Of a DNA stretch of 64,000 nt, positions 1-64,000 are shown piece by piece. Positions within the stretch are counted from its first letter, which is position 1. The number at the start of each line of letters is the position of its first letter. The notes under the pieces are model-generated. The model saw nothing but the letters and a program-made list of their open reading frames with translations, searched no databases and had not been told where the DNA came from. The stretch comes from an uncultured candidate division WWE3 bacterium (GTDB taxonomy: Bacteria; Patescibacteriota; WWE3; UBA101185; UBA10185). The stretch is taken from positions 315,111-379,110 of the forward strand of contig CALKWN010000065.1 in the NCBI GenBank assembly GCA_938004185.1, written 5' to 3'. Both the position numbers and the translations under genes were made by a program.

Positions 1-12
1 AAAAATAGTCTG

Positions 13-59
13 AGCAAAGAAAACGGGGCAATGTAGTTTATAAACTTTTACATTACCCC
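13..59 (-). terminator. Intrinsic terminator after the 81-aa gene: GGGGTAATGTA/TACATTGCCCC stem followed by a U-rich tract on the minus strand
   Basis: Inverted repeat at 25-35 / 49-59 with one mismatch. The minus-strand RNA continues with GUUUUCUUUGCU. Confidence 0.5.
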
Positions 60-66
60 TTTAGTA

Positions 67-312
67 CTACTCCTTCTCAACCTTAGGGTGCTTATTCAAG
101 AGAATTTCACGGGACACCTCGTTAATGTCTCTGTGACGGTCTCTGTAGCTCCCACAAAAACAGCTTTTTGTACAATATGGGCCCGGAACGTGAGGTAAAA
201 CCCTTTCACTTTCCGCCCGGGAAAGACGTACAGCACTATCGGTAGGCTTACATCTTCCCTTACCGGCTCTTGCCTGGGCTACTATGGCGTCAACAATTTC
301 TTTTACGTCCAT
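67..312 (-). CDS. Small Cys-rich hypothetical protein (81 aa)
   Basis: ORF preceded by GGAGGTG 5 nt upstream of the ATG. Has four Cys (C21, C47, C51, C53), a possible metal-binding arrangement. No family recognised. Confidence 0.5.
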   Translation of the reverse strand: MDVKEIVDAIVAQARAGKGRCKPTDSAVRLSRAESERVLPHVPGPYCTKSCFCGSYRDRHRDINEVSREILLNKHPKVEKE

Positions 313-496
313 CGCACACCTCCGATCAATCGAATCGTTTCTGATTACAACCGGGTTTACTAACCCTTTTAACAGACCTCCGCGGAAAAATTTGTACCTT
401 CAATTGCTCTCCTTTTTTAAGTTTAAAAAAAACGACCCCCTGGAAGAAATCTTCGTTTAGTTGGCCGTTACAATATTTAATTGAGCAAATCGTAGC

Positions 497-529
497 AAAA
501 AAAAGTTCCGGAGTCAAACGCTCCGGAAC
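497..529 (-). terminator. Intrinsic terminator downstream of rplS
   Basis: Minus-strand RNA: GUUCCGGAGCGUUUGACUCCGGAAC followed by U8. Perfect 9-bp stem. Confidence 0.65.
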
Positions 530-559
530 AAATAAGTCCGTGTTAAATAAAACTAAAAA

Positions 560-1045
560 TTACTTTTTAATCTCTTTAACTCTCATAGCTTCTCTACCTA
601 CTTTATCTCTAAGATAGTAAAGTTTAGCTCTTCTGACATTTCCTCTTTTCATTACTTTTATTTTTTCTATGTTAGGTGAGTGCAAAGGAAAAATTCTTTC
701 AACCCCTACCTGATCGGCGCCTATTCTTCTAACAGTAAATGTTTTGGATACATCAGACCCTCTGAAAGATATCACAATACCCTCAAAAGGCTGTATTCTC
801 ATTTTGTCGCCTTCGATTATTTTGTAAAAAACTCTTACGGTGTCCCCGGCTCTGAATTCAGGAAGTTTTTCCTCTGTCTGATCGGTAGAATCGTCTTCAA
901 CACTCTCTTCGTCGACAGTAGTTTCTTCCGTTACTTCAACGTTTTCTTGTTCGGCAATCTCTTCTGCGGGTGTCTCGTCAGCAACTACAGGAGTATCCTG
1001 CTGGTCGGTGTCTTGTTTTGTTGTATCTTTAATATTATCGGTCAT
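560..1045 (-). CDS. rplS: 50S ribosomal protein L19 with an acidic N-terminal extension
   Basis: C-terminal 110 aa carry L19 signatures ([30 protein letters not shown]). The N-terminal ~50 aa are D/E/T-rich. Confidence 0.9.
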
Positions 1046-1093
1046 AGACTGTGATAGGATAGCAAATTAATACCGAGATTTCAATAATTTCAA

Positions 1094-3205
1094 TTATTTC
1101 TTTCTCGAACCCACTTTTGCAGGTTTTCCGACGGAAATATCCAAACCGCCCGAGCCTGAAATATTTATTGTAAGGGAGTCTCCCTCAGAGATTTCACCAG
1201 CAATAATCTTGCTGGAAACGACGTTCTCAACCTCTTTTTGTATAAGTCTTCTTAAAGGTCTTGCTCCGTATTCATCGCTGTACCCGTTTTCTACCAAGTA
1301 ATCAACTGCCTTAGGTGTTATTTCCAAATTTATCTGCTGTTCTTTTAACATTTTTTTGGTTTTCTCAAGCATACGTAAAGTAATCTCTTTAATATCTTCT
1401 CTGCCCAAGCTTGTAAAAACAACAATCTCATCAATTCTATTCAAAAATTCCGGTTTAAAAGAGTCTTTCAAAATACCGAATATTCTTTTGTCTGCGGACC
1501 TTTCCGCCTCATCGTGACTCTTTTTCATATCTTCGTTAAAACCTATATCTTTTCTTCGTAAAAGTTCCGATCCGACATTTGATGTGAGTATTAAAATTGT
1601 GTTTTTAAAGTCTACCGTTCTACCTTTGCTATCCGTTAACCTTCCGTCTTCCATAATCTGAAGGAGTGTATTAAAAGTATCGGGATGGGCTTTTTCTATC
1701 TCATCCAACAAAATAACTGAAAAAGGCTTTCTTCTTACAACATCGGTTAACTGACCGCCCTGGTCATAACCGATATATCCGGGAGGGGCACCTATCATTT
1801 TGCTTACAGAGTGCTTCTCCATGTACTCACTCATATCGAGCCTTATAATCATATCCTCGTCACCGTATAAGGCTTCGGCAAGAGTCTTAGCTAATTCGGT
1901 TTTACCTACACCTGTAGGACCTAAAAATAAGAAAGAGCCAATCGGCCTTTTTGGATCTTTTAATCCTGCTCTTGCTCTCCTTATAGCTTCCGATAAAACG
2001 CTTATAGCTTTGTCCTGCCCCACTACTCTATTTTTAATTGTTTCTTCAAGTTTTAATAATCGTTCTCGTTCAACAACATTCAGTTTCTCAAGAGGAATGC
2101 CTGTAGCCCTCGAGACCACTTTTATAACCGCGTCTTCGGTAACATCCGGAATTTCTTCGAGTTTTGTTTTAGTCCAAATTTCCACCAATTCGGATTTTAT
2201 CTTTTCGAGCTCTTCGAGTTTCTTTTTAACTTCATTTTTCTCTTCATCCGAAATTTTATTTTTTCTTCCCTGCGATTTTAAGTTTGAAATTTCTTCTTCT
2301 ACTTTTTTCAAATTTTCGGGCTCTTTAACCTGTGAGAGTCTGACCATAGCACAAGCTTCATCTATAAGATCTATTGCCTTATCCGGCAAAAACCTGTCGG
2401 AAATATATCTGTCGCTCATTTTTACAGCCGATATTATTGCGTCATCGGATATTTTTACATTGTGGTGTGACTCGTAGCGTTCACGTAATCCGCGTAAAAT
2501 CTCAACTGTATCTTCAGTAGTCGGCTCATTTACCATAATAGGTTGGAATCTTCTCTCGAGTGCGGCGTCCTTTTCAACATGCTTTCTGTATTCGTCTATC
2601 GTAGTTGCACCTACCATCTGTAACTCACCTCTTGCAAGTGCGGGCTTTAGAATATTTGCCGCATCCATCGAACCTTCAGCACTTCCGGCTCCTATTACCG
2701 TATGAAGCTCATCGACGAACATTATTATCTGACCGTTGGCCGAAATTACCTCCGAAATAATATCTTTTAGCCTTCCTTCAAACATCCCCCTGTGAGATGT
2801 ACCGGCAATAATTGAAGCCAAATCGAGCATAAATACTCTTTTTCCGCGCAGAGGCTCCGGAACCTGCCCGTTTACAATTTTTTGGGCAAGACCCTCAACT
2901 ATGGCGGTCTTACCTACTCCCGGGTCGCCAATTAACACCGGGTTATTTTTTGTTCTTCTGGAAAGGATATGAATAACACGCTCAATTTCGTTCTTTCTAC
3001 CGATTACGGGATCGAGTTTGCCTTCCCTTGCGAGCTGAGTTAGATCACGACCGTATTTATCCAGTTTAGAAGCCGACTGATTTGTTTCTTTTATAACTTC
3101 GGCGTAACAAACCTCACAAAGGGCCATATAAACCTGTTTGCCCTCAATAATCTGATTTATGGGATATTTTGCGGGGCGTTGTCCGCATCTGTGGCAGAGT
3201 ACCAT
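1094..3205 (-). CDS. ClpE/ClpC-type double-AAA+ Clp ATPase with an N-terminal C4 zinc ribbon
   Basis: Two Walker A sites ([16 protein letters not shown]), a coiled-coil middle region, and an N-terminal CxxC...CxxC like ClpE. No ClpC N-repeat domain. Confidence 0.85.
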
Positions 3206-3254
3206 GAAAAGTATATTAGCACTCGATGTTTATGAGTGCAAGAGTTATTTGCGA

Positions 3255-5102
3255 TTAGTGTTCCCAAACATCGCCTACAAAAGGATCGCTTACGACTTTT
3301 ACTTTTTTAATAAACAATTCGGCTGCTCTTACCATTTCTTCAGACTGCACTTTTGCCCAATATTCCGCCTGATCCTCACGAACTTCGGAAACTATCTCAT
3401 CGTGTACGGTCAGCGTAAGCGAACCGTCTATTCCCTCTTTAACTCTCCTATCGTTCAAAAATATAAGTGCGTATTTTATTGCGTCAGCATTAGTGCCCTG
3501 GATGGGATGATTTTTAGCTTCCCTTTCAATTCGCGATGTTTTCTTTCTAAAATCGGGGTCGTTTTTTTCAGGTTTTTCGTACCATCTTTTTCTTCCGAGG
3601 GGGGTTGTACTAAAACCGTCTCTTACAGCTTTTTTGGCTGTCTTATCAAGGTATTCCTTAACACTGGGGTAACTTGCAAAATATCTGTTCACATAATCCT
3701 CGCCTTGTTCTTTAGAAACAGGCTTTCCCGATTCATTTTCAATGCGGCCGGCCAGACCTATCGCACCCATTCCGTACATTAAACCGAACCCTATCGGTTT
3801 TGCAATTTGCCTTAAATCCGGATATTTCTTTTTGAAATCATCACTATAAGGCACGTTAAACATAAGTGATGCGGTATATGAGTGAATATCTAAACCGTCA
3901 TTTAATGCTTTTATCATTTTAGCGTCCCCGGAAAGCTCGGCTAAAATTCTCATTTCAAAGGCCGAATAATCTGCAGTTACTAATTTGTACCCAGGTTCGG
4001 GATTAAAACAGGTTCTAAACGGAGCTTCTTCAGAATTTCTCGGAATTTGCTGAAGGTTAGGGTTATTACAGGAAAATCTTCCTGTAGCAGTGCCCAACTG
4101 ATTAAATTCGGGATGAAGTCTTTTTGTAACCGGATTTATTTTTGACAATAAACTGTCACCAAAAGCCGATAATAGTTTTTCATAACCTCTGTAGTTTCTT
4201 AAAATCTTTACTACCGGATGAGGATTGGTGGCCAAAATAGCGTCACCTGTTGAAGGTAAATTCAGATTCAGCCTTACATTGAAAAGTTCCATCAACTGCT
4301 GCTGACTGTTCATGTTAATCGTGTCGGCGTGGTTCCCGAACAAATCTATCATGTTATGTTGATACAAAGGTCTTATTGCTTCCTGAAACTCCTTTGCCAA
4401 TGCATTTCTTTTTTCCGAAAGTTTTACCATAATATCGCGCCATTTTTGTTCATCGATGTAAATTCCTTTGAGCTCCATTTCTCCGACCGCTCGGGTAGCT
4501 GAAAATTCGAGCTTGGCAACGTTTAAAAGATTTTCTTTTTTTATCTTTACAAGCTGTTCTTCGAATATCGGAAATAAAATTAATGTATCCAGGGCCGAGT
4601 ACTTTAGCTGTTCTACATTTATTTTTGTTTTAGTCGTTACACCTTCAAACGTCTCCCTAACATCCTTTTTCAAATCCATTCCGGTATATTTTTTTGTAAG
4701 GTCTTTCAAGGAATAGTATCCGCGTCCCATACCTGCGTTTAAAATAACTTCAGCCAGCATCGTATCGTACATGTTTGTAGGAGCTGCGCCCACATGTACT
4801 TTCAAATGCCTGTAGTCAAATTTTCCGTTGTGAAAAATTTTTAGTATTTTAGGATTCTCTAAGTACTCTTTAAACCTGGCGATATTTTTTAAATCTAAGG
4901 CTCGGGCATCAAAAATGTAACTTTTATCTTCGACTCCTATTTGAACCAATAAAAGAGTTGAAGTGTAAGGATCCAATCCCGTACCTTCGATATCTACCCC
5001 GACAACTTTGGCTTTTTCTAAAAAATCTAAAGCCTCGTTAAGCTTATCTTTTTCTTTTATGTATTCGTAAGAAGGATTCTCCGGATCAAATTTAAGTTCC
5101 AT
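3255..5102 (-). CDS. polA: DNA polymerase I, Klenow-like (3'-5' exo + polymerase, no 5'-3' exo domain)
   Basis: N-terminal DEDD exo motif VGVDIEGTGLD. Family A polymerase motifs RQIAKPIGFGLMYG and HDEIV. Confidence 0.85.
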   Translation of the reverse strand: MELKFDPENPSYEYIKEKDKLNEALDFLEKAKVVGVDIEGTGLDPYTSTLLLVQIGVEDKSYIFDARALDLKNIARFKEYLENPKILKIFHNGKFDYRHLKVHVGAAPTNMYDTMLAEVILNAGMGRGYYSLKDLTKKYTGMDLKKDVRETFEGVTTKTKINVEQLKYSALDTLILFPIFEEQLVKIKKENLLNVAKLEFSATRAVGEMELKGIYIDEQKWRDIMVKLSEKRNALAKEFQEAIRPLYQHNMIDLFGNHADTINMNSQQQLMELFNVRLNLNLPSTGDAILATNPHPVVKILRNYRGYEKLLSAFGDSLLSKINPVTKRLHPEFNQLGTATGRFSCNNPNLQQIPRNSEEAPFRTCFNPEPGYKLVTADYSAFEMRILAELSGDAKMIKALNDGLDIHSYTASLMFNVPYSDDFKKKYPDLRQIAKPIGFGLMYGMGAIGLAGRIENESGKPVSKEQGEDYVNRYFASYPSVKEYLDKTAKKAVRDGFSTTPLGRKRWYEKPEKNDPDFRKKTSRIEREAKNHPIQGTNADAIKYALIFLNDRRVKEGIDGSLTLTVHDEIVSEVREDQAEYWAKVQSEEMVRAAELFIKKVKVVSDPFVGDVWEH

Positions 5103-5216
5103 TTCAAGTATGATATTACCCGATTGAGCCTTAAGATGAAATACCCGAACTTGACTCGAACAAACTATTTACCTAGAATTCGGTACAAACAAAAAACACT
5201 AACAGAGAGGAGAGTC

Positions 5217-5528
5217 ATGAGAGAGCTAAGTCAGGAAAACTTACGAAAAGTTGAGGCAAGTTTTAGAGGAAAATACAATAGAGAGGTCTGGTTGATACCC
5301 AAGTATGAATACGGAACCGGACGCAACATGTGGCGTGTGCTTGAAGATATGGGTTTTGAAGTCAGAAATTACCTGAAAGTCGGCATACTTTTAATTGTTA
5401 CTCCGCCCAGAAGCTGGAAAAGGCAGGTAATCGGGCACTGGACGTACATCAAAAACAGTCGCGGGAAAATTAAGCTGTTTGCATACTACAGAGACATACA
5501 AGATTGCTATCTGAAACTACCGAAATAG
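5217..5528 (+). CDS. Hypothetical protein (~103 aa), orphan plus-strand gene
   Basis: GAGAGGAGAG RBS 3 nt upstream of the ATG at 5217 (the ORF track starts earlier at 5124). Followed by a hairpin terminator. No family recognised. Confidence 0.45.
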   Translation: MRELSQENLRKVEASFRGKYNREVWLIPKYEYGTGRNMWRVLEDMGFEVRNYLKVGILLIVTPPRSWKRQVIGHWTYIKNSRGKIKLFAYYRDIQDCYLKLPK

Positions 5529-5555
5529 CATTGTTTCCGGATATCAGCAAAACAA

Positions 5556-5598
5556 AGCCGTAATTAGAACCAACAATTCTTTTTACGGCTATTTTTTT
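5556..5598. terminator. Bidirectional hairpin terminator between convergent genes (5217..5528 and gatB)
   Basis: AGCCGUAA...UUACGGCU stem flanked by T7 on the plus strand and a U-rich run on the minus strand. The loop is long (19 nt). Confidence 0.45.
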
Positions 5599-6898
5599 AA
5601 ACAGACTCTTTTATGATTCGGAGAGTTGTAGCGGGATCAGCTTTACCCTTCATTTCCCTCATAACACCGCCCAGCAAAAACTGCAGTGCACTTTCTTTTC
5701 CGTTTTTAAAATCCTGGACGGCAGCAGGGTTATTTTGTAAGACGGTTTCTACTGCTTTTCTAATCTCATCGCTATTTGAAACTTTTTCGCCTTCATTTTT
5801 TACCCTCAACAAAATTTCGGATGCTGAAAGCTCCGACAAATCTTTGCGGTTAATTAAAATGTTAGCTGCTTTTGTAGACTCCAGCCCACCTGAAGTTAAA
5901 TCATGAAGTTTTTGAACCGCTTCTCTTCCCATAACTTCAACGAGGATTCGGCTTTGCTCTTTGCTTAAACCGTCTTTTTCCAGTTGAATACGCAGTGCAG
6001 AGGGCAATTCACCAACCAATAAGCCCAATTCCTCGATATACTTATCATCAAAAACCATGGGCGGTATATCGGGTTCCGGAAAATATCTGTAATCAGAAGC
6101 TTCTTCTTTGGTTCTTTGAGGAACAGTAATATTTTTAACATCGTTGTACCCTCTATTTTCTTGTTTCGGTGTTGAACCTGATTCCAAAATTTCGGTTTGT
6201 CTGGTTATTTCCGCGCGTACCGCTTTTTCCATAAACTTAAATGAGTTAATATTTTTGACTTCGACTTTGTAAGAAGGCAGTTCACCCTTTTTCTCCATCT
6301 CGGGCGTCCTTAAAGAAATATTTGCCTCGAGCCTCATCTGACCTTTTTCCATATCCCCCTCGCTTATTCCTAAATACCTGCAAATTACCTGAAGCTTTTT
6401 GCAGTAATCAACCGCGTCCTCGATAGAAGAAAAACACGGTCTTGTAACTATTTCTATCAAAGGCAATCCTGATTTGTTAAAGTCGACTAAAGTTTTTCCG
6501 TTTTGGTGAAATGACTTTGCAACATCTTCTTCGAGATGGACTCGCTCAATATCGGCCGTGTTTCCGCTTTCCAGAATTAAAGAACCGTTTTCGCATAAAG
6601 GCTGTTTGTACTGACTAATTTGGTAACCTTTCGGGAGATCGGGGTAAAAATAATGCTTTCTGTCGAATCTTGAATCTTTATTTAAAGTGCATCCTAAGGC
6701 TAGGCCAAGTAACTGTGCCTTTTTCACGCCTTCCGGATTGGGAACAGGCAAAGCACCGGGCAATCCTAAACATGTGGGGCACGTATGTGTATTAGGCTCA
6801 GCTTTCCATATATCCGCACTGCAACCGCAGAACATTTTCAGTTCTGTTTTAGGCTGAATATGAAATTCCATTCCCAGTACTAATTTAAATTCGCTCAT
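5597..6898 (-). CDS. gatB: Asp/Glu-tRNA(Asn/Gln) amidotransferase subunit B
   Basis: Typical GatB N-terminus (LGMEFHIQ...) and a C-terminal GatB/YqeY domain. Part of the gat operon. Confidence 0.92.
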   Translation of the reverse strand: MSEFKLVLGMEFHIQPKTELKMFCGCSADIWKAEPNTHTCPTCLGLPGALPVPNPEGVKKAQLLGLALGCTLNKDSRFDRKHYFYPDLPKGYQISQYKQPLCENGSLILESGNTADIERVHLEEDVAKSFHQNGKTLVDFNKSGLPLIEIVTRPCFSSIEDAVDYCKKLQVICRYLGISEGDMEKGQMRLEANISLRTPEMEKKGELPSYKVEVKNINSFKFMEKAVRAEITRQTEILESGSTPKQENRGYNDVKNITVPQRTKEEASDYRYFPEPDIPPMVFDDKYIEELGLLVGELPSALRIQLEKDGLSKEQSRILVEVMGREAVQKLHDLTSGGLESTKAANILINRKDLSELSASEILLRVKNEGEKVSNSDEIRKAVETVLQNNPAAVQDFKNGKESALQFLLGGVMREMKGKADPATTLRIIKESV

Positions 6899-7290
6899 AC
6901 GCGCACTCCTAATTTATATAAACCTTCTTTTAGATTTGCTACTGCTTCATTAATTACAAAGTAGGGCGGCTCGAATCCGGCCTCATGAACTAAGCTATTT
7001 CTTAATTTGTGAGCATCCCAAATTCTTCCGTAAGTCACTCTGTCAAACTTTTCTTTTGAGTTTTTTAATCTTTCACCCATTGTTTCTCCGGGAACAACAT
7101 CTTTTAAAGCGGCGTCCAAAGTTTTGTCGGCAGTAATTAATGCCTGTTTTAACTGAGCCGGACTTTTCTGTTTTAATAAGATAGCTATATTGTCCCAGTC
7201 GGAAGTTATTTTTCTCACAGTGTCCTGAGATACTGTGCCGTAAGAATATGAGGCTGTATTTTTTCCGAATATTGTTTCAAAAAATCCCAT
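6895..7290 (-). CDS. Hypothetical protein with an Rx4H (HEPN-like) motif, embedded between gatA and gatB
   Basis: ORF tightly packed: 2 nt after the gatA stop and a 4-nt overlap with the gatB start. Contains AHKLRNSLVHE, i.e. RNxxxH. Confidence 0.5.
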   Translation of the reverse strand: MGFFETIFGKNTASYSYGTVSQDTVRKITSDWDNIAILLKQKSPAQLKQALITADKTLDAALKDVVPGETMGERLKNSKEKFDRVTYGRIWDAHKLRNSLVHEAGFEPPYFVINEAVANLKEGLYKLGVRV

Positions 7291-7292
7291 AT

Positions 7293-8732
7293 CTATTCCT
7301 TTATAAGTGTGGGCTTCTCGTTATGAAAACCCGTCTCTCTTTGATAAGAGCACAAAGCTCCGAAAATTTTTGACTCCTCATTCATTCTTGCCATTATCTG
7401 CACACCTACCGGAAGTCCGTTATAAAAACCGCAGGGGACGCTAACTCCCGGAACTCCTGCAATACAGCTGGGTTCGTTTAGTACATCCATCATTTCACCG
7501 AACATTGCAGAATTAGAACTTTCTCCGACATCTAAAGCCACGCAAGGCATTGATGGTGCTACAAGAAGATCCACTTTTTCAAAAGCCTTATCAAAACTGT
7601 CTTTTATTAAAGTTCTTACTTTTTGAGCTTTCGAATAGTAAGCGTCGTAGTATCCCGAGCTTAAAGTATACGTACCCAGCATTATTCTTTTTTTAGCTTC
7701 GAAGCCGAAAGAATTTCGGTCATTTCCGTATCTTATTCCGTCAAGACGCGCCAAATTAGAAGATACCTCGGATCTTTGTAAAATTGTATAGACCGCGATC
7801 GAGTATTTAGGGCTTAACATATCAACATCGATTATCTCGGCGCCCAAAGATTTGAATACTTCTATCGCTTCATCAACTTTTTTTCTTGTTCCCTCTTCAA
7901 GATCCATTTCAAAGTAGGACACCGGCCTTCCGATTTTAACTCCTTTCAAATCGTATTTACCTGCCTCCGACAAATAATCTTCAACAGCTGCGGGAGAGGA
8001 AGTTGCATCAAGAGGATCTTTCCCGGCCATAACCGAAAGAACTAACGCTCCGTCTTCGGCAGTTTTTGTAAGAGGTCCCGGGCTGTCCGTAGAAGAAGCC
8101 ATTGCAATAATTCCGTACCTGCTAACTCTTCCGTAAGACGGTTTGACTCCGGTTACTCCGCACCAAGAAGCAGGACCCCTAGTACTACCCCCGGTCTCAC
8201 TTCCTGTCGCAAAAAGGCACATGTGTGCTGAAACAGCTGCTGCCGAACCTCCGGATGAACCTCCCGGAACTTTTGTTAAATCCCAAGGATTGAAAGTTGT
8301 TCCATAATCGGAAGTTTCGGTTGAAGAACCATGAGCCAGCGCGTCGAGATTTGTTTTTCCGAGCAACACAGCACCGGCGTCGTTAAGTTTTTGTATCGCA
8401 GTAGCGTCAAAGGGAGGCTCGTATCCTTCAAGAATTTTTGAAGCCGCTGTTGTTTCAATATTTTTCGTTGAATAGTTATCTTTTGCTGCGTAGGGAATGC
8501 CTAACAAAGGTTTATCTTCAAAAGCTTTTTCTCCTTTTTCGGAAATTAAATTATCAGCTTCCTTTGCTCTTTCCATAGCAATATCTTTGGTCACTCTTAA
8601 AAAGGCTTTAATTTTCGGGTCAAATTTCTCGATCTGATCCAAACATGCAACGGTAAGGTCGGTTGATGAGATATCTCCTTTTTTTAGGTCCTTTAAGGCC
8701 TCTACAACTGTAAGTTCGTTCAAATTATTCAC
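7293..8732 (-). CDS. gatA: Glutamyl-tRNA(Gln) amidotransferase subunit A (amidase signature)
   Basis: GGSSGGSAAAV amidase signature. Matches GatA in length and context. Confidence 0.92.
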   Translation of the reverse strand: MNNLNELTVVEALKDLKKGDISSTDLTVACLDQIEKFDPKIKAFLRVTKDIAMERAKEADNLISEKGEKAFEDKPLLGIPYAAKDNYSTKNIETTAASKILEGYEPPFDATAIQKLNDAGAVLLGKTNLDALAHGSSTETSDYGTTFNPWDLTKVPGGSSGGSAAAVSAHMCLFATGSETGGSTRGPASWCGVTGVKPSYGRVSRYGIIAMASSTDSPGPLTKTAEDGALVLSVMAGKDPLDATSSPAAVEDYLSEAGKYDLKGVKIGRPVSYFEMDLEEGTRKKVDEAIEVFKSLGAEIIDVDMLSPKYSIAVYTILQRSEVSSNLARLDGIRYGNDRNSFGFEAKKRIMLGTYTLSSGYYDAYYSKAQKVRTLIKDSFDKAFEKVDLLVAPSMPCVALDVGESSNSAMFGEMMDVLNEPSCIAGVPGVSVPCGFYNGLPVGVQIMARMNEESKIFGALCSYQRETGFHNEKPTLIKE

Positions 8733-9015
8733 GATCGAAAACTCCTTTCGTGACCACCAAATCTTTCTCTTTATTTTTTACGTTCTTCAGCGCCTCTTCT
8801 TTGGAGAGAGTAACAGTCCGAGAACCGTCCTGAAAAACATTTTTTAATCCTGTTACCTGAAAGGTTTCCTCAACTTTAGAAGTATCTAGCTCGTCTAAAA
8901 TTTTCACGTAATCCAGGGTATCGCTAAGTAGTTTTGAAAACTTCCCCTCATTGCCGGAAATATCTAGTTTAGACATTTCAGCTATTTTTTTTACCTCATC
9001 TATAGATATGCTCAT
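8725..9015 (-). CDS. gatC: Amidotransferase subunit C
   Basis: 96 aa with the GatC-like opening (MSISIDEVKKIAEMSKLDIS...). Overlaps the gatA start. Confidence 0.85.
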   Translation of the reverse strand: MSISIDEVKKIAEMSKLDISGNEGKFSKLLSDTLDYVKILDELDTSKVEETFQVTGLKNVFQDGSRTVTLSKEEALKNVKNKEKDLVVTKGVFDRE

Positions 9016-9106
9016 ACAAAGGTATTAAAGCAAATTTTTGTTCATATTTAAAGCAAAAGAAATGCCCGTCAAAAAATTTTTAGTTTTTAAGACGGGCGTG
9101 GATAAA

Positions 9107-9664
9107 CTAGATGACTAGTTCTTCCTGCTCAAAATCTTGCGTAATATCTTCCATGTCCTCATAAAATAGTTCCGCAATTTGCCTACCCAAAGGACCTGAA
9201 AAATAGAATCCCATGGTTTCCAAACTGCTTTTAGGAAAAACAACGTCAACTCTGAGCAAGGGAATTTTTATCACACCGAATGGTTTATAGTACAACATAC
9301 AAGTACTGCCTTTACCTGAATCGAATTTTATTTGGGACTCATGCGTTACTACATGCCCCATATAAATAAGATTCGGCTCGACCTGGGATACAATAACATG
9401 CAGCGAGCATACAGCTCTATTCAACTCGCAACCTCGATGAACAACCGCACGGGTGTCAGGAGATTTGTCGTACATCAGCATGCTATCCAGCTCTTCGAAG
9501 CAAATAGGCGGTATTAAACCGAAATCGATGTAACTTTTTGATCTTTCCCTAGTTATCTCGGATAAAGTTGGGGTGACATAGTCCTTTTGCTTTCTGAATA
9601 TTGTAAACAAAAGGCATGCACCAAGAACCACCATCACGGTCCAAAAACACTGATCTTCCGTCAT
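9107..9664 (-). CDS. Hypothetical membrane-anchored protein (185 aa, one N-terminal TM)
   Basis: Hydrophobic N-terminus then a soluble domain. Followed by a possible hairpin/U-rich terminator at 9064-9097. No family recognised. Confidence 0.5.
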   Translation of the reverse strand: MTEDQCFWTVMVVLGACLLFTIFRKQKDYVTPTLSEITRERSKSYIDFGLIPPICFEELDSMLMYDKSPDTRAVVHRGCELNRAVCSLHVIVSQVEPNLIYMGHVVTHESQIKFDSGKGSTCMLYYKPFGVIKIPLLRVDVVFPKSSLETMGFYFSGPLGRQIAELFYEDMEDITQDFEQEELVI

Positions 9665-9753
9665 CTCTCCTCCTTAATATATGATTTTTATTAAAATCCG
9701 CGATAACGCATTATATTTTTGAGCGGGAAATTAGTCAACAAATCCTGATTTGT

Positions 9754-10653
9754 CTACATCTGTTGAAGACGTCTTATTCTTTCTTCTATAGGAGGGTGGG
9801 TTGAAAACCAACCCGAAACTTTTTTTTCAAAATTTTTAACGGGGCTTACGATAAATAAATGTGCGGTAGCGCCGTTGGCAGCTTCCAAAATATCGCTGTC
9901 TGATGCAAGTTTAGCTAAAGCATCCGCAAGTCCCTTCGGGTGTCTTGTTATGGATGCGGCTGTAGCATCAGCTAAGTATTCACGATTTCTGCTGATCGCG
10001 AGCTTAATCAATGTAGCAATAATAGGAGAAAGTATTAAAAATAATATTCCGATCAAAAATATTAACCCGCTTCCCGAGCCTGAGCTGGAATTCCTTCTTC
10101 TTGATCCGCCGTATAAAGCACCTCTTGTAAACCAATCCGAAATCAAAACTATTGTCCCGACCAGAATACTTACTATAGACATCAACCTTATATCGTAATT
10201 TCCTATATGAGACATTTCGTGGGCAATAACTCCCTCAAGCTCTCTTTTTTCAAGGCGCTGGAGTATGCCGGTTGTGAAACACACAACTGAATGGTTAGGA
10301 TCTCTTCCTGTAGCGAAAGCGTTCATTGAAGAATCTTGGATTATGTAAATTCGGGGTTTCGGTATTCCCGACGCTATGCTCATGTTTTCTACGAGTTTGT
10401 GTAAATCGGGGGCGTCCTCAAATTTTACTTCTCTGGCGTTAGAAATACTTAAAACGATTTTGTCAGAATTGTAATATGAAAAAACTCCCGACAACCCCGA
10501 AAAAATTAAAGCAAAACCCATAAGGGAAAATCCGCTGCCTTCAAAATAATACTCACCCAAAAACCATCCAATTGCTGAAATTACGGCAATAAAAAGCACA
10601 ATAATTACGGCTGTATCTCTTTTATTTTTACTTATCTGCTGGTACATGTTCAT
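9754..10653 (-). CDS. htpX: Zinc metalloprotease HtpX (M48 family)
   Basis: HEMSH zinc motif, multiple TM segments, C-terminal PPIEERIRRL. Start set at the MNMYQQ ATG, which abuts the upstream NUDIX stop. Confidence 0.8.
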   Translation of the reverse strand: MNMYQQISKNKRDTAVIIVLFIAVISAIGWFLGEYYFEGSGFSLMGFALIFSGLSGVFSYYNSDKIVLSISNAREVKFEDAPDLHKLVENMSIASGIPKPRIYIIQDSSMNAFATGRDPNHSVVCFTTGILQRLEKRELEGVIAHEMSHIGNYDIRLMSIVSILVGTIVLISDWFTRGALYGGSRRRNSSSGSGSGLIFLIGILFLILSPIIATLIKLAISRNREYLADATAASITRHPKGLADALAKLASDSDILEAANGATAHLFIVSPVKNFEKKVSGWFSTHPPIEERIRRLQQM

Positions 10654-11117
10654 ACACGATCTTTTTCTTCTTCCTTCCAGCCGAAACTGGAATACTTTAC
10701 ACCTTTTAGCATTTCGTCCATTCCGAATCGAACAATAGGAATAGTGTTTTCTGGGAGAGATTCTATATTGAACCATCCAATCTCATCACATTTTTCAGGC
10801 TCGGTGTTGTGGGGGGAACCTTCCCATTTCCTAACTTTGTAGTAAATAAAAACCCTATCCATATCTGAAATCCGAGAAGAAAGCTGCAAAAGATTACCGA
10901 ATTCTAAATCGTCCTCTAAGATCTTAACTCCAGCCTCTTCTGCTACTTCACGGCACAGAGCCTGCGTAAAAGATTCACCCTGCTCAGCATGGCCTGACAC
11001 AAAACCATACCAGCCGTCACGCCAACCAGTGTTTTTTCTTTTTTGAAGTAAAATCTTACCGTCCTTTTCAAAATATGCCAACACAGCAATTTTGAGCTGA
11101 ACTACGTGCTTATCCAT
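10650..11117 (-). CDS. NUDIX hydrolase
   Basis: Nudix box GHAEQGESFTQALCREVAEEAGV. Confidence 0.8.
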   Translation of the reverse strand: MDKHVVQLKIAVLAYFEKDGKILLQKRKNTGWRDGWYGFVSGHAEQGESFTQALCREVAEEAGVKILEDDLEFGNLLQLSSRISDMDRVFIYYKVRKWEGSPHNTEPEKCDEIGWFNIESLPENTIPIVRFGMDEMLKGVKYSSFGWKEEEKDRV

Positions 11118-11122
11118 TTTTC

Positions 11123-11674
11123 TTAGAACTGAACTTTAACCGGTTCTTTATCCGCTTCTTCGGTTTCAAAAAAAGCTTCTTGTTTAAAACCAAACATTCC
11201 TGCAATTAAATTTGACGGGAACGCGACAATTTTTTCGTTGTACTGCCTTACCACGCTGTTAAAAAACTGTCGTGAGTAAGCGACTTTATCTTCTGTATCG
11301 GAAAGTTCTTTCTGAAGATTAATAAAACCTTCCTGCGCTTTTAATTCGGGATAAGCTTCTGCTACGGCAAAAAGACTCTTAAGAGCTGAGGTTAACTGTA
11401 CATCAGCCTCACCTGCTGCTTTAGGATCACCGGCACTCATTAAAGCCGTACGGGCCTGAGTAACTTTCTCAAAAACTTCTTTCTCGTGCGATGCATATCC
11501 TTTTACCGATTCAACCAAATTAGGAATAAGGTCTATCCTTCTTTTCAGTTGAACATCTATTTGACTCCACGCTTCCTTAATTTTTACTCTAAGGGTAGCC
11601 AAAGAGTTATATACGGATACCAGGAAAGTTCCTGCAACCGCGATTATTGCCAAAATAATAATTTCCATAAACAC
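11123..11674 (-). CDS. lemA: LemA family protein
   Basis: N-terminal TM then the LemA-like conserved region. Often precedes htpX. Confidence 0.8.
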   Translation of the reverse strand: MFMEIIILAIIAVAGTFLVSVYNSLATLRVKIKEAWSQIDVQLKRRIDLIPNLVESVKGYASHEKEVFEKVTQARTALMSAGDPKAAGEADVQLTSALKSLFAVAEAYPELKAQEGFINLQKELSDTEDKVAYSRQFFNSVVRQYNEKIVAFPSNLIAGMFGFKQEAFFETEEADKEPVKVQF

Positions 11675-11722
11675 CTCCTAAAATAATTAACTGCGTATAT
11701 TATATATGTTTTGGGGAATATT

Positions 11723-13480
11723 TCACTTAAGCCTAAGGTTTGCTTCTTTTACAAAATCTTCAAAATCCAGAGTATTCACGATATCTTGTTTCTCCGCCCA
11801 ACCTCTTCGAGCGTTGTAAATACCGTACCTTAGATAATTGAATTGTTCGGTAGAATGTGCGTCGGCATTTATTATCATCTTCACTCCCCATTGTTTTGCT
11901 TCTTTAACTAAGTCGTCTGTGAGATCCAGACGGTTCGGCTGAGAATTAATTTCTAAAATTTTATTGTTATCGCGCGCCGCCAAAAACACCTTGTTCCAAT
12001 CGGGATCTGCGGGATCGCGCCCGTTTATAATCCTTCCTGACGGATGCCCGATTATGTTGATATAAGGGTTTTCCAGTGCTGCTGTAAGGCGATCCGTCAA
12101 CTGCTCCTTGTCCTGATCAAAAGAGGTATGAATAGAAGCGACAGCGTAATCTAGCTCAGAAAGAATATCATCAGGCAATCCAAGAGTGGCGTCGGCTAAT
12201 ATATTAACCTCGTAGCCGAAAAAGACCTTAATAATATCCTGCTTCGAATTTATTTTATTTATAACCTCTCTTTTCTTTTTAATAATATCCGATACTTCTT
12301 TATATCCTCTGGAAGTTACACTTGGAGCATGATCTGAAATTCCAAGATACTTATAACCCATTGAGATTGCCGCTTCCACCATCTCCTCAATAGTGTTAAC
12401 TCCGTCAGAATCAACTGTGTGGCAGTGCACGTCACCTTTTATATCTTCTAAAGTTATTAACTCAGGCAAAGAATATGAAACCGCAGCTTCTATTTCATTA
12501 GACCCGTTTCTAAGTTCAGGCTCAATGTATGGTAGTCCTATAAATTTGTAAAAAGACGGTTCATCTTTAAATTCGTAAAGTTTTTCTCCTTTTTTTATAC
12601 CGTATTCAGACAAAGACATCTTTTTAGAGAGTGAGAAGTTTCTTAAAATAATGTTATGCTGTTTCGAGCCGGTAAAGTATTGGAGCATGGCACCGTAAGC
12701 TTCGGGAGTTGAAACTCTCAAATCCACTTGTAAATCGTTTTTGAGAACAACACTACATTTTTTATCACCTTGAGCTAAAACATCGGATATCTCGGGAAAT
12801 GCCATAAAATGTTTGATTACTTTTTCTGCATTTGTTGTTGCTACGGGTAAATCAATGTCACCGACTGTGGCGTTTTTACGCCTAAAAGATCCGGCCGCCT
12901 CCATGTGGGTAATACAATCGAGCGTATTCATGTAATCGTAGATTCTCTCAACAACCTCCTCAGCTTTCGAATACAACAACCTCTCCTTTTCATTTTTCGT
13001 CATTTTCAACTGGCTTATAGCTTCTAAAATATCTGATTCGGATTTTTCGCCAAAGCCTTCAAGATTTCTTATCTCACCTTTTTCAGCGTGCTCTTTAAGT
13101 TTTTCTACGGCCGTTTCACGTTTATTTAATTTAAAGGCCGCCGAAAGTTTAAACGCTTTCCTTGCACCTATTCCCCTGATACCTATTAATTCGAACATTC
13201 CGTCTGGAAGGTCCTTTTTTATCTCGTGAAATTCTTTTACAGAGCCGGTGGTGAAAAGTTCATCCAGGTGTGAATAAATTCCTGCACCTATGCCGGGAAT
13301 TTCTTTTAGTCGTTTATTTTCCCAAAGATCGTAAATTGAAACCGTGAGGTTGTCTAAAATCGAAATTGCGTTTTGATAGGCTCTGACACGGAAAGTGTTG
13401 AAATTTTTAACATCCATTGCGGCGAGAACTTCCTTAAGCTGTAAAATAACCTCTTTGTTGGGAATTCGCCTGTCTTTCAT
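11723..13480 (-). CDS. Family X DNA polymerase with a C-terminal PHP phosphoesterase domain (PolX)
   Basis: N-terminal HhH/pol-beta-like region (GIGARKA, nucleotidyltransferase GDID). C-terminal PHP His motifs (HCHT, SDH). Confidence 0.85.
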   Translation of the reverse strand: MKDRRIPNKEVILQLKEVLAAMDVKNFNTFRVRAYQNAISILDNLTVSIYDLWENKRLKEIPGIGAGIYSHLDELFTTGSVKEFHEIKKDLPDGMFELIGIRGIGARKAFKLSAAFKLNKRETAVEKLKEHAEKGEIRNLEGFGEKSESDILEAISQLKMTKNEKERLLYSKAEEVVERIYDYMNTLDCITHMEAAGSFRRKNATVGDIDLPVATTNAEKVIKHFMAFPEISDVLAQGDKKCSVVLKNDLQVDLRVSTPEAYGAMLQYFTGSKQHNIILRNFSLSKKMSLSEYGIKKGEKLYEFKDEPSFYKFIGLPYIEPELRNGSNEIEAAVSYSLPELITLEDIKGDVHCHTVDSDGVNTIEEMVEAAISMGYKYLGISDHAPSVTSRGYKEVSDIIKKKREVINKINSKQDIIKVFFGYEVNILADATLGLPDDILSELDYAVASIHTSFDQDKEQLTDRLTAALENPYINIIGHPSGRIINGRDPADPDWNKVFLAARDNNKILEINSQPNRLDLTDDLVKEAKQWGVKMIINADAHSTEQFNYLRYGIYNARRGWAEKQDIVNTLDFEDFVKEANLRLK

Positions 13481-13497
13481 AATATCTATGATAGCAG

Positions 13498-13546
13498 AAA
13501 AAAATGCGGTTCCAGAAGCTTAGTTGTACAGCTTAAGAAACCGCAG
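13498..13546 (-). terminator. Intrinsic terminator after ORF 13556..13837
   Basis: Minus-strand RNA: CUGCGGUUUCUUAAGCUGUACAACUAAGCUUCUGGAACCGCA followed by U7. Confidence 0.55.
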
Positions 13547-13555
13547 GTATAAAAA

Positions 13556-13837
13556 TTACGCAACTTGTTTACCTACTTTGATGTGCATTGTTGATCCTAT
13601 ATGTCTCTCCAGAAAAACATAACTCGGTCTTCCTTTCATGGCTGCACATATTTCTTCAACAAGCCAAAGAGGCATTTGATTGAGATTCCCCAAATCGTAG
13701 GAATACTCATTTATGTCGGAAGGGATGTGGGTTTTATTGTCCGTATCTTTACAACACTCCACCATGAAACCCTTAGCTCCCTGCTCTCGCATAAGCTTTT
13801 CCATTTCCTTAACCGGATTAACACGAAAAAACGACAT
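13556..13837 (-). CDS. Hypothetical protein (93 aa)
   Basis: Good RBS (AAAAGGAGGG, 5-nt spacer). Own terminator. No family recognised. Confidence 0.5.
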   Translation of the reverse strand: MSFFRVNPVKEMEKLMREQGAKGFMVECCKDTDNKTHIPSDINEYSYDLGNLNQMPLWLVEEICAAMKGRPSYVFLERHIGSTMHIKVGKQVA

Positions 13838-13912
13838 AGTACCCTCCTTTTATTATTTTAGGGGATTTTATCACCGACCGGCGTTTTTAACAAAAAAAAT
13901 ACCCGAATTTAT

Positions 13913-13940
13913 TGACCTCACAACAACAAATTGCTAGTAT
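13913..13940 (+). promoter_or_regulatory. Sigma70-like promoter for tRNA-Asp (TTGACC -16- TAGTAT)
   Basis: Hexamers about 14 nt upstream of the mature tRNA 5' end. Confidence 0.4.
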
Positions 13941-13954
13941 AACACCAGCATTAT

Positions 13955-14031
13955 GGGGTCGTAGCTCAGTCGGTTAGAGCGCCGCACTGTCACTGCGGAG
14001 GCCGCGGGTTCGAGTCCCGTCGATCCCGCCA
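13955..14031 (+). tRNA. tRNA-Asp (anticodon GTC), CCA encoded
   Basis: Hand-folded cloverleaf: acceptor GGGGTCG/CGATCCC, anticodon loop CTGTCAC, T-loop TTCGAGT, discriminator G. Confidence 0.9.
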
Positions 14032-14071
14032 TGTATAAATGTTTTCTGCCCCCGAATCAGGAGGTTTTTTA

Positions 14072-14542
14072 ATGTCCACAAACAAACAGGAAAGTACAAA
14101 TGAGAGAGACGGTTTAGCCTTAATTATTGGGGGGCTATTTATAGTAGCATTGGTTTTTGCCGCTTATAACTATTTCAATAAAAGTTCTGAAGAGTTCGAC
14201 AGGGCTCAAAACGATAACGTATTTCAGGAAGAAAATGGTACAGGAGGGGAAGAAATGCAGGGTGATTTAAACGGAGATGCTGTTACAGACTCAAACGTTA
14301 CTTCAGAAACACCCTCATTCATTGCGGCAGAGTGGGTTGCCAACAACTACAACGAAGGCGACATTCAGGGAACATCGTACACCGTAGTTTCGGGCGACAC
14401 CCTTTGGGAAATAGCTGAAGGAGCTTATGGCGACGGAACTCAGTGGACAAAAATACTGGAGGCAAATAAAGCTGACGTAGGGTTTTTAGTGAACGGTCAG
14501 CAAGCACTTATCGTACCCGGACAGGTTTTAGTACTGCCCTAA
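14072..14542 (+). CDS. LysM domain-containing membrane protein
   Basis: AGGAGG RBS 8 nt before the ATG at 14072. N-terminal TM. C-terminal LysM (YTVVSGDTLWEIA...WTKILEAN). Confidence 0.75.
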   Translation: MSTNKQESTNERDGLALIIGGLFIVALVFAAYNYFNKSSEEFDRAQNDNVFQEENGTGGEEMQGDLNGDAVTDSNVTSETPSFIAAEWVANNYNEGDIQGTSYTVVSGDTLWEIAEGAYGDGTQWTKILEANKADVGFLVNGQQALIVPGQVLVLP

Positions 14543-14569
14543 TTTCGATTCATTTGCAAAAAAAGAAAA

Positions 14570-14596
14570 CGCTCCCTACGGGGAGTGTTTTTTATT
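14570..14596 (+). terminator. Intrinsic terminator after the LysM gene
   Basis: CGCUCCC-UACG-GGGAGUG hairpin (UNCG tetraloop) followed by U6AUU. Confidence 0.6.
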
Positions 14597-14627
14597 GTCT
14601 TTCGTACTGATATAATCGTGAAGTATT

Positions 14628-14702
14628 GCGGGTGTAGCTTAGTGGTAAAGCGTCTGCTTCCCAAGCAGAAGACCGCGGGTTCGAGCCCCGTCACCCGCTC
14701 CA
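14628..14702 (+). tRNA. tRNA-Gly (anticodon CCC), CCA encoded
   Basis: Hand-folded cloverleaf: acceptor GCGGGTG/CACCCGC, anticodon loop TTCCCAA, discriminator U. TATAAT at 14611-14616 upstream. Confidence 0.9.
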
Positions 14703-14852
14703 GAAAGGTGGTGTGAGCACCGCAAGGTGCTTAGCAGCTTTCTGGGATGGCGGGGCGAGAATGCCGGAAGGAGCATTAGCGACTGAGGCGGGGTCTCGAG
14801 CTTTACAGATTGTTTGAGCGTTAGCGAAATACAATGTGTTAAGACTTGTGAC

Positions 14853-14873
14853 CGAGCCCCGTCACCCGCTCCA
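14853..14873 (+). repeat. 21-bp exact direct repeat of the tRNA-Gly 3' end (copy of 14682..14702), att-site-like
   Basis: CGAGCCCCGTCACCCGCTCCA occurs at 14682-14702 (T-arm/acceptor/CCA of tRNA-Gly) and again at 14853-14873. The 150-bp spacer contains a GAGCACC-GCAA-GGUGCUU GNRA hairpin. Confidence 0.7.
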
Positions 14874-14983
14874 AATAGACTAACAGAATCCTTTATCCTA
14901 ACAACATGCCTGAGCTGACGACAGTGACTAACTAAAGAGGATACAACCCATCGTGCACTGACCACAAACTTTGCTTAATTTGT

Positions 14984-15385
14984 TTAACACATATTATTTT
15001 TTGCTGACTTTTGTAAATAATTTATGTAATCTTCCTTTTTCTCATGCTCCATCGAATTTGCCTCGGGGTGCTTCAAGTGAGTAATTTCGTGCTCTATAGT
15101 ACCCACCAAACCGCCTGGTGCCCTATGAATATCTATGGGGCATATAGAAATACAGCTATCCTCGGGGTGATACATACCCCAAGGGCCGAAAGATCTTATG
15201 TAACATTCAACGTCTCCTTTAATTTCTGGAAACCCTTCTGCTACTATTTCTAAAACCTTTTTTTTGTTCTCCTCAGTGGGTTCGAAATAAACAATGTTAC
15301 GCTGTGCACAGAAATCTTTTAACCCTGGGAGAAAATTACTCATAAGGTTACTATTAACTTTTTCTGAGTATATTATTTTTACCAT
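14984..15385 (-). CDS. Small HExxH zinc-metallopeptidase-like protein (133 aa)
   Basis: HEITHLKH motif preceded by a conserved-looking stretch (WGMYHPEDSC...). No SD at the annotated start, so the start is uncertain. Confidence 0.5.
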   Translation of the reverse strand: MVKIIYSEKVNSNLMSNFLPGLKDFCAQRNIVYFEPTEENKKKVLEIVAEGFPEIKGDVECYIRSFGPWGMYHPEDSCISICPIDIHRAPGGLVGTIEHEITHLKHPEANSMEHEKKEDYINYLQKSAKNNMC

Positions 15386-15417
15386 TCTTTAATTTTACTA
15401 TGTACAGAAAAACTAAA

Positions 15418-15462
15418 GAATGGGAGGGAAAGAAGTTTTTTTAAACTTTTTCCCTCCGATGT
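15418..15462 (-). other. Long A/U-rich hairpin with GGAGGG/CCCUCC ends in the 5' region of the HExxH gene (terminator or attenuator candidate)
   Basis: Minus-strand RNA: GGAGGGAAAAAGUUU-AAAAAAA-CUUCUUUCCCUCC followed by a U-rich stretch. It lies 175 nt downstream of the EamA stop and 33 nt upstream of the HExxH ATG. Confidence 0.3.
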
Positions 15463-15634
15463 ACTACTTGATGTCCGATCGAGTCTATTAATCTCGGCAA
15501 TTGCAGTAGCAGTTACAAATGAATTTAATTTAAAGATCTGGGTGTTGAGTTAATGGTATCCGTGTTATTTTTCATTTCTTGGCAGATAGTAATGTAAAAC
15601 AAACTTCTCCAAGCTACCCCATGCCTGGAATTAG

Positions 15635-16051
15635 CTAAAAAGCAATCAAAATAGCACCGGCAGTCATCAAAACACTTCCCAAAACTACGTGCAATGTAAT
15701 CTTTTCACTTAAAAACAATGCTCCGAACAAAACCGCTAAAACAAGACTTAATTTATCTATAGGAACAACCTTTGAAACACTTCCAAGCTGTAAAGCTCTA
15801 AAATAGAAAAGCCAAGAAATACCTGTGGTTAATCCGGATAAAATTAAAAATATTAAAGTATGTTTAGAAACAGTAGAAAGATTGCGAAAAGTACCCTGAA
15901 AAAACACTATTCCCCAAGCAAATAAAGTTATAACGATAGTTCTAATTGCTGTAGCCAGATTGGAGTTGATGTTTGTAACACCGATTTTTGCCAAAATTGC
16001 GGTTATAGCAGCAAATAGTGCGGATAAAAGAGCAAATATAAACCACGTCAT
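15635..16051 (-). CDS. EamA/DMT-superfamily small membrane transporter-like protein (4 TM, 138 aa)
   Basis: Four hydrophobic helices. C-terminal half resembles EamA-domain proteins. Confidence 0.65.
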   Translation of the reverse strand: MTWFIFALLSALFAAITAILAKIGVTNINSNLATAIRTIVITLFAWGIVFFQGTFRNLSTVSKHTLIFLILSGLTTGISWLFYFRALQLGSVSKVVPIDKLSLVLAVLFGALFLSEKITLHVVLGSVLMTAGAILIAF

Positions 16052-16096
16052 ACAAATATTCTATCACTACACATATCTGGTAGAATAGTTTAACCG

Positions 16097-16172
16097 GCCG
16101 GTATAGCTCAGCTGGCAGAGCAGTCCCTTCGTAAGGGAAAGATCACAGGTTCGAATCCTGTTACCGGCTCCA
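16097..16172 (+). tRNA. tRNA-Thr (anticodon CGT), CCA encoded
   Basis: Hand-folded cloverleaf: acceptor GCCGGTA/TACCGGC, anticodon loop TTCGTAA, T-loop TTCGAAT. Extended -10 TGgTAGAAT at 16078-16086 upstream. Confidence 0.9.
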
Positions 16173-16189
16173 TTTAAACTCAGCCAAAC

Positions 16190-16218
16190 TAGACAAATCT
16201 TGTACTATAGGGTATAAT
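16190..16218 (+). promoter_or_regulatory. Sigma70-like promoter (TAGACA -17- TATAAT) for the small ORF/galU transcript
   Basis: Near-consensus hexamers with a 17-nt spacer, followed by AGGAGG and an ATG. Confidence 0.45.
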
Positions 16219-16246
16219 TCACCTATTCCAAAATTAGGAGGTTACA

Positions 16247-16462
16247 ATGAAATTTTTCTGGTGGTTGCTTTCCCTGGTGGTTGTGGTTTTTTTGTCATGG
16301 ACGCTTTTAAGCTCGGGTAATACTAGCGATTTGTCCATTTTTATCGGATTGCCGATAATTTGGGCTTTTTATCTAGTCTATACTTTCGGAATCATATTTT
16401 CCAAAAAAGAAAAACCCGAAGTAATCCAAATGGCAAAACCGATGAAACCTAAAAAAAAGTAA
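16247..16462 (+). CDS. Small membrane protein (71 aa, 2 TM, Lys-rich tail)
   Basis: Strong RBS AGGAGG 5 nt upstream. Two hydrophobic helices. Confidence 0.5.
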   Translation: MKFFWWLLSLVVVVFLSWTLLSSGNTSDLSIFIGLPIIWAFYLVYTFGIIFSKKEKPEVIQMAKPMKPKKK

Positions 16463-16472
16463 CCAAAACCCG

Positions 16473-16527
16473 GAGCAGACAAGTCCCCGCTGTAAATAAA
16501 CACAGCGCACTTCTCTGCTCTTTTTTT
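16473..16527 (+). terminator. Nested hairpin + U7 between the small ORF and galU (terminator/attenuator)
   Basis: GAGCAGA...UCUGCUC outer stem enclosing CGCUGU-aaauaaa-ACAGCG, followed by UUUUUUU. Confidence 0.45.
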
Positions 16528-16540
16528 GTGCTAAAATTTA

Positions 16541-17440
16541 ATGTATATGAAACAATACTCCAAAGTAAAAAAGGCCGTTATTGCAGCTGCAGGTTACGGC
16601 ACTAGATTTCTTCCGGCGACAAAAAACCAACCGAAAGAAATGCTCCCGATAATAGACAAACCCATTATTCACTATCTTGTTGAAGAAGCCGTAAATTCGG
16701 GAATTGAAGAGATAATACTGGTGACAAGAGCAGGTAACCACATAATGGAAGATTACTTTGATAACAGATCCGAGCTTGAAACATCTCTAGAAAAAAACGG
16801 CAAACTCAAATATCTAGAAATAGTGCAATCCATTCCTCAAATGGCTAATTTTGTTTATGTCAGACAAAAAAATCACCTTCCCTACGGAAACGGCTCACCA
16901 TTAATAACAGTAAAAGAATTAATAGACGACAACGAAGCCTTCGTTTACATGTTCGGTGACGACCTTACCCTATCAAAAACGCCGGTAACCAAGCAACTCA
17001 TAGATGTTTACCACGAGCAAAACGCCACTGCGGTACTAGCAGTACAGGAAGTACCTTGGTCTGAAGTAGACAGGTACGCCACAATAAAATACAAAGAAAA
17101 TGCTCCCTATGAATTTACTATGGAAAAGGGCTTTGAAAAACTTCCAAAAGATCGGGCACCGTCAAACAAAGTTCAGTTCGGGCGTTTTGTCTTTTCCTAC
17201 GCAGTTATAGAAGAAGCCCTAAACACTCCTACAGGTAAGGACGACGAGCTTTGGCTCATAGACATCCTTAACAGGCTTGCCGAATCTGGAAAAAATGTCA
17301 TTGCCCAGCCTATAGAGGGGGAATGGCTTACGACCGGCGACCCATTAAGATATCTTAAGACTACCCTAAAATTCGCGATGGAAAGAGACGATTTGAGAGA
17401 TGACCTGAAATCGTTTATAAAAGAAGAAATAATAAAGTAA
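16541..17440 (+). CDS. galU: UTP--glucose-1-phosphate uridylyltransferase
   Basis: N-terminal AAAGYGTRFLPATKNQPKEMLPI nucleotidyl-transferase motif. ~300 aa. Confidence 0.85.
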   Translation: MYMKQYSKVKKAVIAAAGYGTRFLPATKNQPKEMLPIIDKPIIHYLVEEAVNSGIEEIILVTRAGNHIMEDYFDNRSELETSLEKNGKLKYLEIVQSIPQMANFVYVRQKNHLPYGNGSPLITVKELIDDNEAFVYMFGDDLTLSKTPVTKQLIDVYHEQNATAVLAVQEVPWSEVDRYATIKYKENAPYEFTMEKGFEKLPKDRAPSNKVQFGRFVFSYAVIEEALNTPTGKDDELWLIDILNRLAESGKNVIAQPIEGEWLTTGDPLRYLKTTLKFAMERDDLRDDLKSFIKEEIIK

Positions 17441-17442
17441 AT

Positions 17443-18180
17443 ATGGCAAAACCCAAATATAAATACAGAGGAAGAAGATACGGACAAAGCGAAGAAGAAC
17501 TGTCAAAGAAATTTATCAAAACGATGACGGCTATAATTGCTATATTTATCTTCGTTATCCTTTCTTTATTTGTGTTCGCGCCTTTCTTCGGATCGGCTTT
17601 CGGTTTGCTATCTAAAAACCGAAATAAAGATGACGGGGTGATAACTGTCAGGGTCAGGCCTCCGACGCTTTCCAATGTCCCGAATTCTACTAAAGAAAAT
17701 AAAGTGGATTTGACAGGCTTTGCGAACGAAGGTGAGACAATAAAGCTATTTGTAAACGGCCCCGAAGTTGCTCAAACAACCACCGGATCCGATGGAATTT
17801 TCAATTTTGCTGCAATTGAACTAATTAATGGTAGAAACACGGTATTTGCAAAAGCCATTAACCAGAAAAACGAAGAAAGCGGGCCAAGTGAGGTTTATAC
17901 GATAATTGTAGATACGGAAAATCCTGAAATAGAAGTAGTATCTCCTGAAGACGGTGATACCGTGCGAAACCTCGATAGAAGAATAACAATCACCGGAAAA
18001 ATAAATGAGAAAGCAACGATAAAGATAAACGACAGAATAGTAGCCCAAAAACCTGATCTTTCCTTTGAATACACTCTCGGAGTAAAGTCAGGGGAAGTTG
18101 AAATAAAAATCGTTGCAACTGATGAAGCCGGAAATTCATCAGAAGAAGAATTAAAAGTCAGATATCAAGAGTCGAGCTGA
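17443..18180 (+). CDS. Membrane-anchored extracellular protein with Ig-like beta-sandwich repeats
   Basis: N-terminal TM after a basic start, then beta-rich segments (ITVRVRPPT.., TIKLFVNGPEV.., ITITGKINEKATIKIND.., VEIKIVATDEAGN). Confidence 0.55.
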   Translation: MAKPKYKYRGRRYGQSEEELSKKFIKTMTAIIAIFIFVILSLFVFAPFFGSAFGLLSKNRNKDDGVITVRVRPPTLSNVPNSTKENKVDLTGFANEGETIKLFVNGPEVAQTTTGSDGIFNFAAIELINGRNTVFAKAINQKNEESGPSEVYTIIVDTENPEIEVVSPEDGDTVRNLDRRITITGKINEKATIKINDRIVAQKPDLSFEYTLGVKSGEVEIKIVATDEAGNSSEEELKVRYQESS

Positions 18181-19324
18181 ACAAAGTCACAAATAACACA
18201 AACATTATTTGCGGATAAAACAATGAGTTTATAAAGGACGCCTCCACTATTAAAGCCGGTATCAGACTTATTAAAATTAACCTTCTTTTATTTTTCGATA
18301 GTAAGTTATCGAAAAAAGGAAAAAACCACGCCACCGAATATATTATTGCACCGAAAATTCCCGTAGTTGCCAGAACAAATAGAAAACTGGAATCGGACCC
18401 GGCTCCGGAGCGCGACGAAATATTATCTATGTTCAAAAAACCATATTCTTTTTGGGCGTACCTGTAAGAATTAAAACCCACACCTGTCAATAAATTGTCT
18501 TTTGAAATCTCAAGCGCGTTTTGCCAGGAAACGAGACGGAATCTGGCAGAATCAGCAGGATCTGTAATTCCAGATATTCTTGTCTGCACTCTTGGAACTA
18601 AAAAGTACGCCAAAAATGCGATAAAAATTCCAAGCAACAAAAATTTGGGATATCTGAATATTCCAAACATAAAAATTATTACAGCTGTCATTGCCCAAGC
18701 ACTTCTAGAAAAAGTGAGAAATATAAAAATCGAAATTGTAGCAGCCGAGTAAATATAGATCCTTTGTTTATTCCCAGCAGATATGCGGTATAAAATCCAC
18801 ACTAAAACAGTTGCCAAATACGCACCCAAAAAGTTGGGATCAAAAAACGTTCCGGCAGCACGGCTTTTGTGGGGATCCCAACCAAGCGATGGATCAAGTA
18901 CAGAAAAATCCGGCAAAAATACAAGCTGTAAGGCTGAAGCTGCGCATAGAAAAAGGGCGGACAGGATTAGGGTTTTTTCCAACAACCGTCCTTTCAAATA
19001 ATTTAAGTTTAATAGGTTGTAAACCACAATGGCAGCAAAAATGTAAACCCCTAAACGTAGGAGGTAGGCTAAGGATATATAAATCTCGCTACTCTCGTAC
19101 TTATAGATATTTACGAAAAATGATGCGGCTGCCCAAACAAAAAAGATTAAAAATAGAATCGAGTATTTAGGAAGGCTAAATCTTTTTTTAATTAAGAGAA
19201 ATATTAAACCCGAAAACGCAAAAATAGCCGCAGCTAGATCAAAAATGTAATAGTTACCGAATCTGGCAAACTGACCTAAACTCAAAGTTGCTGTCAATAA
19301 AATTAAAAGGTATTTAAGCACCAT
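18158..19324 (-). CDS. O-antigen ligase/polymerase family (Wzy_C domain) membrane protein
   Basis: ~10 TM, conserved FSRSAW..periplasmic loop region. Its 3' end overlaps the preceding plus-strand gene by 23 nt. Confidence 0.75.
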   Translation of the reverse strand: MVLKYLLILLTATLSLGQFARFGNYYIFDLAAAIFAFSGLIFLLIKKRFSLPKYSILFLIFFVWAAASFFVNIYKYESSEIYISLAYLLRLGVYIFAAIVVYNLLNLNYLKGRLLEKTLILSALFLCAASALQLVFLPDFSVLDPSLGWDPHKSRAAGTFFDPNFLGAYLATVLVWILYRISAGNKQRIYIYSAATISIFIFLTFSRSAWAMTAVIIFMFGIFRYPKFLLLGIFIAFLAYFLVPRVQTRISGITDPADSARFRLVSWQNALEISKDNLLTGVGFNSYRYAQKEYGFLNIDNISSRSGAGSDSSFLFVLATTGIFGAIIYSVAWFFPFFDNLLSKNKRRLILISLIPALIVEASFINSLFYPQIMFVLFVTLFSSTLDI

Positions 19325-20591
19325 AGCTTTTTTTCCATACCTTTCGAACAGTAAAAATGAGCAATATTAGAATCAAAAACTCGGATATATGAGTTACGAC
19401 AGCAGAACCGTAAAATGAGTATTTCGGTATAACCACATAGTTAGCTGTAAAATTAAAGATGGCGCTGACAAGATATATATAAGGAAGGTAGCGCTGGTAG
19501 CCGAGAGTCACTATTAGCCAAGCCAATGGCTGGGTGAGACTATAAAGTACAAGACCTGCAAGAAGTATTCTCAAAGCCGGTACTGAGTTAGTAAATTCAG
19601 CACCCCCGAGAATACGAACGGCCAGGGGTGAGAATATATAACCAAGAACCGAAAAAGCCAAAGCCGCCCAAAATAAAAACTTAAGTGATTGAGTTAGGGT
19701 TTCTTTTAATTTGTCCTTTCCCTGAGTCATGTGTACAACCATGATCGGGTAAACCGAATTCATAAAAAAGGTAGGAAGGACGAGAGCCACTTCAAACACC
19801 TTGTATGGTAAGGCGTAAAGACCTACGGCTTCGTTATTGCTAATTCCCAAAAAGGACGGGACGGGAAGAACTGACAGTAACAGCGAGTCTGCTTTAAAAT
19901 TAACCTGGCTAAAAACAAACATTAACCCCAGCGGAAGTGATGATGCTAAAAGGTATTTCCAGACCTCTTTATCGGGCTTAAATTCGGGCTCAACCCCAAG
20001 TGATTTTATAAAGAAATAGTTTACGGTAAATGTTACGAGTCCTCCTAAAACATAGCTGAAACTTAACCACATCACACCTGCGTTTTGAGATGAAAGTAAA
20101 AATACCAACGCCAGAATTAGTAAATATCCTGAGAGATATCCTATTGTCGACAAATCATATCTTAGTTTTGCCTGAAATATTATGTTTGTTGTTGTAAAAA
20201 GAGCTTGTGTAAAAATTAAAAATAAACTTAAAATTATTCCCAACTTTAAACTATAGGAGTATGGAAAAAACTTTAATGCGGCTAATAACAGTAAAATAAG
20301 AAACAACGAGAAAAACATTCTTATAACTAAAATGTTTCCGAAATATTTTCCTGCCTTACTCCAATCTTTAGAAATTTCTCTAGTGGCTATGGCATTTAAT
20401 CCAAAGTCGACTATCACGAAAAACAGCGCCGGCCACGCCTGCATCAAGCTAAACTGACCGTACATTTCACGTCCGTAAGTCCTGGTGATTATTACTGTGG
20501 CTAAAACCGTGATACAAAGACTAAAAATTTTACCGAAAAGTTGGTACACGGTGTTAGCAGCAATTTTTTTGTGAGTTATGGTAAGGTTCAT
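19314..20591 (-). CDS. Polysaccharide flippase (Wzx/MOP-type)
   Basis: 12-14 TM. N-terminal region typical of Wzx-like polysaccharide biosynthesis proteins. Confidence 0.75.
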   Translation of the reverse strand: MNLTITHKKIAANTVYQLFGKIFSLCITVLATVIITRTYGREMYGQFSLMQAWPALFFVIVDFGLNAIATREISKDWSKAGKYFGNILVIRMFFSLFLILLLLAALKFFPYSYSLKLGIILSLFLIFTQALFTTTNIIFQAKLRYDLSTIGYLSGYLLILALVFLLSSQNAGVMWLSFSYVLGGLVTFTVNYFFIKSLGVEPEFKPDKEVWKYLLASSLPLGLMFVFSQVNFKADSLLLSVLPVPSFLGISNNEAVGLYALPYKVFEVALVLPTFFMNSVYPIMVVHMTQGKDKLKETLTQSLKFLFWAALAFSVLGYIFSPLAVRILGGAEFTNSVPALRILLAGLVLYSLTQPLAWLIVTLGYQRYLPYIYLVSAIFNFTANYVVIPKYSFYGSAVVTHISEFLILILLIFTVRKVWKKSYGA

Positions 20592-21808
20592 TAGTCACAA
20601 TCTCCGATTCTCATTTGATTTATTATAAAGGCAGGCGGTTTGCCGGAAATTTTCTTCATATCTCTTATCGTATCGAAATGTTTGTAAGGAACGTTATCTC
20701 CATTCAACCAGGAAAAGTGATCGAAAGGAGGCTCATATTTTATTGTAAAGGGCATCACGGCTCTCACTCTATCATCCTTCAACCACACGTCTTCAAAAGC
20801 TTTTTTAGTGTATTCTGCAACTGTTTCTACAGGAAGGTAGCTCGGGTTGTAATTTACGCCTTCAGCGTGTGCCCAACCTGTTTCCGTTATAAATACCGGT
20901 AATTCTTTTTCCACTTTAAGAACTACTTCAAGAAAACTTAGTTCGGTTTCGTAAGCTTTTATGCTCCATCTACCTTCGTTATAGGGACTTCCGGAGAAAT
21001 TGGGTTGGGGATAGGGGTGTGAAGCCCAGCCGTCTAATTTTGAGAATATTCCCGGAACAGCGATTTCCATTCTTCTCATATACTCAAGAGAATCTAAATG
21101 GTTAGAGTCTGTTGGCGCAGAAACATTGAATGCGCCGTTTAGCATAAAGAAGTCCGCATTTTCCTGTTTGAAGGTATCGATAGTGAAATTTAAAATTTCA
21201 GCGTACTCGTCAGGATCTACCCGACCGTACCAGAAATTTTTATCGTTAGGCTCGTTGTACACACTAACATATCTGTATCTTATCGGCCAAACAAATCTGT
21301 TAAGAAACTCTGCGGCCTTTACCGTCTGTTCCTTATAGTTATCCGTATCAACATCCCAAAGCTGTATTACAGGGATTAAATGTTTTTCGCGTAATTTTCT
21401 AAAAACCCCGTCCCATTTTTCGAAAGCGGTGTCCTTTACATTGTATGGAATCAAAACATATCCCCAGTCTCCTTTTCCGGTGTTAACAAGTTCCTCGGCA
21501 CGATCAAAAAACTCGTCTTCTTCCGCGTATATATAAATCCCGAACTTATTGTTTTCTTCCCACAATGGATCGCTTCCGGTGTATGTATAAAACTCAACCT
21601 CTTCTACCTGATTGCACTCATCGTTGTTTTCTGCAACCCTCATCCTATCGACGTAAACCTGCCTTTTTTGATCATCCGACAACCTCTCTTCTTCGAGATA
21701 CTTAGCGTATTCTCTATAAAAAATCATAGCTGTAACTACCGCTACGCTTAAAAAAACAAATAGCAGAATTGTACGAAAACGGTATTTTCTAATTTTTAGT
21801 ACCGGCAC
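20591..21808 (-). CDS. Membrane-anchored glycoside hydrolase, GH5-like (clan GH-A)
   Basis: N-terminal TM. NEP acid/base motif (VYNEPND), H-x-Y (SHPY) and nucleophile motif ITETGW at GH5-consistent spacing. Confidence 0.65.
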   Translation of the reverse strand: MPVLKIRKYRFRTILLFVFLSVAVVTAMIFYREYAKYLEEERLSDDQKRQVYVDRMRVAENNDECNQVEEVEFYTYTGSDPLWEENNKFGIYIYAEEDEFFDRAEELVNTGKGDWGYVLIPYNVKDTAFEKWDGVFRKLREKHLIPVIQLWDVDTDNYKEQTVKAAEFLNRFVWPIRYRYVSVYNEPNDKNFWYGRVDPDEYAEILNFTIDTFKQENADFFMLNGAFNVSAPTDSNHLDSLEYMRRMEIAVPGIFSKLDGWASHPYPQPNFSGSPYNEGRWSIKAYETELSFLEVVLKVEKELPVFITETGWAHAEGVNYNPSYLPVETVAEYTKKAFEDVWLKDDRVRAVMPFTIKYEPPFDHFSWLNGDNVPYKHFDTIRDMKKISGKPPAFIINQMRIGDCD

Positions 21809-21888
21809 TACCCCATTCTATCATTTATAAGCCAACACATTGAAAAATTCGGCTGTATTTATCGGCCCAATTACCTTAAAATTACAAG

Positions 21889-23124
21889 GTGAGGTCCGAA
21901 GTAAAAGTTATCGTAATACTATTCTCAATCGTACTGGTTCTCGGCGGGCTTAGTCTTTATATCAGTAAAGTCGATTACAAGTATCGCCCGCTAACACCGT
22001 TTTCTAATTCATTTGATATTCTTTCGCTTTTTAAGGAAAGGAAAAAACCTTCTTATAGAATTTACGGTTACCTTCCGTACTGGACATTAGGTAGCATGGA
22101 ATATCTTCAATTAGACAGACTCACTGATATCGCATACTTCGGTTTATATATAAACGGAAAAGGTGAGTTTGTTAAAACCGTCGAAGGGGAAGATGGGAGT
22201 TTAATAACAGAGCCTGGCTATAGAAATTGGAAACAGGAAGAGAAAATTAAACAGTTAATTGAAGCGTGTAAAAAATATGGTGTAAATTTTGCACTTACTG
22301 TTATAGCTCACAGAGACACCGACAATGATGCATTTTTAACATGCAGAGAGTGCTGGGACACACTTTTGAATAACGTGATCACAGAGCTTGATGAAAAGGG
22401 AATCACGGATGTAAATCTGAACTTTGAGTATGCTGAATATACCGATATTGAAATAGCGGTGAAATTTACCGAATTTACAGAATATATGAATAGGAAGCTA
22501 GACGAAAGATACGGCAATTCAAATGTTGTGGTGTCAGCTTTTGCTGATTCAGCTGTTAAAAATAGGGTTAGCTCTGATTTAGAAAATTTAGCAAAACAAA
22601 GCGACGGAATATTTATTATGGGATATGATTTCCACCGCCCTACTTCGGATAAAGCAGGACCTGTCTCACCTATAGGAGGTAAGGGGGTTCATGCCGAATA
22701 CGACATAGAAACTATGATGAAAGACTATCTCTCGGTCGTTCCTCCCAATAAAATAATTCTGGGTGTTCCGTATTACGGCTATAACTGGGTTGTGGGGCAA
22801 AATGAAAAATATGCTGAAAGAATTGACGGAAGCGAAGAAATTGGTTTTTCACAATCACAAACCTTTGAGGCTGTTATGGACACATTAATAGATGTTAAGC
22901 CCAATGTTTTGTGGGACGAGCTGGGACAAGTTCCTTACTTCAGCTATGTTAGCCCCGAAACAGGTCAGCAAAGACAGGTTTTTTACGAAAACGAAAAATC
23001 TCTGAGAATAAAATATCAAATGGCTAAAAATAATAATTTAATGGGTGTAGGAATATGGGCACTAGGCTACGACGGCGGCTATACCGAACTTTGGAATCTT
23101 TTGTACGATGAATTTATTGACTAG
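21889..23124 (+). CDS. Membrane-anchored GH18 (chitinase-like) family protein, catalytic motif variant D-x-N-x-N-x-E
   Basis: N-terminal TM. GH18 hallmarks MGYDFH and GVPYYGYNW. DVNLNFEY sits in place of DxxDxDxE. Apparent GTG start. Confidence 0.7.
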   Translation: MRSEVKVIVILFSIVLVLGGLSLYISKVDYKYRPLTPFSNSFDILSLFKERKKPSYRIYGYLPYWTLGSMEYLQLDRLTDIAYFGLYINGKGEFVKTVEGEDGSLITEPGYRNWKQEEKIKQLIEACKKYGVNFALTVIAHRDTDNDAFLTCRECWDTLLNNVITELDEKGITDVNLNFEYAEYTDIEIAVKFTEFTEYMNRKLDERYGNSNVVVSAFADSAVKNRVSSDLENLAKQSDGIFIMGYDFHRPTSDKAGPVSPIGGKGVHAEYDIETMMKDYLSVVPPNKIILGVPYYGYNWVVGQNEKYAERIDGSEEIGFSQSQTFEAVMDTLIDVKPNVLWDELGQVPYFSYVSPETGQQRQVFYENEKSLRIKYQMAKNNNLMGVGIWALGYDGGYTELWNLLYDEFID

Positions 23125-23152
23125 AGGATATAATTAACTTTTAATTATTAGG

Positions 23153-24193
23153 ATGGAAAATTCTGACCGGTCAAATTCAACAGCACAGAACGGAAACGGC
23201 ACACCTCTGCCTAAAAAGGTAGCTATTGTATACAGTGAAATAAAAAGAGAATACTTTCCTACGGAAGAACAATACATAACGGAAGCGGATGCATTTGAGG
23301 ATGCACAACTTATTTCGAAATATGTTGAAAGACTGGGTGTTGAATGTTCAATACTACCCGGAGATGCAAACCTTAGCGAAGAATTAAAAAAATTTAAGCC
23401 TGAGATGGTTTTTAATCTTGCGGATTCCATAAAGGGCAATGAGTATTTGTCTTCCGCTGTCCCAGGCATTTTAGAGTCACTTGAAATACCATATACCGGT
23501 GCAGACATTTTAGGACTTGCCCTATGCTACAACAAATTTTTAGTTAAAAAACTTTTACATCAATTTAAAATTCCGGTTCCTAACTTTCAATTATTTACTT
23601 CTGCCGTAGATCCTATTGATCCTCACCTAAGATTTCCTCTTATTACAAAGCTAAACGAGATACACGGCGGTGTAGAAATAACCCAAGATTCAGTTGTAGA
23701 AAATGAAAAAGCTCTGAGAGCAAGAATAAAATATTTAAATGAGGTGTATAAACAGCCTATTTTAGTTGAAGAGTTTATCGTAGGAAAAGAGATTACCGCT
23801 TACGTTCTTGAGGGACTTAACAGAAAAGTGTACATGGCTGAAAAAGTCTTCAACAAACCTGACGATAAGTATGTTTTTTTAACTTTTGAAGATCAGTGGA
23901 TAAATAAAGAGGAGACGTTCAAATACGAAAAATTTGAAAACTCTTATCTGAAAGATTTGGTAATAAGCGCTTTCGACGCAATAAAAATGATGGATTACGG
24001 AAAATTTGATATTAGACAGGACGGTTCTGGTAGATATTTCTTTATAGACGCAAACGCCAACCCGGCTTTCGGTCCAAAAGAGAGCAAAACTGCAATGGGG
24101 TTAATACTGGAAGATCTATATAAAATACCATTTATCGACATTTTGAAAAGACTGATGCTTAATACTCTTAGAGGGCCGCTTAAGGATTTTTAA
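23153..24193 (+). CDS. ATP-grasp ligase, D-alanine--D-alanine ligase-like
   Basis: Ddl-like N-domain and ATP-grasp C-terminal motifs (..IRQDGSGRYFFIDANANPAFGP). Confidence 0.7.
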   Translation: MENSDRSNSTAQNGNGTPLPKKVAIVYSEIKREYFPTEEQYITEADAFEDAQLISKYVERLGVECSILPGDANLSEELKKFKPEMVFNLADSIKGNEYLSSAVPGILESLEIPYTGADILGLALCYNKFLVKKLLHQFKIPVPNFQLFTSAVDPIDPHLRFPLITKLNEIHGGVEITQDSVVENEKALRARIKYLNEVYKQPILVEEFIVGKEITAYVLEGLNRKVYMAEKVFNKPDDKYVFLTFEDQWINKEETFKYEKFENSYLKDLVISAFDAIKMMDYGKFDIRQDGSGRYFFIDANANPAFGPKESKTAMGLILEDLYKIPFIDILKRLMLNTLRGPLKDF

Positions 24194-24226
24194 TCATCAT
24201 CACAACGAATATGCTTGTGATACTTT

Positions 24227-24302
24227 TGGTGGGCCCGCCTGGGATCGAACCAGGGACCTCTCGGATGTGAACCGAGCGCTCTAACCACTGAGCCACGGAC
24301 CC
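24227..24302 (-). tRNA. tRNA-Val (anticodon CAC), CCA encoded
   Basis: Reverse complement folds as acceptor GGGTCCG/CGGGCCC, anticodon loop TTCACAT, T-loop TTCGATC. Confidence 0.88.
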
Positions 24303-24374
24303 TCGCGCCCATATTTTACAGTATTTTACACATCCCTCCTAGTTATTTAACCCGGTCTGATATAAAATTACCCT

Positions 24375-24929
24375 ATGGCAAGAAAATTTAGTGTTAGAAA
24401 CGCCGTCGCCGACGTACTGGAAATATTTCTTATAGGTATAACCGTTTTTCTGTTGGTATACATACTTGTAGGTCAGTTTCTGGAAGTTTCCGGCGACTCC
24501 ATGCACCCATATTTAAAAGATAAAGAGCAGATTATTGCCGAAAAACTTTCAATAAAATTCGACCCAATCCAAAGAAATGAGGTTATTATATTCTGGCATC
24601 CTGTTTCCAAATCAGAATTACTTGTAAAAAGAGTTGTTGCTTTGCCCGGAGAAACAATAAAAATTCAAAACGGTTTTGTATATGTGAACGGACAAAAGCT
24701 TGAAGAAACTTATCTCGCCCCAACAGTTGTTACCGAGGGTGACGAATTTTTAACGGAAGGAAAAGACTACAAAGTATCTGAGGACTATTTTATTGTAATG
24801 GGGGATAACAGAGGGGAAAGCACAGATTCAAGATACTGGGGACCTGTTCACAAAGATGCGGTCATAGGACGCGCATTGGCAGTTTTTTACCCAACAGACA
24901 GCATAAGATTGGTAAATAAAGAAAAATGA
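24375..24929 (+). CDS. lepB: Signal peptidase I
   Basis: Catalytic Ser box GDSMHP, Lys box VKRVVALPGE, box E GDNRGESTDSRYWG. Confidence 0.88.
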   Translation: MARKFSVRNAVADVLEIFLIGITVFLLVYILVGQFLEVSGDSMHPYLKDKEQIIAEKLSIKFDPIQRNEVIIFWHPVSKSELLVKRVVALPGETIKIQNGFVYVNGQKLEETYLAPTVVTEGDEFLTEGKDYKVSEDYFIVMGDNRGESTDSRYWGPVHKDAVIGRALAVFYPTDSIRLVNKEK

Positions 24930-24966
24930 TTGGAAACTCTTAAGTGTGGGCTTAAATCGAAAATTG

Positions 24967-25227
24967 TTACTTAACCTCTACAACCTCGATTTGTTTCTTC
25001 TTCTTAGTTAACCAGGAAAATTTAACAATTCCGTTAACTTTGCTGAATATTGAGAAGTCCTTAGCCATGTCGGTATTTTTTCCGGCTACAAAAGTTCTAC
25101 CTCTTTGTCTGACGATGATTCCCCCGGGTTTTACAACTGATCCTCCGAAGACTTTTACACCAAGCCTTTTTCCCGATACATTTCCGCCCTGTCTGGCTTT
25201 TGAGCCTCCCGCTTTTTTATGTGCCAT
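24967..25227 (-). CDS. rpmA: 50S ribosomal protein L27
   Basis: MAHKKAGGS..GNVSGKRLGVK..G.I.VRQRG signature. Confidence 0.92.
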   Translation of the reverse strand: MAHKKAGGSKARQGGNVSGKRLGVKVFGGSVVKPGGIIVRQRGRTFVAGKNTDMAKDFSIFSKVNGIVKFSWLTKKKKQIEVVEVK

Positions 25228-25230
25228 ATA

Positions 25231-25701
25231 TTACTTAGCCTCCTTTTTTACCGGTTTTTTAGCTTTTATTGCGGGTTTTTTAGTTACCGGTTTTTTATCC
25301 CCAGCTACTTTCTTCACCGACTGTTTTTCTTTCTTTTCCGTTACAGGCGCACTTTCCGCTTTAACCACAGGCTTTTGTTCTTTTCCCGATGAAATCTCTA
25401 TTTTTTCGACTAAAACTTCAGATATTTCGTCCCTGTAACCTCTAGTTTTTCTATATCTGGATTTTGACTTAAATCTTGAAACAACAACTTTTCTACCTCT
25501 TTTTTCTCCTGTTATTTTAAGTTTAACCGAAACACCTTTTACTAAAGGATCTCCGATTACGGTTTCCCTTCCGTCAGAAAAAAGGAGCACATCGGCTGAA
25601 ATATCGCCGTTCTGCTTGTTTACAAAAAGGGTGTCACCCTCGTGTACTTTATATTGAGACGATCCTATTTTTATTACCGCGTATTTATCCATAGAAAACA
25701 T
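25231..25701 (-). CDS. rplU: 50S ribosomal protein L21 with a Lys-rich C-terminal extension
   Basis: YAVIKIGSSQYKV..GD.L.V motif. Operon with rpmA. Confidence 0.9.
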   Translation of the reverse strand: MFSMDKYAVIKIGSSQYKVHEGDTLFVNKQNGDISADVLLFSDGRETVIGDPLVKGVSVKLKITGEKRGRKVVVSRFKSKSRYRKTRGYRDEISEVLVEKIEISSGKEQKPVVKAESAPVTEKKEKQSVKKVAGDKKPVTKKPAIKAKKPVKKEAK

Positions 25702-25769
25702 TGGAATATTACACTAAATTTAGGGATTGAGCAAGAATTCCAACATAAATAGTGTAAATTGCAAAAACC

Positions 25770-27107
25770 TTACAACTCTGTCGTAGTTCCCGCTATTATA
25801 AGCAAATCGTAATCTTCCCCGTCATCCAACGAATCCTCCACAATTATGTTAGGAAATGCATCCTTTAAATCTTCCTCGAGCAAGGCCTTGTAAGCAATAC
25901 TGTCTTTTTTAAATCTCAATAAAGTATCTTCTCTCACTTCGTCGGCGGTGTCTATATCAAATACTTTGTAACCTTTATCCTCAAGGAGAGTTTTGGTTCT
26001 GGCTGCCAAACCATTAACTCCGGCACCGTTAAGAACCATAACATCCAACTCCTCTTTTTTAAGATCGGGGGATGGCGCTTCCTCTCTCGGAGCCTCAACC
26101 TGCTCACTCAAAACATTTTCCTGCTGAGTAGTATCAACTGCCATTTGTGAAGAATCACCGGACTTGTTTTTATTAAAGAATAAGAAAAAGGATAAAATTC
26201 CGGCAAATATTAAAACTGCGGAAGCTCCAACATAAACAATACTTTTGTTACTTTTTACCTCAACCGGTAGGGGCATTAGATTAAGAAGGTTGTTTTGGGA
26301 AAACAATATGTCAGGATCTGCTTCAACTACATATTCTACAAGAATATTCAGTTTAAACTGCTCATCGTACTCAACATCAACTGGAGGCATTCCGATCTCG
26401 GCTACTTCATATCCTGCAACATCTAAACTCTGATAGTTTAAAGTGTAAGCTCTCTTTACTGGTGTTTTTTTCTTGTAAAAAGACAGCTCGGAAACAAATT
26501 TTTCGATCTGATCTGAGGTAATTTCTTTGTTACTTACACCGCTGTAAAAAATGCCATTAAGCTCGGATAAGGCCATTGCATGGCTGCCGTCAATTCTTGC
26601 AATAAATACCGCAGGATCGTTTGTACCGACATACTTAGGAAGCAGAAGTAACCACGGAACCACACTTTTAAGTGAGATTCCAACTGCATTCGAAACTTCC
26701 AAAAGTTTCTCCATATAATCCTTTTTTACACCGACAAATTGGTATAAAAAGGGAGCAATTTTTTGATAGGAAAAGAACAAATCTTCAAGAGGCACTTCCG
26801 TTACCTTTGCTTTTATATCGTTTAAAAGCTGCTCCTGCTTTTCACCGTCCCTTTTGTTTATCGTGATAAATCTAAGGATAGTGTCCTCGGGCTCAGTTAC
26901 AACGTTTAACGTCAGTTTTGAAAGTGAGGACTCTGTTACTTGGGAAATGGCGTTTTTAACTTCCTCAGCATATTTTGAAGTGTCTAAAATTTTTGTGTCG
27001 TTTACTACTTCGGGAGATACGGTATTTGAGTAAGATCTTAAACCGTCCTTTCCAAACAATGTGACTCTTAGAATGTTGTTATTTAAAGACAGGTAGATAT
27101 CTTGCAT
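25770..27107 (-). CDS. Membrane protein: unknown ~290-aa cytoplasmic N-domain, TM, extracellular LytR_C-like domain
   Basis: C-terminal ~90 aa (VMVLNGAGVNGLAARTKTLLEDKGYKV...DYDLLIIAGT) resembles the LytR C-terminal domain. Single TM near residue 300. Confidence 0.5.
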   Translation of the reverse strand: MQDIYLSLNNNILRVTLFGKDGLRSYSNTVSPEVVNDTKILDTSKYAEEVKNAISQVTESSLSKLTLNVVTEPEDTILRFITINKRDGEKQEQLLNDIKAKVTEVPLEDLFFSYQKIAPFLYQFVGVKKDYMEKLLEVSNAVGISLKSVVPWLLLLPKYVGTNDPAVFIARIDGSHAMALSELNGIFYSGVSNKEITSDQIEKFVSELSFYKKKTPVKRAYTLNYQSLDVAGYEVAEIGMPPVDVEYDEQFKLNILVEYVVEADPDILFSQNNLLNLMPLPVEVKSNKSIVYVGASAVLIFAGILSFFLFFNKNKSGDSSQMAVDTTQQENVLSEQVEAPREEAPSPDLKKEELDVMVLNGAGVNGLAARTKTLLEDKGYKVFDIDTADEVREDTLLRFKKDSIAYKALLEEDLKDAFPNIIVEDSLDDGEDYDLLIIAGTTTEL

Positions 27108-27126
27108 ATGTATAACTATAACATAA

Positions 27127-30000
27127 TTAACCTACTTTTCGGATCGAAAAATCTTCTCCGGCCTCTATGGATTTGGCCTGGATTTTTTTAGAAATGTCGT
27201 CGTAGAAAAGCTCGATTACCTTCTCCGTATCGTCATCTTTTTCGTAAGTAACTTCGATCGTATCTCCCACTACAAGACCCATTTCTTTTCTTTTTTCCTG
27301 CACTTTTCTTACAAACTCGCGAGCCATTCCTTCCATTTTTAACTGTTCGTTTATGTTTAAATCCAATCCTACTGTAACATTTGAAAAGGACACCGAAGCG
27401 AGGTCGCCTGATACCGAATCAACGTACTGCACATCCTTAACATTCACCTCATCTTGCACAAGCAAGGAAAGCTCAGGATGGGACACGCTCAATCCCGCTA
27501 CCACAATTTTTGATAAGGGCTGACGAACCGAAATTTTTCGGTCGCTTCTTATTGAAAGACCGTATGAAACCAGTTCTCTGACATTTTTCATCTCATCTAT
27601 AAGAGACCTGTTTAACTCGACAAAAGCAGGATCGTGATCGGGATATTTTTCAAGGTGAACTGATTCTTCTCTTAGGTTTGGAGAAAACTTTTTCAAAAGC
27701 TGGTAAATGCTTTCAGTCATAAACGGTATTACCGGAGCCGCCGCTTCACAAAAATTTCTTAAAACATAGAAAAGCGTGCCTATTGCTTCCTCGTCTCCTG
27801 CTGAAATTCTTTCTCTAGATCTTCGCACATACCACCTGGACAGGTCGTCGACAAATTCTTCAACTGCCCTTGCCGATTGAGGAATATAGTATGTCTCCAA
27901 ACTTTCAGATATTGTTTTTACAACTTCGTGCAACCTCGCCGTTATCCAAATATCCAAAATGTTCTCGGATTTGAACTCACCTTTATCTTTCCAGTCGAAT
28001 GCCGATGCGTAGGTTTCGAAATACTTTGCCGAATTCCACAATGGATTCATTACATTTCTGAGTTTAGTCCTTAACTCGGCCTCTTCGAAATTTGCATTTT
28101 CACCAACCATGAGAGGCGAACCCATCAGATAAAGTCTGAGAGAATCTCCTCCGTAGGTTTCGATTACTACCTTGGGATCGGTATAGTTGTTAAATGTCTT
28201 GCTCATTTTTCTTCCGTCAGAACCTGCCATAACTCCTGTTGAGATAACATTTTTAAATGAGTTACTATCGAACACCGCGGTTGAAAGTATGTGCATAACA
28301 TTAAACCACGCTCTTACTTGAGCAATATATTCGACAATGTAATCTCCGGGAAAGTTAGCTTCAAATTTTTCCTTATTTTCAAAAGGGTAATGAATTTGGC
28401 ACCATGGCATAGAACCTGCATCCAGCCATGAATCTAAAACCTCAGTTCTTCTTTTAAATTCTTTTCCGTCTTTTTTTATAACAATTCTATCGATAAAAGG
28501 CCTGTGTAAATCCTCAACCTTCTGGCCCGATAATTCTTCCAATTCTTTTACTGAAGAAATTACTATTCTCTCACCGTCTTCTGCCTCCCAAACCGGCATG
28601 GGAGTAGCCCAATATCTGTTTCTTGATATACACCAATCAGGTTGCTGAACAATGTTCTGTCCGAACCTGCCGTTTTTTAAATGATTTGGAATCCAATTTA
28701 TCTCCTCGTTTAGCTCGGACATTCTTTCTTTTAAAGAGGCTACATTTACAAACCAGCTGTGTTGGGCTCTTTGTATAAGTAGAGTGTCGCATCTGTCGTG
28801 ATATGGGAATCTGTGAGTTACTTTTTCGTTTTTGAATAGCAATCCTGCAGATTCAAGATCGGTTATTAGGGAGGGGTCGGCGTCTTTGTAAAACATTCCG
28901 CTATAAGGATTGGTTTCACCGTCACCCGGAATAAATTTTCCCTCATCGTCTATTGTTAGCATTAGTGTAAGACCGAAGTGTTTTCCCATTTCCGAGTCTA
29001 TTTCACCGAAGCCAGGGGCACTGTGAACAATTCCGGTTCCTTCGTCCATAGTCGCCATTCCGTCATAGTGGTAAATTTCAAATTCCCCTTCCTTACCTTT
29101 GTAATATTTAAAAGGCGGATCGTATTTTAGTCCGACAAGATCGCTGCCCTTTACTGTTTTTAGTACTTTGTATTCTTTTTCTACAAAAACTTCAGCTAAA
29201 CGGAGGTTTGCCGCTACATACTTTTCTTTTTCACATTCAACAAGAGAGTAATCGGCATCTTTATCTAGCACCAATGCCCTATTTGACGGAACAGTCCATG
29301 GGGTGGTTGTCCAGGCCAAAACAAAAACATCTTTAAATTCTCCCTCGCTTAAAATTTTAAATTTTACGGTTATGGCAGGATCTTCAACGTCCTTATACGA
29401 GTTATCCATCGCAACTTCAAAGTTAGACACCGGAGTTCCGCATTTAGTACAAAATAGTGACGTTCTTATACCTTCGTAAACCAATCCCTTATCGTAAAGC
29501 TGTTTGAAAGTCCACATAACGGATTCCATATATTCTTTGTTCGTTGTCCTATAGGCATTTTTTATATCGACCCACCTTCCTATTTTATTAACATACCAGT
29601 CCCACTCGGCTGAAACATCACGCGTATAGTTGTAGCATTCTTCGGCAAATCTTTGTAAACCGAACTTTTCAATATCGCGTCTGTTTTTTATCCCGAACTT
29701 TTTTTGAACCTTATTTTCGACTGTCAGACCGTGGGCATCCCAACCCCAAACTCTTTCGACTCTTTTTCCTTTCATTGTCTGAAACCTGGGAATTACATCT
29801 TTGGCAATAGACCCGAGCAAATGTCCGTAATGCGGAAGTCCTGAGATAAAGGGCGGACCGTCATAAAAAACGTACAAGTTTTCTTTAGGATTTTTTTCTA
29901 CAGACTTTTCAAAAATTTTGTTATCAAGCCAAAAACTCAAAACCTGTTCTTCCATTTGGGGAATTGTTAAGTTTTCTTTTTTATCACGATCTTTGGTCAT
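27127..30000 (-). CDS. ileS: Isoleucine--tRNA ligase
   Basis: HIGH-type motif (PHYGHLLG), KMSKT (GRKMSKTFNNY), CP1 editing region. 957 aa. Confidence 0.93.
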   Translation of the reverse strand: MTKDRDKKENLTIPQMEEQVLSFWLDNKIFEKSVEKNPKENLYVFYDGPPFISGLPHYGHLLGSIAKDVIPRFQTMKGKRVERVWGWDAHGLTVENKVQKKFGIKNRRDIEKFGLQRFAEECYNYTRDVSAEWDWYVNKIGRWVDIKNAYRTTNKEYMESVMWTFKQLYDKGLVYEGIRTSLFCTKCGTPVSNFEVAMDNSYKDVEDPAITVKFKILSEGEFKDVFVLAWTTTPWTVPSNRALVLDKDADYSLVECEKEKYVAANLRLAEVFVEKEYKVLKTVKGSDLVGLKYDPPFKYYKGKEGEFEIYHYDGMATMDEGTGIVHSAPGFGEIDSEMGKHFGLTLMLTIDDEGKFIPGDGETNPYSGMFYKDADPSLITDLESAGLLFKNEKVTHRFPYHDRCDTLLIQRAQHSWFVNVASLKERMSELNEEINWIPNHLKNGRFGQNIVQQPDWCISRNRYWATPMPVWEAEDGERIVISSVKELEELSGQKVEDLHRPFIDRIVIKKDGKEFKRRTEVLDSWLDAGSMPWCQIHYPFENKEKFEANFPGDYIVEYIAQVRAWFNVMHILSTAVFDSNSFKNVISTGVMAGSDGRKMSKTFNNYTDPKVVIETYGGDSLRLYLMGSPLMVGENANFEEAELRTKLRNVMNPLWNSAKYFETYASAFDWKDKGEFKSENILDIWITARLHEVVKTISESLETYYIPQSARAVEEFVDDLSRWYVRRSRERISAGDEEAIGTLFYVLRNFCEAAAPVIPFMTESIYQLLKKFSPNLREESVHLEKYPDHDPAFVELNRSLIDEMKNVRELVSYGLSIRSDRKISVRQPLSKIVVAGLSVSHPELSLLVQDEVNVKDVQYVDSVSGDLASVSFSNVTVGLDLNINEQLKMEGMAREFVRKVQEKRKEMGLVVGDTIEVTYEKDDDTEKVIELFYDDISKKIQAKSIEAGEDFSIRKVG

Positions 30001-30015
30001 AACAAAGAAATTTTA

Positions 30016-30150
30016 TCAAATTTGGGGCGCTTCGTTACCAATCTGCTCGGAAAAATAAATGTCGTTTACGTGGGCACGGTGCACAAGAAGACCTATCAAA
30101 CCTGACATTATTAAAATTAGCAATAAAAGTAGTAGGTAGGTTTTTTTCAT
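30016..30150 (-). CDS. Candidate 44-aa hydrophobic peptide translationally coupled to the PduO-like gene (ATGA overlap)
   Basis: Hand-translated: MKKTYLLLLLLILIMSGLIGLLVHRAHVNDIYFSEQIGNEAPQI. Its ATG overlaps the TGA stop of the upstream gene. Below the ORF-track size cut-off. Confidence 0.3.
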   Translation of the reverse strand: MKKTYLLLLLLILIMSGLIGLLVHRAHVNDIYFSEQIGNEAPQI

Positions 30151-30698
30151 TTTATTGGTTTCCAAAGTCTTTCCTCTCTAGAAAGTTCCATATTCACGTA
30201 TCTTGCCAAAACAAACAACAGGTCTGAAAGTCTGTTTATGTAAGGAAGAAGAAACCTCAATGATTTCTTTCCACCCTTGTTTATGTATGAAACAAAAGTT
30301 CTTTCAAGAGATCTCACCTTTACACGCGCCAGGTGAATCTGCGAAGCGGCCTCCGATCCTCCGGGTATTATAAAGGACTTGATTTCAGGCAACTGTCTTT
30401 GAAAGATGTCTATCTGGTCTTCTAAGTACCGTGTTTTCTTTTCCCATTCTCCGGCAGCTTCCTTTTTTAGCTTTAATCCTGCGATATACGCCCCGATCAT
30501 AAACAAATCTTCCTGCGTAGCTTCTAAAACCGGCACCGTTCGGCTTTTCTTTAGTGAAGACAACGCACACCCTAGTATCGCGTTTATTTCATCTGCGGTG
30601 CCAAGAAGCTCAAAAACCGGCTTTGATTTGAGTATCCGCTTTTTTGTTCCTAACAGGGATGACTTACCGGCGTCGCCATCTTTTGTGTATATCTGCAT
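30147..30698 (-). CDS. PduO-type ATP:cob(I)alamin adenosyltransferase
   Basis: N-terminal IYTKDGDAGKSSL and a helical-bundle family length (183 aa). Immediately downstream of nrdJ. Confidence 0.8.
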   Translation of the reverse strand: MQIYTKDGDAGKSSLLGTKKRILKSKPVFELLGTADEINAILGCALSSLKKSRTVPVLEATQEDLFMIGAYIAGLKLKKEAAGEWEKKTRYLEDQIDIFQRQLPEIKSFIIPGGSEAASQIHLARVKVRSLERTFVSYINKGGKKSLRFLLPYINRLSDLLFVLARYVNMELSREERLWKPIK

Positions 30699-30713
30699 AC
30701 TATGATGATACCA

Positions 30714-33242
30714 CTAACACCTGCTATATCCGCACTGGTAGCACTTAGCGCAACCTTCTTCCAGGACAAGTGTATAATTTCCGCATTCCGGGCACATATC
30801 GGTGTTGGAGAATACCTGCGATGGGGACTGCTGCCTATCCTCTACTGTTGTACCCCCGTTTCCGCCCTCATTTCCTCCTTCATCACCGTTCTTACTGCCG
30901 TTTTCCTTTACGGTAAAACCAAATTCTTCGGCTAAAACCTTCGCGACGGCGTCCGGTAAAGAACTGACTCTATTTTTACCGAATCCGATGGATTTTGACC
31001 CACCTATTCCTGCTAGTTGAACTATTATTTCGCGAACAATTTCAAGATTGAAGTGGGGCATTCTGAGCCAACCGGACAAAAGACGACCTAATCCTTCGGC
31101 TAAGGCGGCAACATCACTACCTGCTTTCCCGACGTTTAAAAATACCTCAAGAGGTCTGCCTGAATCATCTTTATTGATTGTAATAAAAGCGTTTCCCTGA
31201 GGTGTTTTTACCTTATATGTTGTTCCGCTAAGCTTATATCCCCTGGTAATAAGTATCTCTTCTATAGATTTATCCTGGCTGGATAAATGTATCTCTTTAT
31301 TAATCGGTTCTGATGGCGTTTCTTTTGAATCCTTGGTCTCTTTCTGATCTTTTGTTGATTTTGTCTCCAATACTACTTCCTGCCTACTGCCTGTAACGTA
31401 AACTGTTAAACCCTTACATCCGGTCTGCCATCCCAGCATATAAACCTTGGCGACATCTTCTTTTGTGGCACCTTCCGGAAAGTTGCATGTCTTGGATATT
31501 GAATTATCAACAAAAGCCTGAATTGAAGCCTGTGTAAGTATGTGTTCTTCCGGGGTAACCTCGGCAGAAACGACAAAAGTATTTCGTACACTCTCCGGCA
31601 ACTCTAAGATGCCTCTGCATGTTCCGGTTTCAATTACCCTATCAATTATTGATTTTTTCATTTCTTCGGAAAAGTTCAGTTTATCTAAAGCTTTCTGGAA
31701 AAAGGGGCTCACGTAAGCAAGGGTCATCTTTCCCTCATCTCCGGCGCTCTGGTAAACATTCCTGTAGTAAGCCAAAGCAAAAACCGGTTCACATCCGTAG
31801 CCTTCAACGCCTGCAACAGTAGAAATTGTACCTGTGGGAGCAATGGTGGCCTGAGCACCGTTTCTAATACCGTAGAGCTTTATTCCGTCCAAAATCGAGT
31901 CCCAGTTAATCCAGGGTCGGCCGAAATTCCTTTTATACTCTTTTATCGGTTTTGGGGGTGCCCATTTTAGGTTTTCCGGATCATAAATACTTCCATGGAT
32001 TTTTCTAAACGGCCCCCTTTCTTTTGCTAGCTCAATAGAGGCTCTCATAGAATGGAATCTAATAAATTCCGAAACCTGGGCGGCAAACTCCTGACCTTCT
32101 TCGCTGCCGTATCTTATACCCAAAGAGTACATAGCATCCGCCAAAGCCATAAAACCGAGTCCTATTCTTCTGACGTCCATGGCCGCATCTTTTATCTCCG
32201 GAACAGCAGGTATGTACCTATTGGCTTCTACGACATTATCCAAAAATCTTGTAGCCGATATTACGGTCTTTTCAAGTTCTTCCCAGTTTAGTCTTCCGTC
32301 TTCAGTAAGATGCTCTGCCAGGTTTATGGATCCTAAACAACAGTTTTCGTAAGGTCCCAGCCACTGCTCACCGCAGGGATTTGTTGCTTCTAACTCGTAC
32401 ATGTGCGGAACCGGGTTTTCTTTGTTTGCCGTATCTATAAATAAAACACCGGGCTCTCCGTTTCTGTGCGCGCACTCTACAATCAAGTCAAATATTTCTC
32501 TTGCCCTTGGCGTTTCCGCCACTTTTTTTGTATGAGGATCTATTAATTCATAGGTTGTATCGTTTTTTACGGCCTCCATAAACACATCGGTAAGAGCAAC
32601 TGACAAGTTAAAATTGGATATTGTACCTTCAACTGCTTTTGAGGCAATAAAATCTCTTATATCCGGGTGGTCCACTCTTAAAACACCCATATTTGCCCCT
32701 CTTCTGACACCTCCTTGAGCTATTTCTCCGAAGGCGGCATCATATACCTTTAAAAATCCTACGGGTCCTGTGGCAACACCGTTGCTCGCCGAAACCCTCG
32801 ACCCTTTAGGTCTTAGCCTTGTAAAAGAAAATCCGTTTCCTCCGCCGCTTTGCTGGATTAAAGACGCAACTCTAAGGGTAGAAAAAATACCGTCCTTCTG
32901 CTTTCCCAAATCGTCTGCTATTGGAAGAACGAAGCAGGCAGCTAACTGGCCCAAAGGAGTTCCTGCACCTGTAAAGGTGGGCGAGTTCGGAAAAAATTTT
33001 TTGGTAGAAAGTAAGTTGTAAAATTCTATTTTAGATCTCTCTACATCAGCGTACGGTCTGTCGGGCTCAGCCATAATATTAGAGATGCGTTCAAACATCT
33101 GCTCAGGAGTTTCGCTTACCTGACCATTTTCATCTCGTCTAAGATATCTTTTCTCAAGAATCTTTGCAGCGTTATCAGAAAATTCAATATACTGGTTTTT
33201 GGAGAAAGCAGACGCATCTTCACGGTAGAGAAAACTACTCAT
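30714..33242 (-). CDS. nrdJ: Class II (adenosylcobalamin-dependent) ribonucleotide reductase
   Basis: Monomeric NrdJ-length protein with the conserved N-terminal region. C-terminal CPECG...CAKCYQCGYSRC zinc ribbon. A Gly/Asn-rich low-complexity insert near the C-terminus. Confidence 0.88.
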   Translation of the reverse strand: MSSFLYREDASAFSKNQYIEFSDNAAKILEKRYLRRDENGQVSETPEQMFERISNIMAEPDRPYADVERSKIEFYNLLSTKKFFPNSPTFTGAGTPLGQLAACFVLPIADDLGKQKDGIFSTLRVASLIQQSGGGNGFSFTRLRPKGSRVSASNGVATGPVGFLKVYDAAFGEIAQGGVRRGANMGVLRVDHPDIRDFIASKAVEGTISNFNLSVALTDVFMEAVKNDTTYELIDPHTKKVAETPRAREIFDLIVECAHRNGEPGVLFIDTANKENPVPHMYELEATNPCGEQWLGPYENCCLGSINLAEHLTEDGRLNWEELEKTVISATRFLDNVVEANRYIPAVPEIKDAAMDVRRIGLGFMALADAMYSLGIRYGSEEGQEFAAQVSEFIRFHSMRASIELAKERGPFRKIHGSIYDPENLKWAPPKPIKEYKRNFGRPWINWDSILDGIKLYGIRNGAQATIAPTGTISTVAGVEGYGCEPVFALAYYRNVYQSAGDEGKMTLAYVSPFFQKALDKLNFSEEMKKSIIDRVIETGTCRGILELPESVRNTFVVSAEVTPEEHILTQASIQAFVDNSISKTCNFPEGATKEDVAKVYMLGWQTGCKGLTVYVTGSRQEVVLETKSTKDQKETKDSKETPSEPINKEIHLSSQDKSIEEILITRGYKLSGTTYKVKTPQGNAFITINKDDSGRPLEVFLNVGKAGSDVAALAEGLGRLLSGWLRMPHFNLEIVREIIVQLAGIGGSKSIGFGKNRVSSLPDAVAKVLAEEFGFTVKENGSKNGDEGGNEGGNGGTTVEDRQQSPSQVFSNTDMCPECGNYTLVLEEGCAKCYQCGYSRC

Positions 33243-33551
33243 AATAATTTATGAGTCTCACAAGCCGGCAACCTTTCACTGCCCGAAGCAAAAATTGTCG
33301 GAACGCGAGACTGTATGAACTAAATACTGCTTAGTAAATGAAATCAAAAAAACGGAAAATATACAAGGAAATCTTCGTTAGGATATTAGAACAATCTGTT
33401 GATTTTATAAAGAGAAATTTTTGTGAATGTTGAGATACCGCAATTTTAAAAATTTGGTAGGTCGGGAGATGCTTTTATAAAAATTTTCCGGCAACCGCTG
33501 TGAAAAAGGCTTGGGCTTACTTCTGCCTCAAATTCTATTTCTGTCTCAGAT
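33243..33551 (-). promoter_or_regulatory. Unusually long (~310 nt) leader/intergenic region upstream of nrdJ with a GUCUC...GAGAC-closed structure next to the start codon
   Basis: No ORF. Hairpins sit just 5' of the AUG. No B12 box or NrdR box could be recognised by eye. Confidence 0.3.
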
Positions 33552-34739
33552 TTACTTCTGTCTTAAAAATGTAGGTATATCAAACCCGGTTCCGTAATCT
33601 TCCTCTTCGGCATCATCGGGTTTCCACATATCCGCAGGCAGTTTGGGTTTTTTCTCTTCAGTAACCGGTGTTTCCGGCTTTACTGGCTGCATTATAGGAG
33701 GTTGAACAGGAGTTTCAGGTTTGGGTCTATTCTGTACTTGGCTGTAGTGCTTTTCCACATATCCGGCCACAGAATCATCTTCTTCAGGAACCTCAAAACC
33801 GGTTGCAATTACCGTTATCTTAAGCTGACCTGCAAGTTCATCGTCTATGGATGTACCGAAAATGATATCAGCTTCTTCATTTGCAATACTCCTAATAATA
33901 TTTGCCGCTCTGTCTACTTCTCTCATTGTAAGATCGGGCCCGCCCGAAATATTGAACAATATGCCTTTTGCTCCCTCAACGGATTGCTCCAGCAAAGGAG
34001 AAGATATTGCCGCTCTGGCTGCAACTTCAGCACGATTCTCTCCGGTACCTATACCTATGCCCATTAGTGCAGTCCCGGCGTCCTTCATAATAGTTTTAAC
34101 ATCCGCGAAATCTACATTAATAAGTCCCGGCATGACAATCAAATCAGAAATACCCTGTACACCTTGGTTTAAAACGCTGTCCGACAACCTAAAGGCATCT
34201 ATTATGGACATATCTTCGTCAGCAACTTCTAATAGCTTCTGGTTCGGAATAGTAATAAGAGCATCCACTTCTTTTCTAAGTTCTTCCATGCCTCTGTCGG
34301 CAGCACGCATTCTCTGTATACCTTCGAAATGAAAAGGTTTCGTTACAACCCCTATGGTAAGGGCACCCGACTCTTTGGCGACCTTTGCAACAACAGGAGA
34401 TGCCCCGGTACCTGTACCGCCACCCAAACCTGCAGTTATAAACACCATGTTTGCACCCTCGAGATTATTTTTTATCAGATCCATAGATTCTTCGGCCGCT
34501 TTCTTTCCGATTTCAGGATTAGATCCTGCACCCAGACCCTGTGTAAGTTCTTGACCGATAGGTATTTTTATTACTGCTTTGTTTATGGAAAGATCTTGGG
34601 CGTCTGTGTTAATTGCAACAAACTCAACACCCCTTATCTGATTGGACTCGATCATCGAGTTTATTACGTTTCCGCCGGCACCGCCGACACCGACGACGCG
34701 AATTTTTGCAAATCGTTCTATTTCTGGTTTAACTTGCAT
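33552..34739 (-). CDS. ftsZ: Cell division GTPase FtsZ
   Basis: GGGTGTG tubulin signature. Pro/Glu-rich C-terminal linker. Confidence 0.95.
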
Positions 34740-34845
34740 TGCCTTTACACCGATCGGAAAAATAGTTTCCGAAACGGTACTGACATAATACCAAATTTAT
34801 TTATCAACACTTAATTTTTTAGGGCAGTTAAAAATTCTACTATAC

Positions 34846-34874
34846 AAAAAACCCTAAAAACTTTCTTTTTAGGG
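34846..34874 (-). terminator. Intrinsic terminator/attenuator between ftsA and ftsZ, overlapping the ftsA stop codon
   Basis: Minus-strand RNA: CCCUAAAAA-gaaag-UUUUUAGGG followed by U6. The ftsA UAA lies within the 5' stem. A second CUGCCCUAAAAA copy follows 24 nt downstream. Confidence 0.5.
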
Positions 34875-36125
34875 CAGAAAAGATTTAAGTTTACCGAAAA
34901 TCTTAAAAAAACTTTTGTTCATATTACCCCTCTTGTCATCAAAAGACAATAACTGACTGCCTCTAAAAAGTTTTACGCCGTACAAAACAGCTCCTACTCC
35001 GGCAGAAGAAGAGGGACCCTGAATTTCATCTATTAACCCCGTCACACCTCTCGGAATTCCTAAACGTACGGGCATTTTTAAATTTAACTTGGCATTTCTT
35101 TCTACATTTGCAGTGAGGGCACCGCCCCCCGTAATTACAACACCAGCTGGTAACTTACCTGTCAGATTAACTTTCTGAACTTCCAGAGCAATAAGTCTGA
35201 AAATTTCTTCCAGGCGTGCATCAAGAATCTTGTAAAGCATTTGTCTGGGAAGACGGTCGATCTCGAGACCGAATTCTGAAACATCAAAATCCTCATCTTT
35301 TTTTACGGCATCTGAATTTTTTGAAATTGCGGCTTCGTTGCTGAGCCTTATTTTTATGCGTTCGGCGTCCTCTAAACGGGATCTTAGTCCTATGGCCAAA
35401 TCACTCGTAATAAGCTTTCCGCCTATCGGAAGAACGGCTGAGTGAACCGGACTTCCGTCGAGAAATGCAATCATTGAGGTAGTACCGCCCCCTATATCAA
35501 CCAACAAAGTACCGAGCTCTTTTTCCGTATCAGTCAGTACAGCTTCTGCTGAAGCTACACCCGTGTATACCATTTCTTCGACGTTTACTCCAACCTGATT
35601 AACACATTTCAAAATGTTTCTTAAAGCTATGGAAGCGCCGTGAATAATGTTGGTTTCAACCTCTAACCTTACACCTGACATGCCGACAGGATCTTTTATA
35701 CCTTCCTGAGAATCTATTGAAAAATCTCTTGGAATAACATGGATGATCTCGCGTGTAGAGGGAAGGGAAACCGCCTGTGCCGCCTCAATAACTCTCGTAA
35801 CATCTTCTTTTGATATCTCGCTGGTCTGGCTCGGAGAGACAGCAACAACACCATGCGAATTAAGGGTTTCTATATGGCCTCCGTTTATGGTCACAAAAGC
35901 ACTTGAAACCGAAACGCCGGCCATTCTTTCAGCCTTCTCTATGCTGGCAGCAATAGCCTCAACTGCGCTATCGATATCAACAACATTTCCTTTATTTACA
36001 CCTTTTGAAGGAACTTCGCCCGAAACACCTATTACAGACACCTTCGACTCAGAGACCGATGCGATGGTCGTACCCACCTTAGTGGAGCCGATGTCTATTC
36101 CTGTAATTATCTTTTCTTTGGGCAT
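34869..36125 (-). CDS. ftsA: Cell division protein FtsA
   Basis: Actin-like ATPase motifs (GIDIGSTKV, DIGGGTT). Confidence 0.92.
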   Translation of the reverse strand: MPKEKIITGIDIGSTKVGTTIASVSESKVSVIGVSGEVPSKGVNKGNVVDIDSAVEAIAASIEKAERMAGVSVSSAFVTINGGHIETLNSHGVVAVSPSQTSEISKEDVTRVIEAAQAVSLPSTREIIHVIPRDFSIDSQEGIKDPVGMSGVRLEVETNIIHGASIALRNILKCVNQVGVNVEEMVYTGVASAEAVLTDTEKELGTLLVDIGGGTTSMIAFLDGSPVHSAVLPIGGKLITSDLAIGLRSRLEDAERIKIRLSNEAAISKNSDAVKKDEDFDVSEFGLEIDRLPRQMLYKILDARLEEIFRLIALEVQKVNLTGKLPAGVVITGGGALTANVERNAKLNLKMPVRLGIPRGVTGLIDEIQGPSSSAGVGAVLYGVKLFRGSQLLSFDDKRGNMNKSFFKIFGKLKSFLP

Positions 36126-36139
36126 ATTGCGGTTAAAAC

Positions 36140-36991
36140 CTACTCATATAATACTATTACTTTATCATATCGTAAATCAATTTTAATTACGGATTTTCCC
36201 TCGAGAAGGAGATTTTTATATATCTTTTCCAACTTTTTAACTGACTCTGATACATTTTTCAAATTACTTATGAATATCTCTGTAGGCCCCAAATAAAGCT
36301 TTGAGTACCTTTCGCTGAAACTTACACTACTTACATCAAGCCCGGCCTGACCGGCTTCGGTCAAAATTTCAACACTAACCGGCACTATGTTAGCCTCTAA
36401 AAAAGTACCGACATTAATATCCCCGCTATAGACTATAAGAGGCAGTCCCATGAATTCCTCGGATACTTCTCCTAAAACGTAACCCTCAACATCGATAAGA
36501 TAGTAAGGATTGTCTTTTCCTTTACTGATAATAGCTAATGGCACCCTTTCGTCTATTTTTATTACCAAATTATCCGGATAGTCTACTGATACATCAATAT
36601 TTTTTGCACCGAGAAAATTTGATTTTAATGTTTCTGCAATCTCAGAAGAGTTTAGAAAAAAAATACTGTGCCCTCCCATTTTCTGATAAACCATGCTGTT
36701 AAAATCTTCCACATTTACGAAAGTGCCTCCTCCTATTACCGATATATTTTTAACTGTGAATTTAGGATTTAAATAAATATACTGATACAAAAAGTAGCCT
36801 ATAAACCCAAGTGTTAAAAAAACAATAACTATCTTAATAATAATTCGGTATTTTCTGGCAAGGACACGTGGGTTTCTAATACCTCTTTTTCTTCCTCTTA
36901 TCTTATTTAATAAGATCTGGTTCCCGCTGGTTTGTACAGGATATTTTTTACTGCCCAGATTTTTTCTTGAGCTTAATGGTTTCATTGGCAA
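36140..36991 (-). CDS. ftsQ: Cell division protein FtsQ/DivIB (POTRA)
   Basis: Basic N-terminus, single TM, POTRA-like region. Position between murG and ftsA. Confidence 0.75.
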   Translation of the reverse strand: MPMKPLSSRKNLGSKKYPVQTSGNQILLNKIRGRKRGIRNPRVLARKYRIIIKIVIVFLTLGFIGYFLYQYIYLNPKFTVKNISVIGGGTFVNVEDFNSMVYQKMGGHSIFFLNSSEIAETLKSNFLGAKNIDVSVDYPDNLVIKIDERVPLAIISKGKDNPYYLIDVEGYVLGEVSEEFMGLPLIVYSGDINVGTFLEANIVPVSVEILTEAGQAGLDVSSVSFSERYSKLYLGPTEIFISNLKNVSESVKKLEKIYKNLLLEGKSVIKIDLRYDKVIVLYE

Positions 36992-38063
36992 TTATTCCTG
37001 CGGCATCTAAGCTTATTAATCCGGAAGCCTCTGGATCATTTAGCTTGTAGCTACTTAAAGAAAGTAGCATCTTTTTCACATTTTCAACCAAAATACTCGG
37101 AGTTAAATCCTTTTCTTCGATAATTTCCGCAATTCCATAGTTCTTAAGTATTTCTGCATTTCTCATTTGTTCGTTATGACTTACCCAAGGTATTGGTATT
37201 AAAATTGCGGGTTTTTCCAAGGCAAGTAATTCTGTAACCGTGTGTGCTCCTGACCTACCTACAACTAAAGCTGACTTATTAAACGCTTCGCCTATCTCAT
37301 CATCAAAAATAAATTTTCTTAAAAAATACTTACCATTCGACAAACCTCTGACCTCTTCATACATATCCCTAAGCTGCTCGAAATCATTAAATCTAGAATG
37401 ATCACCACACTGGTGAATTATGTTAGCCAGCGCTAAAAGTTCTGCCAAAGATTCCCTCACCACATCGTTTATCAAATGGGAGCCTGATTTTCCTGCAGTA
37501 ATATAAATGGTTGGTAGATCATTTAGGGTTGAGAACGAATCAGACCCAATTTCAAAAACGGATTTTCGTATCGGTACCCCTGAATAAACTATTTTTTTCG
37601 CAGGAAAGTATTTTTCTGAGTCTTTCCAACCTATGCAAATTTTTTTAACAAAGTTTGCTAAAAGCTTGTTCGCGTAGCCTGTAACTACAGTTTGCTCATG
37701 TGTAATTGAAGGAATTCCCAAAAACCAACCTGAAATGACAGTGGGTACGGCAAGATAACCACCGAAAGACAGTATCACATCGGGTTTTATTTCTCTAAGC
37801 CACTTAAATGACTGAATAAAACCGAGAGGTATTCTAGCCAAACGTATCGGATTGTATGTTTTATAAAATTTTCCGGCTTTAAGATCGTAAAAAGGTATGC
37901 CGAGAGAAGTAATCTCCTTATACTCAAGGCTTTCATTTTTATTACTTGCCGCAGAATATTTATGCCCGAACCAATACATAAGAACATCTGGATATCTGTT
38001 TTTTAAAACATCTATTACTGGTAGTGCAGAACTGTGATGTCCACCCGTGATTACTATTTTCAT
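36948..38063 (-). CDS. murG: Undecaprenyl-PP-MurNAc-pentapeptide GlcNAc transferase
   Basis: GT28 N- and C-domains. G-loop GGHHSSALP. Confidence 0.88.
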   Translation of the reverse strand: MKIVITGGHHSSALPVIDVLKNRYPDVLMYWFGHKYSAASNKNESLEYKEITSLGIPFYDLKAGKFYKTYNPIRLARIPLGFIQSFKWLREIKPDVILSFGGYLAVPTVISGWFLGIPSITHEQTVVTGYANKLLANFVKKICIGWKDSEKYFPAKKIVYSGVPIRKSVFEIGSDSFSTLNDLPTIYITAGKSGSHLINDVVRESLAELLALANIIHQCGDHSRFNDFEQLRDMYEEVRGLSNGKYFLRKFIFDDEIGEAFNKSALVVGRSGAHTVTELLALEKPAILIPIPWVSHNEQMRNAEILKNYGIAEIIEEKDLTPSILVENVKKMLLSLSSYKLNDPEASGLISLDAAGIIANETIKLKKKSGQ

Positions 38064-39229
38064 TTAGAAATCTCCCTTCCTACATTTGCAAGAATTCCGA
38101 GACCCATAAGACTAAAAACCATGCTCGAACCTCCATAGGATATTAAAGGTATTGGGACGCCGGTCAGCGGTAAAATTTGTGTCATTGCACCGATGTTAAC
38201 AAAAAATTGTAATCCTATCCAAGACGTAACACCGGATGCTAACAAACGGCCTCTTAAAGACTTTGCATGCTTTGCAATATCAAATCCCAGATAGATTAAA
38301 TAGGAAAATGCAAAAATTACGACGACCGTACCTGCAAATCCGAATTCTTCACCAATAATCGCAAAAATTGAATCTGATGCTACCTCGGGCAAGTAATAGT
38401 ATTTTTGGCGCGATTGGCCGAATCCTACTCCGAACATGCCGCCGGAACCAAGAGCAATTTGAATTTGCTTTATATGGTAACCTTCACCGCGGTCATCGGC
38501 GTCAAATCCCTTAATTTGAGTCAGCAACCTATCTCTTCTGTATGGAGAAAGGATAATTAGTACCGTTGCCATAATTAAAAGTACCGGAGCAAGCATGAAA
38601 AGGGGTTTTATCGAAGACCCGGAAGCAAAATAAACTACCGTTCCTATTGCCGCAACCATGACCGCAGTAGACATGTTAGGTTGTGCAATTATTAAAACGA
38701 AAAATATACCCGTAATTACGGCATAGAGTTTAAAAGGATTTTTATTATCCTGAAGGACCTTAGGAAGCATTGTAGATAAATACAATATCAATGTAAGTTT
38801 AGTTAACTCGCCGGGTTGAAAACCCACCACACCCAATATAGGAATTTTCGGAAGAGGCGGACCGTTTAAGTAAAGCCATCTGTTCGCTCCGTTTATGCAA
38901 GGTGCAAAAAAAATGTTCCATGAGCAAGGTAGAACTGAAACGATTGCCAGAGCAACAAGAAATATTAATGTTGCTGTAAAAAACAACGCGGCTATCTTGT
39001 CAATTTTTTTATAATCCAGTTTGTAAAAAAAGGTAAATCCTAATAGACCTATAACTACCCAACCTAGCTGAAGAAAAACAAACCTATACGGATCGTTATA
39101 CAGACTATCCGAGTGAATTATTGTGGAATCGGCAATTATAATTATGCCGAAAAGAAGAAACATGAGAACAAGAAAAACGAAAGGCCTGTCTTTTCTTGGC
39201 GATGTTTGGACAGATTTTGATTTAATCAT
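38060..39229 (-). CDS. ftsW: SEDS-family peptidoglycan polymerase FtsW/RodA
   Basis: 10 TM. Conserved C-terminal GGSS...MG region. Confidence 0.85.
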   Translation of the reverse strand: MIKSKSVQTSPRKDRPFVFLVLMFLLFGIIIIADSTIIHSDSLYNDPYRFVFLQLGWVVIGLLGFTFFYKLDYKKIDKIAALFFTATLIFLVALAIVSVLPCSWNIFFAPCINGANRWLYLNGPPLPKIPILGVVGFQPGELTKLTLILYLSTMLPKVLQDNKNPFKLYAVITGIFFVLIIAQPNMSTAVMVAAIGTVVYFASGSSIKPLFMLAPVLLIMATVLIILSPYRRDRLLTQIKGFDADDRGEGYHIKQIQIALGSGGMFGVGFGQSRQKYYYLPEVASDSIFAIIGEEFGFAGTVVVIFAFSYLIYLGFDIAKHAKSLRGRLLASGVTSWIGLQFFVNIGAMTQILPLTGVPIPLISYGGSSMVFSLMGLGILANVGREISK

Positions 39230-39232
39230 AAA

Positions 39233-40336
39233 TTACATGAGCGCAATAAATATTCCGGCAAACGCGCAGAACGCTCCGAAAAGCCAAAATCTAAGAGTTA
39301 CTTTTGTTTCGGGCCAGCCCAAAAGCTCGAAGTGGTGATGAACAGGAGCAAACCTGAATAATCTTTTTTTAGTAATTTTTACGGAAAGCTGCTGAAGCGG
39401 ACTGCTTATTCCGTCAAAAAGAAACACCGCACCAATAATAAGAAACGCAATTTCCCTGTGTAAAAATACGGCCAAAAGCGCCAAGGTCCCCCCTAAAACG
39501 TGGGAACCGACGTTGCCCATAAATATCCTAGCCGGGTAAATATTAAAGTAAAGAAAAGGGAGTATCGCACCGGCAAAGGTAGCACAAAAAATTGCCAACT
39601 GGTTATATCCTAAAACCCTGGAAACAACCCAAAAAGACAAAAATGCTATAAGGGATAAGCCTGCAGCTAAACCGTCTAATCCATCGGTGAAAGCAACGGC
39701 ATTAAGAACAACAATGAAAAGCAAAAATACGAATATCGGATAAAATATTCCGATGTGAACCTCTCCGATTAGCGGGAACCAAATGTAATCCCATCCCAAT
39801 TTGAAATAAACCCAATATGCAACAAAACCCCCGATAAGGCTCTGAATAAGAAACTTAATGTAGGTTTGCATACCGCTGGAATCCGAGCTCCCTACTATTC
39901 GCCAAAATTCTTTAAAAGAACGCCATGGGGAAGATAGGACTCTTAATATACCTCTGGAACCACTTTCTCTTTTTCTATATAGCCAATTGAAATGATATTC
40001 AAAGAATCCCGGAAGACCTGATTTTCTATAAACTTTTGTAAAATCTTCGAATAACCCTAAGAGTCCAGACAACAGGGCTACGAAAATCGGCAAGAGGGTT
40101 TGTGTTCTGGACCTATTAATCAGCAGCGTTAACAACGCTACGACAGAAACAAAAACAAGTCCGCCCATAGTAGGAGTTCCAATTTTTTGAAAGTGACTCT
40201 TTGGTGCGTCACCTCTTACCTCTTCACCCATCTGAAACCTATAAACAAAATTAATCCATATAGGATACACAAGAAATGAAACTATTCCCGCTGCAAATAA
40301 AAATAATAAATCCAACATTATTCCCGCTGATCCCAT
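39233..40336 (-). CDS. mraY: Phospho-N-acetylmuramoyl-pentapeptide transferase
   Basis: GTPTMGG, DG.DGLA and HHHFE motifs. Confidence 0.92.
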   Translation of the reverse strand: MGSAGIMLDLLFLFAAGIVSFLVYPIWINFVYRFQMGEEVRGDAPKSHFQKIGTPTMGGLVFVSVVALLTLLINRSRTQTLLPIFVALLSGLLGLFEDFTKVYRKSGLPGFFEYHFNWLYRKRESGSRGILRVLSSPWRSFKEFWRIVGSSDSSGMQTYIKFLIQSLIGGFVAYWVYFKLGWDYIWFPLIGEVHIGIFYPIFVFLLFIVVLNAVAFTDGLDGLAAGLSLIAFLSFWVVSRVLGYNQLAIFCATFAGAILPFLYFNIYPARIFMGNVGSHVLGGTLALLAVFLHREIAFLIIGAVFLFDGISSPLQQLSVKITKKRLFRFAPVHHHFELLGWPETKVTLRFWLFGAFCAFAGIFIALM

Positions 40337-41649
40337 ATGTTTGCTCCTAAATTTTTTAACTTAATCGAAAAATTCTCAATATACCCGTCGACTATATCAA
40401 TTCCGTCTATGTCACTTCGCCCTTCCGCAACCAGTCCGGCCAAAAGATGAACGGGACCGAACCTGAAATCTGCTATATCAAGCTTTTCTCCCTTTAATTT
40501 TACAGGTCCGTTGGTTTTAGCTACAGTGTACGGCTCTCCTTGCTTTTCGATATCATAGCCATCGTCGCTTATTGCGGGCGCAATACCGACTTCCGAAGGT
40601 CTCAAAAGCTCAATTTTTGCCCCCATCCTGTTTAAGTCCTTTGTGTAGCCGAATCTGTCTGTATAGACAGTGTCGTGAATTAGACTTTCACCGCTGCACT
40701 GTGTTAGAAGAAGCGTAGCCGTCGATTGCCAGTCTGAAATGAAGCCCGGAGTCGGCGCAATTGTAAGATTTGCAGCCTGCAGTTCCTCTCCATGGCGCCA
40801 TATTTTTAAAACATTTTGTGATAACTCGTACCGCGCTCCGATTTTAGTTAAAAAGTTCACAAGAGGAATCATGACGTTTCTATCAATATTTCTAATTTCA
40901 AGATTACCTTTTGTTAATAAAGCTGCCATTGCAAAAATTGCAGCCTCGATCTTATCCGACTGCACACTACATGAAGCGCCTTTAAAAATATTCACTCCCT
41001 TTACTTTAATTACACGTGGTTCGGTTCTCACAACCTCGCCGCCCATTGAATTTATAAGTCCGATTAGATCCTCGATTTCACTTTCTTCGGAAGCATTGTG
41101 TATCTCACTTTCTCCCGCAAGAAAGGACGCGGTCATTATGGCAATATCTGTAGCTAAATGGCTTGGTATTTTAAAGTTAATGTGTGAAGCGGTAGCTGAA
41201 GAGGAAGAAATATAATAGTAACTTTCGTCTTCTTCTACGGTTATACCCAGACTTTTCCAAGCTTCCAGTGTTCTGTTGATATTCGAGATTTCACCTGACA
41301 AAGGTTTAAACTTAGGCAAAGAAGCTTTACCGAATCTAAATAAAAGAGGTGGGACCAACAAAACAGATGTTCTATACTTTGACCCAACATCAAGAGGTAT
41401 TTCATGAGAAGTTATTCCCGACCCATTCAAAATTAATCTACCCGTTCCCGCCCACTCAGCTTTACCTCCAAGTAGTTTAATCATACTGATGTCATCTTCT
41501 ATCGCACCGATTTTCGGAACATTCTGAATAATTACATCATCATTTGAAAACATCGCGGCGGCCATCAATTTTAAGGCTGAGTTTCTTGTGCCGGACACCT
41601 GCACGGTGCCTAACAACGGAGCGCCACCTTCTACGATAACGCCGCTCAT
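40318..41649 (-). CDS. murA: UDP-N-acetylglucosamine 1-carboxyvinyltransferase-like (EPT fold)
   Basis: MurA-like blocks: VSGTRNSALKL, PTPGFISDWQST, TDRF..LNRMGA, IVDGYIENF..LGANI. No Cys is evident in the region that aligns with the E. coli Cys115 loop. Confidence 0.75.
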   Translation of the reverse strand: MSGVIVEGGAPLLGTVQVSGTRNSALKLMAAAMFSNDDVIIQNVPKIGAIEDDISMIKLLGGKAEWAGTGRLILNGSGITSHEIPLDVGSKYRTSVLLVPPLLFRFGKASLPKFKPLSGEISNINRTLEAWKSLGITVEEDESYYYISSSSATASHINFKIPSHLATDIAIMTASFLAGESEIHNASEESEIEDLIGLINSMGGEVVRTEPRVIKVKGVNIFKGASCSVQSDKIEAAIFAMAALLTKGNLEIRNIDRNVMIPLVNFLTKIGARYELSQNVLKIWRHGEELQAANLTIAPTPGFISDWQSTATLLLTQCSGESLIHDTVYTDRFGYTKDLNRMGAKIELLRPSEVGIAPAISDDGYDIEKQGEPYTVAKTNGPVKLKGEKLDIADFRFGPVHLLAGLVAEGRSDIDGIDIVDGYIENFSIKLKNLGANIWDQRE

Positions 41650-41650
41650 A

Positions 41651-41869
41651 TCAGGATAATTTTATTAGGAGAAATGAATTTACTACAAGCAAAACTCCCA
41701 AAACTGCCGTAAGGATAAAAACCGCTTTTTCTACACCCCGCAGTGATCTATAAGCGGTAAATGAGTTCTTTAGACCTGACGACAAACCGGCATTTTTTGT
41801 TTGAATAAGGACCAAAAACACCAACAGTACTGAGATTATTGCCTGTATTATTTTTAAAAAATTAATCAT
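41651..41869 (-). CDS. secG: Preprotein translocase subunit SecG
   Basis: 72 aa, two TM with a Gly-rich loop (NAGLSSGLKNSFTAY). Start taken at the internal MINFLK. Confidence 0.65.
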   Translation of the reverse strand: MINFLKIIQAIISVLLVFLVLIQTKNAGLSSGLKNSFTAYRSLRGVEKAVFILTAVLGVLLVVNSFLLIKLS

Positions 41870-41870
41870 A

Positions 41871-42281
41871 TTATTTCTTCTGCGTACAAAGCCACTCAAA
41901 AAAAGTATATACCATTGAGAGGATAAAGGCAGAAAATAAGGCAGACCAGAAGACCGTAAGGCTTTTTGATGGTAGCATAAAGCCGAAAATAATCAAATCA
42001 GACAAAGTGGTCTCAAGTATTGTAAAACCGGGTAAAAACAGTGTTAAAACATACAAAGAAAGTGTAGACAATATAGTTGCAATAAATAAAAAGCCGATCC
42101 CCTTATGAGGAAGACCGAATGTCATTAAAAGAGGCTTTCCGATAAAAAAAAGAAGAGTAAGGGCTAAAGCCAGTACAACAAAAGCTTTTATATCTTCACC
42201 GTAGTATAAAGAAGATAAAACGTAGTTAGTGCAGTACAAAGATATAAGGACAAAAACAAAAGTTCTTATAACCCTCTTCAT
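41871..42281 (-). CDS. Hypothetical 4-TM membrane protein
   Basis: Four hydrophobic helices. No family recognised. Confidence 0.5.
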   Translation of the reverse strand: MKRVIRTFVFVLISLYCTNYVLSSLYYGEDIKAFVVLALALTLLFFIGKPLLMTFGLPHKGIGFLFIATILSTLSLYVLTLFLPGFTILETTLSDLIIFGFMLPSKSLTVFWSALFSAFILSMVYTFFEWLCTQKK

Positions 42282-42299
42282 ATATAAATTATATCCTGA

Positions 42300-43679
42300 T
42301 TACGGCGCTGTTCCAAAGACCTTCCTGCTTCTTAAAGAATGGTGGTATTTTTGGGCAAATCTGTGACTCTCATCTCTTAAATTAATAAGCAATTTCAATC
42401 CCGGTCTGCTTTTATCAGCCGATATTTCATGAAAACCGTCTTCATAATAAATTACCGTTTCGTCTTTTTTGGCCAGGCCTACCATCGGCACGTCCAGGTT
42501 TAACTTCGTCATAGCACTCATCGCCGAAGACAGCTGCCCCTTACCCCCATCCAAGATGATTAATGACGGCATTCCCCAGCTTTTTCTTTTTCCACCGATC
42601 TCGTGAGCTAAGCGCCTATAAATAACTTCAAATATCATGGCGAAATCATCGGGAGTATTTTTAGTTTTTATTTTAAATTTTTTATACTCACGTTTGTCGA
42701 TTCTTCCGTTTATTGCTGTAACCATTGATCCCACCGCTTCCTTCCCCGAAATGTTCGATATATCGTAGCATTCTATTCTTGTTGGAATTTGTTTCAAAGT
42801 CGGTAATATTTCTACAAGATCTTCGAGAGCTTCTCGCGCAAGATCATCCAGCAAATACGGATTTTCTAAATATTCACCGGGAAGTCTAAATATTTGTCTC
42901 ACATAATTAAAACGGCCTAATACATCCCTTACAGAGGCCGCTTCTTCGTATTTTTTAGCTGTAGAGAGTTTTTTCATGTCTCTTTCGAGCTTTTTTATAA
43001 GCATTGTCGTCTTACCCGATAATATTTTCTTTATGGTTGCTACATTTTTTTTGTTTATTTCTAAAGCTTTTTTACCGTTTACACACGGAGCCGGACAAAG
43101 GTTTATATGACCGTACAAACAAGGACTCTTTAGCTTTCTGTATTTTTCGAATTTTGACACCGAACAATCCCTAAACGGAAAAACTCTTCTCAGCAACCTC
43201 ACAATATTTTTAACCGTAGTCCCGTCTGGATAAGGACCGAAATATGTTTTGTATTTATTGCTACTACCTTTTCTGAATGTTTCAACTGTTTCAATATTTA
43301 CCATCTTACCTTCAACGACAACTTTTTCCGATCTTATCCCAATGTATAAGTAAGATTTATCATCTTTTAAATTAATGTTGAAAACAGGAAGATACTTTTT
43401 AATTAATTCGGCCTCGAGTATGAGTGCTTCCAGCTCACTTTCAACTTCAATGGTTTCAAAAGATGCGATTTTTTCGACAAGTGCGTGTGTTTTAGATCTT
43501 CTATCCAAGTTTATACGGAAATAGGATGATACTCTTGATTTCAGGTTTTTCGCCTTACCCACATAAATCACAGAACCTGAACTGTCCTTATAAATATAGA
43601 CACCCGGCGACTGGGGCAACTTCTTCACTTTTTCTTTTATATTTGAGGAAACCACGAAGTTATTGTAGCATTTACCCAT
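42300..43679 (-). CDS. uvrC: Excinuclease ABC subunit C, short form (no C-terminal HhH2 domain apparent)
   Basis: GIY-YIG (PGVYIYKD..IYVGKAKNLKSRVSSY), UVR domain, RNase H-like endonuclease domain. Only 459 aa. The start may be the internal GTG at 43655. Confidence 0.85.
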   Translation of the reverse strand: MGKCYNNFVVSSNIKEKVKKLPQSPGVYIYKDSSGSVIYVGKAKNLKSRVSSYFRINLDRRSKTHALVEKIASFETIEVESELEALILEAELIKKYLPVFNINLKDDKSYLYIGIRSEKVVVEGKMVNIETVETFRKGSSNKYKTYFGPYPDGTTVKNIVRLLRRVFPFRDCSVSKFEKYRKLKSPCLYGHINLCPAPCVNGKKALEINKKNVATIKKILSGKTTMLIKKLERDMKKLSTAKKYEEAASVRDVLGRFNYVRQIFRLPGEYLENPYLLDDLAREALEDLVEILPTLKQIPTRIECYDISNISGKEAVGSMVTAINGRIDKREYKKFKIKTKNTPDDFAMIFEVIYRRLAHEIGGKRKSWGMPSLIILDGGKGQLSSAMSAMTKLNLDVPMVGLAKKDETVIYYEDGFHEISADKSRPGLKLLINLRDESHRFAQKYHHSLRSRKVFGTAP

Positions 43680-45393
43680 GCTCTTAAAGCGTTTTTATAA
43701 GGTTTTTATTACACTAACCGTTGTTCCATTTTTCTTTATACAGGCAAGAGCGGATGAAAATTTCATAATTAACTACGATATAAGGTACGAGATTCAGGAA
43801 AACGGAGAAACTTTAGTTACACAAAATACCACAATTACCAGTCTTAAAAGCGATGTTGTTCCTACAACTTACACCTTTAAAACAAAATACATGGATGTAT
43901 ACGATATATCGGCCGAAACAAACGGCAAGAAAACCGAAGTTCGTAAAGATACTTCCGGAAATAGTGATGTAACCGTAATTGTGCCGTTTTCTACTTATTC
44001 TATAGGGGAAGGAAAACAAAATACCGTAGAACTCACATACAAAACTAAAGGAATAGCCTCAAAAGTAGGGGATGTTTGGAATATTTATATTCAGGGAATA
44101 GACACGCCCGAAACAACCACAATTTACAATATCGTTTTATCTGTTCCCGAATCAATGGGTCCTAAAATATTTGTTTCACCTGCTCCGGCAAGCGAAAAAT
44201 TTGAGAACGGAAAGAACATATACTATTTCGCAAAAGAGAATTTTACTGCAAAAGGAGTATCCGCAGCGTTCGGAAAACATCAATCACTCAATTTTAGAAT
44301 AAAATATCAGCTTGAAAATAATAGAATATTGGGTTCGGTGTACGAAGTAGCCCTTCCGCCTGACATAAAAAATGTGCAGCAAGTCAAATATGACTCAATA
44401 GACCCCAAGCCCAGAAAAATAAGACTGGATAAAGACGGTAACGCTCTGGCGCTTTTTTGGGTGGGTCCTAAGAAAAAACTAGAAGTAACACTTACAGGAC
44501 AAGCAAAAATTCTCGGCAGACAAATAAACCCCGACCTCGGAGGAAAGTTTGAGTCACTGCCTAAGGATCTGATCAGAACTTACACAAAACAGCAAAAATT
44601 TTGGGAAGTAAATAATAAAGAAATACAAAATTTTTCCTCATCTCTTTTCGACTCCGGTCTCAATGTCTCTCAAAACACAAAAAGAATTTACGATTACATT
44701 ACCGCTAATATTTCTTACGATCATTCGGCCGCAGAAAAAAATGTTGTCGAGAGAAAAGGTGCTTTAGCTGCATTAACACAAAGAGGCTCTTTCACGTGTA
44801 TGGAATTTACGGATCTGTTTGTAGCCACGGCAAGGGCTATGGGTATACCGGCCAGGGAAATTAACGGGTACGCCTTTACAAACGACGACATTGAAAAGCC
44901 CATCTCTATAAGCCTCAAAGGAGGGGACACCCTTCACGCCTGGGCAGAATATTACGATCCGTTCTACGGTTGGGTGCAGGTAGATCCGACATGGGGAACA
45001 ACTTCTGGAACTGATTATTTTACAAAACTCGACACTAATCATGTTGCTTTTGCAATAAAAGGTAAAAGTTCGGAATATCCTTATCCTGCCGGAGCATATA
45101 CTTTTAGTGATAATCAAAAATTGGTTGATATAGATTTTTCAGAATCCGGAAATAATTCAACTGACTTTGAACCGGTATTAAAAGTAGTAAAAACCCACAA
45201 TATAAACCCGATAAAAATAATTCTGGGTTATAAAAAATACATAATAGACAATACAAGCGGGTATTTTATTTACGATGTCCAGGGAAAAACTCTGGCTCCG
45301 GGACAAAAGACCTCGGTGTACTTGAGTCCTGAAGAAGATTCAATAAATATCAAGGACTTCAGAGATAAAAATTATTCAATAAAAATTCTTTAA
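43678..45393 (+). CDS. Secreted transglutaminase-like cysteine protease-fold protein
   Basis: Signal peptide. Beta-rich N-domain. Cys-His-Asp core (GSFTCMEF, HAWAEYYD, VQVDPTWG). Confidence 0.8.
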   Translation: MLLKRFYKVFITLTVVPFFFIQARADENFIINYDIRYEIQENGETLVTQNTTITSLKSDVVPTTYTFKTKYMDVYDISAETNGKKTEVRKDTSGNSDVTVIVPFSTYSIGEGKQNTVELTYKTKGIASKVGDVWNIYIQGIDTPETTTIYNIVLSVPESMGPKIFVSPAPASEKFENGKNIYYFAKENFTAKGVSAAFGKHQSLNFRIKYQLENNRILGSVYEVALPPDIKNVQQVKYDSIDPKPRKIRLDKDGNALALFWVGPKKKLEVTLTGQAKILGRQINPDLGGKFESLPKDLIRTYTKQQKFWEVNNKEIQNFSSSLFDSGLNVSQNTKRIYDYITANISYDHSAAEKNVVERKGALAALTQRGSFTCMEFTDLFVATARAMGIPAREINGYAFTNDDIEKPISISLKGGDTLHAWAEYYDPFYGWVQVDPTWGTTSGTDYFTKLDTNHVAFAIKGKSSEYPYPAGAYTFSDNQKLVDIDFSESGNNSTDFEPVLKVVKTHNINPIKIILGYKKYIIDNTSGYFIYDVQGKTLAPGQKTSVYLSPEEDSINIKDFRDKNYSIKIL

Positions 45394-48300
45394 TTACGTT
45401 TTTTTGACGAACCGGTTCCCGCCAAGTTTTTATAATAGTCTCTAAGTGCCTCGGAAGTATATGAAGTTTTGTGGTCTTTTAATTCATCCAAGGATCCTGC
45501 GAAAATTACTTCTCCTCCCGCGTCGCCCCCATCGGGACCGAGGTCGATAACATAATCGCAATTTGAAATAACGTCTAGATTGTGCTCGATAACAACAACC
45601 GTATTTCCTCTGGATGTCAGTCTTTTAAAAATAGCAATAAGGTTTTCAAGATCTGCAAAATGCAGGCCTGTTGTAGGCTCGTCCAGTATATAAAAGGTAC
45701 TTCCTGTGGCCCGTTTTGAAAGCTCTAAAGCCAATTTAACACGCTGAGCCTCTCCTCCGGATAAAGTAGGGGCGGGCTGACCGAGTTTTATATACCCCAA
45801 ACCCACATCGTATAAGGTTTCGATTCGGCGTCTGATCTGAGGAATATTTTCAAAAAACGAAAGAGCTTCTCCTACAGTCATATCCAAAACGTCGGCAATA
45901 TTTTTGCCTTTATAAAAAATTTCCAAAGCTTCTCTGTTGTATCTTTTTCCCTGACAAACTTCACAGTTAACATAAACGTCCGGCATAAATTGCATTTCTA
46001 TCTTTATCTGTCCCTCACCTCCGCAAGCCTCGCATCTTCCACCCTTAACATTAAAGCTAAACCGACCGGGACTGTATCCCCTAATCTTAGCCTCTTGAGT
46101 TTTTGAGAAAAGATCTCTTATGTGGTCAAATACTTTTGTGTAGGTAGCGGGATTGGACTTAGGCGTCCTACCAATAGGACTCTGATCGATGGCAATAATA
46201 TTTGTCAAATTCTCAGCGCCTTCCAAGGACTTAAAAGGTTCCGGCTTTTGTTCAAGCTTCATACCAAAATTCTGGCGAAGACCTTGGTATAAGGTATCCA
46301 TAATTAGTGTGGATTTGCCTGACCCTGAAACACCTGTAACACAAATGAATTTTCCCAGAGGAACAGAAACATTTATTTTTTTTAAATTTCTTCCTGAAGC
46401 CCCTTTTAATTCGAGTTTTTTGCCGTTGATAGCTTTGGGTTCTCTTAAACCACCTTCTAAATCGGTGAATATGTCCTTTTTATTGTTTTTGCCTACAACC
46501 AGCTTTCCGGAAAGATATTTTCCGGTAAGAGAGTTCGGGTTGTTCATTATTTCTTCAGGAGATCCCTCAGCTACGACCTTTCCGCCTTCCTCTCCGGCGC
46601 CGGGACCGAAATCGAATATATAGTCACTTTTAAACATAGTTTCGGAATCGTGCTCAACAACTAAAACCGTATTTCCCAGGTCGCGAAGTTGGTGAAGAGT
46701 TCTTATAAGTTTACCCTGATCTTTTTGATGCAGTCCTATAGAAGGTTCATCTAAAACGTAAAGGACGCCCGACAAACCGGAGCCAATTTGAGACGCGAGC
46801 CTAATTCTCTGTGCTTCTCCACCCGAAAGTTGCGAAGAGGAACGTGATAGCGTCAGATAATCCAAACCTACGTCTTTTAGAAAGTTTAACCTGTAAGAAA
46901 TTTCTTTTAAGATATTTCCGGCAATTTTGTGCTCACGTTCCGTAAGCACAGTTTCAAGTTTTTTTACCCACTCAACGGTGTCCTTAATTGAAAGAGAAGT
47001 TATTTCGGTAATATTTTTTGAGTCTATTACTACGGATAAAGATTCTTTTTTTAAGCGTGACCCGCCGCATAAAGGACAATTTTCGTTAATCATGTATTTT
47101 TCAATTTCATTTCTTATGTACTCGGATTGGGTTTCTTTATGTCTTCTCATTAGGTTAGGTATAACGCCTTCGTAAGCTGCATCGTAAGAATGCTCTCCGC
47201 CGTGCTGAGTCTTGTAAGTTACTCTGAATCTTTTTCCTTCTACTCCGTATAAAAGAATGTTTTTTGCTTCTTTAGACAAATCTGTTATGGGAACATCAAG
47301 CGAAAATTTATACACTTCGGCGACTTTTTTTACAACATTTCTTGTCCATGTTTGATGCTCGAAAAGCCGTTGCCACGGCAAAATACCGCCTTCGGCAACC
47401 GATAACCTGGGGTTGACCACAGCATCCTCGTTTACTCTCAGCTGAGTTCCCAAACCGTCACAAACAGGACATGCGCCGTGAGGTGAGTTGAAAGAAAAAG
47501 TCCTTGGTTCTATTTCCGGCAATGAGATATTACAGACAGGACACGCGAAATTTTCTGAGAGAAGATGATCTTCGGTGTCTTGAGGGTTCTCAGGAAAATC
47601 AAAGCTTTTGTCTTTTATTATTGTTAAGATCACAGTTCCATTGCTCAAGCGAAGAGCTGTTTCTACCGATTGAAATAATTCGGAAAAAGTTTGTTTAGCT
47701 TCCGGGCTGTCGCCGGTCTTTTTACTGTTTACCGAATGCCTCGAAATCATCGCATCTATCGAATGCTTATTTGTCTTTATCAATTCAAATTTTTCTTTAA
47801 GACTCATTATGTTTCCATCCACACGGGCTCTAATAATTCCTTGCTTCCTCAAATTTTCGAAAAGTGATGAATACTCCCCTTTCCTGTCTTTTACTATCGG
47901 AGAAAAAATAAAAAACCTTACACCTTTTTCTGACTTAAAATCCTTGTTCTCGGAAGCAATTTTTATGATCGACTGCGTAATTTCAGTAGAACTCTGTCTT
48001 TGAATCTCTCTTCCGCATTCAGGACAGTGAGGATGACCTACTCTTGCAAAAAGCAATCTTAGATAATCGTAAATTTCCGTTATTGTTCCGACTGTAGATC
48101 TTGGGTTTTTAGAGGTTGTTTTCTGGTCAATTGCTATTGCGGGAGAAAGACCGTCAATTCTATCGACATCGGGCTTGTCCATAACTCCTAAAAATTGTCG
48201 CGCATAGGCCGATAAACTCTCCACGTATCTTCTTTGACCTTCCGCATATATTGTATCCATGGCCAAAGATGACTTACCGGATCCTGATACACCGGTTAGG

Positions 48301-48398
48301 ACAACCATCTTATTTTTCGGAATATCCAGATTTATATCTTTGAGGTTATGCTGTCTGGCTCCTCTAATTATGATGTGGGAAAGAGACGTATTTTCCAT
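45390..48398 (-). CDS. uvrA: Excinuclease ABC subunit A
   Basis: Two ABC ATPase modules with zinc fingers. 1002 aa. Confidence 0.95.
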   Translation of the reverse strand: MENTSLSHIIIRGARQHNLKDINLDIPKNKMVVLTGVSGSGKSSLAMDTIYAEGQRRYVESLSAYARQFLGVMDKPDVDRIDGLSPAIAIDQKTTSKNPRSTVGTITEIYDYLRLLFARVGHPHCPECGREIQRQSSTEITQSIIKIASENKDFKSEKGVRFFIFSPIVKDRKGEYSSLFENLRKQGIIRARVDGNIMSLKEKFELIKTNKHSIDAMISRHSVNSKKTGDSPEAKQTFSELFQSVETALRLSNGTVILTIIKDKSFDFPENPQDTEDHLLSENFACPVCNISLPEIEPRTFSFNSPHGACPVCDGLGTQLRVNEDAVVNPRLSVAEGGILPWQRLFEHQTWTRNVVKKVAEVYKFSLDVPITDLSKEAKNILLYGVEGKRFRVTYKTQHGGEHSYDAAYEGVIPNLMRRHKETQSEYIRNEIEKYMINENCPLCGGSRLKKESLSVVIDSKNITEITSLSIKDTVEWVKKLETVLTEREHKIAGNILKEISYRLNFLKDVGLDYLTLSRSSSQLSGGEAQRIRLASQIGSGLSGVLYVLDEPSIGLHQKDQGKLIRTLHQLRDLGNTVLVVEHDSETMFKSDYIFDFGPGAGEEGGKVVAEGSPEEIMNNPNSLTGKYLSGKLVVGKNNKKDIFTDLEGGLREPKAINGKKLELKGASGRNLKKINVSVPLGKFICVTGVSGSGKSTLIMDTLYQGLRQNFGMKLEQKPEPFKSLEGAENLTNIIAIDQSPIGRTPKSNPATYTKVFDHIRDLFSKTQEAKIRGYSPGRFSFNVKGGRCEACGGEGQIKIEMQFMPDVYVNCEVCQGKRYNREALEIFYKGKNIADVLDMTVGEALSFFENIPQIRRRIETLYDVGLGYIKLGQPAPTLSGGEAQRVKLALELSKRATGSTFYILDEPTTGLHFADLENLIAIFKRLTSRGNTVVVIEHNLDVISNCDYVIDLGPDGGDAGGEVIFAGSLDELKDHKTSYTSEALRDYYKNLAGTGSSKKRN

Positions 48399-48440
48399 AA
48401 CCAGATGATTTTACGGGAAAAGTTCGGGTTTGTGAAGACC

Positions 48441-50663
48441 TCAATCATTCTCTACTTCATCTTTTTTATCGATGGAAGGACACAAACTCTTAGGAACATT
48501 AGAACCCTTCACAAACACCTCCGACCTACCACAACTCTCATCTGTTTTAACAAAAACACCCGAGGGGACTTCAAACAAATCCTTTTCCTTATCGAGCAAA
48601 ACTTCAGACATTATGCGGTTCCAAATAGGAGCGGCCCCGGTTAATCCTGAAGCCATGTACCTGTTCATGGGTGTGTTGTCATTATTTCCCACCCAAACTC
48701 CGACAACGTAGGAAGGGGTGTAACCCAACGTCCAATTGTCCTTTATTAAATTTGTCGTGCCTGTTTTAACTGCGACATTATGCCCGGGAATTGTTAAATA
48801 ATTTCTTGTTCCAAACGCCGGCAGTCTTGCGTTGGCATCAGATAAAATGTTTGAAATTATGTAAGAAACTTCTTCGGATATCACCTGTTTGGGATAAAGC
48901 TGTCTTTTGGAAAAAATTTCGTATCCCCTGCCGTCTCTGATTGATAATATATAGGACGGTTCGGCATAAGCTCCCTTTCTAGAAAGAGTCGCGTAAACAT
49001 TCGCTAAATCCAACAACCTTACCTCTTTGCCTCCTAAAGTTACAGCCAGACCGTAAGTTCCGTCCACCTCCCAATTTGTAAGACCCATGTCCTTACCGAG
49101 AGAAACTATGTTGTCCGGCCCGACCTCGTTGGCCACTTTAACCGCAGGTATATTGTAGGAATTTGCTAAAGCTGCTCTTAAAGTTACATTGCCGTGATAC
49201 CTACCATCGTAATTTACAGGTTTGTATGGATCGGATCCCGCAAAATTATACACAACCGGGGAATCGTTAATCATCGTAGCTGCCGTAAAATCACCGGCTA
49301 AAGCCAATGAATAAGTCACGGGCTTGATAGAAGAACCCGGTTGTCTTAACGAGGTAACAACATCAAAGGCTCCCCAGACCGGCGCAAAATAATTGGAAGA
49401 ACCAACATAAGCCAGTATTTCAGCGTTCTTAACATCCAAAACAACAGCTGCACCGTTTGAGAACCCATATACTGCCCCCTTTTGAACCTCATCAAAGACT
49501 ATTTCCTCTGCCTTTTGCTGTAAAGAATAATCAAGAGAAGTGGTAACTCTTAGCCCTCCCCTATTCACAAAATTGCTACCATACATATCTTCCAGTTTTT
49601 TTCTAACAAAATTAACAAAGTGGGGAGCTGCTATGTAGTCTTTTTGGGGAACGAAAATTATATTTTCGACATAAGCCTCCTCTGCCTGCTCTTTATCTAT
49701 GTAATTAAGCAAGATCATTCTATCTAAAACATACTTCTGTCTTTCTTTTGCAATTTCCAAATCATTAAGCGGGGAGTAACGTGATGGTGAGGATGGCAGT
49801 CCCGCTAACATGGAGCTTTCCGCCAAATCCAGCTCCCAGACATTTTTTCCGTAATATTTTTGAGCTGCCGATTGAACTCCCCAGGCGTTTCCTCCGTACG
49901 CGATGTTGTTTAGATACATTTCCAGAATTTCTTCTTTCGAATATTTTGCTTCAACCATCACGGACAAAACCGCCTCTTTAATTTTCCTAGAAAAAGTTCG
50001 CTCGGGAGTCAAAAGCACATTTTTTACAAGCTGCTGTGTGATAGTGGACCCACCCTGCTTGTCTCCATTTAGAAATGTTTTTCTGAATGCTCTTAGAATG
50101 CTATCGGGACGTAATCCTCCGTGAAGATAAAACAAAGAATCCTCGACCGCTATAGTTGCGTTTATCAAGTTATCGGGAATTTTGTTCAACTCGACAGGCT
50201 CATACTTTTTATCGGCGTATATTTCATAAAGTAAGACACCGTTCCTGTCCAAAATCTTTGTAGAACCGTATTTTTCCGCCATCACAAGCATATCGGGGCT
50301 CGGTAGTTCTCTAAACCAAGTGTGGACCATGTAAGGTATAAGAATTAAAACTACGGCAAATACTAGGCCTGCAACAAATAACCTAAATTCCTTTAAAAGA
50401 ATTTTTACTCTGCTTAAAAAATACAGCGGGATGTTTAAACAACTTTTTATGGCTTCGATAGGAAATGAAACATTAAGTCTCTTCTTAATTTTTTGCGGCT
50501 TATTTTTACGTCTCACCTTTCCCTTATTTATAAAGGCGTTTATCTTGCTGTTTAATTTTTTAGCCTGTCGGAATAGACCGTCGTAGATAGAAAGTATGAG
50601 GTAGCCGATTTTTTTAAGAAGTTTAATGAATAATTCCCAAATTTTGATTGGAATATTTAGCAT
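48441..50663 (-). CDS. Class A penicillin-binding protein (GT51 transglycosylase + transpeptidase)
   Basis: N-terminal TM. GT51 motifs (ATIAVEDSLFYLHGG, GGSTITQQLVKN). Transpeptidase SxxK/SxN/KTG. Confidence 0.9.
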   Translation of the reverse strand: MLNIPIKIWELFIKLLKKIGYLILSIYDGLFRQAKKLNSKINAFINKGKVRRKNKPQKIKKRLNVSFPIEAIKSCLNIPLYFLSRVKILLKEFRLFVAGLVFAVVLILIPYMVHTWFRELPSPDMLVMAEKYGSTKILDRNGVLLYEIYADKKYEPVELNKIPDNLINATIAVEDSLFYLHGGLRPDSILRAFRKTFLNGDKQGGSTITQQLVKNVLLTPERTFSRKIKEAVLSVMVEAKYSKEEILEMYLNNIAYGGNAWGVQSAAQKYYGKNVWELDLAESSMLAGLPSSPSRYSPLNDLEIAKERQKYVLDRMILLNYIDKEQAEEAYVENIIFVPQKDYIAAPHFVNFVRKKLEDMYGSNFVNRGGLRVTTSLDYSLQQKAEEIVFDEVQKGAVYGFSNGAAVVLDVKNAEILAYVGSSNYFAPVWGAFDVVTSLRQPGSSIKPVTYSLALAGDFTAATMINDSPVVYNFAGSDPYKPVNYDGRYHGNVTLRAALANSYNIPAVKVANEVGPDNIVSLGKDMGLTNWEVDGTYGLAVTLGGKEVRLLDLANVYATLSRKGAYAEPSYILSIRDGRGYEIFSKRQLYPKQVISEEVSYIISNILSDANARLPAFGTRNYLTIPGHNVAVKTGTTNLIKDNWTLGYTPSYVVGVWVGNNDNTPMNRYMASGLTGAAPIWNRIMSEVLLDKEKDLFEVPSGVFVKTDESCGRSEVFVKGSNVPKSLCPSIDKKDEVEND

Positions 50664-50713
50664 CTATTTAATCGGATTTTAATTTAAGGTTGGGGGTAGG
50701 TCAATGAATATTT

Positions 50714-52711
50714 CTAGTTAAGCATCTTTTTCATCTCTCTTACTCTATCGCGTAAAACGGCAGCTCTTTCAAAATTCAGCATTTCAGCTTCGTATAACAT
50801 TTCCTTTTCAATATTTTTAATTTCCCTGCTAAGTTCTTTGGGAGGCAACTGTCTGTAATCAACTTCTTTTCCTAAAGATTTCCCGCTTTTCTTACTCTGA
50901 AGTGTTTCTTCAAGTTCTTGGTCAATGAGTTTTTCGCGTATAGGTTTGGATATTTTTTGAGGTTTAACATTATTTTTTTCGTTGTATTCCAATTGTATTT
51001 GACGCCTTCTCTCAACCTCATGTATGGCTCTTTTCATGCTGCCGGTCATATTATCCGCATACATCAATACTTCACCGGATATGTGACGCGCCGCTCTCCC
51101 CATTGTCTGAATAAGCGAAGTTTCCGACCTTAAAAATCCTTCTTTATCTGCGTCCAGAATAGCAACCAAAGACACTTCGGGTAAATCTAAACCCTCTCTT
51201 AACAAGTTGATCCCCACCAAAACGTCGTATTTACCGTTACGCAGGTTATCCAAAATGTCGGTTCTCTCCAAAGTATGTACATCTGAATGCAGGTAGGTGA
51301 CTTTTATCCCTTTTTCAAGCAAATATTCCGACATTTCCTCTGCCATTCTTTTCGTCAATGTGGTTACTAAAACTCTTTCTTTTCTCTCGATCCTATCTTT
51401 AACTTTTTCAAGTAAATCCTCGATCTGATTTTTTGTCGGCAGAACGGTCACTTTCGGATCCACAATTCCGGTTGGACGTATAAGTATTTCTGCGGAAGTG
51501 CCGTCCGATCTATCCAGCTCCCATTGGTCGGGGGTGGCGCTTACATAAATTGTCTGATTAACCCTTTCTAAAAATTCGTCGAAATTAAGAGGTCTGTTAT
51601 CCATAGCGGAAGGGAGTCTGAAACCGTAATCCACTAAGACCTGCTTTCTTGATCTGTCTCCGTTGTACATTCCCCTGATTTGAGGAACAGTTATGTGAGA
51701 TTCGTCTATGATTAATAAATAATCCTTGGGAAAATATTCCAGTAAGGCGTGGGGGGCATCTCCCGGGTTTCTTCCGTCAAAATATCTCGAATAGTTTTCT
51801 ATTCCTTTGCAGTAGCCTAACTCTTTTATCATCTCAAGATCATAATTGGTTCTTTGCTCTAATCTGTAAGCTTCTAGTTGTTTTCCGGTTTTTTTCAACT
51901 CTTTAAGACGTATTTCGAGGTCGGTTTCTATTTGCTTCAAAGCAACCTGACGGGTTTCTTCGGGAGCTACGTAGTGTTTCGCAGGATAAACTACGGCTAG
52001 ATCCGAGTAAGGCTTGGTTATGTAATTTCCGGTAAGGGGTTCAAAAAAATTCATATCAACTAAAACATCATCCGATATTTCCAGTCTCAACCCTTCGTCC
52101 TCGTAAGCCAGATACACATCAATAACATCTCCGGTTACTCTGAAGGTTCCTCTATGAAAATCATATTCTGAACGCTCGTAGTAAATCTGAGATAATCTTT
52201 TTAAAAGGTCGGATTTTCGAATTTTCATACCCGTCCTAAGCTCCAGGGCAACTTTTGAATATTCTGCCGGACTTCCTAGGTTGTATATGCAGGAAACCGA
52301 TGATACAACTATGACGTCCTTTCTAGTCATTAAAGATGTTGTGGCTGAAAGTCTTAACTTATCGATCTTTTCGTTAATCGCGGAATCTTTTTCAATGTAA
52401 GTATCGGTTGAGGGTATATAACTTTCGGGCTGGTAATAATCGTAATAGCTCACAAAATACTCAACCGCATTTTCGGGAAAAAAGTCCCTGAATTCCTGAT
52501 ACAGCTGTGCCGCCAACGTTTTATTGTGAGAAATTACTAAAGTAGGCTTTTGTACTTTTTCAATAACGTTCGCAACAGCAAATGTTTTTCCGCTTCCTGT
52601 CACGCCCAACAGAACCTGATCTTTTTTTCCAGATTCCAGTCCTAAAGTTAATTTATTGATAGCGTCAGGCTGATCACCCGTCGGTTTAAATGGAGAAACA
52701 AGCTTAAACAT
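50714..52711 (-). CDS. uvrB: Excinuclease ABC subunit B
   Basis: FKLVSPFKPTGDQP N-terminus, helicase motifs, C-terminal UVR domain. The ORF track start (GTG at 52729) is 6 codons upstream of the ATG chosen here. Confidence 0.92.
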   Translation of the reverse strand: MFKLVSPFKPTGDQPDAINKLTLGLESGKKDQVLLGVTGSGKTFAVANVIEKVQKPTLVISHNKTLAAQLYQEFRDFFPENAVEYFVSYYDYYQPESYIPSTDTYIEKDSAINEKIDKLRLSATTSLMTRKDVIVVSSVSCIYNLGSPAEYSKVALELRTGMKIRKSDLLKRLSQIYYERSEYDFHRGTFRVTGDVIDVYLAYEDEGLRLEISDDVLVDMNFFEPLTGNYITKPYSDLAVVYPAKHYVAPEETRQVALKQIETDLEIRLKELKKTGKQLEAYRLEQRTNYDLEMIKELGYCKGIENYSRYFDGRNPGDAPHALLEYFPKDYLLIIDESHITVPQIRGMYNGDRSRKQVLVDYGFRLPSAMDNRPLNFDEFLERVNQTIYVSATPDQWELDRSDGTSAEILIRPTGIVDPKVTVLPTKNQIEDLLEKVKDRIERKERVLVTTLTKRMAEEMSEYLLEKGIKVTYLHSDVHTLERTDILDNLRNGKYDVLVGINLLREGLDLPEVSLVAILDADKEGFLRSETSLIQTMGRAARHISGEVLMYADNMTGSMKRAIHEVERRRQIQLEYNEKNNVKPQKISKPIREKLIDQELEETLQSKKSGKSLGKEVDYRQLPPKELSREIKNIEKEMLYEAEMLNFERAAVLRDRVREMKKMLN

Positions 52712-52755
52712 CAAAAATGATTTTAACACAATTTTGGGTTTTGTTTGGATAATAG

Positions 52756-52783
52756 TTGCATTAATTTTTTAATTGAATATAAT
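52756..52783 (+). promoter_or_regulatory. Sigma70-like promoter (TTGCAT -16- TATAAT) reading into the uvrB-lexA intergenic RNA
   Basis: Near-consensus hexamers. Divergent from uvrB. Confidence 0.4.
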
Positions 52784-52788
52784 TTGTG

Positions 52789-53087
52789 CTGATCCCGAAA
52801 GGGGAGACGGAGATTTCGCCGAAAGGCGACATAGCGGGGAAAAAATAAACCCCAAGTTGCATGAGACGGGAATGTTCTTGACGCAGGATATGTTTAACAA
52901 AGCGCATTAAAAATTTGTGCTTCCAACTATCCTCTGAGCAGCGCGTCAGGATTTCCTTCATGCTTTTGAAACTAAATACATCTGCCGGGTTAAACCCTCC
53001 TTTTTATTGTGAAACAGATCGGCGACCCCACCCAACCCGGCGACAAGAATGCCGTGATTCCTAAATAGTCTCACGGCATTTTTCCTT
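52789..53087 (+). ncRNA. Candidate ~300-nt structured non-coding RNA (unclassified) between uvrB and lexA
   Basis: Segment is GC-richer than the surrounding intergenic DNA. Consecutive GNRA hairpins (UCCC-GAAA-GGGA, UCGCC-GAAA-GGCGA), GGGG-N10-CCCC, an 8-bp GCCGGGUU/AACCCGGC pairing, and a 3' intrinsic terminator. No convincing ORF with an RBS. Confidence 0.4.
53049..53087 (+). terminator. Intrinsic terminator (AUGCCGUGA...UCACGGCAU + U5) just upstream of the lexA promoter
   Basis: 9-bp perfect stem, 13-nt loop, UUUUUCCUU tail. Confidence 0.6.
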
Positions 53088-53088
53088 A

Positions 53089-53136
53089 TTGACATCTTCG
53101 TATAATATTCGGTAGTATGAACATGGTTAAAAACCA
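53089..53136 (+). promoter_or_regulatory. lexA promoter (TTGACA -18- TAGTAT) followed by a perfect 13-bp palindrome TGGTTAAAAACCA (candidate operator)
   Basis: Hexamers at 53089-53094 and 53113-53118. Palindrome at 53124-53136 near the predicted +1. Confidence 0.35.
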
Positions 53137-53175
53137 AAGAAAAACCGTAAATAATTATAAGGAGATTTCTTTATT

Positions 53176-53811
53176 ATGAGCCCCGTAACCCTATACAAAA
53201 GGCAAAAACAAATTTTAGATTTTATTTCACAATATATTCAAGTAAACGGGCATTCTCCAACTCTTCAGGAAATTGCGGACTCCATGAATCTTTCCTCGCT
53301 TGCTACGGTACACGAACATATCCAGGCTCTCGAAAAGAAAGGTTTAATAAAGAAATATGAAGGTTCTGTAAGAGGCATAGAAATTCTGGATAAATCCTTT
53401 AACTCATCTTTAATGGCTGTCGAACTTCCTCTCGTAGGTTACATCGCTGCCGGTGAGCCTATAGAAGCTATAGAAAATTCTCTTGCTACAGTAACTGTCA
53501 GCGCAGACATAGTTTCAAAAACCAAAAGATGTTTTGTTTTACAGGTAAAAGGTGACTCGATGATAGATATGGGAATTTTCGACGGCGACCACGTTGTAAT
53601 ACAACAGCAAAATACAGCGAGAGATGGTCAGATAGTAGTCGCCCTAATAGATAACGAATTTGCGACATTAAAATCAATATTCCATGAGAAAAACGGTAAG
53701 ATAAGACTCCAACCGGCAAACACTAAAATGGATCCTATATTTGTAGATCCCGCAAGCCTTAGTATCCAGGGAGTTGTCACCGGAGTAATTAGAAGATTCC
53801 AAAACAACTAA
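53176..53811 (+). CDS. lexA: LexA repressor
   Basis: N-terminal wHTH, AAG cleavage site (VGYIAAGEP), S24 peptidase Ser/Lys (GDSM..., K in LKS). GGAG RBS. Confidence 0.9.
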   Translation: MSPVTLYKRQKQILDFISQYIQVNGHSPTLQEIADSMNLSSLATVHEHIQALEKKGLIKKYEGSVRGIEILDKSFNSSLMAVELPLVGYIAAGEPIEAIENSLATVTVSADIVSKTKRCFVLQVKGDSMIDMGIFDGDHVVIQQQNTARDGQIVVALIDNEFATLKSIFHEKNGKIRLQPANTKMDPIFVDPASLSIQGVVTGVIRRFQNN

Positions 53812-53832
53812 ATATCGGTGTCCATTCAAAAA

Positions 53833-54486
53833 TTATTCTGTCTTTGGCTTTGCTGAATTTCTTCTGCTCTTAATAAATTCAAAAATCATCGGCAAAACAG
53901 ATATAAAGATTATCGTTATAACTACCAGAGAAAAGTTGTCTTTCACAAAAGGTATATTTCCGAAAAAATATCCTGCGAATATAAACAAAGACACCCAAAC
54001 AAAACCCCCGACAATATTGTAGGTCATGAAATATTTGTATTTCATACCCCCGATACCCGCGACAAAAGGAGCAAACGTTCTGACTATGGGAACAAATCGT
54101 GCCAAAAATATTGTTTTACCCCCGTGTTTATTATAAAAAGCCTGAGTTTTCTCGATATGTTCTTTTTTTATAGGGACTCTTGGATTGCTAATAAGTTTCT
54201 GCCCAAAAAAATGCCCTATCCAGTAATTTGCCGTGTCTCCGAGAAAAGCGGCAAACCACAAAAGAAAAAACAGCAAAACTACATTAAAAGCACCCAGCGA
54301 AGCAAAAGCTCCGGCTGCAAACAAAAGAGAATCTCCCGGCAAAAAAGGGGTAAAAACAAAACCGGTTTCCATAAATACAATAAAAAAAAGTATAAGATAA
54401 GACGCCGTACCGTATTGGCTTATAATCTCACCCAAATGAGTATCTATGTGAAGTATAAAAGAAACGATTCCCATGATTAAATCCAT
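53833..54486 (-). CDS. DedA/VTT-family membrane protein
   Basis: Conserved DedA motif (F.PG.S..FAAGAFAS.., GK..FLARFVP..R). Confidence 0.8.
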   Translation of the reverse strand: MDLIMGIVSFILHIDTHLGEIISQYGTASYLILFFIVFMETGFVFTPFLPGDSLLFAAGAFASLGAFNVVLLFFLLWFAAFLGDTANYWIGHFFGQKLISNPRVPIKKEHIEKTQAFYNKHGGKTIFLARFVPIVRTFAPFVAGIGGMKYKYFMTYNIVGGFVWVSLFIFAGYFFGNIPFVKDNFSLVVITIIFISVLPMIFEFIKSRRNSAKPKTE

Positions 54487-54514
54487 TCCAAGATGATAGC
54501 ATTTATGATAGGAT

Positions 54515-55219
54515 TTGAAAATGATAGACGGTACTCTGCTCGACCAGTACTACGCCAAATACGGCAAAGAAAACGTTGAAAAAGCCTTAGAATATTTAAG
54601 CTATAAAACCGCCGGAACTCTCCCCAAAAATGAAATTGAAGGAAAGCCAATTTTATATATTTTCAGACATGGACAAACTGAAGATAACGCGAATTTTGTA
54701 TTCAGCGGATGGCGTGATTCGCCGATTACCGAAAAAGGTAAAAAACAAGCATTGGAATTAGCAGAAAAAATAAAGGACAAAGATATCGGCATGTTAATCT
54801 CGTCACCTCAAATAAGAGCTGTGGAGACAATGAGAATCGCGTGCTCTTTAAATGAAAAGGCCTCAAAACTAAAAATCGAAACCGAAGAAAGAATAAAAGA
54901 AAGATCATACGGAATATTGCAAGGGAAAAGTAAACTTGAAATCCAGCTCGAAGACCCCGAACTATTGTTAAAAATAAGAAGATCTTTTGATTACCGACCT
55001 GAAAACGGTGAAAGTATAGAGATGGTTTGTAAACGCGTTGCCGAATTTTGCGAAGAAATAGTGCCCCTTATGAAAAAACATAAAATTAATGTTGCTGTTT
55101 CGTGTCACGGAAATTCCATCAGAGGTTTCAGAAGATTTTTTGAAAATTTATCAGACGAAGAAACTGCAACTGTAGAAACACCCCTCGCAAAAGATTACGC
55201 AGCCTACTCTATTGATTGA
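54515..55219 (+). CDS. Histidine phosphatase superfamily (phosphoglycerate-mutase-like) protein
   Basis: RHGQTEDN catalytic motif. C-terminal H in CHGNSIRG. Confidence 0.75.
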   Translation: MKMIDGTLLDQYYAKYGKENVEKALEYLSYKTAGTLPKNEIEGKPILYIFRHGQTEDNANFVFSGWRDSPITEKGKKQALELAEKIKDKDIGMLISSPQIRAVETMRIACSLNEKASKLKIETEERIKERSYGILQGKSKLEIQLEDPELLLKIRRSFDYRPENGESIEMVCKRVAEFCEEIVPLMKKHKINVAVSCHGNSIRGFRRFFENLSDEETATVETPLAKDYAAYSID

Positions 55220-56445
55220 TTCTTTTCATTAAATATTTGTAAAAGACGGTTGTACTTAACCACGCGCTCCCCACGAACAGGTGCGCCGGATTTCATAAAC
55301 TCCGCTCTAACCGCCAACGCAAGGTCAGCTATAAAAGTGTCTTCGCCGGTCTCACCGCTTCTGTGTGATACACAAATCTTCATGCCTGCTTTTTGGGCGG
55401 AATGTACAAACTCAAATGTTTCTGACAGAGTTCCAACCTGATTAGGTTTAACAATTACAGCGTTTGCCAGCTTTTTCTCTATCGCCACACGTAAAAACTT
55501 TGGATTGGTAACAACTAAATCATCGCCGACAACCATAAGCTTTTTTCCTGCGATACCGCTGAAATGCTCCCACGCTTCGTGGTCGTCCTCGTAAAAAGGA
55601 TCTTCAAGATAAATAATCGGGTATTTAGTTAAAATATCGTTATAAAAAGCTGAGAGCTCTCCGCTGTCGTAAGATTTCCCTTCTTCTTTTATCTGGTACC
55701 CGCTTTTTGTATAAAACGATCCGGCGGCTACATCCATACCCATAAAAACCTGCTCTCCCGGCTTAAATTCAGAAGAGGCAGCTTTAGAAATGTAATCTAA
55801 GGCTTTAACAACTGTAAGGCCGTTGGGGGCAAAACCTCCCTCATCACCCACATCAGTATCTAAACCGTCTTTAATTAAGATATCTTTTAGAGAGTGGTAA
55901 ATTTTTGTTCCCATTTCAAGTGCTTCGTTAAAGGGCACCGACGGAGACGGAATAACCATAAACTCCTGAAAAGACAGGTTATTGTGTGAGTGTAAACCTC
56001 CGTTTAGGATATTAAACACAGGAACGGGAAAACTTAACTCCGGTTGTCTTTCCTTACCGTGCCAATAAAGCGAACCCAAATACTCATATAGCTCCATCCC
56101 TAGCGACTCTGCTGAAGCTTTTGCGGCTGCGAGTGATACAGATAAAATACTGTTTCCGCCCAAATGACTTTTGTTCTCGGTTCCGTCCATTTCAAGCAAA
56201 ACACGATCAATCACAAACTGCTCTGTCGGGTCTTCCCCTTCCAAAACATCGCTTATTGCCGTATTTACAATATCAACTGCCCTTTCGGCCGGAATGTCGA
56301 TAGCTTCATTTTCACCTTTTGAAGCACCGCTGGGTATTGCCTGAATTCCCTCAGAACCGTCATCGAGGGTGACTTTTGTTTCTATTGTCCAGTCTCCCCT
56401 GGAGTTGAGAATTTTATGGCAGGTTATGCTTTTAATTTTCGGCAT
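55204..56445 (-). CDS. eno: Enolase
   Basis: Conserved enolase N-terminus and SHRSGETED motif. Start taken at the MPKIKSI ATG, which abuts the upstream stop. Confidence 0.92.
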   Translation of the reverse strand: MPKIKSITCHKILNSRGDWTIETKVTLDDGSEGIQAIPSGASKGENEAIDIPAERAVDIVNTAISDVLEGEDPTEQFVIDRVLLEMDGTENKSHLGGNSILSVSLAAAKASAESLGMELYEYLGSLYWHGKERQPELSFPVPVFNILNGGLHSHNNLSFQEFMVIPSPSVPFNEALEMGTKIYHSLKDILIKDGLDTDVGDEGGFAPNGLTVVKALDYISKAASSEFKPGEQVFMGMDVAAGSFYTKSGYQIKEEGKSYDSGELSAFYNDILTKYPIIYLEDPFYEDDHEAWEHFSGIAGKKLMVVGDDLVVTNPKFLRVAIEKKLANAVIVKPNQVGTLSETFEFVHSAQKAGMKICVSHRSGETGEDTFIADLALAVRAEFMKSGAPVRGERVVKYNRLLQIFNEKNQSIE

Positions 56446-56446
56446 T

Positions 56447-58729
56447 TTATTTTTTCTTTTTGCCGCCGAGCACCTTTTTTTCAGCGTTGTACACAATTTC
56501 TCTGGTCTTTTCTATAACATCCGGGCTAACTGAAACGGATGTAACACCCCAGTCAACCAACATTTCAACCAGTTCTGGGAACACCGAGGGTGCTTGGCCA
56601 CAAACTGAGCAGGTTATCTTTCTTTTTCGGCAGGTTGTAACAATTTTTTCGAGTGAGGCTAAAACAGCCGGGTTCATTTCACTGTAAGTGTCGGCGACCT
56701 TTTCATTGTCTCTGTCAACACCAAGAGTAAGCATTGTTAGATCGTTTGTTCCGATTGAAACTCCATCGATACCTTCGTCAATAAATTCATCGAGTAAAAT
56801 AACGTTAGAGGGAATTTCTACCATCATCCAGAATTTGAACATGCCGCTTCTCCTTAAACCTCCAGCGCTTAACAATTTCTTGACTTCACGAAGTTGATCA
56901 ACCGTCCTTACAAAAGGCATCATCACCCAAAAATTCTTTAGACCTTTTTTATTTCTAACAATTTTTATAGCTTCGATCTCCATTTCGAGAACATCGGGCT
57001 CTTTCAAATAGCGTGAAACTCCGCGGTAACCTATCATCGGGTTGGGCTCTTCCTGTTCGAATTCTTTTCCTCCTACAAGATTTGCGTATTCATTTGATTT
57101 AAAGTCGTTGAATCTGTAGACTACCGGTCTGGGATAAAAAGCCTCGGCGAATTTTTCCATGCCTTCTGCTAATTGATTTATATACTCCTTCTTCTTTTTG
57201 TCCTTTATGAATTTCATGGGGTGTTTGCCGATCTGAGCCATTATAAATTCGGCTCTAAGCAAACCAACACCATCAACATTTCTTTGCGACATTTCGCCGG
57301 CCAATTCGGGTTCGGCAAGATTCATATAAATTTTTGTGGCTGTCTTTATATTTTTAACGTCAATGCTGGATTGTTTTACATCCTTTACCTGCGATATATC
57401 TCCTTCAAATACTTTACCTTCCGCTCCATCGACAGTTATTAGCTCTCCCTTGGTTAGCATTTTTGTTGCGTGACTTGTACCCACAACCGCAGGGATACCT
57501 AATTCGCGGCTTACAATTGCTGCGTGGCTTGTCCTTCCTCCGAGGTCTGTTACTATCGCACTTGCCCTTTTCATGGCAGGTACGTAGTCGGGATTTGTCA
57601 TTTCAGCTACAAGCACGTCGCCCTCTTTTACCAAATTTATTTCTTTCGGACTTTTTATTATCTGAACTTTTCCGACTCCGACACCCGGAGAAGCAGCTAA
57701 ACCTTCAAGTAATACTTTTGCTTTTTTGCTTGAGTCTATACCTAATTCAGTTTCTTTTTGTTGTAATGTTGTTACGGGTCTGGACTGAACGATGTACATT
57801 TTTCCATCTTCAACTCCGTATTCAATATCCTGAGGCCTTCCGTAGTGCTCTTCAATTTTCATACCTAGGTGGGCTAGCTCAACAATTTGTTTATTGGTTA
57901 ATTTTTGAACCTGCTGATATTTTTTTGATATCGGAGTATTTCCGGCAAGTGTCAGTTGCCAGGTTTGTTTTGCAATGTATCTCGAAACTATTTTTCCGGT
58001 TTTTTTATTTACTATGTACTGATCAGGAGTTACCTCTCCTGAAACCACGGGCTGACCTAAACCGAAGGCGGCTTCTATTGAAACCTCTTCTTTGTTATTC
58101 GTTAAAGGATTGACGGTAAACATTATTCCCGAGAAATCGGATTGAACCATGAGCTGAACGGGAACAGCAATTCCTACTTTTAAGTGTGAGTATTTATTTG
58201 TTTCGCGGTAAAAAATAGCTCTTGCTTCAAATAAGGACGCCCAGCATTCCTGAACCTTCTTAACTACCTCTTTCCACCCTTTTATATTAAGGTATGTTTC
58301 CTGTTGTCCGGCAAAGGATGCGTCGGGCAGGTCTTCCGCGGTTGCAGAACTCCTGACGGCAACGTACCTGTCGTTCTCACCGCACAAATGGTGGTAATAC
58401 TCCTTTATTTTTTCTGCAAGATCAGTGGGAAGTTCTGCTGCCATTATGGCCGTCTTTATGCGCTTCGAAGCTTCCTGAAGTTTTTTAGAGTCATCAACGT
58501 CTAAACCTGATAACTCATGCATAATTTTTTCTTTGAGTGAGGTTGCATTTAGGAATTCGTAATAGGCACCGGCAGTTACTACAAATCCGTCGGGAACCGG
58601 GATTTTTGCATTGACCATCTCACCGAGGTTTGCGCCCTTTCCTCCGACCAGACCGATGTCTTTCTTACCAACTTCCTTAAACCATAGTATTGGGGCAGTA
58701 TTTTTATTCATATAGAAATAATATAACAA
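56447..58729 (-). CDS. ppsA: Phosphoenolpyruvate synthase / PEP-utilising dikinase
   Basis: PPDK_N ATP-grasp (LVGGKGANLGEM), phosphohistidine domain (GGRTSHAAIVSRELGIPAVVG), C-terminal PEP-utilising TIM barrel. 760 aa. Confidence 0.85.
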   Translation of the reverse strand: MLYYFYMNKNTAPILWFKEVGKKDIGLVGGKGANLGEMVNAKIPVPDGFVVTAGAYYEFLNATSLKEKIMHELSGLDVDDSKKLQEASKRIKTAIMAAELPTDLAEKIKEYYHHLCGENDRYVAVRSSATAEDLPDASFAGQQETYLNIKGWKEVVKKVQECWASLFEARAIFYRETNKYSHLKVGIAVPVQLMVQSDFSGIMFTVNPLTNNKEEVSIEAAFGLGQPVVSGEVTPDQYIVNKKTGKIVSRYIAKQTWQLTLAGNTPISKKYQQVQKLTNKQIVELAHLGMKIEEHYGRPQDIEYGVEDGKMYIVQSRPVTTLQQKETELGIDSSKKAKVLLEGLAASPGVGVGKVQIIKSPKEINLVKEGDVLVAEMTNPDYVPAMKRASAIVTDLGGRTSHAAIVSRELGIPAVVGTSHATKMLTKGELITVDGAEGKVFEGDISQVKDVKQSSIDVKNIKTATKIYMNLAEPELAGEMSQRNVDGVGLLRAEFIMAQIGKHPMKFIKDKKKKEYINQLAEGMEKFAEAFYPRPVVYRFNDFKSNEYANLVGGKEFEQEEPNPMIGYRGVSRYLKEPDVLEMEIEAIKIVRNKKGLKNFWVMMPFVRTVDQLREVKKLLSAGGLRRSGMFKFWMMVEIPSNVILLDEFIDEGIDGVSIGTNDLTMLTLGVDRDNEKVADTYSEMNPAVLASLEKIVTTCRKRKITCSVCGQAPSVFPELVEMLVDWGVTSVSVSPDVIEKTREIVYNAEKKVLGGKKKK

Positions 58730-58757
58730 AATGGCGGGTTTTGTAACCCAAATGGGG

Positions 58758-60131
58758 CTAAAATTCGAGAGAGTGCGGTTTTAATAACAACCTTACTTCG
58801 TTTTTTACCTTTTCAAGTTCTTCTTCCGAAGCGGCTTCTACACGAATCCCTAAAAACGGAGATGTGTTTTTTGCTCTTATCAAAAACCATGCTGTATCCG
58901 ATATGCTTGCCCTTACACCGTCAACGAAATTTTTCCTTGAGAATTTTTCGGAATTTTTTACTTCTTCTATTATCTTGAAAACAACGGTGAACTTTTCTGT
59001 GTCAGGACAAGGTACTTTTATTTCGGGTGAGCTCGTGCGTTCTGGAAATTCCTGCATTAACCCGCCAATCCCAGATTTTTCTTTATCCATGATTTCCAAG
59101 ACTCTGCAAATAGCGTATATTCCATCGTCGTATCCGAAATACCTATCGCCGAAATAAGTATGGCCTGAAAATTCAACTCCGAAGGTTGCTTCTTTTGATG
59201 TTATCTTTTGTATAAAAAAAGATCTTCCGGTTCTTACAATTTCCGGGTCTCCGCCGTAATTCTTTATTATATCTTCGGCTAAAGAAGTGCATTTAACATC
59301 GTAAGCGATCTTGGAGCCGGGAAAATCTTTAAGAATATATTTGGAAAATAGCAATAGAGCTCTGTCTGTTTCGTATGATTTGCCCTTTTCGTCGACCATT
59401 AAAAAACGATCTCCATCCCCGTCTAATCCGAAACCCGCATCTGCTCCCGAAGCTAAAACCGCAGATGTTGTCTGTTCAACAAAATGCGGCTCTTCCGGAT
59501 CCGGAGTACCATTAGGAAAAGTACCGTCTAATTCAAGGTTTACAGGCACTATCTCTAAACCGAGCTCCGTAAATACTTTTCGGGCTAAATCGCCGGTTGA
59601 GCCGTTGCCCGTGTTTAAAACAATCTTGAATTTTTTGCTAAAAGAAAAACTGTCCTTTACAAATTTTATATATTCGTCTGTAAAATCTTTTTCTTCATAA
59701 GATCCTGTGCCTGTTTCATAATTTTCGGATTCAATTATGTTTGCTATTTCCTGAACTCCCTCGCCGTAAATAGGGGCAGCTTTTGCATATTCAATTTTTA
59801 CGCCGTTGTATTCCTTTGTGTTGTGGCTTGCGGTAATGTATACCCCGCCGTCAAAATCTTTAGTGGTGGTATAAAAATGGATTAGGGGATACGGCAGTGT
59901 GCCCACGAAGGTCACGTCGCACCCGGTGCTTTGCAGACCTTCGGATAATTTTTGAGTGAGCTCGGGAGAACTGGCTCTGTTATCCATTCCCAAAACAATT
60001 TTTGATAAATTTTTCTTTCGATATATTGTACCTACGGCCTTTCCAATATGGTAAAAAAGCTCGCCGTCAATATCTTGTCCGTATATGCCGCGGATGTCAT
60101 ATTCTCTAAAAATCATTCTATTAATTTTCAT
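58758..60131 (-). CDS. Phosphoglucomutase/phosphomannomutase (alpha-D-phosphohexomutase)
   Basis: Active-site TASHN, metal loop GLDGDGDR, sugar-binding GEFSGH-like region. Confidence 0.85.
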   Translation of the reverse strand: MKINRMIFREYDIRGIYGQDIDGELFYHIGKAVGTIYRKKNLSKIVLGMDNRASSPELTQKLSEGLQSTGCDVTFVGTLPYPLIHFYTTTKDFDGGVYITASHNTKEYNGVKIEYAKAAPIYGEGVQEIANIIESENYETGTGSYEEKDFTDEYIKFVKDSFSFSKKFKIVLNTGNGSTGDLARKVFTELGLEIVPVNLELDGTFPNGTPDPEEPHFVEQTTSAVLASGADAGFGLDGDGDRFLMVDEKGKSYETDRALLLFSKYILKDFPGSKIAYDVKCTSLAEDIIKNYGGDPEIVRTGRSFFIQKITSKEATFGVEFSGHTYFGDRYFGYDDGIYAICRVLEIMDKEKSGIGGLMQEFPERTSSPEIKVPCPDTEKFTVVFKIIEEVKNSEKFSRKNFVDGVRASISDTAWFLIRAKNTSPFLGIRVEAASEEELEKVKNEVRLLLKPHSLEF

Positions 60132-60133
60132 TT

Positions 60134-60967
60134 TTATAGGGGCAGTGTGAAGATAAACTTAGTTCCCTGAGGCTTGTTGTCTTCCAACCAAATAGAACCC
60201 TTGTGTGATTCTACTATAGCTTTGACAATAACCAAACCCAACCCGGTGCCTCTTTCTCTTACTTTTGTATGATTTGACGCTTGACTAAACGGCTTGAAAA
60301 GACGTTCTTTGTCTTCATCGGCTATTCCGATACCGGTATCGGCAACTGTTATGCTAGCGTGATGATCATACCTACCGGTAGATATTGTAACTTTACCTCC
60401 CTCTTGGGTAAATTTCATTGCATTAGTAAGAAGATTATTTAAAACCTGTTTTAAACGCAGGGGGTCGAAACTGAAATTTCCAAAGTCTTCGTTAAGATTT
60501 AGTTCCAACTCAATTTTTTTGATTTTCGCGATCGGCTGGAAAGAAGCAACTTCCTCTTTTAAAACATCGTTTATATTTGCATAAACAACATTTATTTCAA
60601 ATTTTCCGCTTCCGATTTTTGAGAAATCTAGTATGTCAGCAACGGTTTTTAACATCGTGTCTGAGTTTTCACGGATTTGAACTAAAAGTTCGTGTATTTG
60701 ATCGGCGTCCATGGAGGCCGCTTCTTTTAAAATAAGGTCAGAGGCTCCTCTGACAACAGACAGTGGGGCTCTCAATTCGTGGATAAAAATGGGGACATAG
60801 TCGGCATTTCCGTCAAAATAAGATTTTTGCTCACCCCGACCGTCTTTTATATCGCCAATTTTACGGTGGAGCTTATTTAACTCTTCGTATTTGTGAAAAA
60901 GTACAGCAACAACTAAAACCAAGATTACTGATTCAGCTATAACGAGCCATATTATATAAGGTTCCAT
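60134..60967 (-). CDS. Sensor histidine kinase (single N-terminal TM, no obvious sensor domain)
   Basis: H-box HELRAPL. HATPase_c N/G1/G2 boxes (NLLTNAMKFT, DTGIGI, GTGLGL). Confidence 0.8.
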   Translation of the reverse strand: MEPYIIWLVIAESVILVLVVAVLFHKYEELNKLHRKIGDIKDGRGEQKSYFDGNADYVPIFIHELRAPLSVVRGASDLILKEAASMDADQIHELLVQIRENSDTMLKTVADILDFSKIGSGKFEINVVYANINDVLKEEVASFQPIAKIKKIELELNLNEDFGNFSFDPLRLKQVLNNLLTNAMKFTQEGGKVTISTGRYDHHASITVADTGIGIADEDKERLFKPFSQASNHTKVRERGTGLGLVIVKAIVESHKGSIWLEDNKPQGTKFIFTLPL

Positions 60968-60974
60968 AGGGCGG

Positions 60975-61376
60975 CTAACCCGTTACTTTTATGCCGGTAT
61001 CGGGCGTTTCCCCCAATAGTATGGCAATTTTCTCGGGCAGTTCTGAAGGTACTACATTATATTTCATGTAGTAGTCTTCGGCTCCGTATTCGACAGCTTT
61101 GTTGACATTCTCGTCGTTTCCGAAGTTTGTTAGCATAACAACCTTTATTTCCTTCGTATCAAGGTTTTCCTTCATTTCTTTGAGAATATCAAGACCGCTC
61201 ATACCCGGTAAAATAATGTCCATAAGGACTAAATCGGGCTTTTCGCGCATGATGGCGTCCATTGCTCTGGAGCCGTCGGCTACGTGGGCTACTTCGTAAC
61301 CCCTCATCTTAAGGGGCACAGAAAATATGTTAAAAAAACTTTCGTCGTCCTCTACGAACATGACTTTCTTTGGCAT
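60975..61376 (-). CDS. Single-domain response regulator (CheY-like receiver)
   Basis: Asp pocket (EDDE..., phospho-acceptor D in LVLMDIILPG), K in MLT..G region. No output domain. Confidence 0.8.
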   Translation of the reverse strand: MPKKVMFVEDDESFFNIFSVPLKMRGYEVAHVADGSRAMDAIMREKPDLVLMDIILPGMSGLDILKEMKENLDTKEIKVVMLTNFGNDENVNKAVEYGAEDYYMKYNVVPSELPEKIAILLGETPDTGIKVTG

Positions 61377-61452
61377 AAGTTAATAGTATAGGAAGAGTGG
61401 GTAGCAATTCAAGTCTTTTTTGCTACCGATTCTTCAACATTTAATATAGGCG

Positions 61453-61722
61453 CTAAAGATAACGGTTAATTTTCTCCAAATCCTTCGATCTTTCCGGTCT
61501 TTCTTGCCCTCTACTCATAATGTGGTAAGCCGCTAAAAGTGCTGCTTCTACACGATCTTTATCCACCTCATCGCCTTTAAAAGGCTCAAAATTACTTAAG
61601 AAATTATTTGCTACTTCGGTTAGGCTGGGTTCTTCAGCAACTGCACTTTTTAAATTTTGCGCGAAATATTCAAACGATTGATCTATACTTTCGTCGTTTG
61701 ATAAGATCTCATTATCTTCCAT
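61453..61722 (-). CDS. Acidic hypothetical protein (89 aa)
   Basis: ORF upstream of the RR/HK pair. No family recognised. Confidence 0.4.
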   Translation of the reverse strand: MEDNEILSNDESIDQSFEYFAQNLKSAVAEEPSLTEVANNFLSNFEPFKGDEVDKDRVEAALLAAYHIMSRGQERPERSKDLEKINRYL

Positions 61723-61864
61723 CTTCTTTATCCTCCCTAAATATATACTCGATTAGATACAGTTTACTACGATAAATAAGTATAAAGCAACAACGCAGGT
61801 ATTTACTATCAAACTTAACTATAGTGACAGCTCCCAACAAGCTGATATATTTAAATAGTTTTCT

Positions 61865-62923
61865 ATGAAAATGATAAAAGACACCTTAATTGTAGTATTC
61901 GCATTAGCATTTGTTCTTGCTGCAGGTTCCTTTTATATAAAATACGGGGATAAACTTAAAAATAATGATTCTACCGCACTTCTTCCGAACCCTGTAAAAG
62001 CTAACACCTCCGATGATAAGCCTTTTTCTTATCCCAGCATTTTCCAAAAAGATCCGCTTATAAATATTCTGTTAATAGGTACTGACACAAGTCTTGAAAG
62101 AAGAAGCAACGGCGTTTATGGTTTTAACACCGACGCTACCATATTGGTAAGTATCGATACCCAAACAAAACAGGTTCTTCTCACATCCGTACCTAGAGAT
62201 CTTTGGGTAAACGGTAATAAGATAAACGCCCTATACATTTTATCCGGGTGGGACGGTCTAAAAAATGCTTACGAAACAATTACCGGGCTTGAAATAGGCG
62301 GGTATATAATGGCCGATTTTGATAGCTTCCGCTGGCTTGTTACTCAAATAGGCGGCGTAAATGTAGAAATAAAAAACAGTTTCACGGATTACTCTTTTCC
62401 GAACTACCAGGATACAGACATAGAGCAGGTTTCATTCACTGAGGGCTCGGAATTGATGACAGCGGACCGCGCTCTTACCTACGCCAGGTCAAGAAAAGGC
62501 ACAAACGGAGAAGGAAGTGATTTGATGAGGGCAAAAAGGCAACATCTCATACTACAGGGAATTGTAAATTCTTTTGATAATCCCTTAAATACTATGGCTA
62601 AAATGGACATAAAAGAAGTATTTGAAATATTAACGAAACACATGAGTACCAGTCTTACGGTAGATGATGCAATATATCTTTGGGATTTTTACGCTTACAG
62701 AAATGAGTACAATGTAAGATCTTTTGTTCTTGATGATAAATATCTTTATCACCCGGGTGTATATCCAGAAAGTACTTATACGGCGTGGGTTTTTCTTCCT
62801 AGAAATCCCACATACCAAGACATTCACGATGCGATAAAACTTCAACTTGAGGGAAAAGATATTACCGAGCCTGATATTTCAAATCCTTCGACTGAACAGG
62901 GAACGGAAACTATTACGGAATAG
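61865..62923 (+). CDS. LytR-CpsA-Psr (LCP) family cell-envelope phosphotransferase
   Basis: N-terminal TM. LCP core (LLIGTDTS..R..G..TDATILVSID, LTSVPRDLWV). Confidence 0.8.
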   Translation: MKMIKDTLIVVFALAFVLAAGSFYIKYGDKLKNNDSTALLPNPVKANTSDDKPFSYPSIFQKDPLINILLIGTDTSLERRSNGVYGFNTDATILVSIDTQTKQVLLTSVPRDLWVNGNKINALYILSGWDGLKNAYETITGLEIGGYIMADFDSFRWLVTQIGGVNVEIKNSFTDYSFPNYQDTDIEQVSFTEGSELMTADRALTYARSRKGTNGEGSDLMRAKRQHLILQGIVNSFDNPLNTMAKMDIKEVFEILTKHMSTSLTVDDAIYLWDFYAYRNEYNVRSFVLDDKYLYHPGVYPESTYTAWVFLPRNPTYQDIHDAIKLQLEGKDITEPDISNPSTEQGTETITE

Positions 62924-63272
62924 AAATATTTTTGTAGTGTTTTAATAAATAGGCTGAACCGTCCTTTACAATTCCTACAAAATCAAAGCGCCAATCGGCT
63001 CCCAACAAACGATGTCTTAACAAAAAATAATTAGAGGTGTGATACCACTTAAGCCTTTTTCTTCTCGTCAGCATAACCGAAGGATCTTCCTGCAAATTTT
63101 TTGACAATGTTTTAACCTCGACAAAAATTAGTTTTTCTTTGTAGGCAATTATGTCCAGCTCTCCGGCGTAACAATACCAATTTCTTTTAATAATTTTGTA
63201 CCCCTTTGATTTCAGGTATTTTTCGGCAATAATTTCGCCTTTTCGTCCTGTCTGAATATTTGGTAAGGACAC
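62913..63272 (-). CDS. YraN/UPF0102 family endonuclease-like protein
   Basis: GRKGEIIAEKYLKSKGYKI...GELDIIA..LIFVEVK motif. Confidence 0.7.
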   Translation of the reverse strand: MSLPNIQTGRKGEIIAEKYLKSKGYKIIKRNWYCYAGELDIIAYKEKLIFVEVKTLSKNLQEDPSVMLTRRKRLKWYHTSNYFLLRHRLLGADWRFDFVGIVKDGSAYLLKHYKNISIP

Positions 63273-63324
63273 CCATCTAAATTACACTCACAAAATAAAA
63301 TCGTGAATATCCGAAATTCTAATG

Positions 63325-64000
63325 TTATTGGGAAACAGATGCGGGAATTTTATCGGGCGCGATTCCGTAATATTTTACCAATTCATTTAGAATATCCATC
63401 CATAATGGAACGGATGTAAGAGCGGCGTAAACCGAAGATTTAGGCTCCTCGAGTTTTACTATCATGGAAATGCGTTTGTTACCTGAAAGAAAACCCACAA
63501 AGGTGGCGTTTGTTTTATCATCGGCATATCCACCGGCCTCAGGAACCTGAGCGGTACCAGTTTTCCCGGCGATTTTGTAATCTTTTATTACGTAATACTT
63601 TGCCTCACCACTTTCTGCGGCGCTTTCAAGCATTTTAACCATTTCCTTAGAGGTCTCTTCGCTTATTACCCTTCTTATAGGTTTGGGATTTATTTGAAGT
63701 AATTTTGTACCATCGTTTATACCGGAAATAATGTTGGGTTGATACAAAGTCCCCCCGTTTGCGATAACATTGAAAGCATTGAGAACCTGCAGAGGAGTGG
63801 CTGAAATACCCTGACCAAATGAAATATTTGCCAAACCTACATCCGACCAGGTTGAAGCTTCATGCAGAGTACCGGTATCTTCTCCCTGTAGCTCTATTCC
63901 CGTTATTGTACCGAAACCGAAATTGCTCAAATAAGATCTCAGTTTTTCTGCACCCACCTTATGACCCACCCACGAAGCTCCAATATTGTTAGACAGTTCG
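63325..64000 (-). CDS. Class B penicillin-binding protein transpeptidase domain, 5'-truncated by the window edge (PBP2/FtsI-like)
   Basis: C-terminal transpeptidase motifs (KTGTAQV, SFGQGIS). The reading frame stays open to the window end. Confidence 0.7.
   Translation of the reverse strand, partial: ELSNNIGASWVGHKVGAEKLRSYLSNFGFGTITGIELQGEDTGTLHEASTWSDVGLANISFGQGISATPLQVLNAFNVIANGGTLYQPNIISGINDGTKLLQINPKPIRRVISEETSKEMVKMLESAAESGEAKYYVIKDYKIAGKTGTAQVPEAGGYADDKTNATFVGFLSGNKRISMIVKLEEPKSSVYAALTSVPLWMDILNELVKYYGIAPDKIPASVSQ

Follow-up and report, generated by a model that had tools for sequence, protein, structure and literature searches.

HEPN Ribonucleases and Accessory Proteins of GatCAB

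The HEPN RNases of bacteria and archaea are known mainly as toxins of toxin-antitoxin systems, abortive-infection proteins and CRISPR effectors. The hallmarks of the domain are an Rx4-6H motif ending helix 3, a polar residue after the arginine, an insert between helices 2 and 3, and an acidic residue of helix 2 in an Ex3[KR] context (Anantharaman 2013, PMC3710099). The metal-independent RNase activity of HEPN proteins arises from a composite site formed by a dimer (dimer requirement: PMC13000451). In the toxin HepT, the tyrosine of the RX4HXY motif is the acceptor of AMP from MntA (PMC11586414), and a HEPN toxin of the HepT type cuts the final 4 nt from a subset of tRNAs, as stated in the part of PMC10435456 that cites Songailiene 2020. 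Members of the AF0298 family typically lack the histidine of the motif and have another histidine instead, and non-catalytic HEPN domains typically lack all or part of Rx4-6H (PMC3710099). Ire1 and C6orf70 are transmembrane HEPN proteins (PMC3710099).

The protein described below, designated X, very probably has this fold and is encoded between the genes of two subunits of the amidotransferase GatCAB. Clade-specific extra subunits or assembly factors of GatAB are represented by GatF of the yeast mitochondrial GatFAB (4n0h/4n0i) and by Hp0100 of the Helicobacter pylori Asn-transamidosome. Both have folds unrelated to that of X and are neither HEPN proteins nor membrane-anchored, and the association of X with GatCAB, unlike theirs, is proposed here from sequence.

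Organisation of the gat Cluster

The window, a stretch of 64,000 nucleotides from the genome of an uncultured candidate division WWE3 bacterium, contains a gat cluster located wholly on the minus strand in the order gatC, gatA, ORF X, gatB; the initial annotation of this DNA gave no strand. The cluster comprises the following features:

9710-9738, minus strand, promoter-like TTGACT-17-TATAAT with 11/12 consensus positions (a consensus match only), 5' of orf185 and gatC
8725-9015, minus strand, gatC, 96 aa (PF02686, E 2e-10)
7293-8732, minus strand, gatA, 479 aa, GTG start, amidase-signature glutaminase subunit (PF01425 Amidase, E 6e-125)
7297-7301, minus strand, Shine-Dalgarno-like AAGGA within the 3' end of gatA, 6 nt before the ATG of X, read from the sequence
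6895-7290, minus strand, ORF X, 131 aa, very probably a HEPN-fold protein, of a seemingly unnamed Patescibacteria-wide family
7264-7290, minus strand, conserved short hydrophobic N-terminal peptide MGFFETIFG of X, aa 1-9, where the model has low pLDDT
6913-7227, minus strand, predicted HEPN core of X, aa 22-126 (helices H1 22-41, H2 44-65, insert helix 71-77, H3 84-102 and H4 110-126)
6985-7002, minus strand, codons of R97-N98-S-L-V-H102, the putative catalytic Rx4H at the C-terminal end of helix 3, aligned to the invariant R and H of PF01934
6906-6910, minus strand, Shine-Dalgarno-like AGGAG within the 3' end of X, 7 nt before the ATG of gatB, read from the sequence
6895-6898, minus strand, ATGA shared by the stop TGA of X and the start ATG of gatB, consistent with translational coupling
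5597-6898, minus strand, gatB, 433 aa (Pfam GatB_N and GatB_Yqey)

The genes gatC and gatA overlap by 8 nt at the gatA start, and the gatA stop TAG (7293-7295) and the X start ATG (7288-7290), as read from the sequence, are separated by a gap of 2 nt. The initial annotation had treated ORF X as a real gene tightly coupled to both neighbours on account of this gap and of the ATGA overlap with gatB, and the present analysis agrees with it in both respects. Neither promoter-like nor terminator-like sites were found on the minus strand within gatA-X-gatB, and judging by its consensus match, the promoter-like sequence at 9710-9738 may possibly be the start of the transcription unit. The Rfam search revealed no RNA families in the region 5000-10000, so it seems that no hidden RNA element is present there. 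No match to a nucleotidyltransferase was found among the ORFs near X in the window.

Predicted Fold and Active Site of X

The AlphaFold2 model of X (pLDDT 86, pTM 0.76) comprises four long helices and a short insert helix, forming the all-alpha, up-down four-helix bundle of about 100-120 aa that is characteristic of HEPN proteins. The insert between H2 and H3 consists of the helix 71-77 and the loops within 66-83; it contains the conserved residues G68, G72, R74 and L75, and the helix bears the motif GxTMGERLK. The predicted helix H2 contains D55, D59 and K63, the second acidic residue, typically of an Ex3[KR] motif, being represented by D59-x3-K63. The motif Rx4H closes helix 3, and the arginine is followed by N98, one of the polar residues (N/D/H) expected there.

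The sequence AHKLRNSLVHE was confirmed in X. Among shuffled sequences of X, R.{4,6}H occurs in 23% and R[NDH]xxxH in 1%, so the motif alone is weak evidence; it goes beyond chance because of its conservation in the family and the predicted HEPN fold. As was found by the hhalign comparison, X aligns with real PF01934 proteins over 95 colinear columns with a probability of only 26-40%, and the alignment pairs W91 with W, R97 with R, N98 with D, H102 with H, E103 with E and D59x3K63 with Dx3R. The suggestion that RNxxxH of X is HEPN-like was thus upheld: the motif takes the canonical place closing helix 3, and the profile-profile alignment matches its R and H to the catalytic pair of HepT/DUF86. 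It is very likely that X is a real gene encoding a minimal HEPN-fold domain, and it appears to carry a complete Rx4H active-site signature formed by W91, H94, K95, R97, N98 and H102 together with D55/D59 of helix 2.

The likeness to HepT/DUF86 (PF01934) includes a colinear profile alignment, with the upstream tryptophan and the Dx3[KR] of helix 2, and the motif LRNxxVH[ED] at residues 97-102 in both X and SO_3166 of Shewanella (5yep); the Aphanizomenon HEPN toxin (7ae2) was compared as another example of the HepT type. The differences concern both sequence and context. The tyrosine of HepT corresponds to position 104 of the X family, which is A, S, V, T, I or L, and HepT has an adjacent MNT antitoxin, whereas X is flanked by gatA and gatB. 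Moreover, X is chromosomal, vertically inherited and probably essential, and its family usually possesses an N-terminal membrane helix. The AF0298-type HEPN protein (UPF0332, 2hsb) shares 12% identity with X, which has the canonical R and H.

The search in Pfam gave no match to PF01934 either for X at E <= 1 or for 40 members of its family at E <= 0.1. The same was true, for X at E <= 1 and for 40 diverse members at E <= 0.1, of DUF4145 (PF13643), a domain of the HEPN superfamily. The sub-threshold matches to HEPN families of Pfam, obtained with X and 40 members, were limited to RiboL-PSP, DZIP3 and Swt1. A made-up DUF86-like consensus used as bait found no PDB match at E <= 1e-3 and weak matches showing HepT motifs at E <= 10; the same bait retrieved genuine PF01934 proteins from the protein database, and only those real sequences entered the comparisons with X. 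Sequence and profile searches of the PDB with X gave only chance-level matches (a BAR protein, ribosomal protein S20 and ferritin). Homology to an unrelated family, such as a GatB/YqeY-like domain, had been named initially as a finding that would speak against the HEPN assignment. A GatB/YqeY-like identity of X was ruled out, as neither sequence nor fold similarity to PF02637, PF09424 or the GatB C-terminal domains was found.

The X Family and Its Membrane Anchor

X has 191 close homologues, with E values down to 1e-79, which are all 124-136 aa long and all labelled hypothetical. The family comprises 2,353 cluster representatives at E <= 1e-3 and was found in at least 559 GTDB species genomes; the cluster names of ten distant members are "hypothetical" or absent. 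No significant family was found for X in Pfam, NCBIfam, PADLOC or PHROGs (the best PADLOC match had an E value of 0.05 and the best PHROGs match 0.06), and the tblastn search of plasmids and phages gave nothing. No paper dealing with a gene in the gatA-gatB interval came up in the literature search. It looks as if the family is undescribed and unnamed; the HEPN fold itself is known.

All 343 full-length members retain RNxxxH. Conservation reaches 97% or more at each of the residues D55, D59, G68, R74, W91, H94, K95, R97, N98 and H102 (D55 99%, D59 97%), and K or R occupies position 63 in 276/344 members. Most members outside WWE3 possess an N-terminal membrane helix, which the initial annotation missed; in X its place is taken by the peptide MGFFETIFG. 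In 124 members, the 12 residues flanking the membrane helix contain on average 3.2 K+R after it versus 0.16 before it. This enrichment after the helix indicates a cytoplasmic location of the HEPN domain.

Linkage to gatCAB across Patescibacteria

The loci examined were the best 80 of at least 559 matches, nearly all of them titled as CPR, including WWE3, Saccharibacteria, Uhrbacteria, Woesebacteria, Nomurabacteria, Dojkabacteria, Parcubacteria and Microgenomates. The order gatA-X-gatB was found in 55 of the 60 species-level loci with sufficient flank, in many CPR lineages, a frequency that may be overstated because of this choice of best matches. It was asked at the outset whether related gatCAB operons carry the same gene, and these loci give a positive answer; the idea of an unusual local insert was not borne out. 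The order is kept even where the identity of GatA is about 40%, and the gene junctions in the window and in loci L009 and L090 are overlaps of 1-4 nt or short gaps. The pairwise distances of X correlate with those of GatA (r = 0.91) and of GatB (r = 0.91; Mantel p = 0.001), so X co-diverges with both subunits. X is vertically inherited across the sampled lineages, and the genes of the family's main branch lie between gatA and gatB. A conserved order and junctions consistent with coupled translation, as expected of a GatCAB subunit encoded in the gat operon, were both found for X.

Co-encoding with the gat genes is not obligatory. A sister branch (31/344 sequences) is linked to gat genes in 0/5 members of known context, and some Uhrbacteria-type loci contain gatC-gatA-X together with gatB elsewhere.

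Apparent Orthologue in Southlakia epibionticum

The gene SEML1_0535 of S. epibionticum (420 bp, 139 aa) is located between gatA and gatB and is marked as a member of a core, Patescibacteria-enriched family (PMC10633639 Table S1). By position, size and fold annotation it is an apparent orthologue of X: the DPAM annotation is "Nucleotidyltransferase substrate binding subunit/domain" and the ProtNLM name is DUF4145 with a score of 0.98 (PMC10633639 Table S1). Its Tn-seq categories are GD/GD/ES, with reads falling from 126.6 to 5.9 and 2.8 (PMC10633639 Table S1); the paper does not discuss the gene. The Tn-seq data are a hint that X is probably essential, and polarity on gatB could account for the depletion. 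Neither GlnRS nor AsnRS is entered in the S. epibionticum gene table, which suggests that these organisms obtain Gln-tRNA and Asn-tRNA through GatCAB alone. The table lists RNases Y, J, III and P, and the candidate role of X as a stand-in for a missing RNase Y was rejected on this ground.

Possible Role of X and Alternative Explanations

The best explanation overall, offered tentatively, is that X may be a HepT-like housekeeping protein that partners GatCAB and binds or cleaves tRNA. Of the ideas put forward in the initial annotation, the tRNA-interacting accessory subunit is thus the one preferred here. X would be co-produced with GatA and GatB through translational coupling and would act alongside GatCAB on the tRNA substrates of the latter. 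In tRNA(Gln) and tRNA(Asn), the acceptor end would be bound, or cleaved, by the HepT-like site of an X dimer, and X would serve indirect aminoacylation as an accessory or quality-control factor; outside WWE3 the N-terminal helix would tether it at the inner face of the membrane. The parts of this explanation differ in strength. Gene order and motif conservation make a functional link between X and GatCAB somewhat probable, suggest that the two may interact physically, and leave a binding or RNase activity directed at tRNA as a possibility held with less confidence. The same position across much of Patescibacteria speaks for an apparent housekeeping partner of tRNA amidation and not for a toxin. 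A stronger form, in which a membrane-tethered transamidosome peculiar to Patescibacteria has X ("GatX") as an essential fourth component, X being a domesticated HepT-like dimer that grips or trims the acceptor ends of tRNA(Gln)/tRNA(Asn) and couples the handling or quality control of mischarged tRNA to GatCAB, is doubtful. A soluble transamidosome has no obvious use for a membrane anchor.

The main alternative is that X is a general membrane-tethered, metal-independent housekeeping HEPN endoribonuclease, involved in mRNA, rRNA or tRNA processing, which uses the gatCAB operon for co-expression only and is otherwise unconnected with GatCAB, physically or functionally. The invariance of the catalytic motif, the work of the sister branch outside the gat context and the N-terminal anchor with a cytoplasmic domain in most members all suit this explanation. 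A single membrane anchor with a cytoplasmic RNase domain, as predicted for X, and a housekeeping rather than conflict role recall Ire1/RNase L KEN, C6orf70 and RNase Y, which is a membrane-anchored RNase; Ire1, RNase L and C6orf70, however, are eukaryotic multi-domain proteins, RNase Y is an HD/KH protein, and none of them is linked to gatCAB as X is. The exact gatA-gatB slot with overlapping or near-abutting codons, kept at about 40% GatA identity, argues against the explanation, since such deeply conserved gene order, as Dandekar et al. are said to have proposed in 1998, usually reflects interacting products. Besides, the four RNases listed for S. epibionticum leave no obvious RNase gap to be filled. 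On the whole, a general RNase seems unlikely. A non-catalytic scaffold, anchor or nucleotide/phosphate-binding regulator of GatCAB, with Rx4H binding ATP, tRNA phosphate or an alarmone, is still less likely. It has parallels in the nucleotidyltransferase-associated HEPN domains and in the HEPN domain of human sacsin and would agree with the DPAM annotation of SEML1_0535; in addition, GatB requires ATP, and an uninhibited constitutive RNase would be hazardous for a tiny cell. The presence of R, N and H in every full-length member, together with the acidic residues of helix 2, does not fit a non-catalytic protein.

The selfish or toxin-like insertion that the initial annotation had considered, namely a HepT-like type VII toxin-antitoxin or defence toxin within the operon, is contradicted by most of the results and is highly improbable. 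It could be proposed since HepT is among the closest structural relatives of X and the motif LRNxxVH[ED] is common to both. Nevertheless, gatA and gatB, and not an MNT or other antitoxin gene, adjoin X; the tyrosine AMPylated by MntA is replaced, and the DUF86 "YFG" segment corresponds to a gap in X; significant matches in PADLOC or PHROGs and any in plasmids or phages are absent; inheritance is vertical across the sampled lineages; and transposon insertions in SEML1_0535 are depleted rather than tolerated. That ORF X is spurious and non-coding can practically be dismissed, its small size being the only argument for this, against hundreds of homologues that share its length and conserved motifs, a confident fold prediction and a Shine-Dalgarno-like element upstream.

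The intact HEPN signature of X thus belongs to a vertically inherited, probably essential and usually membrane-anchored gene of the gat operon. Should X act together with GatCAB, indirect tRNA aminoacylation would gain a new component and CPR translation a signature at the level of the phylum; otherwise X would remain a conserved but uncharacterised candidate RNase, one of a few dozen essential genes enriched in CPR. The "GatX" form, if true, would mean a housekeeping use of a fold otherwise found in prokaryotes mainly in toxins and immune effectors. X is amenable to testing, as genetics exist for Saccharibacteria and the soluble domain is small.

Variation of the Cluster in WWE3

In some WWE3 loci other genes separate X from gatA or gatB. 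A small protein with two transmembrane segments adjoins X in some WWE3 loci; the idea that it is encoded elsewhere in the window was rejected, the best tblastn match there having an E value of only 0.013. The helical domain of the GatB encoded in the window is about 41 aa shorter than that of T. maritima GatB. The assumption that X offsets this shortening was rejected: X is equally conserved where GatB is longer, and GatB of 431-439 aa is confined to WWE3, with lengths of 464-537 aa found elsewhere.

Operon Organisation

X, an ORF of 131 aa, lies between gatA and gatB on the minus strand of the window, together with all the gat genes.

Features of the gat operon in the window
8725-9015, minus strand: gatC (Pfam match)
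7293-8732, minus strand: gatA (Pfam match)
7297-7301, minus strand: Shine-Dalgarno-like AAGGA, 6-7 nt upstream of X
6895-7290, minus strand: X, ORF of 131 aa
6906-6910, minus strand: Shine-Dalgarno-like AGGAG, 6-7 nt upstream of gatB
5597-6898, minus strand: gatB (Pfam match)

The gatA stop codon TAG (7293-7295) is followed by a 2-nt gap and the ATG of X (7288-7290), and the ATGA at 6895-6898 is common to the stop of X and the start of gatB. The gene position, gap and overlap described in the initial annotation are therefore correct. The sole strong promoter-like site on the minus strand (9738-9710) is located upstream of an extra 185-aa ORF and gatC, and a minus-strand scan found no terminator-like site inside gatA-X-gatB. 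Given these results and the tight junctions, the natural reading is that gatC-gatA-X-gatB forms a single translationally coupled transcription unit.

The 185-aa ORF (9107-9664, minus strand), just downstream of this best promoter-like site, is placed between htpX and gatC, has an N-terminal hydrophobic segment and shows no Pfam match. The syntenic loci L001-L003, which carry X homologues, have gatC immediately after htpX, which makes this ORF specific to the window's lineage.

Distribution and Conservation of the X Family

No model of Pfam, NCBIfam, PADLOC or PHROGs matched X, and a PDB search detected no relative by sequence. The 191 close homologues are 124-136 aa long, and the named ones are entered as hypothetical proteins from candidate division WWE3 or from other Patescibacteria (CPR). 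Among 1.84 billion cluster representatives, a profile search returned 2,353 sequences at E <= 1e-3, of which 847 also pass E <= 1e-10, and a scan of GTDB representatives found the family in at least 559 species genomes. The best 80 of these matches, kept for context work, cover WWE3, Saccharibacteria, Nanosyncoccus, Uhrbacteria, Woesebacteria, Nomurabacteria, Dojkabacteria, Parcubacteria and Microgenomates. A few are bins labelled as other phyla; one of them, L041, has the same CPR-like gat context and hence looks like mis-binning.

Among 344 aligned members, W91, R97, N98 and H102 are invariant, and conservation reaches at least 97% at each of H94, K95, D55, D59, G68 and R74. Of these members, the 80 derived from the loci were picked with a motif-containing pattern; RNxxxH is also present in all of the other approximately 260 members, found by profile or phmmer. 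The AHKLRNSLVHE peptide pointed out earlier was confirmed in X, and its RNxxxH motif is family-wide. By itself a motif of the Rx4-6H type means little, since R.{4,6}H occurs in 23% and R[NDH]xxxH in 1% of shuffles of X.

Linkage with the gat Genes

The window GatC, GatA and GatB were compared by tblastn with the 80 species loci (the best 80 of at least 559). Of the 72 loci whose upstream flank reaches 2 kb or more, 67 have gatA upstream of X; gatB lies downstream of X in 59 of 66, and the full gatA-X-gatB order is found in 55 of the 60 loci flanked on both sides, even where GatA is only 40-45% identical to that of the window. Gene calls of independent assemblies agree with this context, and the distant member P0200 has the order ligA-gatC-gatA-X-gatB, with a 4-nt overlap on either side of X. 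A search for the same insert in related gatCAB operons, proposed initially, thus finds it in many lineages, and the view of X as a local insertion was not borne out. Over 60 loci, the distances between pairs of X sequences correlate with the corresponding GatA (r = 0.91) and GatB (r = 0.91) distances (Mantel p = 0.001); the mean p-distances are 0.57 (X), 0.46 (GatA) and 0.48 (GatB). X, co-encoded with gatA and gatB, has therefore co-diverged with both, evolving moderately faster.

Departures from this order were also found. Loci of the Uhrbacteria type keep ligA-gatC-gatA-X and have gatB elsewhere. In some WWE3 loci, an SDR gene or opposite-strand ORFs adjoin X.

Genes for a short-chain dehydrogenase (adh_short) between X and gatB, same strand, in some WWE3 genomes
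L008, 890-1579
L012, 4719-5417
L013, 5375-6079

The X/gatB junction of the operon can therefore accommodate an unrelated gene. Two loci, L006 (563-2527; GCA_964473275.1) and L007, carry opposite-strand ORFs of 154 aa between gatA and X and of 103 aa between X and gatB. In L006, gatA is called as a mere 72-aa amidase fragment; this may reflect degradation of gatA, a frameshift or an assembly error.

A sister branch comprises 31 of the 344 sequences and is gat-linked in none of the five members with known context; its neighbours vary (recF-like, phosphoglucomutase-like, LUD-domain), and its proteins have a membrane helix and then a 'W[KR]...' first helix. This branch includes L024, L026, L074 and L091-L094. 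The window X belongs to the main branch, where gat linkage holds for 75 of the 79 members whose context is clearly resolved.

Fold, Active Site and Relation to HepT

An AlphaFold2 model of X, built with a 38-sequence alignment (pLDDT 86, pTM 0.76), has a disordered N-terminus and helices at 22-41, 44-65, 71-77 (short), 84-102 and 110-126. HEPN domains are defined as four-helix bundles of about 100-120 aa with an insert between helices 2 and 3, an Rx4-6H motif ending helix 3 with a polar residue after, and often an acidic helix-2 residue within Ex3[KR] (PMC3710099). All four features are found in X: R97-N98-x3-H102 ends helix 3 of the model, helix 2 has D55 and D59-x3-K63, and the insert (66-83) bears a second conserved motif, GxTMGERLK. 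In the HepT toxin SO_3166 the motif falls on identical residue numbers (GLR97NIAVH102DY104). Matches in the structure comparison include two other HEPN toxins, YutE, TTHA0636, ST0689, TT1696 and the human sacsin HEPN domain, with unrelated helical bundles scoring at most 7.5; Foldseek placed the same proteins on top with weak E-values (0.03 or higher).

For the register check, genuine PF01934 (HepT/DUF86) proteins were retrieved with a hand-written consensus bait, and the returned sequences alone were used. The profile-profile match was weak (probability 26% with small and 40% with larger alignments); the alignment is colinear over 95 columns, pairing W91/W, R97/R, N98/D, H102/H, E103/E and D59x3K63/Dx3R. 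The HEPN-like fold suggested initially is borne out by the model, the structural matches and the motif closing helix 3. Neither a non-HEPN fold nor kinship with GatB or YqeY was found, and no chain of these two proteins is among the structural matches listed. X is very probably a separate family with a predicted HEPN fold and a complete catalytic signature.

Type VII HepT toxins match PF01934, have an adjacent MNT gene and carry the RX4HXY Tyr that is AMPylated by MntA (PMC11586414). In contrast, X has no PF01934 match and no MNT gene among the nearby ORFs, and position 104 in its family is A, S, V, T, I or L; the DUF86 'YFG' segment also falls in a gap of X in the profile alignment. Because these three defining features fail, X is, judging by its sequence, outside the type VII HepT toxin family.

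Membrane Anchor

Nearly every member outside WWE3 starts with about 20 strongly hydrophobic residues (Kyte-Doolittle 19-residue mean of about 3.0-3.5), and the others have an amphipathic '...LPFR' segment instead. In the 124 members with a helix, the 12 residues after it contain on average 3.2 K+R, versus 0.16 before, so by the positive-inside rule the HEPN domain would be cytoplasmic. By predicted topology, most of the family is membrane-tethered with a cytoplasmic HEPN domain. In the WWE3 clade, to which the window belongs, there is only a short conserved peptide (MGFFDFIFG-like) followed by a low-confidence linker.

Several WWE3-type loci with a helix-less X contain, between gatA and X, an additional gene whose 56-64 aa product has two hydrophobic segments.

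Two-segment genes of 56-64 aa
L009, 3786-3980
L013, 4789-4980
L017, 1522-1716
L004/L005, 4825-4995
L008, 308-478
L012, 4102-4284

These genes start at, or overlap, the gatA stop, and their products form two small homologous groups (blastp E 1e-7 to 1e-16; 5e-10). Such a protein might act as a membrane anchor for X, whether split off from it or as a substitute. The window lacks this gene; its gatA-X gap is 2 nt, and the best tblastn E there is 0.013.

Published Data

In Southlakia epibionticum, gatA (0536) and gatB (0534) enclose SEML1_0535, a hypothetical gene of 420 bp that overlaps them by 4 nt and 1 nt and is flagged as a core, Patescibacteria-enriched family (Wang et al., Cell 2023, PMC10633639). 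Its position, fold label and length of 139 aa, the commonest among Saccharibacteria members of the X family, suggest that it is the X orthologue. In the same study, Tn-seq classed it as GD/GD/ES, with normalised reads falling from 126.6 to 5.9 and 2.8, and its non-essential neighbours retain hundreds of reads; the depletion may be partly polar on gatB. Table S2 labels it 'DUF4145 domain-containing protein' (ProtNLM 0.98) and assigns residues 26-135 to the DPAM domain 'Nucleotidyltransferase substrate binding subunit/domain', which we take to be a HEPN-type fold class. The DUF4145 label was not reproduced, as the Pfam model matched neither X (E <= 1) nor any of 40 diverse family members (E <= 0.1).

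The main text of PMC10633639 mentions neither SEML1_0535 nor HEPN nor amidotransferase, and Méheust et al. 2019 (PMC6744442), who list 106 CPR-enriched, mostly unannotated families (76 with one or more transmembrane helices), make no mention of gat genes. A search of the available literature library turned up no description of a gene between gatA and gatB. Since a published supplement lists the X gene with a machine annotation, it has not gone entirely unseen, and its fold and chemistry are of an already known kind. What appears undescribed is a separate HEPN family absent from Pfam, its wide distribution and vertical inheritance within one phylum, its probable essentiality, its membrane anchor and, above all, its fixed position inside the gatCAB operon.

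Table S1 of PMC10633639 implies that the CPR versions of two subunits are divergent and cluster apart from those of other bacteria, which would fit a remodelled complex.

Possible Function

From its place in the operon, X would be made together with GatA and GatB and act with them, and we lean slightly towards a functional link with GatCAB. Neither GlnRS nor AsnRS is entered in the S. epibionticum gene table, which would leave GatCAB as the sole route to both aminoacyl-tRNAs there. X would dimerise to form its active site, as other HEPN RNases must (PMC13000451). Its target would be tRNA; we propose such tRNA-directed binding or cleavage only tentatively, because of the host pathway and the precedent of a HepT-type toxin that, in a passage of PMC10435456 citing Songailiene 2020, cuts the final four nucleotides off a subset of tRNAs, the same tRNA end on which GatB works. 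X may either hold the acceptor end or present it, or else clear away tRNAs unable to be amidated.

It is rather unlikely that X is a general membrane-tethered housekeeping RNase merely co-expressed with gatCAB; the sister branch outside the gat context speaks for this reading, the kept position of the main branch and the RNase Y, J, III and P listed in the S. epibionticum gene table (PMC10633639) against it. A non-catalytic ligand-binding scaffold or anchor, against which the invariant R97 and H102 speak, seems less probable still. The toxin-like reading of the initial annotation, for which the HepT likeness speaks, did not hold: PF01934 match, AMPylated Tyr and MNT gene are all lacking, no match to X occurs in 72,556 plasmids and 50,697 phage records, and we regard a toxin as very improbable. 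That X is a spurious ORF can practically be dismissed in view of its family-wide conservation.

GatB and the Neighbouring Polymerase in WWE3

The window gatB product has 433 aa; its residues 321-372 stand where Thermotoga maritima GatB has about 93 helical-domain residues, a shortening by about 41 aa. GatB proteins this short (431-439 aa) are limited to the WWE3 clade, with 464-537 aa in other CPR lineages. The helical and tail domains of GatB touch the tRNA elbow in solved transamidosomes, and tRNA recognition may therefore differ in WWE3.

Downstream of gatB, the window encodes a family A DNA polymerase of 615 aa (3255-5102, minus strand) with 3'-5' exonuclease and polymerase domains and no 5'-3' exonuclease domain. 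The gatB-polA order is kept across WWE3 loci.

Follow-up and report, generated by a model that had tools for sequence, protein, structure and literature searches.

A structured RNA module ending in a copy of the upstream tRNA tail behind tRNA-Gly(CCC) of a WWE3 bacterium

Behind the tRNA-Gly(CCC) gene of a WWE3 bacterium, in a 64-kb stretch of DNA that was analysed as a whole (the window), lies a non-coding module of about 171 nt (14703..14873, plus strand), recognised by its fold, its G+C content and its homologues, and composed of a hairpin (P0), a three-way junction and a copy of the tRNA tail. It is best read as a member of a family not described before, whose units follow tRNA genes in CPR bacteria; in the searchable full-text literature, neither its sequence motifs nor structured RNAs trailing tRNAs in CPR could be traced, apart from coincidental primer matches and papers on other subjects. 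The explanation preferred here, to which a probability of roughly one half is given, is that of a small non-autonomous, T-loop-anchored module which is transcribed behind the tRNA, as its trailer, and kept for the sake of its fold. The preliminary description of this locus had taken the repeated tRNA tail for the att footprint of an integrase. The geometry behind that view, a repeat running from the T-loop to the CCA, stands; the view itself does not fit the spacer, which is a conserved, covarying RNA, nor the failure to find an integrase.

The tRNA-Gly(CCC) gene, with an encoded CCA, occupies 14628..14702 on the plus strand (ARAGORN; Rfam tRNA model, 74.5 bits). Its last 21 nt, from T-loop C56 to A76 (CGAGCCCCGTCACCCGCTCCA), constitute copy 1 (14682-14702), and a pattern search of the 64-kb window placed this 21-mer at exactly two sites, the second being copy 2 at 14853..14873 on the same strand (tRNA positions 56-76), an exact 21/21 match 150 nt downstream. 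A third copy is absent from the window even when up to 3 mismatches are allowed. The repeat is thus confirmed as first described, and the features reported around it were recovered as well: the sequence preceding copy 2 (..CTTGTGAC) bears no likeness to a tRNA, the hairpin GAGCACC-GCAA-GGTGCTT lies between the copies at 14715-14732, ARAGORN finds tRNA-Asp (13955-14031) and tRNA-Thr (16097-16172) on the plus strand, and the neighbouring genes encode a LysM protein (PF01476), an EamA protein (PF00892) and a 133-aa HExxH protein, the last with no Pfam match. The notion of a chance repeat or an assembly artefact is already refuted and has practically no probability left, since such a repeat arose in 0/100 shuffles (chance expectation 0) and the family is seen again in dozens of unrelated contigs. 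Moreover, three independent assemblies of the organism and one NCBI MAG agree in every letter of the locus, and the identity across the independent assemblies excludes an artefact of assembly.

Taken from CCA to CCA, the 171-nt module folds on the plus strand with a minimum free energy (MFE) of -78.2 kcal/mol (z = -6.3 against shuffles), and more weakly on the minus strand (-56.8 kcal/mol, z = -3.6). The 150-nt spacer carries no gene and has a G+C content of 61%, compared with about 38% in the flanks and the genome, and the open reading frames (ORFs) over it are minus-strand frames alone, which cut across both the tRNA gene and the conserved fold. All parts of the module lie on the plus strand. 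The P0 hairpin (14703..14742, from the fold) follows directly after the CCA of the tRNA, with a base GAAAG...CUUUC and an inner stem GAGCACC-GCAA-GGUGCUU; in about half of the other units P0 carries a U-run and is terminator-like, and this U-run is absent at the window unit. The 5' strand of P1 (14743..14756) contains the core GGGGC (14752-14756), which was assigned by RNAalifold and a covariance model and pairs with 14856-14860, that is, with tRNA positions 59-63 inside copy 2. In the MFE and duplex folds, the segment 14743-14751 lengthens P1 into the acceptor-3' part of copy 2.

In the remainder of the three-way junction, the joiner J1/2 (GAGAAU, 14757..14762), scored as invariant in 18/18 units of alignment A1, leads to the P2 hairpin (14763..14789), which has a base GCC...GGC, two G-A-rich internal loops and compensatory changes; the invariant J2/3 (GG, 14790..14791, in A1) is followed by P3 (14792..14853), here in a long variant of 62 nt with a base GGUC(U)...(U)GACC and pairs that also show compensatory changes. 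The last pair of P3 already employs C14853, the first base of copy 2 and the equivalent of tRNA C56, after which J3/1 (GA, 14854..14855, from alignment and structure) corresponds to tRNA G57 and A58. The 3' strand of P1 (14856-14860) is succeeded by a 3' tail (14861-14873, tRNA positions 64-76) that comprises the end of the T-stem, the acceptor 3' strand, the discriminator U and the CCA, both segments lying within copy 2. When the precursor 14628-14880 is folded as one RNA, the tRNA 5' acceptor strand is predicted to pair with copy 2 and the 3' strand of the tRNA's own T-arm with the anti-T-arm strand, a swap of partners that arises because both repeat copies are identical. In many units, duplex folds carry P1 on into the acceptor 3' strand; the fold of the Gly units lacks pairs 1:72 and 2:71 and thus has a 5-6-nt overhang. 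Acceptor-stem mimicry was considered as a general rule and dropped, as only some units show it.

Strong evidence that the module is a structured RNA comes from the compensatory changes backing its helices, which exceed both shuffled and slid controls. The consensus was obtained from A1, an alignment of 18 units; each unit shows P0 right behind the CCA and then the three-way junction, and in P1 five or more nucleotides lying immediately 5' of GAGAAU pair with positions 59-63 of the copy. The pair statistics were calculated on 22 units. In these, 95.3% of the cells pair (75% after shuffling), 17/25 pairs have changed on both sides, and the covariation score is 0.53, in comparison with 0.15 for shuffled and 0.06-0.12 for slid alignments; the observed covariation values were reached in 0/500 shuffles. 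Compensatory changes affect 4/4 upper pairs of P2 and 9/13 pairs of P3 in the 22 units, and 12/14 pairs of P0 in an alignment of 14 units. A G.U pair in P3, kept in 20/22 units, shows that the tRNA-sense strand is the strand that folds. The P1 strand covaries with the T-loop variant of each tRNA. In the window the copy starts with CGAGC and its pairing strand is GGGGC (P1 GGGGC/GCCCC), in L022 the corresponding sequences are CGAGU and GGGAC (P1 GGGAC/GUCCC), and in L012 they are CGAAU and GGGAU (P1 GGGAU/AUCCC), so that T-loop positions 59-60, copy 2 and the pairing strand vary together in three Gly lineages. The covariance model, R1, gives the window unit (14741-14873) 90 bits and an E-value of about 4e-24, which is rough given the shortened calibration, and detects no further unit in the window.

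Searched at E <= 10 over the window, L054 and L029, Rfam 15 gave no family for the module, the tRNAs alone being matched; the families covered include tRNA-like RNAs, tmRNA, Y RNA, self-cleaving ribozymes, group I/II introns and HEARO. Several more specific proposals were set aside. A likeness of GGAAGGAGCA to the tmRNA tag region or to SRP RNA has no Rfam support, and the motif is the covarying P2 stem. Known ribozymes, a purine-riboswitch-like junction and group I/II introns were dismissed, as they gave no Rfam match and are at odds with the strands of the junction. A pseudoknot between GGCGGGG and the acceptor 3' strand of copy 2 was rejected because GGCGGGG is invariant while the acceptor sequences differ among the 11 tRNAs that carry a unit.

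An intron in the T-loop, in which copy 1 and everything up to ...GUGAC would be removed and U55 joined to C56 of copy 2, could draw on the predicted precursor fold, where copy 2 is the partner of the tRNA 5' acceptor strand. Group I introns are abundant in the tRNA genes of Patescibacteria; they split the gene in the anticodon loop, at 35/36, and are recognised by group I models (PMC13011429). Like the module, they are structured RNA insertions tied to tRNA genes in the same phylum. However, copy 1 already completes the tRNA, the module stands behind it, and no intron model fits, with no group I/II signal in Rfam even at E <= 10. Furthermore, the putative intron would end in C, not G, and several units combine an intact tRNA with a decayed copy 2. 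Splicing at the T-loop is accordingly given hardly any weight.

The module is not confined to this locus. JGI metagenomes were scanned with one exact 19-nt core pattern, GAGAATGCCG-N18-GAGGCGGGG, which returned 40 loci, 23 of them real units and 17 chance matches in high-GC coding DNA. Together with loci known earlier, the scan places units behind 11 tRNA isoacceptors, namely Gly(CCC), Gln(CTG), Lys(CTT), Lys(TTT), Pro(GGG), Ile(GAT), Arg(TCG), Arg(GCG), Ala(TGC), Tyr(GTA) and Trp(CCA). The 3' end of a unit is the last 20-21 nt of the tRNA upstream, and in every unit with an upstream tRNA (about 20) the left edge of the repeat lies at C56. The right edge is normally the CCA, the tRNA-Trp unit of L029 having a repeat of about 58 nt that extends through the following hairpin. 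Tail copies are perfect in 12 of the roughly 20 units and differ by 2-4 mismatches in the rest, mostly in the tail and with the P1 part kept; decay, including loss of the CCA, is seen in L032, L046 and L057, and the Gly orthologues still match their tRNA throughout the 13-nt tail. Exact protein look-up assigned unit-bearing contigs to several WWE3 genomes, including RAAC2_WWE3_1, and to one Candidatus Moranbacteria MAG, so the family is found in two CPR lineages or more. The RAAC2 core of WWE3 (L057) is closer to the Moranbacteria core (L054) than to other WWE3 cores; on this comparison, the similarity of units does not track the relatedness of hosts.

Some of the loci show arrangements of their own. 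L029 (1155-2070, minus strand) holds three units within 1 kb, one behind tRNA-Trp and two in tandem behind tRNA-Tyr, of which the first has a divergent core and the second a tail that matches no neighbouring tRNA. At the edge of contig L039 (1-190), another structured stretch, closed by a GGCGGAC/GUCCGCC helix, lies upstream of the family unit and ends in the same tRNA-Pro-like tail (..GUCCGCCCACCCCGACCA); it may represent a second family with the same architecture. In L047 (2286-2400) and L036 (3344-3450), both on the minus strand, a TATAAT promoter-like motif and an internally deleted tRNA remnant (GGGGAACGTAATGTTATCCCACCA in L047) precede the unit, an arrangement in which the unit has outlived its tRNA. 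A genome scan also brought up actinobacterial matches (L019, L021 and L023) that are ordinary displaced tRNA fragments or chance and were placed outside the family. L019 (4535-4558) and L023 (6404-6427) contain lone tRNA-Gly 3' portions, from the anticodon loop on, with no tRNA nearby and no core, and in contrast to the family they look like ordinary displaced att fragments.

With the family in hand, the conventional scar of an integrase island can be weighed. It would make the locus a deleted remnant or a cis-mobilizable mini-element, and the spacer functionless attP-arm DNA. According to the passages of PMC1635311 that cite Williams 2002 for the rule of T-loop-type tRNA integration by tyrosine integrases, a repeat from T-loop to CCA is what such att sites look like, and partial-tRNA repeats also occur in tycheposon islands (bioRxiv 10.1101/2020.12.28.424599). 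Empty sites are known at this locus, which is a hot spot, and L019 and L023 seem to supply the ordinary form of such scars. As with tyrosine-integrase islands and prophages, the tRNA gene is left intact with a 3' repeat from the T-loop on, and tandem arrays at one tRNA, empty sites and an adjacent variable hot spot are found. What separates the module from them is the roughly 150 nt between the repeats, with neither integrase nor cargo inside, and the nature of the insert, a conserved folded RNA whose closing helix is built on the repeat itself. Near-identical cores, moreover, occur at many tRNAs, whereas integrases are tRNA-specific.

The searches for a responsible enzyme or parent point in the same direction. 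No Phage_integrase match was obtained in the roughly 40 ORFs of the window or beside other units, and neither a transposase nor a reverse transcriptase is among those ORFs or the neighbours of the units; TnpA/TnpB, a DEDD recombinase and Cas1 were not seen in about 84 kb of this genome (window, L069 and L072). A free, circular, phage-borne or plasmid-borne parent was not found in IMG/VR, phages or plasmids, nor was an autonomous relative sharing the end sequences, as a cis-mobilizable element (CIME) would have. Scans of IMG/VR with the 21-mer and two core patterns gave 0 matches or chance matches that R1 rejected, and BLAST against phages and plasmids one chance match in a Streptomyces Ku gene. 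The two forms in which the idea had been put fare no better: neither a heavily deleted island remnant nor the far edge of an accessory stretch is supported, the spacer and copy 2 forming a conserved and covarying structure. There are no accessory genes between the copies, and the 133-aa protein and the EamA gene lie outside the pair, downstream of copy 2. RNA-type covariation, G.U pairs included, extends over 11 tRNAs, the copies are always 123-171 nt apart and never at an island-sized distance, no third copy exists in the window, and the same module stands behind at least 10 other tRNAs. The att-scar reading is therefore largely refuted and retains a very low probability; it fails because the spacer and copy 2 are one selected RNA fold common to 11 tRNAs.

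The history of the locus can be followed among relatives. Homologues of the LysM protein and of the 133-aa protein carry names of candidate division WWE3, a CPR lineage. The gene order conserved in WWE3 relatives is PolX, a small ORF, tRNA-Asp, LysM, tRNA-Gly, a variable segment, tRNA-Thr, a 71-aa ORF and an NTP-transferase. The LysM gene served as the synteny anchor; the 133-aa gene was discarded for this purpose, as its homologues stand in unrelated contexts. The distance from tRNA-Gly to tRNA-Thr is 27 nt in L068 (710-886), 254 nt in L066 (3624-4027) and 5.2 kb in L022 (358-5689), and other relatives hold different small genes in each case. The island-like, variable character ascribed to this region is thereby borne out, and the interval is an insertion hot spot whose cargo is not bracketed by tRNA-tail repeats. 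Between tRNA-Gly(CCC) and tRNA-Thr(CGT), the cargo of relatives includes unrelated DUF5680, HTH, HIT and UDP-glucose dehydrogenase genes.

Several relatives whose LysM proteins are 65-70% identical have a homologous spacer and tRNA-tail copy right behind tRNA-Gly. There is one unit in L014, L022 and L040, two tandem units are found in L012, and L017, L066, L067 and L068 have none, which supplies the empty sites that had been called for. Conservation of repeat and spacer in related genomes had been named as a sign of an ancestral feature rather than an insertion, and the homologous units at the same locus in related WWE3 species come close to that. Between L012 and L013, where the flanks are 99.9% identical, the difference is exactly one 143-bp unit; gain and loss of units can thus be seen among relatives. 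The same pair (L012 553-3460, L013 1-2899) is 99.9% identical at the tRNA-Gly locus and 85.6% over the adjacent PolX-LemA segment, which suggests recent recombination between WWE3 strains. A separate observation concerns the 133-aa HExxH gene, which in the window (14874-15634) follows right behind copy 2 together with a downstream hairpin GGGAGGGAAA...TTTCCCTCC (15422-15457). In L007 (4750-5510), from an 86%-identical relative, the gene lies behind tRNA-Thr, beside a radical-SAM gene, and copy 2 is 4 nt from the EamA stop codon; gene and hairpin look like a small cassette relocating between tRNA 3' ends.

A second unit is present in the same genome. L069, which is 100% identical to window positions 1-11045, bears it behind tRNA-Lys(TTT) (15397-15645, minus strand), 4.35-4.6 kb beyond window position 1; the right flank of the window (L072) is free of tRNAs and of units. 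This Lys unit has UUGAAU as J1/2 and GUC/GAC at the base of P2, as against GAGAAU and GCC/GGC in the window unit. Over J1/2 and P2, identity is 0.91 between the window Gly unit and that of L022, and 0.83 between the Lys units of L069 and L045. Over P3, the window Gly unit and the L069 Lys unit, which share a genome, reach 0.94, and all other pairs 0.61-0.71. Since J1/2 and P2 group by tRNA and P3 by genome, the comparison indicates descent at each tRNA locus plus exchange between sister units of one genome.

The fixed edge at C56, combined with a verbatim tail of the upstream tRNA, argues for a T-loop-anchored mechanism of insertion or duplication, while covariation, orthologous persistence and the joint change of tRNA, copy and pairing strand argue for selection on the RNA. 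It is the two together that favour a non-autonomous trailer module. In this proposal, the second 21-mer would be the built-in 3' end of the module 14703-14873, which would enter a tRNA gene at T-loop 55/56 as a small non-autonomous insertion or duplication unit. Copy 1 would keep the tRNA gene intact, and the other tail copy would join the module's own fold. The RNA would probably be transcribed from the tRNA promoter, as a trailer of the tRNA. Once inserted, the module would be inherited vertically under selection for its fold, would exchange segments with sister units of the same genome, and could be lost cleanly by recombination between the two copies; an excised circle would join ...GTGAC to CGAGCCCC...CCA-P0. 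The identical 13-nt tail in the Gly orthologues speaks against a mere relic. Against the proposal stand the lack of a parental element in IMG/VR, phages and plasmids and the finding that none of the roughly 40 ORFs of the window, and no gene beside the units, encodes a recombinase, a transposase or a reverse transcriptase. In addition, the grouping of J1/2 and P2 by tRNA type and the compensation in the helices would fit a resident gene as well as a mobile element.

The main rival is indeed such a gene, a resident functional small RNA co-transcribed with the tRNA, and it is a serious possibility, if a less probable one. Its extended P1 and NCCA overhang would mimic an acceptor/T-stem minihelix, tRNA-processing enzymes and tRNA-like 3'-end protection would set the ends of the RNA, and the function, such as the binding of a protein or an effect on the tRNA next to it, would reside in the three-way junction. 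Copy 2 and the tRNA itself might be alternative partners of the anti-T-arm strand. The predicted co-transcript fold, which moves the tRNA 5' acceptor strand onto copy 2, speaks for such a gene. Invariant junction nucleotides and compensation in every helix over a long divergence are what a resident gene would show, as are orthologous units that several WWE3 species have behind one and the same tRNA, the co-change of T-loop 59-60, copy 2 and pairing strand in the three Gly lineages, and the perfectly kept tail of the Gly orthologues. L036 and L047, in which the promoter upstream of the unit is kept despite a decayed tRNA, point the same way. Yet a tRNA-like end alone requires neither the exact tail of the adjacent tRNA, repeated at 11 tRNAs, nor a fixed C56 boundary, and these two features indicate a duplication or insertion mechanism. 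The decayed tails of L032, L046 and L057, CCA loss included, the incomplete acceptor mimic of the Gly units, with 1:72 and 2:71 missing and the 5-6-nt overhang, and the patchy presence among close relatives also fit a resident gene poorly.

A further and rather unlikely reading makes the module an RNA-programmed mobile element, in which the anti-T-arm strand would select T-loops by pairing and the junction would catalyse or direct strand exchange. The invariant junction nucleotides would sit exactly at the 55/56 breakpoint, and the reaction might be a ribozyme-type transesterification onto the tRNA 3' portion or the guidance of a host recombinase. Such an element would explain how one core gained the exact tails of 11 tRNAs without an encoded protein. 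The IS110 bridge RNA, the omega RNA of TnpB/IscB and the internal guide sequence of group I introns combine a scaffold with target-specific guide segments, and by analogy the module has a conserved scaffold and short target-varying flanks, with an anti-T-arm strand complementary to the T-arm. Unlike these RNAs, it has no recombinase or nuclease gene, its putative guide is paired in cis, and there is no sequence or Rfam similarity.

The preferred non-autonomous module also has partial counterparts among other known systems. CIMEs and MITE-like elements are short, non-coding and flanked by att-like or target repeats, and are presumably mobilised in trans. The module is likewise short, non-coding and bracketed by repeats, and it departs from them in its lack of a detectable parent and of terminal inverted repeats, and in a conservation pattern that follows RNA structure. 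Casposons insert at tRNA 3' ends with a target duplication of about 14-15 bp, possess terminal inverted repeats and code for Cas1 as well as a polymerase; the duplicated target, a tRNA gene 3' end, is shared with the module, which has no duplication of that size, no terminal inverted repeats, no Cas1 and no polymerase. The tRNA-like domain of tmRNA, bacterial Y RNA (YrlA) and viral tRNA-like 3' ends possess a fixed tRNA-like sequence of their own, with a T-loop. They have in common with the module a helix of T-stem and acceptor 3' strand ending in NCCA; in the module, however, the tail is verbatim from the upstream tRNA, U54 and U55 are missing and no Rfam match is found.

CPR bacteria have highly reduced genomes in which few mobile elements are recognised. 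To our knowledge, the combination of an att-like tRNA 3'-end duplication with a three-way-junction RNA that folds the duplicate into itself was not known before. Automated island finders would take these units for att scars; with R1 or a similar covariance model, they could be annotated. The module offers a testable system for three subjects, namely tRNA genes as insertion hot spots without integrases, RNA pairing as a programme for the choice of tRNA targets, and the role of tRNA trailers in cells with minimal RNA-processing machinery. If the interpretation given here is true, CPR bacteria carry, attached to their tRNA genes, a widespread class of structured RNA that had not been listed before.

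Follow-up and report, generated by a model that had tools for sequence, protein, structure and literature searches.

The analysis of a 64 kb stretch of DNA (the window) from candidate division WWE3 (Patescibacteria) revealed a conserved core of five genes, coding for an Ig-like protein, a Wzy_C-family protein, a Wzx-type flippase, a PslG-like hydrolase and a glycoside hydrolase of family GH18. In our estimation there is about an even chance that this core is a phylum-conserved Wzx/Wzy-type envelope-glycan module of WWE3 that carries its own processing enzymes and not weapons for attack on a host. All seven open reading frames described in the earlier note are present where it placed them, and Pfam/NCBIfam models support five of the seven. 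Its reading of the locus as an envelope-glycan cluster was borne out, as was that of two hydrolases anchored by their N-termini and facing out of the cytoplasm; both are retaining glycosidases. Homologue searches returned more than 1600 and more than 2200 sequences for the two hydrolases, respectively, so both are real genes.

Three of the core genes form a minus-strand operon in the order GH-A hydrolase, Wzx, Wzy_C. The first (20591..21808, GTG start) codes for a PslG/GH39-like retaining glycosidase of clan GH-A, and its stop overlaps the start of the flippase gene by 1 nt (TAATG). The Wzx-type MOP flippase (19314..20591, minus strand; PF01943, Polysacc_synt, E=1.7e-16) also gives weak matches to MurJ, MatE and NF041871 Wzx_EPS, and the MurJ match keeps export of peptidoglycan lipid II among its possible roles. 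The last gene, whose ATG lies within the end of the flippase gene (an 11 nt overlap), codes for a polytopic Wzy_C-family protein with many hydrophobic segments (18158..19324, minus strand; PF04932, E=1.3e-17), a glycan polymerase or ligase. No informative relatives of the Wzy_C and flippase proteins were found among solved structures, so that polymerase, ligase and O-oligosaccharyltransferase roles are indistinguishable. The protein is not an LPS ligase, because the related RAAC2 WWE3 genome is devoid of lipid A/LPS genes (PMC3812714). The GH18 gene (21889..23124, plus strand) lies back to back with the operon, the two sharing a divergent intergenic region of 80 bp (21809..21888), in which no convincing match to the sigma-70 consensus was found. 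It has the GTG start suggested previously; the GH-A gene, too, begins with GTG.

Upstream of the core lies a galU-like gene for UTP-glucose-1-phosphate uridylyltransferase (16541..17440, plus strand; PF00483, E=4e-25; TIGR01099, 238.6 bits, below the 326.8 cut-off). Its stop is 2 nt upstream of the gene for the Ig-like protein (17443..18180, plus strand), which has a basic N-terminus, a single transmembrane helix at about residues 20-57 serving as membrane anchor and two Ig-like domains with Big_13 and Glucodextran_B folds. A Ddl-family ATP-grasp ligase gene (23153..24193, plus strand; PF07478, E=4e-11; matches to Ddl models of 78-90 bits, well short of the cut-offs of 243-246) follows the GH18 gene. 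The earlier note had counted galU and the ATP-grasp gene in the cluster. Both are present, but they differ in conservation: galU is a frequent, non-universal neighbour, found beside the module in about half of 85 related loci (a count that takes in short contigs and near-duplicate loci), whereas the ATP-grasp gene occurs in only 7/85, on the same strand and adjacent in five of those seven. The latter is incidental and outside the conserved module, a neighbour in the closest relatives only.

The five core genes are co-located in essentially every locus with sufficient flank and GH18 identity of at least 38%, which amounts to about 60 species-level genomes. In virtually all WWE3 loci the Ig-like gene adjoins the module, and the core stays grouped even in loci L071-L073, where the Ig-like gene and galU have moved to the opposite flank of GH18. 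The GH18 protein is 77% identical to its counterpart in the complete genome RAAC2_WWE3_1, and WWE3 from groundwater, sludge, marine biofilm and elsewhere keep the module to the same extent. CPR genomes are small and syntenic, and adjacency in them may persist without functional coupling. In basal WWE3 (L063, L068 and L075) the operon also contains one GT2 and one GT4 gene, placed after Wzx and before Wzy_C, which matches the expectation for a Wzx/Wzy glycan locus. Neither in the cluster nor across the 64 kb window was an initiating phosphoglycosyltransferase or a glycosyltransferase found; the pathway is thus incomplete as seen in the window.

The GH-A protein consists of a transmembrane helix (about residues 9-34), a long stalk helix reaching residue 60 and a (beta/alpha)8 barrel. 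The acid/base motif Y184-N185-E186-P-N188 at the end of beta4 (21245..21259, minus strand) aligns with W-N-E-P-N of PslG, and its Y-N-E is invariant across 71 loci. The nucleophile motif F-I-T-E309-T-G-W (residues 306-312, end of beta7; 20873..20893, minus strand) is present in 70 of the 71 and aligns with I-S-E-T-G-W of GH17. These landmarks, from which the protein had been called GH5-like, are real; they define clan GH-A, however, and the assignment to GH5 itself did not hold. None of the Pfam and NCBIfam models matched the protein; within its family, sub-threshold Glyco_hydro_39 matches were obtained for 9 of 72 members and GH5 model matches for none, and the nearest structures are PslG and GH39. 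The protein is therefore a PslG/GH39-like member of clan GH-A to which current HMMs assign no family. The Cys pair C65/C404 is invariant, as is C152-x-x-C155 of the GH18 enzyme; together with the one N-terminal hydrophobic helix of each hydrolase (its cleavage judged by eye), these pairs fit an extracytoplasmic location. A Pfam search of both hydrolases detected no substrate-binding module, and the linkers are short (about 20-40 residues).

The assignment of the second hydrolase to GH18 was confirmed (PF00704, E=1.7e-31), and the motifs MGYDFH and VPYYGYNW are present. A transmembrane helix (residues 3-27) and a disordered linker (29-48) precede a TIM barrel with an alpha+beta insertion. The AF2 model (pLDDT 92) has SleL (4s3k) as its top Foldseek match, and profile searches matched YdhD (1e-25) and YaaH (4e-23). 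No solved structure matches better in sequence and fold than these Bacillus spore-cortex peptidoglycan enzymes, SleL/YaaH and YdhD; they share with the WWE3 enzyme the inserted barrel, an Asp shifted by one position at the first canonical Asp and a non-Asp second position. Unlike SleL/YdhD, the WWE3 enzyme has a membrane anchor and, by Pfam, no LysM or other peptidoglycan-binding module, and the organism is non-sporulating. In the beta6 motif M244-G-Y246-D247 (22618..22629, plus strand), whose counterpart in model GH18s makes contact with the acetamido group and the -1 sugar, the M, Y and D are invariant in all 77 orthologues and outgroups. The canonical beta3 S-x-G-G-W is replaced by T-V-I-A-H, and an invariant His stands where chitinases have the Trp of the +1 subsite. 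In the sister clade a Peptidase_S11 DD-carboxypeptidase gene lies directly downstream in 7/8 loci. Chitin, the substrate implied by the earlier note, is unlikely in view of the SleL/YdhD kinship, the +1 His and the operonic DD-carboxypeptidase.

The beta4 catalytic motif reads T173-D174-V-N176-L-N178-F-E180 (22405..22428, plus strand), in which Asn replaces the Asp of D-x-E. Both phmmer and profile alignments to solved GH18s pair T-D-V-N-L-N-F-E with D-G-I-D-L-D-W-E: Thr occupies the place of the first canonical Asp and is followed directly by an Asp (compare R-D-I-H-F-D-F-E in SleL), Asn occupies the places of the second and third, and the Glu is retained. The D-to-N changes reported previously are thus no alignment artefact; the register given for them was shifted by one position at the first Asp, a seven-residue motif having been set against an eight-residue consensus. 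N176 is normal throughout this SleL/YdhD-like subfamily, and N176, N178, F179 and E180 show no variation among 76 relatives. N178 marks a single derived clade within WWE3 and is fixed in 50 species-level genomes, while 19 basal syntenic orthologues, like the outgroup, have D at this position; the Bacillus enzymes likewise keep D-x-E where the WWE3 crown clade has N-x-E. Within the Asn clade E180, M244, Y246, D247, Y296 and W390 are 100% conserved, and pocket residues are conserved at least as strongly as in the Asp clade. The Asn178 codons are AAT (31) and AAC (27), and no reversion was seen although one transition would suffice; dN is 0.15-0.35 and dS is saturated. An Asp-to-Asn switch beside the catalytic Glu also recurs in two unrelated lineages. 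The use of both Asn codons and the invariance of Glu180, Tyr246, Asp247 and Trp390 make Asn178 look like a product of selection, judging from sequence, and not of decay into a lectin.

In model chitinases the equivalent mutation (ChiB D142N) strongly lowers hydrolysis, and weak activity or binding only is possible for the WWE3 enzyme. ChiA-D313N and ChiB-D142N of Serratia marcescens carry the same change at the same residue as N178, with raised transglycosylation, a gained activity (PMC5505975). They are laboratory mutants of processive chitinases, whereas the WWE3 Asn is natural, ancient and fixed, in a subfamily where the second Asp is already Asn and the +1 Trp is His. A natural Asn two residues upstream of the acid/base Glu is found in the GH85 endo-beta-N-acetylglucosaminidases Endo-A, Endo-M and Endo-D, which act on N-glycan chitobiose cores by substrate-assisted catalysis and are noted for transglycosylation (PMC8113915, PMC10570127). 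GH85 is, however, a separate family, with no detectable sequence kinship to the WWE3 protein, which both HMM and fold place in GH18.

The closest known counterpart of the module is the exopolysaccharide Psl pathway of Pseudomonas aeruginosa, in which PslG works with PslK (Wzx) and PslJ (Wzy). As in Psl, the GH-A gene lies together with genes for a MOP flippase and a Wzy_C-family protein, here in one operon, and the enzyme resembles PslG, its best structural match, in clan, catalytic mechanism class, aligned NEP motif and a catalytic domain held away from the cytoplasm. It differs in being only about 15-17% identical to PslG, with no above-threshold GH39 HMM match. The cluster and the surveyed window genes have no PCP/OPX (PslE/PslD) partners, as expected if the WWE3 cell has no outer membrane, and, unlike Psl, the cluster in the window has no phosphoglycosyltransferase or glycosyltransferase.

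Gene identities and folds, the conservation of the catalytic residues, synteny, operon layout and the polarity of the D-to-N change are thus shown by the sequences; the substrates and direction of catalysis of both hydrolases we infer as follows. The flippase would turn lipid-linked sugar units outward, and the Wzy_C protein would polymerise or transfer them to an acceptor other than LPS, which is absent from the lineage; galU, often alongside, would supply UDP-glucose. Lipid A/LPS genes are missing from the RAAC genomes, WWE3 included, and glycosyltransferases are abundant in WWE3 (PMC3812714). Like PslG in the Psl system, the tethered GH-A glycosidase most likely acts on the product of its own module, trimming or releasing the polymer. 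Adjacency suggests that GH18 is functionally coupled to the export genes. This second tethered wall enzyme, from a peptidoglycan-associated lineage, most likely has as its target an N-acetylhexosamine linkage of the cell's own wall, cleaved or transglycosylated where new glycan would be inserted, in either peptidoglycan strands or a HexNAc-containing secondary polymer. Its GH85-like Asn-x-Glu dyad would keep substrate-assisted catalysis and probably shift hydrolysis towards transglycosylation.

A possible, though distinctly less probable, explanation is that GH18 is a peptidoglycan N-acetylglucosaminidase, an autolysin of growth or division independent of Wzx/Wzy_C, whose position reflects inherited synteny in a streamlined genome. 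This would agree with its kinship to cortex enzymes, the sister-clade DD-carboxypeptidase, the Ddl-family ligase gene 3' of GH18 in the closest relatives of the window, and the dcw block and PBPs 10-27 kb away. Against it, the pairing with GH-A, Wzx and Wzy_C is kept down to 38% GH18 identity and through local rearrangements, the 80 bp divergent region is common to gene and operon, and the peptidoglycan-binding modules of SleL are missing. It is unlikely that the Asn178-clade protein is a dead glycan-binder that might serve the glycan machinery as sensor or scaffold. In model chitinases the Asp beside the catalytic Glu is critical, narbonin and XIP-I are inactive GH18 proteins that retain the Glu, and the altered beta3 points the same way. 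Chi-lectins and chitinase-like proteins (YKL-40, Ym1) also have the GH18 fold with a substituted DxxDxDxE, Ym1 with Asn at the second Asp position, but chi-lectins lose the catalytic Glu, which is invariant here. No relaxation after the switch is visible in the 50 diverged genomes, where Glu180 and the -1 pocket are invariant, both Asn codons are in use with zero reversions, and the N-x-E dyad of GH85 is catalytically competent (PMC8113915); the lectin or decayed-chitinase role proposed earlier is accordingly disfavoured.

The earlier note also raised attack on a host or partner wall by an epibiotic cell, with both hydrolases as extracellular weapons or feeding enzymes, and this we regard as very unlikely. 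CPR genomes are small, CPR are widely held to be episymbionts, both catalytic domains face outward, and CPR surveys usually take GH18 as chitin- or peptidoglycan-degrading (PMC9868632, PMC7143001). Nothing found favours this, however: the tethers are single helices with short linkers and no Pfam binding module, translation of the GH-A gene is coupled to that of the flippase, basal operons include glycosyltransferases, and equal conservation across habitats argues against host-specific arms. Slightly more improbable still is protein glycosylation, with Wzy_C as a PglL/TfpO-type O-oligosaccharyltransferase acting on the Ig-like protein, pilins or an S-layer, and the hydrolases editing the glycan. 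The Wzy_C family takes in such transferases, and the anchored Ig-like protein accompanies the module even when relocated. For the four RAAC genomes, which have no LPS genes, Kantor et al. proposed glycoproteins or an S-layer bearing glycans, and they report that all four carry type IV pilus genes and predicted pilins (PMC3812714). The Ig-like protein does match the CPR pilus-system protein PamR (E=3e-4), but at 19.8 bits against a cut-off of 300, and hydrolases of the PslG type are known to act in polymer pathways and are not known from protein glycosylation.

Overall, synteny favours an envelope-glycan module whose hydrolases would remodel the cell's own glycan layer, the other role that had been proposed for them. 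Its GH18 member appears, from its conserved residues, to be a natural enzyme in which a normally essential catalytic Asp has been replaced by Asn with function seemingly retained.

Sequence analysis of the seven genes that the earlier note had placed in an envelope-glycan cluster confirmed that all of them are real and have exactly the coordinates reported. A galU-like nucleotidyltransferase gene (16541-17440, +) is followed, 2 nt past its stop codon, by the gene of a membrane-anchored protein with two Ig-like domains (17443-18180, +). The minus strand encodes a Wzy_C-family protein (18158-19324; PF04932, E=1.3e-17), a Polysacc_synt/MOP flippase, hereafter Wzx (19314-20591; PF01943, E=1.7e-16), and a 405-aa hydrolase, hereafter GH-A, to which no Pfam or NCBIfam family could be assigned (20591-21808). 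The stop codon of the GH-A gene overlaps the ATG of the flippase gene (TAATG) and the flippase and Wzy_C genes overlap by 11 nt; the three minus-strand genes are translationally coupled. An 80-bp spacer separates the GH-A gene from the divergent GH18 gene (21889-23124, +; PF00704, E=1.7e-31), beyond which lies a Ddl-family ATP-grasp gene (23153-24193, +). The proposed GTG start of GH18 was borne out, GTG being the only canonical start codon in this ORF and likewise in that of GH-A. Each hydrolase has one N-terminal hydrophobic helix, and in both AlphaFold models (pLDDT 92) a linker or stalk joins this helix to a confidently predicted globular domain. Scans for promoter and terminator consensus sequences gave fewer sites than in shuffled controls, and the 80-bp divergent region yielded none.

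A scan for the GH18 locus in a genome set with a single member per species gave 80 loci. The homologues were annotated as Patescibacteria or candidate division WWE3, and among the GH18 proteins nearest to that of the window (74-77% identity) is the one encoded by RAAC2_WWE3_1 (CP006914), a complete genome. When all seven proteins were compared by tblastn with 85 loci, the genes for the Ig-like protein, Wzy_C, Wzx, GH-A and GH18 were found together wherever GH18 identity was at least 38% and the contig was long enough; this five-gene module was absent where identity was 32-36%. Co-encoding of GH-A, Wzx and Wzy_C is conserved in about 60 genomes. Of the two flanking members of the proposed cluster, galU was detected adjoining the module in about half of the 85 loci, and the ATP-grasp gene in seven of the 85, adjacent and on the same strand in five. 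In three loci (L071-L073) the Ig-galU pair is shifted to the other side of GH18 with its adjacency kept. In one related locus (L024:2101-4194) the Ig-like and Wzy_C genes are separated by an inserted 697-aa ORF without a Pfam match. In another, the 3.3-kb single-cell contig L034, and in no other locus, the GH-A gene is missing from between the flippase gene and GH18, which adjoin directly; either a genuine loss or an artefact of assembly could account for this. Many contigs with a WWE3-type module (L012, L015-L019 and others) are titled 'uncultured Candidatus Saccharibacteria', and several contigs of the outgroup, that is, of other CPR lineages (L078, L080, L082-L085), are titled 'Gammaproteobacteria'. 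Both titles look like errors of automated taxonomic labelling in the records concerned.

The flippase and the polytopic Wzy_C protein together form the pair expected of a Wzx/Wzy pathway. Considered as a candidate MurJ of the cell, the flippase scored 28 bits with PF03023 (MurJ) against 61 bits with Polysacc_synt and matched none of the MurJ NCBIfam models; searches of the PDB by sequence with the Wzy_C, flippase and Ig-like proteins gave nothing usable and did not separate a polymerase from a ligase role. In the RAAC2 WWE3 genome Kantor et al. found many glycosyltransferases and no lipid A or LPS genes (PMC3812714); the latter argues against a WaaL (O-antigen ligase) role and for reading Wzy_C either as a polymerase or as a ligase that acts on a non-LPS acceptor. 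No phosphoglycosyltransferase or glycosyltransferase is encoded in the cluster itself, MraY and MurG being the only ones that the survey of genes in the 64-kb window turned up, and no initiating phosphoglycosyltransferase was identified in the window or in the related loci examined. In the basal clade, GT2 and GT4 genes lie between the flippase and Wzy_C genes within the same operon (L063:3540-5497, L068:3509-5502, L075:3472-5437), as is usual for a Wzx/Wzy glycan locus; homologues of the two are absent from the window, and the pair is also missing from the crown clade.

The earlier description of the GH-A protein as GH5-like held only in part. The Cellulase family PF00150 matched neither the window protein at E up to 0.01 nor any of 72 relatives at E up to 1, and GH5 membership was rejected. 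Y-N-E and F-I-T-E-T-G-W are invariant in the family (71 loci), and the Pro of 'NEP' varies. The protein is a (beta/alpha)8 barrel with its acid/base in N-E at beta4 and a nucleophile Glu at beta7, as in clan GH-A. Foldseek placed three PslG entries on top, about 1000-fold better than the next match; the weak sequence matches were only to PslG (across the NEP motif) and to GH17, GH26 and GH39 entries; and PF01229 (Glyco_hydro_39) matched nine of the 72 relatives below threshold (best E 3.2e-4), the window protein itself being unmatched. Because of the Foldseek ranking and these two sets of weak matches, we conclude that the protein is a clan GH-A retaining glycosidase, PslG/GH39-like, that is missed by current family models. 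The closest functional analogue of the module is the Psl system, in which PslK serves as Wzx and PslJ as Wzy, and the periplasmic endoglycosidase PslG cleaves the polymer of its own pathway and has been proposed to act as a "failsafe" (PMC13434223). GH-A resembles PslG as an extracytoplasmic hydrolase encoded with Wzx and Wzy genes, here with overlapping stop and start codons. The cluster is a new member of a familiar type, a Wzx/Wzy locus with a PslG-like hydrolase.

Membership of the second hydrolase in GH18 is clear: it scored 110.6 bits against PF00704 (gathering cut-off 29.6), and its AF2 model (pLDDT 92) is a (beta/alpha)8 barrel into which an alpha+beta segment is inserted at about residues 296-354. 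Foldseek matched it to many GH18 structures at E about 1e-23, with SleL, a spore cortex-lytic GH18, at rank 1. In phmmer and profile alignments to solved structures, T173-D-V-N176-L-N178-F-E180 lies opposite D-G-I-D-L-D-W-E of the chitinase ChiW; the same segment is R-D-I-H-F-D-F-E in YaaH/SleL, G-G-V-T-I-D-F-E in YdhD and D-G-V-V-I-D-F-E in 4wiw. These alignments place the register of the original reading one residue off at the first Asp and confirm both of its D-to-N substitutions. Misalignment as the source of the substitutions is ruled out, since four independent alignments give one and the same register. The D-x-E signature of GH18 is broken in the window protein, Asn178 replacing the Asp whose role in the family is to assist the acetamido group of the substrate. 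In the alignments the catalytic Glu of ChiW, YdhD and SleL falls at E180, which is invariant in 77 orthologues; the -1 subsite residues M244, Y246 and D247 (beta6 M-x-Y-D) and W390 (beta8) are invariant as well. No description of the Asn178 variant was found in the searched open-access literature.

The two Asn residues have different histories. Asn at the second position was found in 134 of 150 representatives of the GH18 subfamily (50% clustering), 124 of which read N-x-D-x-E, and N176 is the norm there. The third-position Asp is kept in 136 of the 150. In a neighbour-joining tree of the 77 orthologues, the sequences with Asn178 fall into what is essentially a single crown clade, made up of 50 species-level WWE3 genomes, and Asp178 is kept in 19 basal WWE3 orthologues with the same gene neighbourhood and in eight outgroup sequences. 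Judged from these sequences, Asn178 is the derived state, and it is fixed in the crown clade, to which 50 of the 69 sampled syntenic species-level genomes belong. A single transition would suffice for reversion to Asp. Both Asn codons are in use (AAT in 31 loci, AAC in 27), which indicates that synonymous change built up while the amino acid stayed fixed. Within the Asn clade E180, M244, Y246, D247, Y296 and W390 (where aligned) are 100% conserved, and conservation at the other pocket residues H141, D220, H249 and W300 equals or exceeds that in the Asp clade. Values of dN against close relatives were 0.15-0.35; dN/dS was not used because synonymous sites are saturated even against the closest relatives. 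Overall, the GH18 sequences show no sign of decay after the D178N switch. Two distant subfamily members (P0305 and P0326) read N-x-N-F-E and are nested among D-x-E relatives to which they are 44-56% identical, indicating that the D-to-N switch beside the Glu recurred independently.

Column 178 is the only perfect discriminator of the Asn and Asp clades. Among the next-best columns is that of F61 to Y, which aligns with the conserved beta1 Tyr of chitinases; residue 61 (22069-22071) is Tyr in 86% of the Asn clade versus 21% of the syntenic Asp clade, and its co-variation with D178N may be a compensatory change in a hydrogen-bond network. A C-x-x-C motif, C152-R-E-C155 (22342-22353), is invariant in WWE3 GH18s and missing from the outgroup, and GH-A has an invariant Cys pair at opposite ends of its domain, C65 (21614-21616) and C404 (20597-20599). 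Both pairs probably form extracytoplasmic disulfides.

The loss of the second carboxylate has a precedent in GH85 endo-beta-N-acetylglucosaminidases, which are without it and have a conserved Asn two residues before the acid/base Glu, proposed to act as an imidic tautomer (PMC8113915, PMC10570127). The likeness to GH85 is confined to the N-x-E dyad; Pfam gives only PF00704 for the window protein. In the engineered chitinases ChiA-D313N and ChiB-D142N, transglycosylation was increased (PMC5505975). Because of this precedent and the absence of decay, we read GH18 as probably a functional enzyme whose Asn-Glu dyad is like that of GH85 and which, by analogy with the engineered enzymes, may favour transglycosylation. 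Within the family, its mechanism is a naturally occurring variant. As to substrate, S-x-G-G-W of chitinase beta3 reads T-V-I-A-H here, and His141, at the position of the chitinase +1 subsite Trp, is invariant in the Asn clade. In seven of eight outgroup loci (L078-L080 and L082-L085, at about 9190-10350 in each) a Peptidase_S11 DD-carboxypeptidase gene lies directly downstream of GH18 on the same strand, a conserved two-gene pair tied to peptidoglycan; the GH18 motif in these loci is D-G-x-N-x-D-x-E. In the closest relatives of the window a Ddl-family ligase gene occupies the downstream position. Since the nearest solved relatives act on spore-cortex peptidoglycan, and given the altered beta3 segment and the DD-carboxypeptidase neighbour, chitin seems an unlikely substrate; the relatives and neighbouring genes point to peptidoglycan or another HexNAc-containing wall glycan. 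Pfam searches of ten long subfamily members for wall-binding accessory domains gave nothing informative.

The remainder of the window contains further wall genes: a division and cell-wall block (FtsZ, FtsA, FtsQ-like, MurG, FtsW, MraY, MurA; 33552-41649, -), a class A PBP (48441-50663, -) and a PBP transpeptidase ORF at the window edge (63325-63969, -). No MurJ-type flippase is present in the block, and the Wzx of the cluster is the only MOP flippase among the surveyed window genes. LCP-family enzymes typically attach glycopolymers to peptidoglycan, and an LCP-family (LytR_cpsA_psr) gene (61865-62923, +) suggests that the cell can do so. Phosphoglucomutase (58758-60131, -) adds a second step of UDP-glucose supply. 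Also encoded are a small LysM protein (14039-14542, +), a Phage_holin_4_2-family membrane protein (41871-42281, -) and a transglutaminase-like membrane protein (43678-45393, +). Four tRNA genes (Asp, Gly, Thr, Val) flank the cluster, and a 108-aa ORF (14639-14965, -) overlapping tRNA-Gly (14628-14702, +) is almost certainly spurious. The ATP-grasp protein scored 78-90 bits against Ddl cut-offs of 243-246 and occurs at this position only in the closest relatives; it may be a Ddl that has diverged or else a ligase acting on a different substrate, since the peptidoglycan pathway of RAAC2 WWE3 could be identified only incompletely (PMC3812714).

As the most likely working scheme, we propose that GH-A would take the role of PslG for the glycan exported by the module, which probably contains glucose. 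GH18 would derive from a lineage tied to peptidoglycan; at the sites in the cell's own wall where the exported glycan is inserted it would cleave or transglycosylate HexNAc linkages, and would in this way be functionally coupled to the operon. That GH18 is instead an independent peptidoglycan autolysin agrees with its spore-cortex relatives and the outgroup gene pair, whereas its retention beside the module throughout the syntenic loci speaks against it; we regard this reading as possible but unlikely. The suggestion of a lectin-like or reduced role drew on the substituted motif, and a pseudoenzyme or lectin was rejected as the leading reading: the catalytic Glu and pocket residues are kept, active-site constraint is not relaxed in the Asn clade, and both Asn codons are used. 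Such a role is improbable.

The idea that the hydrolases attack a host or partner cell wall, raised by their extracellular position beside glycan-export genes, is weakened by the membrane tethering of both, the lack of a binding module on either, the translational coupling of GH-A to the flippase and uniform conservation across WWE3 from many habitats, and we consider it highly improbable. That the module is a protein O-glycosylation system is scarcely probable. A more specific form of the wall scheme is a long shot: crown GH18, having changed its Asp-Glu for a GH85-style Asn-Glu dyad, would now be a dedicated wall transglycosylase that, with the PslG-like enzyme, grafts the glycan exported by Wzx/Wzy_C onto peptidoglycan GlcNAc or cross-links wall glycans. 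The fungal Crh, Gas and GH17 transglycosylases are an analogue of such a route. If true, this would be glycoside-hydrolase-based bacterial wall assembly, independent of LCP phosphotransferases.

CPR bacteria, WWE3 included, are uncultured and how they build their envelope is largely obscure. In CPR surveys GH18 is routinely counted towards chitin degradation and the PslG-like enzyme gets no annotation; both calls probably misstate carbon-degrading potential in metagenome studies. With the fixed D178N, nature has run an experiment on the GH18 mechanism, and the enzyme makes a useful test case for substrate-assisted catalysis: evolution produced and long kept the substitution that engineers use to favour transglycosylation, and the resulting dyad mirrors that of GH85, which makes GH18 a candidate natural transglycosylase. 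The module is one of few multi-gene units intact throughout an entire phylum of the CPR and, for this reason, probably makes or maintains a core surface structure.
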